Part shown: one piece after another, positions 1 to 38,798 of the stretch
Layout of the letters: each line of letters begins with the position of its first letter
Position numbering within the stretch: the first letter of the stretch is position 1
DNA from: a virus
Taxonomy: Duplodnaviria > Caudoviricetes
Virus record (IMG/VR): IMGVR_UViG_3300037589_000089
Location: 1-38,798 of that record
Direction: 5' to 3' (one strand)
Length of the DNA: 38,798 nt
The notes under the pieces: model-generated
Databases searched by the model: none
Told to the model about the DNA's origin: nothing
The model's input: the letters and a program-made list of their open reading frames with translations, nothing else
Translations under genes and position numbers: made by a program

Positions 1-473
1 GCGCCCATCACCGAGTGCTGTGCGACCGAGTAGGCTATGCCGGGGTTGGAGCCGTTGAAGCGGGCGATCTTCGAAAGTGCATTGGCCATCGCGAAGAAAT
101 CAATCTCGGCCGGATCGGGAGCGGCCAGATCCCGCACTGTGCCATCGGGACGGAACGACCAGACGGGAGCAGGGGCAAGTCTCGGTTTGGCCTCACGCGC
201 CGCATCGGCGGCTGTGCCGCCTGGCGCTCCGGCGGGGCCTCGCATGGGCTCGGACGGCCGGTCGGCCTTGAGGCTGATGCCGTGCTGTTCCAGAGCCTGC
301 AGGCCCTTCCCGGTGACGGTGCCAGTCGCATCCACGCAGCCTCTGGCCTTCCAGCACTCGAGCGCGGAAACCATGGCCGCGCCCCATGCAAGGCCGGGCA
401 CGTTTTCACCTGCCGCGTCACGAAGCACCTTCCACTCGAACTCGACGGCGTTCGGAAAGCTCACATCGTTCAT
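1..473 (-). CDS. HD-domain phosphohydrolase (YfdR/YfbR-like), partial, runs off left edge; N-terminal extension
   Basis: Not in the ORF track. Manual translation from ATG 473 (ATGA overlap with upstream stop, SD GGAGA): MNDVSFPNAVEFEWKVLRD...DLAAPDPAEIDFFAMANALSKIARFNGSNPGIAYSVAQHSVMG. 'ALS.IARFNG...YSVAQHSV' is the typical start of phage HD-domain nucleotidases. Confidence 0.8.
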   Translation of the reverse strand, partial: MNDVSFPNAVEFEWKVLRDAAGENVPGLAWGAAMVSALECWKARGCVDATGTVTGKGLQALEQHGISLKADRPSEPMRGPAGAPGGTAADAAREAKPRLAPAPVWSFRPDGTVRDLAAPDPAEIDFFAMANALSKIARFNGSNPGIAYSVAQHSVMG

Positions 474-805
474 GCCGCGTCTCCCTGCCGCTGCTCGGGG
501 TTCTGGCAGCGCAGGTAGCCGGTCACCACCTCGTCGGAATATCCGGCGCGGGTGAGGTCGGCCATGTCGGCATAGCCGCGGGCGGCCCGCGCCTCGTCGA
601 TCAGCGTGCGCATGTCGGCAAGCATCGCCGCCCAGAGCCGGGGCGCGATCTGCGCGAAGCGATCGAGCATGCGGGCCAGCTGACAGGCGTCCTCGCGCGC
701 CAGCCGCTTCGCGTCATCCGAACCGCCCGCAAGCGTTTCGGCAAAGGACCGGGCGTTGACCTCGTCGCTGGCGACGGGAATGAAGGTGCGGGTGAGATCG
801 GTCAT
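470..805 (-). CDS. hypothetical early protein (start ATG 805 or GTG 811)
   Basis: MTDLTRTFIPVASDEV...QGDAA; coupled to both neighbours by overlapping start/stop codons. The track's longer start at 1003 overlaps two other genes. Confidence 0.7.
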   Translation of the reverse strand: MTDLTRTFIPVASDEVNARSFAETLAGGSDDAKRLAREDACQLARMLDRFAQIAPRLWAAMLADMRTLIDEARAARGYADMADLTRAGYSDEVVTGYLRCQNPEQRQGDAA

Positions 806-807
806 GG

Positions 808-966
808 TCACGCTCCCGCCGCGATGGCGATCAGGCCGCAGGCAATCGCGAAGGCGATGATGACGACGATCGACGCCAGCGCGGGGGCATCCGGCCCGCG
901 GGCGGCGCGGGCGCGTTCCTCGGTCAGGCGGGTGCCGTCGATGAGGGTGAGGGAGGCGGGCGTCAT
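808..966 (-). CDS. small protein with C-terminal transmembrane segment
   Basis: GGAGG SD, ATGA overlap; MTPASLTLIDG...LASIVVIIAFAIACGLIAIAAGA. Confidence 0.7.
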   Translation of the reverse strand: MTPASLTLIDGTRLTEERARAARGPDAPALASIVVIIAFAIACGLIAIAAGA

Positions 967-1190
967 GACAGCCTCCGAACGCTCTGGCGCCGGGCCCGGG
1001 CAACGGCGTCGGGCGCCAGGCTCTTGATGCTGGCCGGAGACCATCCGCGTTCGGTCAGCGTTTCGGTGCTGACCGTCTGGCCGGCAAAGGCCATCTCGCG
1101 CATCTGGTCGGCCATGCGATCGATCAGAGCCGTGCGGCAGGATGGATGAGGAGTGGCAGTGTCTGCCGGGGAAGCCTGGTAGCGGATCAT
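963..1190 (-). CDS. hypothetical early protein
   Basis: MIRYQASP...IDRMADQMREMAFAGQTVSTETLTERGWS...ARARRQSVRRLS; SD-like AAGGTGA; coupled to the next gene. Confidence 0.7.
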   Translation of the reverse strand: MIRYQASPADTATPHPSCRTALIDRMADQMREMAFAGQTVSTETLTERGWSPASIKSLAPDAVARARRQSVRRLS

Positions 1191-1204
1191 GCGGTCACCT
1201 TTTG

Positions 1205-1236
1205 CTTGACGCACTTTCCCGGCGTGCGAGTATGTA
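1205..1236 (+). promoter_or_regulatory. putative sigma70 promoter of the accessory gene
   Basis: CTTGAC at 1205-1210, then GAGTATGT 17 bp later; weak -10. Confidence 0.45.
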
Positions 1237-1261
1237 AACCTGCAACCGGAGAGTGGATGGA

Positions 1262-1603
1262 ATGAAGCGGATCTTGATGGTGATGGCGGCGGCGAGCTTG
1301 GTGTCCATATCGCGGGCCACTGCGCAGGAAAGCACCTACGACACCGTCACCCGAAAATACGGGGAGGCCTACGCAATTGCTGACATCTGCCCCTCGTTGG
1401 GAATCAACGCAAGCCGCATGGCGGTTTACCTTGTGGGCCTCGGTCTCGAACCCGACGAGGTCTTCAAGATCCGTGTGCTGGAGCGGGTCGCTGCCGCCAA
1501 GGCAGAGCTTGCAGGCGTCAACCGGTACAAGGTCTGCACACTGGGTCACATGCTCTACGGCGAAAGCGGAACCAACGCTCCGGGCCTGCTGAAGGTGGAA
1601 TGA
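1262..1603 (+). CDS. secreted/periplasmic accessory (moron) protein
   Basis: MKRILMVMAAASLVSISRATA|QEST: basic N-region, hydrophobic core, A-T-A cleavage motif; two Cys; opposite orientation to the surrounding operon. Confidence 0.8.
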   Translation: MKRILMVMAAASLVSISRATAQESTYDTVTRKYGEAYAIADICPSLGINASRMAVYLVGLGLEPDEVFKIRVLERVAAAKAELAGVNRYKVCTLGHMLYGESGTNAPGLLKVE

Positions 1604-1676
1604 CCGCATGTCCTGTCTCCGAAGTTAGCTGGATGCATTGATGGCCTCCAAGCGGGCGCGCTGGGCTATGGCACAA

Positions 1677-1731
1677 ATATGGCGATAATCGCTATACGGT
1701 GTCAAGTCGAAATATAGCGAAATTCGCTATT
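1677..1731 (-). promoter_or_regulatory. PL-like leftward promoter with two repressor operators
   Basis: Minus strand TTGACA (1705-1700)-N17-CCATAT; palindromes TATGGCGA-TAA-TCGCTATA (1678-1696) and TATAGCGA-AAT-TCGCTATT (1713-1731). Confidence 0.85.
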
Positions 1732-1790
1732 ATGGCCGCGTGATGCCGCTGGTAGCATTCGAGAATGCAGCAATTCCGGATTGAATTCAT

Positions 1791-2441
1791 ATGCTTAGAT
1801 TCGATGTAAAGGGCTCAGCCAGAAAACCGTACCGTGTCACGGCAGAGGGATCGGGTCTCGACTTGCGGATGTACTGCACGTGCCCGGCCGGTGGGTTGGG
1901 CGGTCAGTTTTGCAAGCATGCCGCCGCGTTGCTCGTCGGAGACATCTCCAACCTGGAGTCGGCGGCGCAGGATGTAGAAGTACTTCGGGCTCTTGCGGTC
2001 GGCAGCCCACTGCTCGCGCGGGCATTGCAGCATGTGCCGAGCGCGGGCAAGCGCCCAGCCATTCACGGATTTCCGGATCTTCAGTCAGTGGTAGTTGGGT
2101 TTGGGGAAGAGCTTCGCAAACAGGGCTGGTACGTCCAGTGGGGCGCAACTGGCTTCGATGGCGATGAAAACCTGGGTCTGCACAAGCAGACGAAGGGCGG
2201 CAAACCGCGAAAGTGGCCAGCGGTGTCGCTTGAATACCAAGAATATGTCTACGAGTTCCAGGATGGGGAGAATGGTTTCGCGGAGGAGATTCGCGGAGAG
2301 AGAAGATCCCGGCCCTGGATCGTGCGCGGAAAGAAGACGGGAACGTTCGGTAGCCTTGACCGGGCGCTGCCGGTTTTCCTTGATGAGGCAGAGCGATTGG
2401 CGCCTATTCCGGCCGCACCGAATAGACCACCCGTCCAATGA
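1791..2441 (+). CDS. SWIM zinc-finger domain protein (accessory, immunity region)
   Basis: 'PYRVT...YCTCPAG....FCKHAAALL' fits SWIM CxC-xn-CxH; convergent with, and overlapping the 3' end of, the repressor gene. Confidence 0.8.
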   Translation: MLRFDVKGSARKPYRVTAEGSGLDLRMYCTCPAGGLGGQFCKHAAALLVGDISNLESAAQDVEVLRALAVGSPLLARALQHVPSAGKRPAIHGFPDLQSVVVGFGEELRKQGWYVQWGATGFDGDENLGLHKQTKGGKPRKWPAVSLEYQEYVYEFQDGENGFAEEIRGERRSRPWIVRGKKTGTFGSLDRALPVFLDEAERLAPIPAAPNRPPVQ

Positions 2442-3030
2442 CGCGAACGATATCGCCGTCGTCGCCTTCCAGCGTGAGCGGCTCCTGGTGCCTCGGATCT
2501 GTTGAATCCGGCATCAGCCACAAGTTTCCTGTGTCGTCCCGGGCAAGTGTCTTGACCGTTGCTTCTCTTCGGCCATCGGGTTTTTCCCGCTCGACCACGT
2601 AGCGTTTGCCGACTTCAAGCGACTCCGGCCGTTCAATTAGCGAAGTAAAGACTATAACCGTGCCTTCAGGGTAGACCCGGTTCATTGAGGGGCCGCGCGT
2701 CTCCGCGCCATAGAGCGACATTGCGGCCAGGCCGGGCGAAAACGGCACCGACACGTCGTACCAGTCTTGCTCGTCCCATTCGAATGCTTCGCGCCACGAA
2801 CCGGCCTCGACGCATCCGCGCACTCTTACAGTCCGCACGCTGCTTGAGTCGCTGATAAGGTCAACCGGTTCGACGTGAAATATGTCTGCCAGCTCGCGCA
2901 TGCGGTTGTAGGTGAGTTCGACTTTTCCGTTTTCCAACCGGTTGTAATTGGTCAAATCAATGCCAAGCCGATCTGCGACATCGGCTTGCGTCATTCGGCG
3001 CTCTTTGCGAATTGTCTTTAATCTCAACAT
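2404..3030 (-). CDS. cI: CI-like repressor (XRE HTH + S24 peptidase)
   Basis: N-terminal 'LKTIRKERRMTQADVADRLGIDLTNYNRLENG' HTH; 'VEAG' cleavage site, 'GPSM' Ser and 'TVK' Lys of S24; divergent from cro with operators between. Confidence 0.95.
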   Translation of the reverse strand: MLRLKTIRKERRMTQADVADRLGIDLTNYNRLENGKVELTYNRMRELADIFHVEPVDLISDSSSVRTVRVRGCVEAGSWREAFEWDEQDWYDVSVPFSPGLAAMSLYGAETRGPSMNRVYPEGTVIVFTSLIERPESLEVGKRYVVEREKPDGRREATVKTLARDDTGNLWLMPDSTDPRHQEPLTLEGDDGDIVRVIGRVVYSVRPE

Positions 3031-3125
3031 GTTACAAATATAGCGATATTCGCCAACTCAAAATATGGCGTTTTGCGCCAAATACCGGTTGACAGCGGTA
3101 TGGCGAATATCGCTATATTCGTGCT
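3031..3125. promoter_or_regulatory. OR-like region: three operators, PR- and PRM-like promoters
   Basis: Operators at 3039-3057 (TATAGCGA-TAT-TCGCCAAC), 3064-3082 (TATGGCGT-TTT-GCGCCAAA), 3099-3117 (TATGGCGA-ATA-TCGCTATA); TTGACA 3089-3094 and CTATAT 3113-3118 rightward; CTATAT 3043-3038 leftward. Confidence 0.88.
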
Positions 3126-3374
3126 ATGAAGCTCACACAATGGCGATTGACCCAGATAAAGACGCTGACCGAGTGCGCCGCCTTGTTCGGGCTGGCGAGC
3201 GCCAGAACCTATCAGCGTTACGAAGCCGGAGAAACCCGTGCGGACGCCGATCTGGTGGAGGTCATTGTCCGCCGCACGGAAGGACAGGTGACCGCCACGG
3301 ATATGCATGACACGCGGCTCGACTGGCTCAAGGTCAACCGGCCCGAGAAGTTCATCCCGGAGGCTGCGGAATGA
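3126..3374 (+). CDS. cro: Cro-like HTH regulator
   Basis: 82 aa, 'TLTECAALFGLASARTYQRYEAGE...TEGQVTATD'; divergent from cI. Confidence 0.88.
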   Translation: MKLTQWRLTQIKTLTECAALFGLASARTYQRYEAGETRADADLVEVIVRRTEGQVTATDMHDTRLDWLKVNRPEKFIPEAAE

Positions 3375-3394
3375 GCGGCCCCGGTCAGTTTCAA

Positions 3395-3470
3395 CGCAGG
3401 GTGGGGAAGCGGTTATCCCGCCTGGTTCATACCCAGGATGTCGCCGGTTCGAATCCGGCCCCTGCAACCA
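3395..3470 (+). tRNA. tRNA-Met(CAT), initiator (fMet)-like
   Basis: 76-nt cloverleaf: acceptor CGCAGGG/CCCTGCA with C1xA72 mismatch, D stem GGGA/TCCC, anticodon stem CCTGG/CCAGG with loop TTCATAC, T arm GCCGG-TTCGAAT-CCGGC, encoded ACCA. Confidence 0.92.
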
Positions 3471-3595
3471 ATACCCCGAGCGCGCCCGCTGATTTGCGCG
3501 ACAAAGAACGGAAGGCCTGCAGCGGCGGGGCGGGTTTTCCATTTTCATCATCCGGTCCTCCTTGATCACCGGATGATCTGACCAGTTTTGAACGC

Positions 3596-3640
3596 TTCCC
3601 ACCACGGGAAAGAGAACCGGGTTTTCCCGGAACGGGAAAG
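3596..3640. promoter_or_regulatory. two TTCCC-N5-GGGAA(AG) palindromic boxes upstream of the CII-like gene
   Basis: TTCCCaccacGGGAAAG (3596-3612) and TTCCCggaacGGGAAAG (3624-3640), 28 bp apart. Confidence 0.5.
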
Positions 3641-3649
3641 GTGTGTCCA

Positions 3650-4135
3650 ATGCTCAAGAATGCATGGTTTTACCGCATCAAGGCGGCGCAGCGCGACCTG
3701 ATCGCCCTGTCGGGCGGCATCGAACGCGCTGCCGAGATCACCTCGATCTCCAAGAGCCATGTCGGCCGCTGGAACAATGCCCAGGACACCGACCTGATGC
3801 CGCTCAACGCGGTGCTGATGCTGGAAGAGCATTGCGGCGTCGCCGTGGTCACCAGCGTCATGGCCGAGCTCAACGGGCGGCGCCTTGCCGACGAGACCGA
3901 GGCCACTCGGCAGAACCCCGATGTTCTCTCCGCCTATGCTGAAGCAGTACGCCACGCCGGCGAGGTCATGAGCGCCGGCGCCATAGCTCTGGCCGACGGC
4001 AAGGTGACGCCCGCCGAGGCGCTGACCGTCGATCGTGCTGTCTCTGTGCTCGAGCGCGGGCTTTCGGATTTGCGCCAGACGCTTGCCCACGTGCGGGCCG
4101 GCGATCTCAAGGTCGTCGGCGGGGAGGGCAAGTGA
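3650..4135 (+). CDS. phage regulatory CII-like protein
   Basis: Position after cro; HTH-like 'GGIERAAEITSISKSHVGRW' and C-terminal 'ALADGKVTPAE' typical of CII-family proteins. Confidence 0.75.
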   Translation: MLKNAWFYRIKAAQRDLIALSGGIERAAEITSISKSHVGRWNNAQDTDLMPLNAVLMLEEHCGVAVVTSVMAELNGRRLADETEATRQNPDVLSAYAEAVRHAGEVMSAGAIALADGKVTPAEALTVDRAVSVLERGLSDLRQTLAHVRAGDLKVVGGEGK

Positions 4136-4449
4136 TGGCCTCCGTCTTCAAGGGCCAATCCGCGGGCAAGTCGGAGCAAATTGTCCTTCTCTCGACGCCT
4201 TCGACGACGGACGCAAGCGCGGTGCAAGCTCTGTTCGAGGCGCATCGCCGCAAGGTCGACAAGGCGTTTGGTGTGCCGCGTAGCATGCTCGGGCGCGATC
4301 ACATGCTGACGTCCGTCTTTCCAGCCGCCGCCGTCCCCTCGTTCCGGATCCTCGGCGCACGTCTGGCTCTGGCTGAGGTTGCCGCGATGGATGCCGTGGA
4401 GGGACGGGCAGGCTTTGCCCGGTCACCATTGTCGAGGTTCGACAAATGA
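4135..4449 (+). CDS. hypothetical protein
   Basis: GGAGG SD, overlapping start/stop with both neighbours. Confidence 0.6.
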   Translation: MASVFKGQSAGKSEQIVLLSTPSTTDASAVQALFEAHRRKVDKAFGVPRSMLGRDHMLTSVFPAAAVPSFRILGARLALAEVAAMDAVEGRAGFARSPLSRFDK

Positions 4450-5384
4450 TCGTGTCCGTCAATCAAAGCCAGCCCAGCGCCCTGCGTCCGGTCACGGTTC
4501 CCGCTGCCATGGAAAAGCCGGTGCTGCGCGGCGATCGCCCGCATCTGGGCTGGGTGGAAATCTCGAAGCTTCGGATCGACGACCGCTACCAGCGGCCGCT
4601 GCAGCGGCACAACTGGGATGCGATCGGCCGCATTGCCAAATCATTCGACTGGAGCCTGTTCACGGTTGTCGATGTCGCACCGATCGGCGACCAGCTGTTT
4701 TCGGTGATCGACGGGCAGCACCGGGTGCACGCGGCGCTGATGGTTGGTATCGACAAGGTTCCGGTGCGCATCGTTGCGCAGCCGCTCGAAGGTCAGGCCC
4801 GCGCCTTCATGGGCATCAATGGCAATGTGACGGCCATCTCGACCTTTCACGTGCTGCGCGCCAGCCTGACTGCAGGCGAGGCCTGGGCGGTGGAAGCCGA
4901 CCGGGCGATCACCCGCGCCGGATGCCGGCTGATGACCTCCAATCGCGCCACCCATGAGCGCAAGCCCGGCGAAGTCTATGCTGTGCAATGGGTGCGTGGT
5001 CTCGCCGAGCGCGACGGCGGTGCCGACGCCTGGGCGATCGCGCGGCTCGAAATTGCACTGTCGAGCCTCAAACAGAGTGTAGAGGGCGGGGCCGACGCCG
5101 GTCTCTGGACCCATGTGATGCTGCGCGCCTGGTATGGCGCGGTTGATGGCCTTGACGATTATCTCGATGCGCCCGGCGCCGCAGGGGCGCTCGCCCGGTT
5201 TCTTGACCGGGAAGGGCTGGTCCGGCTGCTGGCCCGGGCCGAGGACCGGTACCGGCAGGCCAAGCGCGACGGCAAGCCATCGGCTGCGGTCTACCGCCTG
5301 TTGATGGGAGACTTGCAGGACCGGCTCGACCATGCCTTTCCGGACCGGTCGGCTTTCACGCGGGCAGGGGAGGCGGGGCGATGA
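4446..5384 (+). CDS. ParB/Srx-like N-terminal domain protein
   Basis: 'LRIDDRYQRPL...FSVIDGQHRVHAALMVGIDKVPVRI' ParB-like GxHR motif. Confidence 0.85.
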   Translation: MIVSVNQSQPSALRPVTVPAAMEKPVLRGDRPHLGWVEISKLRIDDRYQRPLQRHNWDAIGRIAKSFDWSLFTVVDVAPIGDQLFSVIDGQHRVHAALMVGIDKVPVRIVAQPLEGQARAFMGINGNVTAISTFHVLRASLTAGEAWAVEADRAITRAGCRLMTSNRATHERKPGEVYAVQWVRGLAERDGGADAWAIARLEIALSSLKQSVEGGADAGLWTHVMLRAWYGAVDGLDDYLDAPGAAGALARFLDREGLVRLLARAEDRYRQAKRDGKPSAAVYRLLMGDLQDRLDHAFPDRSAFTRAGEAGR

Positions 5385-6553
5385 GTGGGGCGCAAGTCTT
5401 CCTTGACGGTCGCGTGACACTTCATGTCGGGGATTGTCTTCCGATGCTAGCTGGCATGGATGCCGACAGCGTCGACTGCGTTGTGACCTCGCCACCTTAC
5501 TGGGGATTGCGCGATTACGGGGTCGACGGACAGATCGGGCTGGAGCCGACGCTGGCTGAGCATCTTGCCGTCATGGTCGAGGTGTTCGAGCAGGTCCGGC
5601 GGGTGCTCAAGACGACTGGGACTTGCTGGGTCAATTATGGCGACTGCTACGCCACAAGTCCGAACGGGCGCAGCGCGGCCGACACGAAGGCATCCGGCAA
5701 CGATGACCGGACCTTCCGCGACAAGCCGTTTTCGACGATCCAGGGCACCTTGAAGGCCAAGGACTTGTGCATGGTTCCGAACCGCTTCGCGATCGCGATG
5801 CAGGACGCGGGTTGGTATGTTCGGTCCGAGATCGTCTGGGGAAAGTCAAACCCGATGCCGGAGAGCATCAAGGACCGCCCCGCCACATCCCACGAGAAAA
5901 TCTTCCTGTTTACCAAGTCGGCCCGGTATCACTACGACGCCGAGGCGGTTCGCCAAAACAGGGTGCAGGATGAGGACGCCAACGGCTTCCGAGGTGGCTC
6001 CTACGTCGGCGGCGTGCCAGGGCCGCGCCAAACGGTGGGCAATCGTCGAATCGATACCTCGACACTCTCCGGCGGCGCTTACGGGCGACATCATTTGGGT
6101 GAAGTCATCCCGAGCGGAGAGAGACACGAGAAGGCGAGGGCCTCGAAGATTGCCTCACCCCGGCATGCAGATCATATCTGTCACACGAAGCTCGACGGTA
6201 CTCCGCGCGGGCTTGGACGCAACCTGCGCAATTACGAGCCGGCCCCGATCAGTGTCTGGCCAATTGCGACGCGCGCGTTTCCTGAGGCTCATTTCGCCAC
6301 TTTCCCTCCAGAGCTTGCGGAACGCTGCATTCTCGCTGGCTGCCCGAAGGGCGGCGTTGTGCTCGATCCTTTCGGCGGGGCGGGAACCACGGCGCTCGTC
6401 GCGCTGCGCCATCAACGCCGGGCCGCGCTGATCGAGCTCAATGCCGACTATGCCGCGATGGCCCGCAGCCGAATTGAAAAGGAATGGCGAGCCGCGCCGG
6501 TGGCCGACGCTTCGCCCGATATCGGCCCGCTGTTTGACGGGGTGCCTGCATGA
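5381..6553 (+). CDS. DNA amino-methyltransferase, beta class (N4-cytosine/N6-adenine)
   Basis: Catalytic 'VTSPPY' near the N-terminus, 'HFATFP', SAM-binding 'VLDPFGGAGTT' near the C-terminus. Confidence 0.95.
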   Translation: MSGAQVFLDGRVTLHVGDCLPMLAGMDADSVDCVVTSPPYWGLRDYGVDGQIGLEPTLAEHLAVMVEVFEQVRRVLKTTGTCWVNYGDCYATSPNGRSAADTKASGNDDRTFRDKPFSTIQGTLKAKDLCMVPNRFAIAMQDAGWYVRSEIVWGKSNPMPESIKDRPATSHEKIFLFTKSARYHYDAEAVRQNRVQDEDANGFRGGSYVGGVPGPRQTVGNRRIDTSTLSGGAYGRHHLGEVIPSGERHEKARASKIASPRHADHICHTKLDGTPRGLGRNLRNYEPAPISVWPIATRAFPEAHFATFPPELAERCILAGCPKGGVVLDPFGGAGTTALVALRHQRRAALIELNADYAAMARSRIEKEWRAAPVADASPDIGPLFDGVPA

Positions 6554-6945
6554 CACCCTATCGCCCGGAGATCCGACTCACAATCGTCACCAACCACCCG
6601 GCGCGCGCTGTGCTGGCTGTACTCGGCGTCGAGATGGCACCCGCTTGGCTCGCGATCGTCACCACGCTCGAAGGCGTCCGGACATTGCCTGCTGGAGCAA
6701 AGGTGATCGGTCAATGGTTCGAGCCGCGCAAGCATCGCTCGGCGCTCGAATGGGCGTTTCAGACACGGCGGATTCAGGGAGACCTGATCGGCCTGTCGCT
6801 TGAGGATTGCGACAAGCTCGCCGCCTGGGCTGCGCGTCACCGCGACGCCGCAGGCGCGCAAGACAAGAATGTGCGCACGGGCATCGATTCAAGCCTGGCC
6901 GCCGCGACCAGCGGCATGGTGATCAGCGAACGGAGGATCTCATGA
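6550..6945 (+). CDS. hypothetical protein
   Basis: ATGA-coupled on both sides within the early operon. Confidence 0.7.
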   Translation: MTPYRPEIRLTIVTNHPARAVLAVLGVEMAPAWLAIVTTLEGVRTLPAGAKVIGQWFEPRKHRSALEWAFQTRRIQGDLIGLSLEDCDKLAAWAARHRDAAGAQDKNVRTGIDSSLAAATSGMVISERRIS

Positions 6946-7154
6946 GCATCCATCTTCTCGTCGGCAGTCCGGCCAAGGGCTTCCCTTCGGCAATCAAGCA
7001 GCTGGGTATCGTGGCGCTGTGGCAGGCGGGGTTCGATCACGACGAGATCGGTGCGCAAGTGTCGCTGCATCCCTCGCGGGTTGCGAAAGTGCTCGACCTG
7101 GTGCGAGAGAAAACCGGCGCGCTGCGCCCGGCACATCCGGAGGCAATGCGATGA
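6942..7154 (+). CDS. small HTH-like protein
   Basis: GGAGG SD, ATG 6942; 'LWQAGFDHDEIGAQVSLHPSRVAKVL' HTH pattern. Confidence 0.7.
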   Translation: MSIHLLVGSPAKGFPSAIKQLGIVALWQAGFDHDEIGAQVSLHPSRVAKVLDLVREKTGALRPAHPEAMR

Positions 7155-7756
7155 CGGGCGGGCTTGGTTGTTCCTGGTTCATCGGTCCGTTTCCGCACAT
7201 CGCTCGGCGGGTTCCCGGAGGGCCGTTCGGCAGTCCTTCGGCCATCGCACCGCATTTCGACGCGCTGGAGCCTGCGGAACAGGCCTCGGCGGTCAAGCTG
7301 ATGCTGGAGCGCGGCGACGATGTCGGAGAGATCGCCGACTGGCTCGGCCTGTCGCGAGCGGCAATCGAGGCCATCAGCGTCCGGCACTGCCAGCTCATCA
7401 GCCCCCGCGGCGAGGGCGATGATGTCAAGCGCAGGCCCGGTTCGGGGCCGAAGCGCCGCGCGGTTTCATGCGCCGCGGTCGACCGTGCGCTCGATGACAC
7501 GCTGCTGGCGATCGATGCGCTGCGCGCGAGGGCAGGCGGCGGACGCGAAGCCGCGTTCGACCTGACGCTCGAAGAGGTCTGCCAGGCGTGCGGCTTCGGG
7601 CTGGAGACAGCGCGGCGGCGGTTCAAGGAGCTTGAAAGCCGCAAATGGGTGCGCCGCAAGCTGCGCGCAGGCCTGCCCGCGCGGGTGACGATCGCGCTCG
7701 CGGGGCGCTGCAGGCTCGATGCGTTGGCGGGCAACAAGGGGAGGGCAAAGCCATGA
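7151..7756 (+). CDS. putative DNA-binding protein with HTH and winged-helix-like segments
   Basis: 'GDDVGEIADWLGLSRAAIE' and 'LTLEEVCQACGFGLETARRRFKELESRKWVRR'; coupled start at 7151. Confidence 0.7.
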   Translation: MTGGLGCSWFIGPFPHIARRVPGGPFGSPSAIAPHFDALEPAEQASAVKLMLERGDDVGEIADWLGLSRAAIEAISVRHCQLISPRGEGDDVKRRPGSGPKRRAVSCAAVDRALDDTLLAIDALRARAGGGREAAFDLTLEEVCQACGFGLETARRRFKELESRKWVRRKLRAGLPARVTIALAGRCRLDALAGNKGRAKP

Positions 7757-8079
7757 TGGCCCGGGTCCACCACGAGCCCCGGCCGCTCTACATCATCGCG
7801 CCGGATCTCTGGCAGTGCCGCAGAACCGCGCTGGCCCACGGGCTGGACCCGGAATCGCTTGGGGCGGTTCGTTGCATCACCTCGGCCTACCAGTTGCGTG
7901 GCACCCGGCCCGGCACGCCGTTCATCACCCACGGCCGCGATAACTGGGTGCGTGCCATGCCCGGCGTTTACGATCTCGATCAGACCATCGACCTGCTCAC
8001 CCGAACCGGCCGTCTCCGCGTCGCCGGAAACGACGACATCGCCGCCGCGCGCGGGGAGAAGCAGGAGGCAAGAGCTTGA
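7753..8079 (+). CDS. hypothetical protein
   Basis: MMARVHHEPRPLYIIAP...; coupled to neighbours. Confidence 0.7.
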   Translation: MMARVHHEPRPLYIIAPDLWQCRRTALAHGLDPESLGAVRCITSAYQLRGTRPGTPFITHGRDNWVRAMPGVYDLDQTIDLLTRTGRLRVAGNDDIAAARGEKQEARA

Positions 8080-10199
8080 GCCGCCCCCTGATCATCGACT
8101 GCTTTGCCGGTGGCGGCGGGGCCTCCACCGGCATCGAGATGGCTCTCGGGCGCTCGCCGGACTACGCCATCAACCACGATCCGGTGGCTGTGGCCATGCA
8201 TGCGGTCAACCATCCGGATTCGGTGCACCTGTGCCAGAATGTCTATCAGGTCGATCCTCTGGATCACTTCGCCCGCGCGCATATCGGCTTTGCCTGGTTC
8301 TCGCCCGACTGCAAGCACTTCTCCAAGGCCAAGGGCGGCGCGCCGGTGCAGCGGAACATTCGTGACCTGGCGTGGATCATCCCCGGATGGATCGAGCGGA
8401 TCCAGAAATCGGGCGGCAAGGTCGACGTGGTGGCGATCGAGAATGTAGAGGAATTCCAGACCTGGGGCCCGCTGCTGACGACCGACAAGGGTCTGGTGCC
8501 GGATCCCGCCCGGAAGGGCGAGACCTTCCAGAAATGGTGCAAGAAGCTCCAGCAGTTGGGCGGCAAGATCGAATGGCGCGAACTCCGGGCCTGCGATTAT
8601 GGCGCGCCGACAATTCGCAAGCGGGTGTTTATCCTGATCCGGTTTGACGGCAAGCCGATCGTCTGGCCGGAGCCGACGCACGGACACCCGGACAGCGAGG
8701 CTGTAAAGGCCCGGAGGCTCAAGCCCTGGCTGACGGCGGGGCGCGATGTGATCGACTGGTTGATCGTCTGTCCCTCGATCTTTGACAGCAAGGCGGAAAT
8801 CCTGCTCAAGCACAATCTTCGCGCGGTGCGTCCGCTGGCGGGCAACACGCAGACCCGGGTGGCGCGCGGTATCAAGCGATACGTGCTGGACGCAGCAAGG
8901 CCATTTCTGGTCAACCTGACCCACGGGGCCAGGCTGGAGGACGCGGGCCAGCCAATGCGCACCGTGACCGGGGCAAATCGGGGCGAGAAGGCGGTGGTAT
9001 CGCCGGTGATCACCTATGCCCAGCAAGGGGGCGCGGTGCGGGATCCGGGCGATCCGCTGCACACCGTGACGGCGTCGGCCAAGGATCAGAACGCGGTGAT
9101 TGCGCCGCACCTGATGACCATGCGCAACGCCGGAAAGCCATTCCAGGGCGCGGACGAACCGGCCCACACGGTGACCGCCGGCGGGGCGGGGCTGACATGC
9201 GTTGCCGCCTCGCTGGCGCAGACGGGCTATGGTGAGCGGGAGGGACAGGCACCGCGCGCGCTCGATCCAGATGCGCCGCTCGGGACGGTGGTTGCCGGTG
9301 GCGTCAAGCACGCGCCTGTGGCGGCCTATTTGGCGGCGGGGTCACCCGGCCCGGATAAGAACAACCGCGCTGCAAAGAATAGCGAGCGCCATGAGGCCGA
9401 CAAGTCCTTTACCGCGAAAGGTGAAGTGTTTGTATCTAAAGCTGAACATCGGGCGTGTCTCCTTGTGAACGATGGCTCGAGTTTCGATCAAGAGAAGGGG
9501 TGTCGGTTTTTCCCGGATGCTCCTGCCGTCGCTTTTCTTGCCCAGCACAACAATGACAGCCGCCGCGCTGGCGGTGTTAACCCCGGTCGCGATCTACGTG
9601 ATCCTGTCTCGACGATCACGGCTGTGCCGCAGCAGGCGGTCGTTGCCGCCAACATGTTTTCGATGAAGGGCAGCGGCAGGCGGGCCAGCGGAGCCGATGA
9701 GCCGGCGCGGGTGGCGTGCACGGGCGGTGGTCAGTCCGCCATCGTGGCGGGTGCGGTGACCAAATACTACGGCACCGGCGACGGGCAGGAGCCCGGCGAT
9801 CCGCTCCACACCGTGACCACCAAGGACCGTTTCTGCCTCTCGCAAGCCGCCCTCTGCGCTCCGCCCTTTGGGCCGGAACACCATGAGCGCGCCCGCGAGG
9901 TGGCGGCGTTCCTGCGGACGCACGGCTTCTGGGACGATCGCGAGTTTGTGACGCTCGATGTGGAGGGCGTCACGCTGGTGATGGTCGACATCGGCATGCG
10001 CATGCTCACGCCGCGCGAGCTGTTCAACGCGCAGGGCTTTCCGGATGACTATGAGATCGACCGGGATCTCGACGGCAATGTGTTCTCGAAATCCGATCAG
10101 GTTGGGCGCGCCGGCAACAGCGTCTGCCCGCCGTTGGCCGAAGCGATTGCGCGGGCAAATGTCCCGCACCTGGCGGCGTTCGAGGAGGCTGCGGAATGA
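8076..10199 (+). CDS. DNA (cytosine-5) methyltransferase, long phage type
   Basis: Motif I 'DCFAGGGG', IV 'SPDCKHFS', VI 'ENV', VIII 'RKR', IX 'RMLTPREL..AQGFP', X 'GNSV'; repeated 'P.HTVTA' units in the variable region; TTG start with GGAGG SD. Confidence 0.95.
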   Translation: MSRPLIIDCFAGGGGASTGIEMALGRSPDYAINHDPVAVAMHAVNHPDSVHLCQNVYQVDPLDHFARAHIGFAWFSPDCKHFSKAKGGAPVQRNIRDLAWIIPGWIERIQKSGGKVDVVAIENVEEFQTWGPLLTTDKGLVPDPARKGETFQKWCKKLQQLGGKIEWRELRACDYGAPTIRKRVFILIRFDGKPIVWPEPTHGHPDSEAVKARRLKPWLTAGRDVIDWLIVCPSIFDSKAEILLKHNLRAVRPLAGNTQTRVARGIKRYVLDAARPFLVNLTHGARLEDAGQPMRTVTGANRGEKAVVSPVITYAQQGGAVRDPGDPLHTVTASAKDQNAVIAPHLMTMRNAGKPFQGADEPAHTVTAGGAGLTCVAASLAQTGYGEREGQAPRALDPDAPLGTVVAGGVKHAPVAAYLAAGSPGPDKNNRAAKNSERHEADKSFTAKGEVFVSKAEHRACLLVNDGSSFDQEKGCRFFPDAPAVAFLAQHNNDSRRAGGVNPGRDLRDPVSTITAVPQQAVVAANMFSMKGSGRRASGADEPARVACTGGGQSAIVAGAVTKYYGTGDGQEPGDPLHTVTTKDRFCLSQAALCAPPFGPEHHERAREVAAFLRTHGFWDDREFVTLDVEGVTLVMVDIGMRMLTPRELFNAQGFPDDYEIDRDLDGNVFSKSDQVGRAGNSVCPPLAEAIARANVPHLAAFEEAAE
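9342..9449 (-). CDS. 35-aa membrane peptide nested antisense inside the C5 methyltransferase
   Basis: AAGGAGA SD 8 nt before ATG; MFSFRYKHFTFRGKGLVGLMALAILCSAVVLIRAG; lies in a visibly AT-richer patch. Confidence 0.6.
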   Translation of the reverse strand: MFSFRYKHFTFRGKGLVGLMALAILCSAVVLIRAG

Positions 10200-11551
10200 G
10201 CGAGATCATCGACCTGTTCATCGCTCGCGCCCGGGACGTCTCGATTGCGGAAGCCGCGCCGCGGCTGGGGCTCACGCTCAAGGGCAGCGGCGCCGAGCAG
10301 GCGATGCCGTGCCCGCATTGTGGCGGCAAGGACCGCTTTGCGCTCAACACGGTCAAGAACAAGTGGAACTGCCGTGGCGGCTCGACCGGCGGCAATGATG
10401 CGATCGGCATGGCCGCGCACATTCTCGGCCTCGATGTCGGCCGGCGTCCCGAGTTCCTCGAGGCTTGCGGCGCGGTGCTGGGCAAAGCGGTGCCCGATGA
10501 GGCCGAACCGGTGAGCGAGGAACGGCGCGCGGAGATCCGCGCCGAGGCAGAGGTGCGGGCGGAACAGGCGGCGCGGGATGCGGCAGCGCGCCAAAGCGAG
10601 GCCAATGACTTCCGGGACAGGGAGTTGGCCAGGTGTCGCGGAATATATGAAGCTGCAGATCTGGGGAGCCGGCTCTTGGGCATGCGCTATCTGCATGCCC
10701 GCTCAGGCTTGCCGATCGAGGCGGGCGCTCACGCCTGCCGCGCAATCCGGCTTGAGCCGAAACTCTCCTACTGGCACGGCAAGGACGAGCGCGGCTACGC
10801 CCGTGATATCTGGTGCGGTCCGGCTTTGGCGCTGCCCTTCGTTGATGGCGGCGGCGAGCTGATCGGCATCCACCAGACATGGATCGATCTCGACAACGGT
10901 CCGAAATACAGGCCAGCGCTCTACGGCTTGAGCAAGACCGGCGCAGATGCCGGGCGCGAAGACCGGGCAGGGCCGCCGACCGCGCACTGGCCGTCACCCG
11001 CCGATCTGAAAGCCGGGTTCTATGAACCGCTCGCCACCAAGAAGATGCGCGGTTCGAAAAAGGGCGGGCTGTTGCCGCTGGCGGGCGACATGAGTGCCAC
11101 GCGCTGGGTGGTGGGTGAGGGGGTAGAAAACGTGATCGCCTGGTTCGGCGCGGAATTGAATGAAGACCAGGATCTGGCCCTCTCCACCTTCTATGCTGCA
11201 GCCGGCGATATCGGTAACCTGGCGGGCCCGTCCGCGCGCACCGGCCGCTTCGCCCACCCGACAGCGACGAAGATCAACGCGAAGGGGGCTGCGAGGCAGG
11301 TGATGATGCCGAGCCCTGAGCCCGACCCGGAGCGGCTTGCCGAGGGCTTTCCGCTCGGGACCCACGTGCGCGAGCTGCTGTTCCTCGGCGACGGCGATTC
11401 CGAGCCGGTTTGGACCGCGGCCCACATGGCCCGCGCCGAAGCCCGCGCGCAGCTGATCGCCCCCGGCATCGAGGTCGCAACCGCCTGGCCGCCGCGGGGG
11501 CACGACTGGGCCGAGGTGATTGCAATGGCACTGCGTGGCGAGGCGGCATGA
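10196..11551 (+). CDS. DNA primase (P4 alpha-type zinc finger + Toprim-like domain)
   Basis: 'PCPHCGGKDRF...WNCRG', 'VGEGVEN', 'GDGD', 'PPRGHDW'. Confidence 0.88.
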   Translation: MSEIIDLFIARARDVSIAEAAPRLGLTLKGSGAEQAMPCPHCGGKDRFALNTVKNKWNCRGGSTGGNDAIGMAAHILGLDVGRRPEFLEACGAVLGKAVPDEAEPVSEERRAEIRAEAEVRAEQAARDAAARQSEANDFRDRELARCRGIYEAADLGSRLLGMRYLHARSGLPIEAGAHACRAIRLEPKLSYWHGKDERGYARDIWCGPALALPFVDGGGELIGIHQTWIDLDNGPKYRPALYGLSKTGADAGREDRAGPPTAHWPSPADLKAGFYEPLATKKMRGSKKGGLLPLAGDMSATRWVVGEGVENVIAWFGAELNEDQDLALSTFYAAAGDIGNLAGPSARTGRFAHPTATKINAKGAARQVMMPSPEPDPERLAEGFPLGTHVRELLFLGDGDSEPVWTAAHMARAEARAQLIAPGIEVATAWPPRGHDWAEVIAMALRGEAA

Positions 11552-13368
11552 ACAAACACGTCAAGATCCCCGCTGCCGTGCAGGCCATGCTCGATGCCAT
11601 GGGGCATGAACCGCGAGCCGAAAACCCGGACCCTTCATCGAAGCCGGAGCCCGCAACCGCTGCCGGAGCACCCCAGCTGCCCGAGCCGGATGCGCCGGAA
11701 CTGACCGCCGAGGAAATGCTGGCCGAATGCGCGGGCGAGCCCGAAACCGACATCGGCAACGGCCGTCGGCTCCTGATCCGCTACGGCAGCCGCATCCTGC
11801 ACGTTGCCCGCGTCGGCTGGCACGGCTTCGACGGAAAGCACTGGAAAGAGGACGAGGACGGCTCGGTGGTGCGTCCCCTGGCCCAGAAAACGGCTGAGTT
11901 CATCGATGACGAGGCCATGGCGATGTCTGCCACAGAGGAGGAGGCCATCCTCATCGAGGCCGGCCAGACCGCGCGCAAGGAGCGGATCAAGATGGGCCGG
12001 CCCGCCAAGGACTGGCCGGCCGACAAGTCGCAGCGCTGGCTCGAACTCGAGGAAACCGAGGAGGCGGGCGAAGCCGCGTTGAAAACCGTCAAGGGCCGGC
12101 GCTCGGCGCGGCATCGCTTTGCCAAATCCTCCGCCGGCACGTCGAAGATCAACAACCTCTTGACCGAGGCCGCGCCGCACGTGGCCCGCATGGTCAACGA
12201 CATGAACACCGATCTTTTCGCCTTCAACTGCACAAACGGCACGCTCCGCTTCGTGCGCGTCGAGGACGAGGAAAGCGACCCGGACGACCCGCGCTGGCGC
12301 TGGGAGGCACGGCTCGATCAGCACCGGGCGGGCGACTATATTTCCAAGCTCGGGCAGGTGGAGTATCGCCCGGACACGAAAGCGCCGGAGTTCCACAAAT
12401 TCTTCCAGACCGTGCAGCCGGATCCCGCGGTGCGGCTCTTCCTGCAGCGCTTCTTCGGCTACAGCCTGCTCGGCCTAACCAAGGAACAGTGCCTGCTGTT
12501 CTTCTATGGCGCGGGGCGCAACGGCAAGTCGACCTTCATCGACCTGATGACCGAGATTCTCGGCAATTACGCCGTCACGCTGTCGGTCGACAGTTTTGCG
12601 GGCGAGGGCCGCCGCTCGGGGGCGGAGGCGACGCCTGACCTTGCCCGCCTGCCCGGTGCTCGGCTGGTGGCGGCAAGCGAGCCCGAAAGCGGCGTGCACC
12701 TGAAGGAATCGCTGATCAAGACGCTGACCGGTGGCGAGCGCATTCCCGTGCGCCGTCTGCAGCAGGAATTCATTGAAGTGATCCCGCAGTTCAAGATCGT
12801 CATGGTTGGCAACCACAAGCCGGTGATCCGCGACACGTCCGACGGCATCTGGCGGCGCGTGCTGCTGGTGCCCTGGGAGATCCAGATCGCGTCCGACCAG
12901 GTTGACCGACGCTTGCCGGAAAAGCTGCGCGCGGAGGCCGATGGCGTGTTCGCCTGGCTGGTGCGTGGCGCGCTCGACTATCTCACGCTCGGTCTCGCCG
13001 TGCCCGACAAGGTGACGGCCGCCACCAGCGAATACCGTGAGGACAGCGACCCGATTGGGGCCTTCATCCGCGCCGGATGCGTCGTCACCGGCTATGAGCA
13101 CGACAGTTCGACACCTGACGATATCTGCGTCGGCTACGCCAACTGGGCGGCGCGCGAGGGGCAGCCGGAGTTCAAGAAATCGACCCTGATGCGTCGTTTC
13201 CCGGACTATGCCCGCAAGCAATGGGAGGGGCCGGACGGCATGATGCATGCCTTCCGAAAGCACAAGTCCTCGACCACCCGTTATGTCGGGATCAAGGTGC
13301 GCGACGAATATCTGCGGGTGCGTGGCGAGGGTGGGCCGGATGGTGGCGCGGGCTATGGCGACCAATGA
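11548..13368 (+). CDS. P4-family/D5-like SF3 helicase (phage/plasmid primase P4 family C-terminal)
   Basis: 'TDIGNGRRL', 'FNCTNGTL', Walker A 'GAGRNGKST', 'IKTLTGGE', 'GIWRR'. Real start ATG 11548. Confidence 0.93.
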   Translation: MNKHVKIPAAVQAMLDAMGHEPRAENPDPSSKPEPATAAGAPQLPEPDAPELTAEEMLAECAGEPETDIGNGRRLLIRYGSRILHVARVGWHGFDGKHWKEDEDGSVVRPLAQKTAEFIDDEAMAMSATEEEAILIEAGQTARKERIKMGRPAKDWPADKSQRWLELEETEEAGEAALKTVKGRRSARHRFAKSSAGTSKINNLLTEAAPHVARMVNDMNTDLFAFNCTNGTLRFVRVEDEESDPDDPRWRWEARLDQHRAGDYISKLGQVEYRPDTKAPEFHKFFQTVQPDPAVRLFLQRFFGYSLLGLTKEQCLLFFYGAGRNGKSTFIDLMTEILGNYAVTLSVDSFAGEGRRSGAEATPDLARLPGARLVAASEPESGVHLKESLIKTLTGGERIPVRRLQQEFIEVIPQFKIVMVGNHKPVIRDTSDGIWRRVLLVPWEIQIASDQVDRRLPEKLRAEADGVFAWLVRGALDYLTLGLAVPDKVTAATSEYREDSDPIGAFIRAGCVVTGYEHDSSTPDDICVGYANWAAREGQPEFKKSTLMRRFPDYARKQWEGPDGMMHAFRKHKSSTTRYVGIKVRDEYLRVRGEGGPDGGAGYGDQ

Positions 13369-13429
13369 TGACGAATTACCCGCACCCCTCGCGTGCGCGT
13401 GGGGCGTTCATCCCGCTCCAATCCCCCGC

Positions 13430-13775
13430 CGCCCGGGACGATAGAGGGCAGCGAGGGAGGCTGGCGGAAATTCCGGGCTCTTGCTCCCCGTCTAAAGGGT
13501 TTGGGAAATCAATGATTTATGCGGCTAGGGAGGATAGGGAGGATATTTGCGGCGCGCGCGTGTGCGCAGTTTCTTTCAAAGGGTGTGGCCCATGAGAGAA
13601 AACACGGTGAAGCTTTGTATGCGTACGTCCTCTTTATCCTCCCTAGCCTCCCTTCCATCCCTGTCTTTTTCTTGAATCTCAACAAAAACAACAGGATGGC
13701 CGAAGGCCAGCAAGGGGGATCAGGGAAGCAAGCAGCCAAAAACGGGAGGCAAGGGGCAAAAAATGGGAAGCAAGC
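13430..13775. other. probable replication origin with GGGAGG/GGGAAG iteron-like repeats
   Basis: Non-coding-looking gap after the helicase; tandem TAGGGAGGA x2 (13526-13543); 14-bp inverted repeat GGCTAGGGAGGATA (13523-13536)/TATCCTCCCTAGCC (13635-13648); further GGGA(A/G)GC copies 13720-13775; A/T tracts. Confidence 0.6.
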
Positions 13776-13797
13776 ACTCGAAACAGGAAATCAGATC

Positions 13798-14592
13798 ATG
13801 AAACAGATCCCGATCGTTCAATTGCTGGAATGGGCCTATCGGCACGAACTGCCCAAGGCCGAGCGCGCCGGCGGCGGTATGGGCGCGTCGGCGCCATCGT
13901 CTTGGGGCATGGTCTACAATCTCGGCATCCTCGGCACGGTGATCGATGCGCCGATCAACGGCTATGGCGTCGTTGCCATCGGCATGGATGAGGGCGACCC
14001 GCATCCAGATGCCTTGAAAGTCGGTGAAGCGGTAGCGCGTCTTGCGACTGCCCGGATCTCGATCGGCAATGACTGGTCGCCGTTTCCAGAGTGGGCCGAT
14101 GCCGATGGTCTGGTGGCCGAAACTGTGAACCGCATCCGCCCGCGGCTGGCCTCGCTGTCCGGCAAGGAAATCCAGGCCATGCTGATCGCCCGCGCCGTGC
14201 TGGGCCGCAAACCCGACTGGCGTGGTGAGGAGCCGGGCCGGGCGATGATGATGCGTGGCGGGACGCCTGGCTGGTTCATGAAGGAAATCGGCAAGGACGC
14301 CTATGGAAACAGGACCGAACGCGAGGTAGATGGCTTCAATCCTCGCAGTCGGCGGCCGCGCCCTGGTGCCTATCGCAAGTTCCGGCTTTCGACCGATGTA
14401 TCCGGCCTTGCGATCGACCGGTTTCGCCGGACCGTGTGGGCTCTGGCTGTGCGCCATGTGGCGCAAGAGGTCGCCGCTCGGCTTTCAAGCCATGAACTGA
14501 CCGCCGAAGTGCCTACGCTGGCGCCTTGGGCAGCTGTCGCAGGGTTGGTGAGCCGTCCGGACCCCTCTCACGCTGTGTCGCTTTTTCTTTGA
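13798..14592 (+). CDS. hypothetical protein at the late-regulator (Q-like) position
   Basis: MKQIPIVQLLEWAYRHELPK...; last early gene before the promoter-terminator unit; function inferred from position only. Confidence 0.7.
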   Translation: MKQIPIVQLLEWAYRHELPKAERAGGGMGASAPSSWGMVYNLGILGTVIDAPINGYGVVAIGMDEGDPHPDALKVGEAVARLATARISIGNDWSPFPEWADADGLVAETVNRIRPRLASLSGKEIQAMLIARAVLGRKPDWRGEEPGRAMMMRGGTPGWFMKEIGKDAYGNRTEREVDGFNPRSRRPRPGAYRKFRLSTDVSGLAIDRFRRTVWALAVRHVAQEVAARLSSHELTAEVPTLAPWAAVAGLVSRPDPSHAVSLFL

Positions 14593-14620
14593 CATGCGAC
14601 CGAAAGTTGACAATGGTCAT
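14589..14620 (+). promoter_or_regulatory. putative late promoter region
   Basis: Two TTGACA hexamers (14589-14594, 14607-14612); no clean -10 at canonical spacing. Confidence 0.4.
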
Positions 14621-14642
14621 CTCACCCTGAAAAGGACAACTC

Positions 14643-14672
14643 AAACCCGCTGGCAACCCCGGCGGGTTTTTT
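14643..14672 (+). terminator. rho-independent terminator ahead of the late operon
   Basis: AAACCCGCTGG-caac-CCCGGCGGGTTTTTT hairpin plus T-tract. Confidence 0.85.
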
Positions 14673-14688
14673 CGTGGGAGGATGGGAC

Positions 14689-15240
14689 GTGGCAGGCGCG
14701 GGACTTCATATCGATGCCAGCGACTTCCGCGCGCTCGGTGCGGCGATGCACCGGCTGCCGGCTGACCTGAAGGCCAAGGCATTTCGCTCGGCCGTGAACC
14801 ATACCGGCAAGAAAGCGCGGACCCAGATCGCTCGGCTTGCCGCAAAGTATTCGGGATTGCCCTACCGCTTCACGCGCGATGCAGCGCAGATGCGGCTGAC
14901 CGGCGATGATGTGGAGATCAAGCTGCGGTCCAGGTGGATCTCGCTGGCGCAACTTGGGCCGCGACAGACACGCAAGGGCGTAAGTGTTCGTGGCCGTGGA
15001 TCATATGCCGGTGCGTTCATCGCTCATTCGAAGATTTCCGGTACCAACGCCGTCCTGGTCCGCAAGGGAAAGAAGCGGACACCGGTGCGCGAACTGTACG
15101 CCGCCAACCCAGCCCACGCTATGGGCGCCGACCGGCACGGCGAGTTCCAGCGGATGGCCGATGAGATCATGGCCCGCGACTTCGCCGCCCGGCTTATCCA
15201 CGAAGTCGACCGAAGGCTGGCCCGTCTCGCCGCTGGCTAA
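14689..15240 (+). CDS. lambda gpZ-like minor tail/tail-completion protein
   Basis: Basic protein, 'AFRSAVNHTGKKART', 'GAFIA', 'RKGKKRTPVRELY' pattern of the gpZ family; GTG start. Confidence 0.65.
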   Translation: MAGAGLHIDASDFRALGAAMHRLPADLKAKAFRSAVNHTGKKARTQIARLAAKYSGLPYRFTRDAAQMRLTGDDVEIKLRSRWISLAQLGPRQTRKGVSVRGRGSYAGAFIAHSKISGTNAVLVRKGKKRTPVRELYAANPAHAMGADRHGEFQRMADEIMARDFAARLIHEVDRRLARLAAG

Positions 15241-15290
15241 ACCGCTTCGATGAGTGTGTGACACAAGACGGGGGCACCCCCACCCCTCGC

Positions 15291-15345
15291 GGGTCCTTCC
15301 CCCCTCCAAACCCGGACGGGGCGGGACGACCCTGAAATTTCGCTA
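15291..15345 (+). other. lambda-like cos packaging site candidate
   Basis: GGGTCCT (identical to lambda cosQ) at 15291-15297, then ACG-GGGCGGGACGACC...TTTCGCTA, resembling lambda ACG-GGGCGGCGACCT...TTTCGCTA; immediately upstream of terS. Confidence 0.7.
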
Positions 15346-15366
15346 GGATTTTGAATTGAAAAGCTG

Positions 15367-15412
15367 GGTTGCGATGGTTGCGGCGGTTGCGGCGACTGCG
15401 TTGCGGGTTGCG
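15367..15412 (+). repeat. GGTTGCG short direct repeats (candidate terminase-binding sites)
   Basis: Copies at 15367, 15376, 15385 (9-bp period), 15406, plus a variant at 15399. Confidence 0.7.
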
Positions 15413-15447
15413 GCTTTGATGAAAGGATGCCTTCGGGCAAAGATGCA

Positions 15448-16101
15448 ATGAACGACGGTGTGTGGCTGACAGTTTCTGAGATCGCGCGGCGCAAGGGCGT
15501 CTCGCACCAGGCTGTTTCCAAGCGTGTTAAATCGCTGGAAGCCGATGGCAAGATCTCGCCGCGCCCGGACGGAAGAAGGACGCTTGTAGACCTGGTCGAG
15601 TATGACCGTGCTGTCGGTGACTTCGGCGATGGGTCGCGGGAAGCGGCGGCTGACACCGTGCGATCGGCCAAGCAGGGACAGGCGTCCAAGCCAGGCTCCG
15701 TTCCGGATGGCATCAAGCCCAGCGTTGTTCCAGACGGCATGCGGGATGCCCAGCTCGAACGTGTGCGCTATGACGCTAAGATGCGGGCGCTCGATTTTGC
15801 CGAGAGGACCGGACAGCTTGTCCCGGTTTCTGGACCGGGCGGGATCGAGGACGCAATGGTGGCCGCTGCCGAAAAGATTATCAGCGTTCTGGACCTTATG
15901 CTGCGGGCAGCCCCGGACCTGGTCATCGCAGCACGGGAAGGGGAGCCGGCAGCCAGACGGGAGATCCGGAAGGTCATCCATTCCCAACGCGTTGCCATCG
16001 GTGATGCGATGCGCCTGCTTGAAGAACAGGGACGCAAGATCGAAGCCGCCGGCGGCATAGAGACCGAAGTCGATATCGATCTGTTCCGAGGGCTTGAGTG
16101 A
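15448..16101 (+). CDS. terS: terminase small subunit
   Basis: N-terminal HTH 'LTVSEIARRKGVSHQAVSKRV', Nu1-like 'LDFAERTGQLVP'; directly before terL. Confidence 0.85.
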   Translation: MNDGVWLTVSEIARRKGVSHQAVSKRVKSLEADGKISPRPDGRRTLVDLVEYDRAVGDFGDGSREAAADTVRSAKQGQASKPGSVPDGIKPSVVPDGMRDAQLERVRYDAKMRALDFAERTGQLVPVSGPGGIEDAMVAAAEKIISVLDLMLRAAPDLVIAAREGEPAARREIRKVIHSQRVAIGDAMRLLEEQGRKIEAAGGIETEVDIDLFRGLE

Positions 16102-18104
16102 TGAAAATCACGTTGAAGCGCGTGCCGCTGGCCATTGTCGGCGGGATTCTTGCCGCCCTCATCACCCCGCCGCCGATCATGACGCCCTCGGCGCTTGCGG
16201 CGGAAGTCATGGTGGTGGCCGACGGTCCGCGCGCCGGCGAACTGTGGGATCCGGCGCAAACGCCCTACATCGTCGAGCCGCTGGATCTGATGGTCGCAGG
16301 CTCCGGCGTCAACGAGATCGCCATCCGAAAGTCGGCGCAGACCGGCTTCACTACCATGCTGCTCGCAGCGGCGGCCTACATCATTGATCGCGATCCGTGC
16401 AGGGCGATGATCGTGCAGCCGACCTCCGGCGCGCTTGCCGACTTCAACAAGGACAAGCTGACACCGACGCTCGAGCAATCGCCAGTGCTGGCGGCAAAGA
16501 TCAAGTCGCAGACCAGCCGGTCGGGCGACGCATCGACAGTCACGTCGAAGCGGTTCCAGGGCGGGTCGATTACGCTCGCGATCGCCAACTCGGCCGCCGA
16601 CCTTCGCTCGAAGACCGTCAAGGTCGCGCTCTGCGACGAGATCGACGAATATCCGGACGACCTGGACGGCCAGGGCGATCCGATGGCCATGATCGAGGCC
16701 CGTCAGGAATCCTTCCTGATGTCGGGCGAATGGCTTCGGGTCTATGTCTCGACGCCGACGATCAAGGCCGCTTCGCGGATAGATGCGCAGTGGGAGCGGT
16801 CGGACAAGCGCTACTGGCACATGCCGTGCCCCGGCTGCGGCGACATGTTCCGGTTCGAGTTCGACCGGAAGCACTTCCGGTTCAAGGCGGAGTGGCCGCA
16901 TGAAGCGCATTATGCCACGCCGTGCTGCGGTTCCGTGATCGAGGACGCGGACAAGGTGACGGTGATGAAGCGCGGTCGCTGGATCGCAACCGAGCCGAGA
17001 CCTGGCGCCATTCGCGGCTATCATTTCGATGCGCTGGCTTCTCCGTTCGTGCCCTTCGACAAGATCGCTTCCCGCTTTATCGGGGCAGAAGGCGATCCGA
17101 TGAAGATGAAGGCGTTCTACAACCTGACGCTTGGGCTCGCCTATGAGATGAAAGGCGATGCGCCCGACCATGTGCGGCTCATGGAGCGGCGCGAGAAAGA
17201 TATCAAGCGCGGACATATCCCGTCGCGGGGGCTGATCCTGACCGGCACCGCAGACGTGCAGATGAACGGCATCTGGTACGAGATTGTCGCTTGGGCCTCG
17301 AACCGCGAGAACTGGACTGTGGACGCTGGCTACATAGCCGGCGCAACGGACGATCCTCACAGCGGCGCTTTCGTCAAGCTCGAGGAGATCCGCCAAAGCC
17401 AGTGGCCCGACGCCTTCGGCGGTTCGCGCACGGTTGACAGTTTCGGCGTCGACTCCGGTTATCGCAGCCACGTTGTCTACACATGGGTGCGCGGCAAGGC
17501 GGCGACGTTTGCGCTCGACGGCCGCGACGGCTGGTCGAAGCCCGCCATCGGCGCGCCGTCACCCGTCGATATCAACTTCAATGGCCAGCGCATCCGCCGC
17601 GGTGCGATGGTCTGGGGCGTCGGAACATGGCCGCTCAAGGGTGTGATCTATGCAGACCTTCGAAAAGAAGGCGTTGCCGCGGGCAAGGAAGTTGACCCGG
17701 CCGGTTACTGCCACTTCGGCGACTGGCTGGACGAGGTCTATTTCCGTCAGATCACGTCCGAGTACCTGACAAACGAAAATTACCGGGGCCGGATTCGGCG
17801 CATCTGGAAGGTCCGCAACGGCGAGGAAAACCACCTGTTTGACTGCCGAGTCTACAATTACGCGCTGGCTGACTACCTCGGCGTTTCCAGAATGACCGCG
17901 GACCAGTGGGCCGTTCTTGCCAGCCGCCGCGGCGTACCGGCAGAGATCGCCAATCCGGATATGTTTGCGCCGGAGCCTGTGAAGGTGGCCAGCGCCGCGC
18001 CTGTGGCTCCGAAGCCCGCGCCGGATCGGACCGCTACCCGGCCAGTTATCGAAGACGACGGTGACGCCTGGATCTCGAATGCAACCGGATGGTGGGACGA
18101 CTGA
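16101..18104 (+). CDS. terL: terminase large subunit, lambda GpA family
   Basis: 'TPY', Walker A 'KSAQTGFT', Walker B 'LCDEID', 'STPT', 'PCPGCG', nuclease 'ADVQ', 'VDSGY', 'NHLFDCRVY'. Confidence 0.96.
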   Translation: MKITLKRVPLAIVGGILAALITPPPIMTPSALAAEVMVVADGPRAGELWDPAQTPYIVEPLDLMVAGSGVNEIAIRKSAQTGFTTMLLAAAAYIIDRDPCRAMIVQPTSGALADFNKDKLTPTLEQSPVLAAKIKSQTSRSGDASTVTSKRFQGGSITLAIANSAADLRSKTVKVALCDEIDEYPDDLDGQGDPMAMIEARQESFLMSGEWLRVYVSTPTIKAASRIDAQWERSDKRYWHMPCPGCGDMFRFEFDRKHFRFKAEWPHEAHYATPCCGSVIEDADKVTVMKRGRWIATEPRPGAIRGYHFDALASPFVPFDKIASRFIGAEGDPMKMKAFYNLTLGLAYEMKGDAPDHVRLMERREKDIKRGHIPSRGLILTGTADVQMNGIWYEIVAWASNRENWTVDAGYIAGATDDPHSGAFVKLEEIRQSQWPDAFGGSRTVDSFGVDSGYRSHVVYTWVRGKAATFALDGRDGWSKPAIGAPSPVDINFNGQRIRRGAMVWGVGTWPLKGVIYADLRKEGVAAGKEVDPAGYCHFGDWLDEVYFRQITSEYLTNENYRGRIRRIWKVRNGEENHLFDCRVYNYALADYLGVSRMTADQWAVLASRRGVPAEIANPDMFAPEPVKVASAAPVAPKPAPDRTATRPVIEDDGDAWISNATGWWDD

Positions 18105-18304
18105 TGGCCTGGACACAAGCCGACCTCGACAAGATCAGCGCAGCCATTGCGTCCGGCGCAAAGCGCGTGAAATTCCAGACGCATGAGGTGGAATACCAGA
18201 GCGTCGCCGAAATGCTGAAGGCTCGCGACCTCATTGCTGCCGACGTCAATCCAGCGAGCGGCCGCGGCGGCGCCATATATGCCCAGTATGAGAGCGATTA
18301 TTGA
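18104..18304 (+). CDS. gpW-like head-tail joining protein
   Basis: MAWTQADLDKISAAIASGAKRVKF...VEYQSVAEM; between terL and portal. Confidence 0.88.
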   Translation: MAWTQADLDKISAAIASGAKRVKFQTHEVEYQSVAEMLKARDLIAADVNPASGRGGAIYAQYESDY

Positions 18305-19836
18305 TGAACATCGTCGACAAGGCCATTGCCTATTTTGCGCCGACTGCCGGTGTCAGGCGGGCCGGTGCACGTCAGCTGCTCGAGCAGACAGAAAAGCGCG
18401 AATACGCGGCTGCAGGTTCCGGGCGCCGGAACTCCGGATGGCGGGGCCGCAACACATCGGCGGCGACCGAGGTCGCCGGATCGCTCACTTTCCTGATGGC
18501 GCGGTCGCGCGAGTTCGTGCGCAACAGCTGGCAAGGACAGCGCATTCTCGATGTCCTTACGTCGCACGTCATCGGCACCGGCATCATGACCGTCCCGAAC
18601 ACCGGTTCCGACCGGGCAGACAGGATCTATCGCCTGGCGCGTGAGGAATGGGAAGAGAACAGCGACATCGAAGGTGTGCTCGACTACGGCGGGCAGCAGG
18701 CCATGGCGCTGCGGTCAATGGCGGAATGCGGCAACAGTGTCATCCGTCATTTGACGGACAGCAACCAGGACACGCGGCGGCGCATCGTGCCGCTTCGTCT
18801 GCAGGGCATCGAGGGTGACCAGATCGATACGTCGCGCGACACCTTGTCGGGAGTGACAAGAAATACCGACGGCGAGCGTGTGCGGCTTGGCGTGAAGCTG
18901 GGAGAGTGGAACCAGCGCCAAGGGATGTACCTTCACAAGACACACCCCGGCGAGCAGGGTGTTGCCAATATCGAAGCTTCGACGCTGGTTGGCTGGAACG
19001 ATCTTTGCCACCTCTACCGACCTCTTCGTTTCGGACAGCTTCTGGGTGTTCCGGTCTTCGCGCCCATCCTGATGACCGGGCGGGATATTCAGGATCTGAT
19101 GGATGCGGCGATTGTCCAGCAGAAAGTGCAGGCCAGCTTTGCCGGGTTTCTCCGGCGTGCACCCGGGGAAGCCAACCCCTTTGCAACAGAAAAGACGGAT
19201 GGCGCCGATGGCAAATCGCAGACCGTCACCCAGATCAGGCCGGGGCAAATCCAGGACATTGGAGACAGCGAAATCGTGTTTTCGAATCCGTCGGGAACAT
19301 CTGTTTTCGGCGAAGCCTATCTGGCTGGAATGATGGCCATGGCGGCTGGTGCTGGGCTCACCTATGACCAACTGACCGGCGATCTGCGGCAGGCTAACTA
19401 CTCGAGCCTTCGAGCTGGCAAGATCGAGTTCCGCCGCCTGGTGGAGCAGATGCAATGGCACATGGTGGTGCCGATGATCTGCCGCCCGGTGGATCGCAAG
19501 TTCGAGCAGATGGGCCTTATGTCCGGTGTCCTGCCCAGGCGGAAGGGCGGATATCGTGTGGACTACGTGATGCCTGCCGTCGAGCCGATCGACCCCAAGA
19601 AGGACATGGAGGCAGACATCCTTGCTGTCCGTTCCGGGCGGATGTCGCCACAGGAATTCATTTCGGCGTGGGGAAGAGACTGGCGCAAGGTCGTCACCGA
19701 CTTCGATGCGTTCTTCAACTTCTGCAACCAGAACGCTTTGGACGGTCTGATGTTCGACATCGACCCCAGGCGACCGGCGAACGGCGGCGCCAATGCGCCG
19801 CGGGCAGACCAGACAGGAGCAACCGACAATGGCTGA
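18304..19836 (+). CDS. portal protein, lambda family
   Basis: 'ARSREFVRN', 'R.GQ..GVP', 'LTGDLRQANYSSLRAG', 'IDPKKD'. Confidence 0.95.
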   Translation: MNIVDKAIAYFAPTAGVRRAGARQLLEQTEKREYAAAGSGRRNSGWRGRNTSAATEVAGSLTFLMARSREFVRNSWQGQRILDVLTSHVIGTGIMTVPNTGSDRADRIYRLAREEWEENSDIEGVLDYGGQQAMALRSMAECGNSVIRHLTDSNQDTRRRIVPLRLQGIEGDQIDTSRDTLSGVTRNTDGERVRLGVKLGEWNQRQGMYLHKTHPGEQGVANIEASTLVGWNDLCHLYRPLRFGQLLGVPVFAPILMTGRDIQDLMDAAIVQQKVQASFAGFLRRAPGEANPFATEKTDGADGKSQTVTQIRPGQIQDIGDSEIVFSNPSGTSVFGEAYLAGMMAMAAGAGLTYDQLTGDLRQANYSSLRAGKIEFRRLVEQMQWHMVVPMICRPVDRKFEQMGLMSGVLPRRKGGYRVDYVMPAVEPIDPKKDMEADILAVRSGRMSPQEFISAWGRDWRKVVTDFDAFFNFCNQNALDGLMFDIDPRRPANGGANAPRADQTGATDNG

Positions 19837-20449
19837 GATTATTCGCCTGCCGAAAATGCTACGGGACGCTGAGATCCGCGCCGCGTCCTATGATGAGCAG
19901 GACAACACCATCGAGGTGGTATGGACGACAGGATCCACAGGCCGCCGGGTGACGTGGATGGACGGCGAGTTTGATGAAGAGCTGGTCGTCAATGAAAAAT
20001 CGGTGCGCATGGACCGGCTCAATGCCGGAGCTCCATTTCTGGACACGCACAATCGTTTCGGCCTCGATGCGGTTCTTGGTTCGGTGGTTGCAGGTTCAGC
20101 AAGGATCAGTAACGGAACCGGTACTGCGCGGATCATGCTTTCAAAGGCAGCCGACGCAGTGGACCGGGTTTCGAAGATCATAGAGGGCACGGTGAGAAAT
20201 GTTTCCGTCGCCTACAAGATTCATGGCGTCGAAAAATCACAGCGTGAAGGAAAGGTCCCTTTGCACCGCGTCATCGACTGGGAGCCGATGGAGATCTCGG
20301 CGGTTCCTATCGGATTTGACCCTGGCGCCCAGGTCAGAAGTGCGACCGAAGAAGAGCTTTACGCATGTCGTGTCGAGCATTCGATCGCAGACCGCAACAC
20401 TGTGCGCCGCATGATGATGCAGATGCGCCAGAAACAATTTGTCGGGTAG
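19829..20449 (+). CDS. prohead protease (HK97/U35-type)
   Basis: 'APFLDTH', 'RNVSVAY', 'WEPMEISAVPIGFDPGA'. Confidence 0.9.
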   Translation: MAEIIRLPKMLRDAEIRAASYDEQDNTIEVVWTTGSTGRRVTWMDGEFDEELVVNEKSVRMDRLNAGAPFLDTHNRFGLDAVLGSVVAGSARISNGTGTARIMLSKAADAVDRVSKIIEGTVRNVSVAYKIHGVEKSQREGKVPLHRVIDWEPMEISAVPIGFDPGAQVRSATEEELYACRVEHSIADRNTVRRMMMQMRQKQFVG

Positions 20450-20531
20450 CGCTCGGCGCTGCTGTCAAACCCGCCTTTGTGCGGTGCCCTAAACCAGCCC
20501 TTGGGCCAGGCAATCACTAAAGGAAACCATC

Positions 20532-22190
20532 ATGAATAAATATCGCTTTGTGGCGGTAGCCCTTGCGCTTGCCGTCTTTCCCCTTCTGGCGCTGGGTGTC
20601 ATGGGCTTTGCGGCCAGCGACGCGATGGCGTCGCCGCTCTCCGACATGTTCTGGAATGGCGCTGACCATTCGCTGCGCGCAGTTGTCGTGGATCACATGT
20701 ACAACGCTTGGCCGGCGCTGATTGCGCTCAGGACGGATCTCGACGGCCTTGTGAAAAAGGCAGCTGAAAAGATTGCCGAGATCACGGATGAAACCGCACC
20801 CGACGCGGCGCGCTCGATCGAAAGCGAACACAGCAAACTGCTGGAGCAGATCACGGCGAAGCGCAAGGAGATCGCCGACGAGGAAGCGCTGGGCGATCCG
20901 GCGAACCGCAATCAGCCGGTTAACGAGCCAAGCAACACCAACGCGAACGCAGGCGACGCTGCGCGGGCGGCCGACATTCTCGATGTCGGAACGCGTGCAA
21001 GCATGGACACTGATGTCATCCAGGAAGCTATCCGTTCGGGAATGAGTCTTGATGCATTCCGCCAGCGCGCCTTCGACCACATGACATCGCAGCAGAACGG
21101 CAACCGCACCGACCCGCTGCGGGTCCAGCGGGACGAGCAGGAGACCCGCCGCAACCTGCAGATCGAGGCGCTTTCCTACCGGATGGGTGCGCCGATTCCC
21201 GCAGCCGGGCCCAGCGCTGGAGCCCGCGAGCGCATGAATGACGGACTGATCGTCCTCGCCATGGAGTGCACCCAGGAGCGTCAGTATCCGCGTAATGCGC
21301 GGCAGATCGAAGAACTCTTCGAGCGTGCAGTGCACTCGACGAGCGATTTTCCGATCATCCTGGAAAACTCGCTCAACCGCACGCTGGAGCAGCGCTATGC
21401 GCTGGCCCAGCCGACCTATCGCCGGATTTCGCGCCAGCGCAATTTCCGGGATTTCCGCCCGCATACCACCGTGAAGATGGGTGACTTCCCTCTGCTTGAG
21501 AAGATCGCCGAGGGCGGTGAAATCAAGTACGGCACGCTGACCGAAGGCAAGGAGACCCTGTCGGTGCTTTCCTATGCCAAGGCACTGTCGGTTTCGCGCC
21601 AGCTGATGATCAATGACGACCTTGGTGCGATCAACGACATGCTGTCGAGCTACGGCCAGACAGTGGCGCTGTTCGAGGAAATCACCTTCTACGCGTCGGC
21701 GCTCAACGGCACGCTCGCCGACAACAAGACTGTTTTCCATGCAGATCACGCCAACCTTGCCGCATCGGGTGCGGCCATCACCGTGGCTGCGGTGGCGGCA
21801 GGGCGGGCAGCAATGTCCAAGCAGAAGTCGCTTGACGGAAATCCGCTGCTCTCCAATCCGCCGGCGCTGATCGTGACTGGTCCCGACAAGATCACCGAGG
21901 CCGAGTCCCTGGTGCGGACCATTACTCCGACCACTGTTGCAGAAGTGAATGTGTTCTCGGGACGCCTTACGCCGTTCGACACGGCCCAGATCGCTGGCAA
22001 CAACTGGTACCTGTTCGCGGATCCCTCCGTCGGTAGCAACTACCGTTGGGGCTACCTGGAGGGCTACGAAGCGCCGCGGGTGCGTCTCGACACGCCCTTC
22101 GGTCGCCAGGGCATGGCCATGTCGGTCGAGCACGATTTCGGCGCAGGGGCTGTCGACTTCCGCTTCGGCTACAAGAACCCCGGCGCCTAA
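20532..22190 (+). CDS. major capsid protein (Mu gpT-like C-terminal domain) with long N-terminal scaffold-like and signal-peptide-like extension
   Basis: 'HSTSDFPIILEN..NRTL...Y', 'EGGEIKYG', 'SRQLMINDDLGA', 'YLEGYEAP', 'DFGAGAVDFRFGYKNPGA'; AAGGA SD. Confidence 0.92.
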   Translation: MNKYRFVAVALALAVFPLLALGVMGFAASDAMASPLSDMFWNGADHSLRAVVVDHMYNAWPALIALRTDLDGLVKKAAEKIAEITDETAPDAARSIESEHSKLLEQITAKRKEIADEEALGDPANRNQPVNEPSNTNANAGDAARAADILDVGTRASMDTDVIQEAIRSGMSLDAFRQRAFDHMTSQQNGNRTDPLRVQRDEQETRRNLQIEALSYRMGAPIPAAGPSAGARERMNDGLIVLAMECTQERQYPRNARQIEELFERAVHSTSDFPIILENSLNRTLEQRYALAQPTYRRISRQRNFRDFRPHTTVKMGDFPLLEKIAEGGEIKYGTLTEGKETLSVLSYAKALSVSRQLMINDDLGAINDMLSSYGQTVALFEEITFYASALNGTLADNKTVFHADHANLAASGAAITVAAVAAGRAAMSKQKSLDGNPLLSNPPALIVTGPDKITEAESLVRTITPTTVAEVNVFSGRLTPFDTAQIAGNNWYLFADPSVGSNYRWGYLEGYEAPRVRLDTPFGRQGMAMSVEHDFGAGAVDFRFGYKNPGA

Positions 22191-22217
22191 CGCGCCGTTT
22201 TCCTGAAAGGCGTATCA

Positions 22218-22241
22218 GCGCCGGCGGCTAAACGCCGGCGC
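22218..22241 (+). terminator. GC-rich hairpin after the capsid gene (mRNA stabiliser or weak terminator)
   Basis: GCGCCGGCG-gctaaa-CGCCGGCGC; no strong T-tract. Confidence 0.5.
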
Positions 22242-22275
22242 ATCTTCTCACACGATTTTCCCAGGAGACATGACC

Positions 22276-22602
22276 ATGAAAAACTATGTGCAACCCGGCG
22301 ACACGCTGACCGTCGCCGCCCCTTCCGGAGGCGTTGTGTCCGGAGCCGCCGTCGTGATCGGCAACCTTCGCGGCTTCGCTGTGGCGACGGCTGCCGAGGG
22401 CGCGGATGTCGCGATTGCTCGCACCGGTGTGTTTACCACCTCGATCAAGGCAACGGGCACGGCCTGGGCCGTCGGCGATCTCGTCTACCTCAAGGCTGAC
22501 GGGACCGAATTCAACAAGACGGCGTCGGGCAACACGCTGTTCGGTTTTGCCGCGGCGCCTGCGGCGTCCGGCGACACCACAGCCTCCATCTGCCTGACCT
22601 AA
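22276..22602 (+). CDS. DUF2190-family capsid cement/decoration protein
   Basis: 'MKNYVQPGDTLTVAAP.GGVVSG', 'GVF', 'AWAVGD.VY'. Confidence 0.9.
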   Translation: MKNYVQPGDTLTVAAPSGGVVSGAAVVIGNLRGFAVATAAEGADVAIARTGVFTTSIKATGTAWAVGDLVYLKADGTEFNKTASGNTLFGFAAAPAASGDTTASICLT

Positions 22603-22623
22603 GCCGGACCGGAGAAAACACCC

Positions 22624-23034
22624 ATGACAGACTTTTCCGATCTTGCGGCACTGGCGCGCGGTGCGGTGGGTGCTGTCATGGGTGAAACCGTCACGATCGT
22701 CCCGGTGACAAAACAGGGCGGGCCGAACTCTTCGGCGGTTGTTGCCGATCCGAATCGTGCATCTTTCGACGCTGTCGCGGTGCCTTACCGGTTGATGCAC
22801 AATATTCCAGATGGCCGTGGCGGAACGCAGGGCCCGGGTGTCGGCGGCACTGAGCGGACGGGCCTGCATACGGCTCAGGAAACCACTCTGGCCATGGACC
22901 AACCCGCCGTGAACCTCAAGGATGGCGACCGGGTGCAAAGGTCTGACGGATCCTGGTGGGCCATGCGCGCACCGCAGACCGATGAGGCCGGGACCTTCGT
23001 CGTTTCCATTTACCGATCGAGCGAGATCGCCTGA
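22624..23034 (+). CDS. head-tail joining (gpFII-like) protein
   Basis: Position and pattern 'GETVTI...LKDGDRV...PQTDEAG'. Confidence 0.6.
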   Translation: MTDFSDLAALARGAVGAVMGETVTIVPVTKQGGPNSSAVVADPNRASFDAVAVPYRLMHNIPDGRGGTQGPGVGGTERTGLHTAQETTLAMDQPAVNLKDGDRVQRSDGSWWAMRAPQTDEAGTFVVSIYRSSEIA

Positions 23035-23789
23035 TGCTGTTTTCAACCGCGCTGCGCCTGGCTGCGATCGAATGCCTTTGCCCCACTGCTGTCATCGCCG
23101 GAGACGCGACGGCGCCGACACTTGCCGGCATTCACGTGCTGGACAGCCGCCGCCCTGAGATCGGCGATCTGGATCCTTCGAAAAAGTACACTCCGGTTGT
23201 CTCGATCTTTTCCGGCGAAGCGACATCGACATTGCGCGGCGAGGCCGCGGCATCCAACGACCGTTCCGCCACGGCTGTGCTCGAGTTCGTTGTCGAGCTG
23301 GCCGAAGCGATCGAAGCCGAAGAAGGCGATGCCTATGCCGAGGCAATCGTCAACTCCGACCAGGATGCCAGAATTGTGCTGGACGCGCTGATTGCGCAGA
23401 TCCGGCGGGCGCTGGAATATGGCCCGGCTGGCAGCCTGTTCCGAAAGATGAGGATAGGCTCTCCAGTCAAGATCAGCTGCGAGCCGCATGTAGTGCCCGA
23501 ACTGGACCTTCGATTCTGCCGCACATTCGTGACCATGGAATTCAACGCGCCGGACGATGTCTATTCCGATGCGGATGGTCTGCCGGAGCCTGCCGCCACG
23601 CTTCTGGCGAGCCTGCCTGACGGGTCCTATGCCAAGGCCCGGTTAACGGCTCTGGCAAATGCGTTCGCGGCGATTGTCCGCACCGACCTGACTGAAATCA
23701 CGATCGCGACCGATCCGGACTTTGAGCCGGACCCGGAAGCGGCGCCCGATCCCTATGCCGGCGTGACAGCCGGCGTCACGCTGGAGTGA
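23034..23789 (+). CDS. putative tail terminator/neck protein
   Basis: Acidic 251-aa ORF between head-closure and sheath genes; positional call. Confidence 0.55.
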   Translation: MLFSTALRLAAIECLCPTAVIAGDATAPTLAGIHVLDSRRPEIGDLDPSKKYTPVVSIFSGEATSTLRGEAAASNDRSATAVLEFVVELAEAIEAEEGDAYAEAIVNSDQDARIVLDALIAQIRRALEYGPAGSLFRKMRIGSPVKISCEPHVVPELDLRFCRTFVTMEFNAPDDVYSDADGLPEPAATLLASLPDGSYAKARLTALANAFAAIVRTDLTEITIATDPDFEPDPEAAPDPYAGVTAGVTLE

Positions 23790-24016
23790 TGCCCATGCAA
23801 CGCTACAAACCCGCCGATGGCGCGCCATTGCTGCGCACCACGGAAGGCGAAGCCTTCCCTGAAGAGGGCAAGATGATCGACCCGGCGAACCGCTACTACG
23901 CGCGGCTGATCAAGGAAGGCGCGCTTGAGCTCGTGGCGGACGATGCGCCCAAAACCAAATCCCGAACCAGCAAACCGGCGGCGGCGGCCGCACCCAACAA
24001 GGAGACGCGGAAATGA
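23786..24016 (+). CDS. DUF2635 (Mu gp38-like) small protein
   Basis: 'G..FPEEG.......YYARLIKEG.L' immediately before the sheath; start may be ATG 23795. Confidence 0.75.
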   Translation: MMPMQRYKPADGAPLLRTTEGEAFPEEGKMIDPANRYYARLIKEGALELVADDAPKTKSRTSKPAAAAAPNKETRK

Positions 24017-25494
24017 CCGTACCTGCAAATCTCGTGGCCCCCCTGTTCGCGTTCTCGGTTGAGAGCGGCGGGCAGTTCGAAGACCTGGCGCCGGTCATCC
24101 TGTATGGCCACAAGACATCGGCCGGTTCGATGGCCGACAATGTCAAGGTGTCCTGCGCATCGCGCTCGCAGGCCCGCGCGCTGGCGGGCAAGGGATCGAT
24201 GCTCGAGCAGATGGTGACCGTATTCCGCAAGAACGCGCCGACGCATCCGCTTTACATCGTCTCGATCGCGCCGAGCGGAACGGCGGAAACCCGAACCATC
24301 ACCGTCGGCACCGTGCCGGCAGGCGGCGGAACCGGCGTGATCAATATCATGGGCGAACTGGTTTCGATTTCGATTGCGGCAGGCGACAGCGCCAACACGG
24401 TGGCCGCGGCCATCAACGCGGCCATCAACGCCTATGACAACCCGCAATCGGGCCACGCGCTGCCCTACACCTCGACGGTAGCCACCAACGTGGTGACGAT
24501 CACCGCGCGTCACCTGGGCGCCTATGCGGCGGAAATCGGCGTGAGCGTGCCGGTGCTCGATGGCACCAACGCACTGACCGGCGTGCTGACGATCGAAGAA
24601 GGAACGGCGGGGGCCGGCACGCCCGACACCGCGACGGCGAACGCGGCGATCGAGGAAGACGACTGGTCGTTCCTGGTCTCTGCTTTTGGCGACGCCACCA
24701 ACGTCGGCAAGTACGACACGCTGCTTTCCGAAGTGTCGGGCCGGTGGAGCTATGCCAACCAGAAATTCGGCATCGCCTATTATCCGAAGCGCGACAGCCA
24801 GTCGAACTTGATCTCCTACGGCGAGGGCAAGGACACCTGGAAGCTTTGTGCGGTGCCGACCTTTGCCTCGGGCGGTCATTCCGAGCCGGGCTATCTGTGG
24901 GTGGCCGCGATGATCGGACGCGTGGCGCCATGGCTCGCCGGTGGTGCGACGGGCGATGTGAACCGTAACCAGACCGGCCTCGTGGTCGAGGGAATCAGCG
25001 CGCCGTCGGACGGGGCCTACTGGCCAGATCTCGCGACCCGCAATGCGTTTCTCGCCGCAGGCCTGTCGTCGTGGAGCGTCAACGGAAACGGAAGGGTTGC
25101 GGTCGACAAGATCATCACCCATGCCCGCACCACGGCCGGCGTGCCGGATACCACGTTCCGCGATATCCAGAAGCCGCATGCGCTGATGTATTCGCTGCGC
25201 TACATGCTGGCGCAGCTGGCCTTCGAGCATTCCAACAAGGTGATTGCCGACGACAACCCCGGCAATGTCGCTTCTATCTCGACGCCGAGCGATATCGAGG
25301 CAACGTGTTACCACGCCTATGTCGGGCTTGAGCTGCGGGGTGTGCTGGAGAATTCCGCCACGGCGCTGAAAGACATCACGGTAACGCGCAATGCGGACAA
25401 TCCGAACCGTGTCGATGCTGTGGTGCCGATGGACTTCACCAATCCGCTCGACATCTTCTCCGGCCTGGCGCGCGTCTACTCCCAGTTTCGCTGA
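24013..25494 (+). CDS. tail sheath protein (Mu gpL-like)
   Basis: 'VPANLVAPLF', 'ALAGKGSML', 'VVTITARHLG', 'VTRNADNPNRVD'. Confidence 0.93.
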   Translation: MTVPANLVAPLFAFSVESGGQFEDLAPVILYGHKTSAGSMADNVKVSCASRSQARALAGKGSMLEQMVTVFRKNAPTHPLYIVSIAPSGTAETRTITVGTVPAGGGTGVINIMGELVSISIAAGDSANTVAAAINAAINAYDNPQSGHALPYTSTVATNVVTITARHLGAYAAEIGVSVPVLDGTNALTGVLTIEEGTAGAGTPDTATANAAIEEDDWSFLVSAFGDATNVGKYDTLLSEVSGRWSYANQKFGIAYYPKRDSQSNLISYGEGKDTWKLCAVPTFASGGHSEPGYLWVAAMIGRVAPWLAGGATGDVNRNQTGLVVEGISAPSDGAYWPDLATRNAFLAAGLSSWSVNGNGRVAVDKIITHARTTAGVPDTTFRDIQKPHALMYSLRYMLAQLAFEHSNKVIADDNPGNVASISTPSDIEATCYHAYVGLELRGVLENSATALKDITVTRNADNPNRVDAVVPMDFTNPLDIFSGLARVYSQFR

Positions 25495-25556
25495 CCTAAC
25501 TTGAGCCGGGCGCGACAGCGCCCGGTTGACCCGACTCCAAACAAAGGATCCTGAAA

Positions 25557-25928
25557 ATGGCTGGTAAAGATTATGGCGGTCAGATCCGCCTTCGGCTTTC
25601 GAATGGCGAAACCTTTTCGCTACGTGGCACCATGACGCTGATGACGGCCGGCCGTTCCGTCGAGGCTGTCGTGAACCAGGACCGGTCGACCGACCGGGTT
25701 TCGACGCTCACGCCCTATGCCTTCGAAATGTCGTTTGCCGACAAGGGGCAGAACATGCAGGCGCTGATGACAGCCGACCGGTTCGACGCGACGTTCATCG
25801 AGGATGACACCGGTGTGTCGCACTATTACACGCGCGCATTCTTCACCGGTGAGCCGTCGATCAATCGCATGAACGGCGAAGTAACGGGCATGGCGGGCGC
25901 TGCGGAAACCTACGTCCAGAAGGGCTGA
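25557..25928 (+). CDS. tail tube protein (Mu gpM-like)
   Basis: 123 aa after the sheath; AAGGA SD; preceded by hairpin CCGGGCGC/GCGCCCGG. Confidence 0.8.
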   Translation: MAGKDYGGQIRLRLSNGETFSLRGTMTLMTAGRSVEAVVNQDRSTDRVSTLTPYAFEMSFADKGQNMQALMTADRFDATFIEDDTGVSHYYTRAFFTGEPSINRMNGEVTGMAGAAETYVQKG

Positions 25929-25931
25929 CCC

Positions 25932-26270
25932 ATGTCCGGTGAAAAGACCATCCGGCTGTCGCGGCGCTACGAGGCGCACGGCCGGGCTTTCGACAGCCTC
26001 ACCTTCCGCGAGCCGAAGATGGCGGATTTCGAGGCGATCGGCGAGATTGCCGAGCGGCAGCCGTTTGCTGCCGGCGGTGAGATGGTGCTCTACCATGATG
26101 ATCGGGTGTGGAAATACCGTGACCGGTTGTTGAAGCGCGGGGATGACCTGCCGTCGGCGGCTGATCTCGGCGATCTCGATCTGGCCGACGCGATTGCGGT
26201 TAAGGATACTGTCGCAAGTTTTTTTACCCGGGCGCGGCGGATCTCTGGCGGCGAGCAGCCGACCTCCTGA
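25932..26270 (+). CDS. tail assembly chaperone (Mu gp41/P2 gpE-like)
   Basis: 'LTFREP...D', 'LDLADA...VASFF'; T7 slippery run at 26219-26225. Confidence 0.85.
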   Translation: MSGEKTIRLSRRYEAHGRAFDSLTFREPKMADFEAIGEIAERQPFAAGGEMVLYHDDRVWKYRDRLLKRGDDLPSAADLGDLDLADAIAVKDTVASFFTRARRISGGEQPTS

Positions 26271-26365
26271 TTTTCAAATTCGGGTTCAATCCTGACAGCG
26301 TCATGCAGATGACGCCGTCGAAATGTGTTTCCTGGGCCGTGCGCGGCCAGACCTTCCGGAGTTGA
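26219..26365 (+). CDS. -1 frameshift extension of the tail chaperone (P2 gpE'-like)
   Basis: -1 frame after T TTT TTT reads YPGAADLWRRAADLLIFKFGFNPDSVMQMTPSKCVSWAVRGQTFRS*, ending 2 nt before the tape-measure start. Confidence 0.8.
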   Translation, partial: FFYPGAADLWRRAADLLIFKFGFNPDSVMQMTPSKCVSWAVRGQTFRS

Positions 26366-26367
26366 GC

Positions 26368-28260
26368 GTGAACCGCACGATCGAAGCCATGGTGCGCCTG
26401 TCGGCCAAGCTCGGGCCGATGGCCGCGTTCGGTCAGATGGGCTCGAAGCTTGCGGACGTGAACCGCAAGGCCTCGGCGTTCAACAAGACCCAAGCACTGG
26501 TTGCCCGCGGTTCCGATGCCGCGACTGCAGCAATGTTGCGCTTTGCTGCACCGGCGGCAATCGCCTATGGCGCGCAGCGCGCCGTGCGGGAGTTTGCCGG
26601 GGTCGAGCGGACGCTGACGCGCATCGGCATCAATGCCGACGCGAGCCGGGAGCAGATGGCGGAGGTGTTCAAGGAACTGCAGCAGATCGCGCAGGCCACC
26701 GCGACGCCTGTCGACAACATTGTTTCCGGTCTCGACTCGCTGATTGCTTCGGGCAAGTCGCTTGACGAGGCCATGGCGCTGATTGGTTCGGTCTCCGCCA
26801 CTGCGCAGGCGGCTGGCGCCAATTTCGGCGAGATGGCGACGACGGCCGACGCCGTCTCCAATTCGTTCGGCATCGCCGGCGAGGAGATGCAGAACGCTTT
26901 CGACATCCTGGCCAAGGGCGGCAAGGCGGGCAAGTTCGAATTGCGCGACATGGCTGCCGAATTGCCATCTCTGGCGCCGGCTTTTGCGGCGCTTGGCTAT
27001 GAAGGCGAGGACGGGCTCAAACGGTTGACCGCCGCGCTGCAGACGGTGCGCATGGAAACCGGCACGTCGGGCGAGGCGGCGACATCGTTCATGGATGTGC
27101 TGACCAAGATGAACTCGGTGACGGTGTCCAACAGCTTCAAGAAGCAGTTTGGAGTCGATCTCCGCAACGAAATGAAAAAGGCCAAGGCCGCCGGTGAGGA
27201 TACGCTCGAGGCGTTCATCCGGCTCTCGAAAGAGGCGGTCAACGGTGACATGTCGAAACTGCCGCTCCTGTTCACCGACAAGCAGATGCTGATCGGCATG
27301 CGCGCTTTGATGAACCACACCGGCGAATTCCGCGACCTGCTCAACGAATTGGGCAGTTCTGCGGGAACGGTGTTTGGCGATGTAAACCGAGTTCTGAAAG
27401 ACACCCAGTCTTCCATGGATCGGATGGGAAATTCGTGGGAGCGCCTGACTACCTCGCTCGGCGAAAAGATCGCTCCGCCGGCCATTGCAGTGATGGACGC
27501 TGTTTCAGGCAGTCTTGACCGCGGTGGCGCTATCAATGCCGGGCTTGAGAAAAAGGGAGTCAAGAACTGGTCGCTTGATCGGATGGCGTGGCAACTCTCG
27601 GCCAGCGAGGCGGATAAGGATTCGATGGCGTGGGTCGGTGGTTACCGAACCGAGGAGCAGCGCGCGGCGATTGCCGGTTACGACGCCTATGCCAAATCGC
27701 GCGCAGCGGCGCCTGCTTACAGCATGCCGCGCAAGACACTTCCGGACCTCGGCCCTGTGGTGCGGACGCGCGACGGCCAGGTCATCGGCGCAACCGTACC
27801 GGCTGCCATCCCGGTTCCCATGGACCCGACAGACGTGGCCATCGGCCGCAGTGACGCCAGGCGCGGCTATGCCATCGGGTCTGCTTCGGCGGGTTCTCCG
27901 CAGCCTGACAATCTTTCGGTTCGGCCCGGACAGGGCGTTTCCGACCTGCAGGGGCTGCTTTCCAAGCTGGAAGCAGCGGGTTCGCAGTCTGGTTCCGATC
28001 TTGCCGAGGGCGGCGGAGATGCAGCTGACGCGATAGTGAAAGCGGGTCCAGAAGCAGGAAGCGGTTTTGGCGATGCGGCAGCGGCCAAGATCCATGCCGA
28101 GGCAGCGTCCGCCGGTGCGAGCTTTGGTGACGCCGCGGCTGCGCGTTTGCAATCGGCGTTGTCCGGGTTGTTTGGCAGTGTGCCTGCGGGCCAGCCCGCT
28201 GTCTCCGGCAATCGTGGCCGTACCATGCCACAGGCCGGGCAGGCTGGAAGGGCGCAGTAG
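26368..28260 (+). CDS. tail tape measure protein
   Basis: Ala-rich helical protein, 'AFDILAKGGKAGKFELRDMA'; GTG 26368 with GGAG SD. Confidence 0.92.
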   Translation: MNRTIEAMVRLSAKLGPMAAFGQMGSKLADVNRKASAFNKTQALVARGSDAATAAMLRFAAPAAIAYGAQRAVREFAGVERTLTRIGINADASREQMAEVFKELQQIAQATATPVDNIVSGLDSLIASGKSLDEAMALIGSVSATAQAAGANFGEMATTADAVSNSFGIAGEEMQNAFDILAKGGKAGKFELRDMAAELPSLAPAFAALGYEGEDGLKRLTAALQTVRMETGTSGEAATSFMDVLTKMNSVTVSNSFKKQFGVDLRNEMKKAKAAGEDTLEAFIRLSKEAVNGDMSKLPLLFTDKQMLIGMRALMNHTGEFRDLLNELGSSAGTVFGDVNRVLKDTQSSMDRMGNSWERLTTSLGEKIAPPAIAVMDAVSGSLDRGGAINAGLEKKGVKNWSLDRMAWQLSASEADKDSMAWVGGYRTEEQRAAIAGYDAYAKSRAAAPAYSMPRKTLPDLGPVVRTRDGQVIGATVPAAIPVPMDPTDVAIGRSDARRGYAIGSASAGSPQPDNLSVRPGQGVSDLQGLLSKLEAAGSQSGSDLAEGGGDAADAIVKAGPEAGSGFGDAAAAKIHAEAASAGASFGDAAAARLQSALSGLFGSVPAGQPAVSGNRGRTMPQAGQAGRAQ

Positions 28261-28262
28261 GG

Positions 28263-28730
28263 ATGGCGATGCGGGACTGGTCAAAGACGTTGCGGCGTGC
28301 CTCTTTCCGGGGCGTGCCGTTCTGGGTCGATGCGGAAGAGCCGGAGGTGGGCCGCCGCGTGGTGGCGCATGAGATCTCCGGCGGCGAAGCCTCGCTGACC
28401 GAGGACATGGGCGCTAGGACCAAGACGATCTTCGTCGAGGCTTATGTCGCGGGTGACCTTGCGGACGTGGCGGGCCATGCGCTGGAGCGGGCCTGCGGCG
28501 CGCCCGGGGCATCGCTGCTGATCCTGCCGATGGATGCGGGCGAGGCGGCGCATTGCCTGTCCTGCTCGCGAAACCGGCGCAAGGACCGCAACGGCCTGAT
28601 TGCCTACCGGCTGGAATTCATGCGGGCCGGCGGCGGGGTGGCGTTCGCGGCAAGCGGGCTCGGCCAGCTGCGCACGGCGTTCGATGCGGGTCTCGCCGCG
28701 GCATCGGTGCTGATCGCGGTGCAATTGTGA
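28263..28730 (+). CDS. DNA circularization protein N-terminal domain (Mu gpN-like)
   Basis: 'LRRASFRGVPFWV...GRRVVAHE.......EDMG'. Confidence 0.9.
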   Translation: MAMRDWSKTLRRASFRGVPFWVDAEEPEVGRRVVAHEISGGEASLTEDMGARTKTIFVEAYVAGDLADVAGHALERACGAPGASLLILPMDAGEAAHCLSCSRNRRKDRNGLIAYRLEFMRAGGGVAFAASGLGQLRTAFDAGLAAASVLIAVQL

Positions 28731-28741
28731 GTGGGGCAACA

Positions 28742-29332
28742 ATGGAACAGGTTCTGACCATTCTTTCCGGACTCGCGCGGGAACTCATAACAGACGCCGA
28801 CGACTTGGCGCGCGTCGATGTCCTTGCCGTGGGGGTGCAGGCCGGTGGAGACAGCGGCGTGACGGCGCTGATGCAGCTGGCGCGGCTGACAGGCGAGGCG
28901 GCGGCCGATGCCAATGCCGTGCCCGATGCGGTTGACCGGGTGCAGGACGACACGCCGCTGTGGCGGCTCGTTGCGCTGGTGGTGGTCTGCTTTGCCGTCG
29001 TGCGTGCGGATTACCCGTCGCGGCAGGACGCGCAGGCCGCAAGGACCGCGGTCAGCGCCCGGGCGGACACGGTCTATGGCGAGGCCGGCATCTACGGGTC
29101 CGAGACGATTGCGTGGCTGGTGTCGATGACAGGAGTGGCCACACTCCACCTGTCGCAGACCGCGGCGGAACGGGCGCCGGCGGTGCGGGTGGAAACCGGC
29201 GTGTCGCTGCCCTCGACGCTGCTGGCCTATGATCTCTATGGCGATGCGGGCCGGGCCGAGGCGCTTGTCGATCGGAACCGGGTGGCCACATCGCTGGTCA
29301 TGCCGGTCAGCTTCGAGGCCGTGGCGCCGTGA
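28742..29332 (+). CDS. C-terminal part of Mu gpN-like protein, separate ORF
   Basis: 'LPSTLLAYDLYGDAGRAEALVDRNRV' typical of the gpN C-terminus; alternative in-frame GTG 28727 overlaps the upstream stop. Confidence 0.8.
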   Translation: MEQVLTILSGLARELITDADDLARVDVLAVGVQAGGDSGVTALMQLARLTGEAAADANAVPDAVDRVQDDTPLWRLVALVVVCFAVVRADYPSRQDAQAARTAVSARADTVYGEAGIYGSETIAWLVSMTGVATLHLSQTAAERAPAVRVETGVSLPSTLLAYDLYGDAGRAEALVDRNRVATSLVMPVSFEAVAP

Positions 29333-30381
29333 CGCTGGAAACGATTGTCTTTTCGGTCAACGGCGCGCCGTTGCCGCACACTTCCGCAGCACTCGACGAA
29401 TCTGCCGAGGAGGCGGTGCGCACCGCGCAGTTCGACATAGCATGGACCGGTGCGGGCATACCCTGCGCGCCAGATGACGAAGCGACAATCACCGTGTCTG
29501 GTGCGTTGTGGGGCACGGGCTATGTGCGAGACGTGCGGCCGGGTCATGACGAAAACAGCCGGACCTATTCGGTGAGCTTTGTTTCGCGCAGCTGCGACGC
29601 CACGGAATGCTCGATCGATCACCCGACCGGCCTCAAGCGCAACGCCGATCTCGGCGACATCGCCAGGGAATTCGATGTGCTCGGCGTCGGTGTCGAGGTC
29701 AAGGCGAAGACGATCAGAAAGGCCGTGCACAAGGTGCGGCCCGGCGAGACGCTGTTCCAGACGCTTGAGACGGACGCGCGGGCGCAGGGCGTGCTGATCC
29801 ATGACAGTCCGGAAGGCAAGCTTGTCCTGGCCGACAAGCCCGAGGGCCGCCATGGCGGGGCGCTTGTGCGCGGCGCGAATATCAAGAGCGCGTCGGCCAG
29901 CCTGTCGGGCGCGACAAGTTTTTCGAGCGTCAAGGTTCGCGGGCAGGCATCGATCGGGGTCAGTGCCTCGGCGCTGCGGGCGGAGGCGGAGGCCAGGGGC
30001 ACAGCCCGGCGGCGGCGCCCGCTGATCGTGCCGTTCGAAGGCGAGGCCACGTCCGAGAGGCTCAAGAAGCGGGCGACATGGGAAGCCAAGCGGGCAAGCG
30101 GCGAGGGCGTAACCTGCCAGATCACCGTCGCGGGTTTCCGCGACCAGGGCGGGCAACTGTGGAAAGCGAACTGGCTGGTCGAGGTCGATGACGACTGGCT
30201 CGGCATCAGCCAGGACATGGTGATCGCCTCGCTCACTCTGTCGCAGGACGGATCCGGCGGGACGACGGCGAGGCTGTCTCTCAAGGACCCGCGGGCGCTC
30301 GGCGGCGACAATCCGCGCGGCAAATCGAATTCGGCCTGGGGCGCGCCCGGCTCAACAGATGCAGACTACCGGGAAGGCTGA
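29329..30381 (+). CDS. baseplate hub protein (Mu gpP-like)
   Basis: 'TGYV', 'PGETLFQTL', 'LVRGANI', 'FS.V.VRGQ', 'V.GFRD..G.LW..N'. Confidence 0.9.
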   Translation: MTLETIVFSVNGAPLPHTSAALDESAEEAVRTAQFDIAWTGAGIPCAPDDEATITVSGALWGTGYVRDVRPGHDENSRTYSVSFVSRSCDATECSIDHPTGLKRNADLGDIAREFDVLGVGVEVKAKTIRKAVHKVRPGETLFQTLETDARAQGVLIHDSPEGKLVLADKPEGRHGGALVRGANIKSASASLSGATSFSSVKVRGQASIGVSASALRAEAEARGTARRRRPLIVPFEGEATSERLKKRATWEAKRASGEGVTCQITVAGFRDQGGQLWKANWLVEVDDDWLGISQDMVIASLTLSQDGSGGTTARLSLKDPRALGGDNPRGKSNSAWGAPGSTDADYREG

Positions 30382-30384
30382 GAG

Positions 30385-30864
30385 ATGTTTGACGGCAATC
30401 TGACGCGGTTCGAGCTCGACGGTAAAGTGGAGCACCGCGCAGGACAGCAGTTCGTGAACGGCAAGGGCTTCTCCGGTGACAGCTTCGAACGGGTGCATCG
30501 GATAGAGCCGCACGGCTTTGCCAGCAGCCCGGTCAAGGGCGGCATTGGCGTGGCGATGTCTGCGCGGGGAAACAGGGACTCGGCCTATGTATTCGGCGGC
30601 GAGAACCCGTCGATGCGGCCCGAGATCGCCGTGGGCGGGGCGGCAATCTATGACCATGCCGGAAACATCGTTTCCGTGGTGCAGAAGGACATGCGGATCG
30701 TGCATTCGGCCAAGGTGCACATCGTCGCGCCGGAGATCATTCTCGAGGGTGCGGTCTATCTTGGCGGGCCAGGCGCGTCCCGTCCGGTGTCGGCGGAAGG
30801 AACATTAGACAGCGCCGGGCATACAGACGCCAGCAATTTCGCTGCCGGGGTGTTCGCGACATGA
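30385..30864 (+). CDS. baseplate spike (Mu gp45-like)
   Basis: 'VHRIEPHGFASSP', 'GNRD', 'G.AAIYD..G'. Confidence 0.88.
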   Translation: MFDGNLTRFELDGKVEHRAGQQFVNGKGFSGDSFERVHRIEPHGFASSPVKGGIGVAMSARGNRDSAYVFGGENPSMRPEIAVGGAAIYDHAGNIVSVVQKDMRIVHSAKVHIVAPEIILEGAVYLGGPGASRPVSAEGTLDSAGHTDASNFAAGVFAT

Positions 30865-31391
30865 AAATCATCCCGCTTGCGCCGGCGGCCGAGCCGCTGC
30901 TTGATCCGGACCTGGTCTGGAACGGGCTGTTTGGCGATCTCGCCACAACGGCGATCGACGATCCAGTCAATCCCGGCGGGTTGCGCGCGACCCAGGCGCT
31001 GGCAACGGCCATCCTGATTTGTCTGATGACCGATGCCCGCGCCGATGTGACCGAACTGCGCTCCGGCGATATCAACCGCGGCTGGCCTGGTGACAGTTTC
31101 GACCGCGATGCCGATGAGCCGCCGCTCGGCTCCAGGCTCTGGCTGTTGCGGCGCCGGGCGCTCACGCCTGATGTCGAGATCCTCGCCGAGGATTACACGC
31201 GCGCAGCACTGCAGCCACTGATAGCGCAGGGCGCCGTCGCCCGTTTCGATGTGAGCGCTGCGGCGGATCGCGCGCGATCAACGCTTGTCTTGACCGTGAC
31301 CGGCTATGGCCGCGACGGCAGCCATGTTCATGACCAGAAATATGCAGTTTTGTGGGAGCAGTTGAATGGCGTTTCCGATCCGCTCGCTTGA
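30861..31391 (+). CDS. Mu gp46-like baseplate protein
   Basis: 'LATAILICLMTDARA', 'RGWPGDS', 'LGSRLWLLRR', 'AEDYTRAALQPL'. Confidence 0.92.
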   Translation: MKIIPLAPAAEPLLDPDLVWNGLFGDLATTAIDDPVNPGGLRATQALATAILICLMTDARADVTELRSGDINRGWPGDSFDRDADEPPLGSRLWLLRRRALTPDVEILAEDYTRAALQPLIAQGAVARFDVSAAADRARSTLVLTVTGYGRDGSHVHDQKYAVLWEQLNGVSDPLA

Positions 31392-32457
31392 CGAGATTTC
31401 GGCCTCGGTTCGCGGGGCCATGCGGCAGTATCTGCCCGGCACCGATGCCAGCCTCAAGCAGAACGTACTGCGGGTCATCGGCAAGGTCCAGGCGCTGCTG
31501 GCGCATGAATACGAGCTCCGCCTGAAATGGATTTTCCGGCAGCTGTTCCTGTCGACGGCGACCAGCGAGGCGATCATCCGGCTGCATTGCGCCGAGTACC
31601 GCATTCTGCAGAAGCCGGCTTCGGCTGCGTCGGGGGAGGTGACCGGCGCCGGTCAGGCGAATGCCACCTATCCGGCAGGCGTTCGGTTTGTGTCCGGGGG
31701 CGTGACCTATGTTACGACGGCCGCTTTCACCGCAAACGCGGTTGGCGGGTTCACTGCCAGCGTGCAGGCCGAAAGCGCCGGCGCCGCGACCAACCGGGAG
31801 GCCTCGGCCGAGTTGCTGCTCGCCGACCCCGCGCTCTACCCGAGCCTGCCCGAGACGGTCTCCGTCGGTGCAGATGGTCTTGGCGGTGGGGCCGACATCG
31901 AGAGTGTCGAGGATCTTCGGGCGCGAGGCCTCAAACGGAAGGCCTCACCTCCGCAGGGCGGCGCGTTGCCTGATTATGAAAACTGGGCGCTGGAAGTGCC
32001 CGGCGTTGTGAATGCCTGGGCCAAGAACTTCGCAGGAGGCTTCGGCACGATCGGTGTCTGGGTGCTGTTCAAGGGGCGCGTCAACGGCATACCCGAGCCA
32101 AGTGATCTCGCCGCGGTCGACGCCTACATCGAAAGCCTCCGGCTGGTCCGGGCGCGCTACTTCACCATGGCGCCGGTGGCAAAACCGGTGGATCTGACGA
32201 TCAGCCTGTCGCCGGATACGGCCGCCATGCGCAGCGCGGTCACCGAGGCGCTGACCATTTTCTTTGATGCGACGCGCGAAGGCACGCGGTTGCGGCCGGG
32301 TCTGACGGACGATCTATTCACGCTGCCCCGCGCCTGGCTTTCGGAGGAGATCTCGACCGTGCCCGGCGAGACCAGTCATGTCCTGATCGAGCCTGCTGCC
32401 GCCCCGGTGTTCCAGCCCGGTGAGTTGCCGGTGCTCGGCACGATCACCTGGTCATGA
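31366..32457 (+). CDS. baseplate J / Mu gp47-like wedge protein
   Basis: 'GGGADIESVEDLRAR', 'PPQGGA..DY..WALEVPGV', 'GELPVLGTITW'. Confidence 0.93.
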   Translation: MAFPIRSLDEISASVRGAMRQYLPGTDASLKQNVLRVIGKVQALLAHEYELRLKWIFRQLFLSTATSEAIIRLHCAEYRILQKPASAASGEVTGAGQANATYPAGVRFVSGGVTYVTTAAFTANAVGGFTASVQAESAGAATNREASAELLLADPALYPSLPETVSVGADGLGGGADIESVEDLRARGLKRKASPPQGGALPDYENWALEVPGVVNAWAKNFAGGFGTIGVWVLFKGRVNGIPEPSDLAAVDAYIESLRLVRARYFTMAPVAKPVDLTISLSPDTAAMRSAVTEALTIFFDATREGTRLRPGLTDDLFTLPRAWLSEEISTVPGETSHVLIEPAAAPVFQPGELPVLGTITWS

Positions 32458-32478
32458 TGATGGCGGGGGCGTGAGGCG

Positions 32479-33321
32479 ATGTCGACATGGCATGCAAGCA
32501 CCGAATGGGCCGAGTTCTTTGCCGCCGATGGTGGGCCGGTGGTCTGGGTGGATCCGGATGACGGCTTTGCTGATCCGGAGATCGATCCGCGTGACGCGTT
32601 GAGTGCACCGAGCGTCGAGGGCCTTCTGTTCTCCGGCCTGTCGCTTTGGCCGCGAGGAGCTGCCTGGGGAACGCCTGACGGCGCGGCGCCGGGCACGTCG
32701 ACGGTGATAGCGGGGCTGACGCGTGCGCTGCTCTCGCCGTTTGTCGATCTCTATGTCAAGGCGTGGCGGCTCATCGGGGAGTCCCGTTCGGCTTCGCTTG
32801 TCGACAGCCTCGACGAGTGGGAGGCGGATTTCGGTCTGCCAAGCCCATGCGGCGGGTTCAGCCAGACGGAAGCCGCGCGGATCGCCACGCTGCGGGCGCG
32901 CGTCGCTCGGCTTGCCACGATAACGCCGGCTGACGTGATCCGGCTTGCGGCGCGGCTGGGTTATGTCGTGGCGCTCGAGGAGCCCGATGCATTCCTGGCG
33001 GGCGAGGGCTCCTGTCTGGGGCTCGGTGAACTGTCGGACTCGGCGCTTGAGCAGCAGTGGGTTGTTTTGGTGCGTGACGCGCCATCAAGCCAGTTCGAGA
33101 CGGGCATTGGTGAGACCGGTGTGACCCGTCTTCTGGATTTCGACCACGACGTGCTCGAATGCGAGATCCGCCGCATCGCACCGGCCTGGACGGTCGTCGT
33201 CTTCAATTACGCCGAGCAGCTGATCGGGCCTTACCTCGTCACCGAGACGGGTGCTCGCATCGTCACCGAAACCGGCAAGAAACTGGTCATGCCGGTTCTG
33301 GCCTCATCCCTTTCAACATGA
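32479..33321 (+). CDS. Mu gp48/YmfQ (DUF2313)-like baseplate protein with terminal extensions
   Basis: 'LWPRGAAW', 'LDEWEADFGLP..C', 'LAARLGY', 'LEC.IRRIAPA.T.V.F.Y'. Confidence 0.88.
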   Translation: MSTWHASTEWAEFFAADGGPVVWVDPDDGFADPEIDPRDALSAPSVEGLLFSGLSLWPRGAAWGTPDGAAPGTSTVIAGLTRALLSPFVDLYVKAWRLIGESRSASLVDSLDEWEADFGLPSPCGGFSQTEAARIATLRARVARLATITPADVIRLAARLGYVVALEEPDAFLAGEGSCLGLGELSDSALEQQWVVLVRDAPSSQFETGIGETGVTRLLDFDHDVLECEIRRIAPAWTVVVFNYAEQLIGPYLVTETGARIVTETGKKLVMPVLASSLST

Positions 33322-33334
33322 CGGAGAACATCCG

Positions 33335-34261
33335 ATGAAGTATATCCAGCCGGCAGGCGAAGCCGCGGACGCCTCCTATGTGGATGGCAATCGAAGCGCG
33401 GGCACAAAGGGCTCTGTCGTGCCCGCCGCCGCGATCGAGCATCCGCAGCGGGAAATCCAGGAGGTCATCAGCTTTTTCGGGTTGACGCCTTCGGGCACTG
33501 ACCTGGCGCAGCTGCGCAAGGCCATCGAGGCGGCGATCCTGGCTGCCACGGGAGGGGGCGAAACCTCGCAGTATGTGCTGATCACACAGGCCCGTGCGCG
33601 CCTGCCGATCTTCCCGGAGATCCAGAGCGCCGACGGCAAGATGAACGTGACGAGCCCGTCGGCCGGCTCGGTGCAGGTTCCGAGCGCGGTCAGCTTTCAG
33701 CATCGCGGCATCTATCCGGTCTCGACCAGCGACTATATCGAGGATGACCGGACCTTCACGACGCTCGCCAACAAGACCTATCATCTGCGCTGGAACCCGA
33801 CCGATGGTTTCAGCCTCGAGGATCTGGCGGATTCAGGCTACAACCCGTCAGTTCTTGCGGAAGGCAATGTCGCTTTCGACAGCGCCTATGACGACATGCT
33901 GGTTGCCCGCGTCGTTACGAACGCTTCTAACGTGGCGACCATCACCAACCTGGTCAACAGGAACAAGGTTCTGCTCTCGTTTGTGAAGACGGGTTCCGCC
34001 GGCGCCTTGGACGGCGTCTTCGCGTCAACATTCGCGGCTTCGGAGCCGGTCAACCTTGCCAGGACGCCTGTCGCGGTATTCTCCGGCTCGGTTGCTACCA
34101 CCGGTGTCACCGGTGCGGGTGGGCTCGAATATGCAAATTCGATAACCAATCGGTCGGTTAGCCGTTATTCGGTCGGGGCATCAGTCACATCGAACTGGAA
34201 TGAAACGCAGGGTGCACCTGCGGGCCTCACCGGCACCCTTGAATTCATTGTTGCGGCGTGA
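33335..34261 (+). CDS. tail fibre protein (Mu-type N-terminal anchor)
   Basis: 'YVDGN...G..GSVVPA......QREI..VI...GLTP...DLAQL.KAI'; GGAGA SD, ATG 33335. Confidence 0.85.
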   Translation: MKYIQPAGEAADASYVDGNRSAGTKGSVVPAAAIEHPQREIQEVISFFGLTPSGTDLAQLRKAIEAAILAATGGGETSQYVLITQARARLPIFPEIQSADGKMNVTSPSAGSVQVPSAVSFQHRGIYPVSTSDYIEDDRTFTTLANKTYHLRWNPTDGFSLEDLADSGYNPSVLAEGNVAFDSAYDDMLVARVVTNASNVATITNLVNRNKVLLSFVKTGSAGALDGVFASTFAASEPVNLARTPVAVFSGSVATTGVTGAGGLEYANSITNRSVSRYSVGASVTSNWNETQGAPAGLTGTLEFIVAA

Positions 34262-34270
34262 GGTTAGCAA

Positions 34271-35356
34271 ATGACCGATGAACTGCAAATAAAGGACCTC
34301 CCGTCCGCACTGGCGGCGCTGGCCACCCACATCATCGCCGCGCAGACCGCCGCAGGCGTCGCATCAGGGGTTACGCTCGAGCAGGTTTCCGACCTGGTCA
34401 TTGCCAGGCTGACAGCTTCGGCTCCGGAGTTGCTGGACACATGGCTCGAAATCGTGGCGCAGATCGAGGACAATGAGGACGCCCTCGCGGCACTTGTGGC
34501 AACGGTCGCGACAAAAGCGTCTATTTCGGGCACCGAAACCCTGACGAACAAGACGCTGACAGCGCCAGTTCTCAACGCTCCGACCGTCACCGCTCCCGCA
34601 GGGGAGTTCCTGCGCGGGCAACTGTCCGGCCTGAGGCTGGCGAACAACTCCGGCGATGCAACAAACGACATCGACATCGCGGCAGGCTCCGCGGCGAGCG
34701 ATGGCGCGGCGCCGGTTCTTATGTCACTCGCCGCCGGTCTCACGAAGAGAATGGATGCCGCGTGGTCGGTGGGTAATAACAATGGCGGCTGGCTGGACGG
34801 TTCCTCGATGCCCGACGGCACGGGGCATGTCTTCCTGATTCAGCGTTCCGATACCGGCGTTGTTGACATCGGTGTGTCGGCCTCGCTGACGCCTACACTT
34901 CCCGCAAGCTATGACCGAAAGCGGCGCATTGGCTCTATCATCCGACTTTCCGGGGCAATCCGGCCATTTGTGCAGATCGGCGACTATTTTCAGATCGACG
35001 CGGTTTTTTCGGTCAACCAAACCAATCCCGGAACCTCCGCCCTTACATTGACGCTGGCTGTGCCGCTTGGCATCGAGGTGCAGGCAAAGGTCGCGGTGGC
35101 GATGACGCTTTCCTCCGGGTCGGGAAACTGTGCGGCCTATTACAGCGCGCTCTCGTCTGGAGATCTGACACCTTCGTCAGCTGGCGCCTTTTCGCTTGTC
35201 GCATGGAGCGATGCATCTGACACCTATGGGGACAGTGTTATCGCGGATGTCATGACCAATACCTCCGGCCAGATCAGAGGCCGGCTCTCGATCAGCAACG
35301 CCAGCACTGTTCATCGAATCAACACGCTCGGCTGGACGGATAGTCGGGGCAGGTAG
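34271..35356 (+). CDS. second tail fibre/receptor-binding protein
   Basis: 'APELLDTWLEI' fibre motif, 'ETLTNKTLTAP', 'GL.LANN......IDIAAG'; beta-rich C-terminus. Confidence 0.75.
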   Translation: MTDELQIKDLPSALAALATHIIAAQTAAGVASGVTLEQVSDLVIARLTASAPELLDTWLEIVAQIEDNEDALAALVATVATKASISGTETLTNKTLTAPVLNAPTVTAPAGEFLRGQLSGLRLANNSGDATNDIDIAAGSAASDGAAPVLMSLAAGLTKRMDAAWSVGNNNGGWLDGSSMPDGTGHVFLIQRSDTGVVDIGVSASLTPTLPASYDRKRRIGSIIRLSGAIRPFVQIGDYFQIDAVFSVNQTNPGTSALTLTLAVPLGIEVQAKVAVAMTLSSGSGNCAAYYSALSSGDLTPSSAGAFSLVAWSDASDTYGDSVIADVMTNTSGQIRGRLSISNASTVHRINTLGWTDSRGR

Positions 35357-35365
35357 GGGGGCACA

Positions 35366-36022
35366 ATGCCAATCACGCTGGAAGTAAGCAACAAGTCGAC
35401 CCACGAAGTATTGACCGCCGCCGAGGTCGAGTCGCTTGTCGGCGAGCAGGTTGCAGCAGCGGTTTCCGGCCTTCCGGGGCCTTCAGGCTTGATCGCAGAA
35501 ATGTCCAGGGTTGCTCTCAACAGGACACAACTCTGGTGGAAAAAGAATAGCCAATATTGCTGGTCTTGTTTCCATGAGTTGAGGTTCGACCTGGTCTTGC
35601 CAATTCCTGCTCGCGTAAAGGTGTGGGGTAACGTCAACCTGACACACCGCGCCAACGTGGCCGGGCCTGTCGGGTATAGCATAAAGGCGACTGTCAGGTC
35701 TGCGGAAGCCTTCGACCAGATGCCGGTTATTCCGGCTTCGAGCGTCGATCTGCAATATTGGCAGTCTGTTGAATCTGGTGGAGTTATTCCCGGGTCCAAG
35801 GATGGTGGCAATATCTTCGGCGTCGAGGATCATTATGGCCATCCAAAATACAATTACAAACTGGACCTTCCTGCGGGGTGTCACCGGATTGAGCACTGGG
35901 GAAACTCACACACCACAGCGGGTAGTGAGGACAATGCCTATGCCGAGCTCAACCAGAATGACGTGCCGGACCCGGAGGATCCCTATACCATGTTGTTTCT
36001 TGAGGCGTGGTCGAGGGCTTAG
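35366..36022 (+). CDS. hypothetical protein, fibre-associated or accessory, visibly lower GC
   Basis: 218-aa ORF with AGG/GGGG SD after the fibre genes; many A/T-ending codons. Confidence 0.7.
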   Translation: MPITLEVSNKSTHEVLTAAEVESLVGEQVAAAVSGLPGPSGLIAEMSRVALNRTQLWWKKNSQYCWSCFHELRFDLVLPIPARVKVWGNVNLTHRANVAGPVGYSIKATVRSAEAFDQMPVIPASSVDLQYWQSVESGGVIPGSKDGGNIFGVEDHYGHPKYNYKLDLPAGCHRIEHWGNSHTTAGSEDNAYAELNQNDVPDPEDPYTMLFLEAWSRA

Positions 36023-36225
36023 TCCACGGGTAGGGTGACTCCGCCGCCGTCCGGCATGGGGATGATTTTTGGCTTCTTGGAGGGGTCGAACGGCTTGTAG
36101 GGTGTCGGTACTCCCCGGATCTCCTTCGCCGGCGGGTTTCTGTTCTCGGGGTTCTGTCTCGCTGCAAAGCTGATCGCAATGACGATCAGCGTCAGGGACA
36201 TGATGGCAAGCAGGGCAAGCCGCAT
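36019..36225 (-). CDS. small membrane-anchored/secreted Pro-rich accessory protein
   Basis: GAGGAGAG SD; MRLALLAIMSLTLIVIAISFAARQNP...KPFDPSKKPKIIPMPDGG; opposite to the late operon. Confidence 0.7.
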   Translation of the reverse strand: MRLALLAIMSLTLIVIAISFAARQNPENRNPPAKEIRGVPTPYKPFDPSKKPKIIPMPDGGGVTLPVD

Positions 36226-36229
36226 GGGT

Positions 36230-36490
36230 CTCTCCTCACGCACGTGATCGGGGAGTTCGAAACTCTCAGAGGAGAGCGCCCGCGCCTTTAGGGTTGCCCC
36301 CTGAACATGCGCGCGGGCCTCCCCGACCGTGTGACCGGAGAGTGCAGTTTTACGGCCACACAAAGCCGCCTCTGAGGGGTTTCGACGCCCCGCCGTCCGA
36401 TGGGCGGACAGCGGCGAGACAATATCCGCAAATCATGGGTGCCGACAAGGGCGCCATCAGGATCAATCACAAGCACTGACACCATGGCCT
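36230..36490 (+). ncRNA. candidate structured RNA/leader upstream of the endolysin
   Basis: Several long complementary stems found by eye, with G-U wobbles that work only on the plus strand (see findings). Confidence 0.45.
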
Positions 36491-36539
36491 TCGCTTTCCA
36501 AGGGTGGCGATGCCTTGCCGTGACCGAAAGGAAACCGAC

Positions 36540-37454
36540 ATGAAGATCGACACCATCGTGCTGCACTACTCGGCCACCTACGCCGACCAGAACCTGACGG
36601 TGAAGGACATCGACAGGATGCACCGTGATCGCGGGTGGAAGGGTGTGGGGTATCACTATGTCATCCGGCGCGATGGCGTGGTGGAGCAGGGGCGGCCGGA
36701 GAACGTGGTGGGGGCCCATGTCGGTGGGCAGAACACCGGCAAGCTCGGGATCTGCTGCATCGGCGGGCTCGATCGCGCGACCGGCCCGAACAAGGGTGTC
36801 GACAACCGGACGTCCGCGCAGATCGAAAGCCAGATCAGGCTGATCAAATCGCTGCTCAGGAAATACCCGGGCGCCAGGGTGGTTGGCCACCGGGATCTTG
36901 CGCCGACGCAGTGCCCGGGCTTCGATGTGCGCTCCTGGTGGGCGAAGGTGCAGAAGAAGAGCGCACCGGAAACAAGGCCGGCGCCGGCAACCGCGCCTGC
37001 CAAAACGGCGGTGATCGGCGAGGACAAGACGCACGTGGTGCAGAAGGGCGAGACCTGGTGGTCGATCTCGCAGATGCACGGGCTTGGCGTTGCGGATTTT
37101 GCGCGCGCCAATGGCGCAACGCCTGCCGACACGCTGGTTGAGGGGCGCAAGCTTTCGCTGATGATCAAGCCGAATGTGCCAAAGCCAGTGGAGGATGTCG
37201 TCAAGGACGCGGCGCGGTCCGGATCGTCGTCCACCACGAACATTGCCACCGGCATCGGCGCCGCATCTTCGACCGTTGCGATCGCCAAGGAAGCCACGGA
37301 TGCGGCCCGGGAAAGCGTTGACGGCGTTTCGGCCATCCTTGCCGCGGGGCCGTGGGTATTGCTCCTGGTGGTGGCCCTTGGCGCCGGATGGTGGATCTGG
37401 CGTGAACGCCAGCGCAAGGCAAAGATGGCGACCGAAGCAAAGGCGGCGCTGTGA
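36540..37454 (+). CDS. endolysin: N-acetylmuramoyl-L-alanine amidase (T7-lysozyme-like) + LysM + C-terminal transmembrane segment
   Basis: 'IVLHYSAT', 'GYHYVIRRDG.VE.GR', 'GAHV.G.N', 'GHRDL...CPGFDV'; LysM 'HVVQKGETWWSISQMHGL......AN'; 'PWVLLLVVALGAGWWIWRER'. Confidence 0.93.
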   Translation: MKIDTIVLHYSATYADQNLTVKDIDRMHRDRGWKGVGYHYVIRRDGVVEQGRPENVVGAHVGGQNTGKLGICCIGGLDRATGPNKGVDNRTSAQIESQIRLIKSLLRKYPGARVVGHRDLAPTQCPGFDVRSWWAKVQKKSAPETRPAPATAPAKTAVIGEDKTHVVQKGETWWSISQMHGLGVADFARANGATPADTLVEGRKLSLMIKPNVPKPVEDVVKDAARSGSSSTTNIATGIGAASSTVAIAKEATDAARESVDGVSAILAAGPWVLLLVVALGAGWWIWRERQRKAKMATEAKAAL

Positions 37455-37726
37455 TGTTCACTCTCGCCAAGCTCAAGGCCTATGCCGCGCTCGCTATGGT
37501 GCTTCTGCTGGTGGCAACGGCAATCATCGGCCTGATCTACCGGGCCGGCTACAAGTCAAACGAAATCGACACGCTGAAGGACACGGTGAAAGCCCATGAG
37601 ACAAGCGACAGGATCAGCACGGATGTGGATGCGATGGGCCTTGTTGCCCGCTGTCTTGAGCTTGGCGGGCTGCCAGACCGCTGCAACGAACTGCGCGGGC
37701 TGGACCAAGCCGCCCCGCGTCAATGA
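37454..37726 (+). CDS. i-spanin (Rz-like)
   Basis: N-terminal TM, short periplasmic domain with two Cys; overlapped by a lipoprotein ORF in another frame. Confidence 0.75.
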   Translation: MFTLAKLKAYAALAMVLLLVATAIIGLIYRAGYKSNEIDTLKDTVKAHETSDRISTDVDAMGLVARCLELGGLPDRCNELRGLDQAAPRQ

Positions 37727-37817
37727 TCCCGCAGCCCTGGTTGTCGAAGAGGGACCGCTCTCGGCATGGGTGATAAAGACTGACCGTTTCGGCAAGGCGC
37801 AGGGGTGCTGGACGTGA
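37623..37817 (+). CDS. o-spanin (Rz1-like lipoprotein)
   Basis: MWMRWALLPAVLSLAG|C lipobox; partly embedded in the Rz-like gene; ends 'GCWT'. Confidence 0.78.
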   Translation: MWMRWALLPAVLSLAGCQTAATNCAGWTKPPRVNDPAALVVEEGPLSAWVIKTDRFGKAQGCWT

Positions 37818-38119
37818 TCGAGAAACATGACCTGGCTTTCTGGATCGCTGTAGGAGGGGCCGTTGTTGTGAAACTGCTGACATCGCCATACGCGGGCATC
37901 AAGCGTGCAGTTGCGACGGTGTTTGCTGCCGTCTTCTCCGCCTATCTCTTCACCCAGCCGGCAGTGGCCTTTCTTGGCCTTGATCCGGAAGCGTACACCA
38001 CAACGATGGCCGCCGTCATCGCGTTGACGGGTGAGGGGGCCATGCGCTTCATCATCAATATCTCGAATGACCCGACAAAGGCGCTCGAGATCCTGAAGAT
38101 GTGGAGGGGCGGTAAATGA
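37814..38119 (+). CDS. holin-like membrane protein
   Basis: About 100 aa, three hydrophobic segments, basic C-terminus; within the lysis cassette. Confidence 0.6.
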   Translation: MIEKHDLAFWIAVGGAVVVKLLTSPYAGIKRAVATVFAAVFSAYLFTQPAVAFLGLDPEAYTTTMAAVIALTGEGAMRFIINISNDPTKALEILKMWRGGK

Positions 38120-38553
38120 TTGCCCAGCGGATGCAGATGACGGACCGGCATTGGTGGATGTGGATTGCGGGCTTCTGGGCAGTGATCTTCAGCGTGGCGT
38201 GGGGGCCGTCGGCCGAGCGGACCTTTATGCCGGTGGTCAGCAAGTTCGAGATCGTCCAGGTCGAGCCCGATGGGATGGGATCAAGAGTGTACGCCCGGTT
38301 CGAGAAGTGGCGGTCATGTGAATACCTGGGCATCAACTGGAATCGCATTCGTCCTGATGGGACGCGGCAGCGTGTTCTGCTCAATCTGAAACCTCCGGAG
38401 GACATGAGCGGCGCCACTCGTCCGGTCGGAAAGCACATCGCGGGGCCGTGGTACGTCGGGATGTCGCCGGATCAAATCAGGGACCATTCCGAGGCGACAA
38501 TCGCCTATCGATGTCATCCGCTGTGGATCACTGAAATCCAAGTTTGGCCCTGA
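38116..38553 (+). CDS. membrane-anchored hypothetical protein (periplasmic domain with two Cys)
   Basis: N-terminal Trp-rich TM; ATGA-coupled to the holin-like gene. Confidence 0.7.
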   Translation: MIAQRMQMTDRHWWMWIAGFWAVIFSVAWGPSAERTFMPVVSKFEIVQVEPDGMGSRVYARFEKWRSCEYLGINWNRIRPDGTRQRVLLNLKPPEDMSGATRPVGKHIAGPWYVGMSPDQIRDHSEATIAYRCHPLWITEIQVWP

Positions 38554-38605
38554 AACATCCGCTGCCGGGGCGGTCATCCCGGCTCAACCAAGAAGGAAGA
38601 AGACC

Positions 38606-38798
38606 ATGTCAAAGGTACGCGCGAAGTTCTTCGTCAAGCAGATCATCAACCACCACAACGGTGACCCGAATGCCGACCAGGCGGGCGAGGTGGTGCTTGG
38701 TCCGGTCTACGACGACGCCAACAAGGATTGGTCGAAGTGGACGCCGCAGGGCGAGATCAAGATGACGATCACCAACCCTGCCGCGCTCGATGCATTTG
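38606..38798 (+). CDS. small phage hypothetical protein, partial (runs off right edge)
   Basis: Not in the ORF track. AAGGAAG SD; MSKVRAKFFVKQ...PVYDDANKDWSKWTPQGEIKMTITNPAALDAF. Confidence 0.8.
   Translation, partial: MSKVRAKFFVKQIINHHNGDPNADQAGEVVLGPVYDDANKDWSKWTPQGEIKMTITNPAALDAF

Follow-up and report, generated by a model that had tools for sequence, protein, structure and literature searches.

Can a phage carry a gene on one strand inside an enzyme gene on the other without breaking the enzyme's frame, and if so, on which of the two products does selection act? A C5 cytosine methyltransferase gene raises this question. It lies in the 38,798-nucleotide stretch of Caudoviricetes virus DNA analysed here (IMG/VR record IMGVR_UViG_3300037589_000089, hereafter the window). 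An earlier reading made from the letters alone had proposed that an insert in the variable region of this enzyme hides a membrane-peptide gene in antisense.

The insert and its host gene

The enzyme gene and the elements that delimit the insert are:

8076-10199, plus strand: C5 cytosine methyltransferase, an orphan phage enzyme of 707 amino acids (PF00145, E 3e-21)
9312-9335, plus strand: left junction repeat APVAAYLA, the end of the preceding module
9336-9542, no strand: in-frame cassette of 207 nt (69 codons), which replaces one module and is unrelated to the modules
9519-9542, plus strand: right junction repeat APAVAFLA, which the cassette carries as a diverged copy of a module end

The PF00145 match and homology to the Phi2LM21_p23 and RR1-A enzymes (49% identity to the phi2LM21 enzyme, 54% to RR1-A) place the protein in a group of approximately 700 amino acid prophage C5 methyltransferases. 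Its variable region is an array of modules of approximately 35 amino acids. In the AlphaFold model the core is confident and residues 276-591, approximately, have pLDDT below 50, a range in which insert and modules are not separable. The catalytic N-terminus is under purifying selection (pN/pS 0.10 over 269 codons, window versus the homologue L091), which indirectly supports an enzyme that is active with the insert in place.

The open reading frame runs without stops across the insert, so that the enzyme frame is indeed unbroken, as had been claimed. The insert breaks the module pattern and is AT-richer, again as described, although its length had been put slightly short, at about 65 codons instead of 69. 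GC content is 0.48-0.57 at 9350-9549 against approximately 0.65-0.75 in both flanks, and third-position GC of the methyltransferase is 0.57 in the insert and 0.81 in the rest of the gene. The two junction repeats form an imperfect 24-nt repeat (14 of 24 bases identical by manual count). Three homologues (L001, L002, L006) show the empty site, with one repeat copy followed by QHNN; in the carriers L091 and L005 the right repeat is diverged, yet the same QHNN module comes next. A cassette profile run against the variable regions of 196 non-carriers gives a best match of E 2.5. The idea that the cassette is a decayed module was rejected, since it shows no similarity to modules.

The cassette is patchy among close homologues, as predicted: it is present in three of the 12 aligned methyltransferases and missing from nine. 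Among 2,699 candidates, only four protein clusters carry it, and the two carriers with a name are both Hoeflea prophages. A single clade of carriers is rejected (p-AU 0.015 for the N-terminal part of the enzyme, 0.0002 for the C-terminal part), a result that could also come from repeated loss or from recombination in other parts of the enzyme gene. Because the cassette has a module-like end and its carriers do not form one clade, it likely moves between phages by recombination. Among 201 rows screened for other antisense cargo at the cassette site, most of the odd segments turned out to be Cys-rich or divergent modules, and no comparable peptide was seen in the antisense frames displayed for the locus rows at this site.

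The antisense frame and the selection on it

The following elements lie on the minus strand of the cassette:

9342-9449, minus strand: very probable nested antisense gene of 35 amino acids, kept in L091 and L005 (frame tests, helix model)
9464-9458, minus strand: Shine-Dalgarno sequence AAGGAGA, 8 nt from the ATG at 9449

The antisense frame starts with ATG at 9449, has 35 codons and ends with TGA at 9344-9342; it is the exact codon-for-codon reverse frame of the methyltransferase. Its product has a basic and aromatic N-terminal half (net +5) and a 19-residue hydrophobic stretch from residue 16 (mean hydropathy 2.45), which the helix model predicts to be a single transmembrane helix; the motif RGKGLVGL is invariant. 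Both the strong ribosome-binding site and this peptide architecture are thus found where the sequence-only reading had placed them. The GGAG core is invariant and lies 9 nt ahead of the ATG in all three copies, with duplex energies (-8.3, -6.6 and -10.3 kcal/mol) that fall within the spread of this phage's other genes. A GTG at 9548 would lengthen the frame to 68 amino acids, but a stop interrupts this extension in both homologues, and 9449 is therefore the conserved start. How often would such a frame arise by chance? A survey of 80 related methyltransferase genes (162,639 bases) yields 15 antisense frames of 25-60 amino acids with GGAG and ATG, and a single one of them is hydrophobic (KD19 >= 2): the L005 homologue itself.

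The antisense homologues are 35 amino acids long in L091 (80% identity) and 34 in L005 (50% identity). The Shine-Dalgarno sequence, ATG, frame of 34-35 codons, stop and hydrophobic helix are preserved in all three diverged DNA copies (window, L091, L005), the only ones on which the selection tests draw; two of them are close. The 26 variable columns fall 6, 5 and 15 on antisense codon positions 1, 2 and 3 (p 0.009). Over the first 25 codons, window versus L005, pN/pS is 0.24 in the antisense frame (p 5e-6) and 7.05 in the enzyme frame, with synonymous sites near saturation (pS 0.72-0.77); window versus L091 alone gives 0.46 (p 0.19). Between window and L091, none of the 19 changed codons in the insert is silent in the enzyme frame; the corresponding silent shares are 78 of 96 for the catalytic N-terminus and 23 of 24 for the pair of modules immediately upstream. 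The near-identical copy in X11 has four listed changes in the antisense frame, all four non-silent for the enzyme and two silent for the peptide; a further alignment of reads added no variants.

In neutral simulations with both frames kept open, none of 20,873 matches the observed peptide similarity, while the enzyme-frame score over the insert codons (32) is lower than the neutral mean (48). The ATG alone is preserved in 6,360 of the 20,873, and the enzyme frame stays open over 53 codons in 30% of neutral simulations, so that openness itself is not significant. Double coding is cheap here, because in this reverse register a peptide codon closes the enzyme frame only where it is TTA, CTA or TCA, and these Leu and Ser codons are absent in all three copies. 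Judged by these substitution patterns, what selection is shown to preserve is the antisense peptide, not the residues read in the enzyme frame. It had been stated beforehand that a segment conserved in the methyltransferase frame, with the antisense signals lost, would speak against the proposal; the frame-wise comparison gives the reverse, with Shine-Dalgarno, ATG and frame kept and the methyltransferase-frame protein drifting, no better than neutral. With start, stop and ribosome-binding site kept in all three copies and purifying selection in its own frame, the insert very probably holds a true nested gene, as had been proposed.

Could the antisense frame instead be a fossil, a captured and unexpressed fragment, or the shadow of a selected sense +1 frame? 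In each of the three copies that +1 frame too is open here, with a similarly low pN/pS (0.21) and a common TGA, and it shares third positions with the antisense frame. It keeps no start, however, and its replacements are radical by BLOSUM score (mean -1.1 to -1.4; 1-2 positive of 8-19), whereas those in the antisense frame are conservative (+0.4 to +0.6; 4-9 positive of 7-19). A fossil would fit with the fact that no promoter has been assigned, but a dead frame would rarely keep Shine-Dalgarno, ATG, length and helix through near-saturated synonymous change. We give either version little credence.

Does the peptide occur elsewhere? A profile search returns 0 matches in 1.84 billion representatives, so such antisense cargo escapes annotation and protein databases, and tblastn finds no match in the phage and plasmid collections. 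A degenerate pattern of 10 codons hits four viral contigs, all carriers; in genomes it gives nine matches, of which one is real (L095), and in metagenomes six, none real. In 400 family, 401 order and 32 genus genomes only G001 is convincing, beside weak matches at E 0.002-0.05. These searches, which depend on exact words or called genes and may let distant relatives escape, yield no free-standing homologue outside the insert. Three apparent homologues (L085, L125, L134) were set aside as chance matches, and a PDB match to ribosomal protein S15e/S19 (E 0.008, 17 residues) is taken as chance. PHROGs, NCBIfam, Pfam and PADLOC give no significant match for any of the three family members, and no similarity to described exclusion or defence proteins; the ESM Atlas offers unnamed clusters of 38-40 amino acids at 0.87-0.88, below the usable level, and no named match.

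The leader and possible roles of the peptide

Two further elements lie upstream of the start:

9511-9472, minus strand: conserved leader of non-coding type, with a 14-nt invariant block at 9511-9498 and a second block at 9492-9472; candidate promoter or regulatory region
9445-9483, minus strand: weakly supported predicted hairpin covering the AUG, 9483-9475 pairing with 9454-9445

Invariant columns make up 43 of 66 upstream positions versus 9 of 24 third positions of the antisense frame (Fisher p 0.03). In the enzyme frame the 28 leader codons have pN/pS 0.35-0.36 in two of the three pairs, and some degree of protein-level constraint may also act on them. Neither the window nor three control regions contain the leader motif a second time, and an operator or CII-type site was rejected on that ground. 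Nor is it a repressor operator, since it is invariant across carriers whose repressors are unrelated (window versus G822/G823, no real similarity). Scans for E. coli-type sigma-70 sites find none in 9000-10000, and a consensus scan of this type finds neither promoter nor terminator for the frame on the nearby minus strand. As a guess, a -10-like hexamer at 9485-9480 with a start at 9473 could serve as promoter; its spacing fits the three copies and it has no canonical -35. No RNA data set with the sequence is listed among 24 runs, which is neutral as to expression.

Our preferred account, which we hold tentatively and at somewhat less than an even chance, is of a self-contained cassette whose inner-membrane peptide is made in the lysogen and hinders rival phages. 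By sequence comparison the cassette is an insertion at a module junction that left the enzyme frame open, and its 69 extra residues would be tolerated in the low-confidence module array; as it ends in a module-end look-alike, it may be swapped between phages by module-shuffling recombination. The antisense gene is oriented like cI (2404-3030, minus strand) and opposite to the early block. A leftward promoter read by the host, within or close to the conserved leader, would drive the gene while the rightward early block is repressed, and expression mainly in the lysogen seems fairly probable. The peptide, predicted to sit in the inner membrane, would hinder rival phage entry. This role in superinfection exclusion or defence is suggested by shape and position, and we advance it with a shade more reserve. 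At induction the methyltransferase mRNA would oppose the peptide gene, and the geometry makes antisense silencing at that point plausible.

Alternatively, the peptide might be a type-I-toxin-like membrane toxin that stabilizes the prophage or the cassette, or acts in abortive infection, its translation curbed by the leader hairpin and antisense RNA. In size (below 60 amino acids), hydrophobicity, single predicted helix and cationic residues it resembles the membrane type I toxins as given in the available text of PMC8309996; there the cationic residues are generally C-terminal, whereas here they are N-terminal. In every copy most of the Shine-Dalgarno sequence is predicted to be paired (unpaired probability 0.04-0.55), and the AUG hairpin fits each copy, with 25 of 27 cells paired and one compensatory change. 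However, 167 of 500 shuffles reach equally high covariation, and shuffled sequences fold as stably overall (z 0.26). Promoter scan and Rfam search reveal no antitoxin in the form of a small antisense RNA that has its own promoter and terminator, and Pfam and NCBIfam no toxin match. The sole evident antisense transcript is the methyltransferase mRNA, which could not be the antitoxin of a lysogen because the rightward early and replication block is presumably silent there. We consider a toxin unlikely. A plus-strand hairpin at 9407-9426 is single, weak and lost in L005; a self-splicing or known non-coding RNA was discarded (best Rfam E 0.083, far below the cut-off).

The peptide's own conservation pattern bears on another alternative, a small-protein regulator that would attach by RGKGLVGL to a membrane protein of the host (transporter, kinase or protease) and adjust lysogen physiology or the choice between lysis and lysogeny, without any part in exclusion. 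The juxtamembrane T-x-RGKGLVGL is best kept and helix residues interchange among hydrophobics, as might be expected of a membrane-anchored binding motif, and the peptide is not bound to one repressor type. No result points to a partner, though, and sporadic presence, in four clusters among 2,699 candidates, is more what one would expect of an accessory defence gene than of a core regulator; such a role is improbable.

A contractile tail module (75-89% DNA identity) is common to all three carriers, whose heads differ, and occurs in one of six carriers of the empty-site enzyme (one-sided p 0.048, post hoc and among related phages). This co-occurrence is in keeping with our preferred account and might also speak for a lytic role, in the timing of lysis or in shielding the infected cell during tail assembly, from a phage-activated leftward promoter like lambda's antisense promoters; the phage has a CII-like gene (PF06892), and one of the three members faintly matches a PHROG annotated as holin (E 0.064). 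But the holin match is within chance, none of five same-tail records has the peptide (one of them has the empty-site enzyme), which counts against the tail link in the preferred account as well, transcription would run head-on into the active early block, and the single-copy leader motif offers no second site. We regard a lytic role as very unlikely.

Beyond the lysogen-expressed exclusion peptide that we prefer, it is tempting to view the module array as a socket for gene cassettes. An antisense expression unit disguised as a module would spread by the enzyme's own module shuffling, without nuclease, intron or intein, would supply the lysogen with a new family of membrane defence peptide, and would be turned off automatically at induction by the mRNA of its host gene. 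This wider view is doubtful at present.

Comparison with known systems

The sequence-only reading had called the peptide a moron-like cargo gene. Like prophage morons and exclusion proteins, among which we take HK97 gp15, DicB and Zip for comparison, it is a small accessory gene that brings its translation signals with it, points against the lytic block, is sporadic in related phages and is lower in GC than its flanks. Morons normally lie between genes and have their own promoter and terminator. The window gene instead lies inside another gene, the E. coli-type sigma-70 scan finds neither element and no free-standing copy was found.

The enzyme resembles, by sequence and by its place in the replication module, the relaxed-specificity prophage m5C methyltransferases of approximately 700 amino acids Phi2LM21_p23 (inactive in E. 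coli), JCM7686_0772/2655 and ARM81mr_p29 (PMC5537653). The 69-codon cassette is its own feature; the available text of that paper mentions no nested gene and does not use the term "variable region".

In our literature search, mostly of open-access papers, no antisense gene for a membrane peptide is described within a phage methylase. Hidden HNH inserts are known from mycobacteriophage DNA methylases (Gosselin et al. 2023, PMC9957025, available text), and the closest published case is the out-of-frame HNH insert of the ShiLan domain in an orphan mycobacteriophage methylase (Arsenault et al. 2025, PMC11855218). As far as the available text goes, both inserts are patchy, leave the host frame free of stops, are apparently translated into a loop that the enzyme tolerates, and hide a second frame. 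The ShiLan frame, the third on the same strand as the methylase, encodes a 195 amino acid HNH nuclease, has no detectable ribosome-binding site and can drive its own homing; "antisense" does not occur in that text. The window cassette, unlike it, has an antisense frame with a strong conserved Shine-Dalgarno sequence and a 35 amino acid membrane peptide with no mobility function; a hidden HNH is not found in its mere 207 nt, and Pfam assigns the antisense frame no family. Hidden genes in phage methylases would thereby include, beside selfish nucleases, a cargo peptide that is non-mobile and belongs to no known family. The reach is narrow so far (four protein clusters, one host genus), and two carriers are prophages of named Hoeflea strains, in which expression and function can be tested directly.

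The embedded antisense bacterial genes nog1, asa, laoB, ano and aatS (PMC7457138, available text) are likewise small frames wholly within an annotated gene on the other strand. They overlie native host-gene sequence, whereas the window gene is an insert missing from most alleles. Unlike in those cases, the antisense gene and not the host frame is the conserved product here, which makes this locus a natural case where selection keeps an unannotated antisense frame instead of the annotated protein, with the empty-site alleles as controls.

A module-like cassette in a C5 methyltransferase

Pfam matches give the following layout for this temperate phage record (38.8 kb), to which we add the insert and its ORF:

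2404-3030, leftward: cI-type repressor
5381-6553, rightward: N6/N4 methyltransferase (PF01555) of the early/replication block, a second orphan methyltransferase 1.5 kb upstream of the C5 gene
8076-10199, rightward: C5 methyltransferase, same block
further in this block, rightward: primase and D5-type helicase
9336-9542: in-frame insert of 69 codons in the C5 gene
9342-9449, minus strand: antisense ORF of 35 codons
downstream of the early block: lambda-type terminase and portal, then a Mu-like contractile tail

The structural genes (16098-34300) are mosaic, combining the lambda-type terminase and portal, a protease-capsid gene and the Mu-like tail; the tail is common to relatives and the head is not. 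A small minus-strand ORF at 808-966 (GGAG and ATG, 52 amino acids from 966, strongly hydrophobic C-terminal stretch, KD19 2.95) overlaps a 213 amino acid plus-strand ORF without Pfam family (386-1027), and either strand may be the real one. Among named relatives, those nearest to the C5 enzyme belong to Hoeflea, from which we infer a Hoeflea-like host.

The variable region of the enzyme (8900-9820) is an array of modules of approximately 35 amino acids, whose number and order vary between enzymes 85-95% identical elsewhere; anchor motifs number 1-11 per protein in the family, mostly 6-9. The sequence-only reading had placed an insert here that should be absent from some relatives, and this is what we find: in an alignment with 11 close homologues, two (P0003 and P0004) share the 69-residue block and nine do not. 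In a fourth carrier, P0018 of Hoeflea sp. BAL378 (loci L005 and L095), the block replaces a module. A profile of the block against 2,699 candidates (E ≤ 10) returned four proteins: P0003, P0004, P0018 and a fragment of the window's enzyme. Among 201 rows screened (121 proteins and 80 loci, partly overlapping), it is the longest atypical segment inside any variable region, and it has no kinship with the enzyme modules (best E 2.5 over 196 non-carriers). Because it starts directly after one module-end motif and ends in a diverged copy of the same motif, with the QHNN module always next, it matches a module unit in size and ends. The region is identical in two further IMG/VR contigs and 98% of its words are present in four runs, so an assembly error does not explain it.

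The catalytic part of the enzyme is under purifying selection (pN/pS 0.10), and the sole indel among three insert copies is 3 nt. In the AlphaFold model, the catalytic core is confident and almost all of residues 276-591 fall below pLDDT 50, in the insert as in the modules, so that we only infer tolerance of the insert by the enzyme. Short Cys-rich, possibly zinc-binding inserts in or between modules of other family members (P0015, P0064, L007, L055, L077) indicate that the array accepts unrelated sequence. In locus L023 (3001-5363), the methyltransferase match covers approximately 2.36 kb and the longest ORF with catalytic motifs begins 185 bases into it; the gene may be interrupted, or carry an insertion, close to its start.

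Selection on the antisense frame

Which of the two frames is selected? Each antisense codon is the exact reverse complement of an enzyme codon, so that antisense position 3 falls on enzyme position 1; opposite patterns are therefore expected under the two hypotheses. We compared three diverged DNA copies: the window, L091 (with an ORF that translates to P0004) and L005. All have GGAG 9 nt upstream of the ATG, an ORF of 35, 35 and 34 codons, respectively, a hydrophobic stretch from residue 16 and TGA at the left junction. Variable columns at antisense positions 1, 2 and 3 number 6, 5 and 15 (codons 2-25, no gap; binomial p-value 0.009). Between the window and L005, pN/pS over the first 25 codons is 0.24 in the antisense frame (p-value 5e-6) and 7.05 in the enzyme frame; over 34 codons, with the gap placed by hand, the values are 0.40 (p-value 0.0003) and 2.57. 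The window and L091 alone give an antisense value of 0.46 in the same direction, which is not significant (p-value 0.19). In control regions, changed codons are mostly silent: 78 of 96 in the catalytic N-terminus and 23 of 24 in the pair of modules preceding the insert. A copy from sequencing run X11, 98% identical, has at least four changes in the ORF; each of the four listed replaces an enzyme amino acid; two leave the peptide unchanged and one yields the Ile of L091.

In 50,000 neutral simulations, the enzyme frame stayed open in 30,417 and the antisense frame as well in 20,873; none of the latter reached the observed peptide similarity. Enzyme-frame similarity over the insert is lower than the neutral mean, the reverse of a segment conserved for the enzyme with its antisense signals lost. 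The sense +1 frame, which has its third positions in common with the antisense frame, has a comparable pN/pS of 0.21; its replacements are radical and no start is kept, and we regard it as a shadow. The nested gene proposed from the sequence alone is thus borne out: a selected antisense peptide gene very probably lies inside the patchy in-frame cassette. On these sequence comparisons, it is real, selected and unannotated, with a narrow distribution; that the ORF is a fossil or a shadow frame is improbable. A 25-codon hydrophobic ORF beginning MTLRGKGFVG in a Prevotellaceae contig (L097, 767-844) is probably a chance pattern match.

The overlap is cheap, since an enzyme stop would require TTA, CTA or TCA in the peptide and the three copies use CTT, CTC, TTG and AGY. 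Over 53 colinear codons, the enzyme frame stays open in 30% of neutral simulations, so an open frame alone is no proof of selection on the enzyme.

Leader and spread among phages

Upstream of the ATG, 43 of 66 columns are invariant, including a 14-nt block, versus 9 of 24 third positions in the ORF (p-value 0.03). In the enzyme frame, two of the three pairwise comparisons give this leader a pN/pS of 0.35-0.36, and protein-level constraint is possible. Third bases are also kept in 9 of 11 unchanged codons among its first 21, versus 106 of 185 in control blocks, which leans, weakly, towards a nucleotide signal. We found neither a sigma-70-type promoter at 9000-10000 nor a second copy of the leader motif in the window. 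Two possible RNA pairings, a hairpin covering the start codon and 6 bp between the 14-nt block and the coding sequence, hold in 43 of 45 cells across the three copies, with one compensatory change, and do not exceed shuffles (167/500; fold z 0.26). The window shares this motif with two carriers whose repressors bear no relation to its own, while its repressor is 64% identical to that of an empty-site phage, so the motif is not a repressor operator; a host-read promoter or an RNA structure is the likelier candidate.

In trees of 18 rows (237 N-terminal and 145 C-terminal columns, P0019 left out), a single clade of the four carriers is rejected (p-AU 0.015 and 0.0002, respectively). Together with the module-like ends, this suggests transfer of the cassette by recombination; the same picture would arise if the cassette had been lost repeatedly or if other parts of the enzyme gene had recombined. 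Repressors are swapped among related phages: the window's cI (compared with L178, L179 and L180) is 64% identical to that of G821, an empty-site phage, and shows no kinship with the repressors of G822 and G823, though G822 is 84-94% identical over 3354-10890.

Among the three carriers known from full records, repressors and heads differ, and the tail block is shared at 75-89% identity. That tail occurs in one of six phages with an empty-site enzyme (G408, and not G404, G414, G422, G820 or G821; G819, a 35% fragment, left out and G827 counted with G408), a post hoc association among non-independent records (one-sided p-value 0.048). Five further records with the same tail lack the peptide, so the tail does not need it.

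Possible function and known counterparts

The peptide is modeled as a single helix (pLDDT 92 for residues 21-30, 56 for the N-terminus). Basic residues face the cytoplasm under the positive-inside rule, and its basic N-terminal half is predicted to do so. That it regulates a host membrane protein is unlikely. Its gene, like cI, runs against the early block; from this orientation, the peptide could be made while the block is repressed, and at induction the early transcript would oppose it. We give a role in the lytic cycle little credence, slightly less than a fossil ORF. A type-I-toxin-like peptide, as unlikely as a regulator, would be without an antitoxin source in the lysogen. Sporadic, lysogen-expressed small membrane proteins of temperate phages are mostly exclusion or defence factors. 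It is tempting to see the peptide as one of these, excluding kin phages that inject alike, which the weak tail association fits; by this analogy we favor the reading tentatively, at somewhat less than even chances.

The host enzyme, known by sequence, groups with relaxed-specificity prophage m5C enzymes of approximately 700 amino acids (PMC5537653). The layout of the insert resembles that of ShiLan, a stop-free methylase insert hiding a same-strand HNH ORF (PMC11855218), but the window's insert lacks the defining nuclease and is therefore no ShiLan member. Embedded antisense genes are already known in bacteria (PMC7457138). Our literature search, which covered the main texts of papers outside subscription, turned up no phage methylase with an antisense gene for a membrane peptide in it. 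So far without a published counterpart in the literature searched, the insert-borne nested gene appears to be a variant on known hidden-gene layouts.
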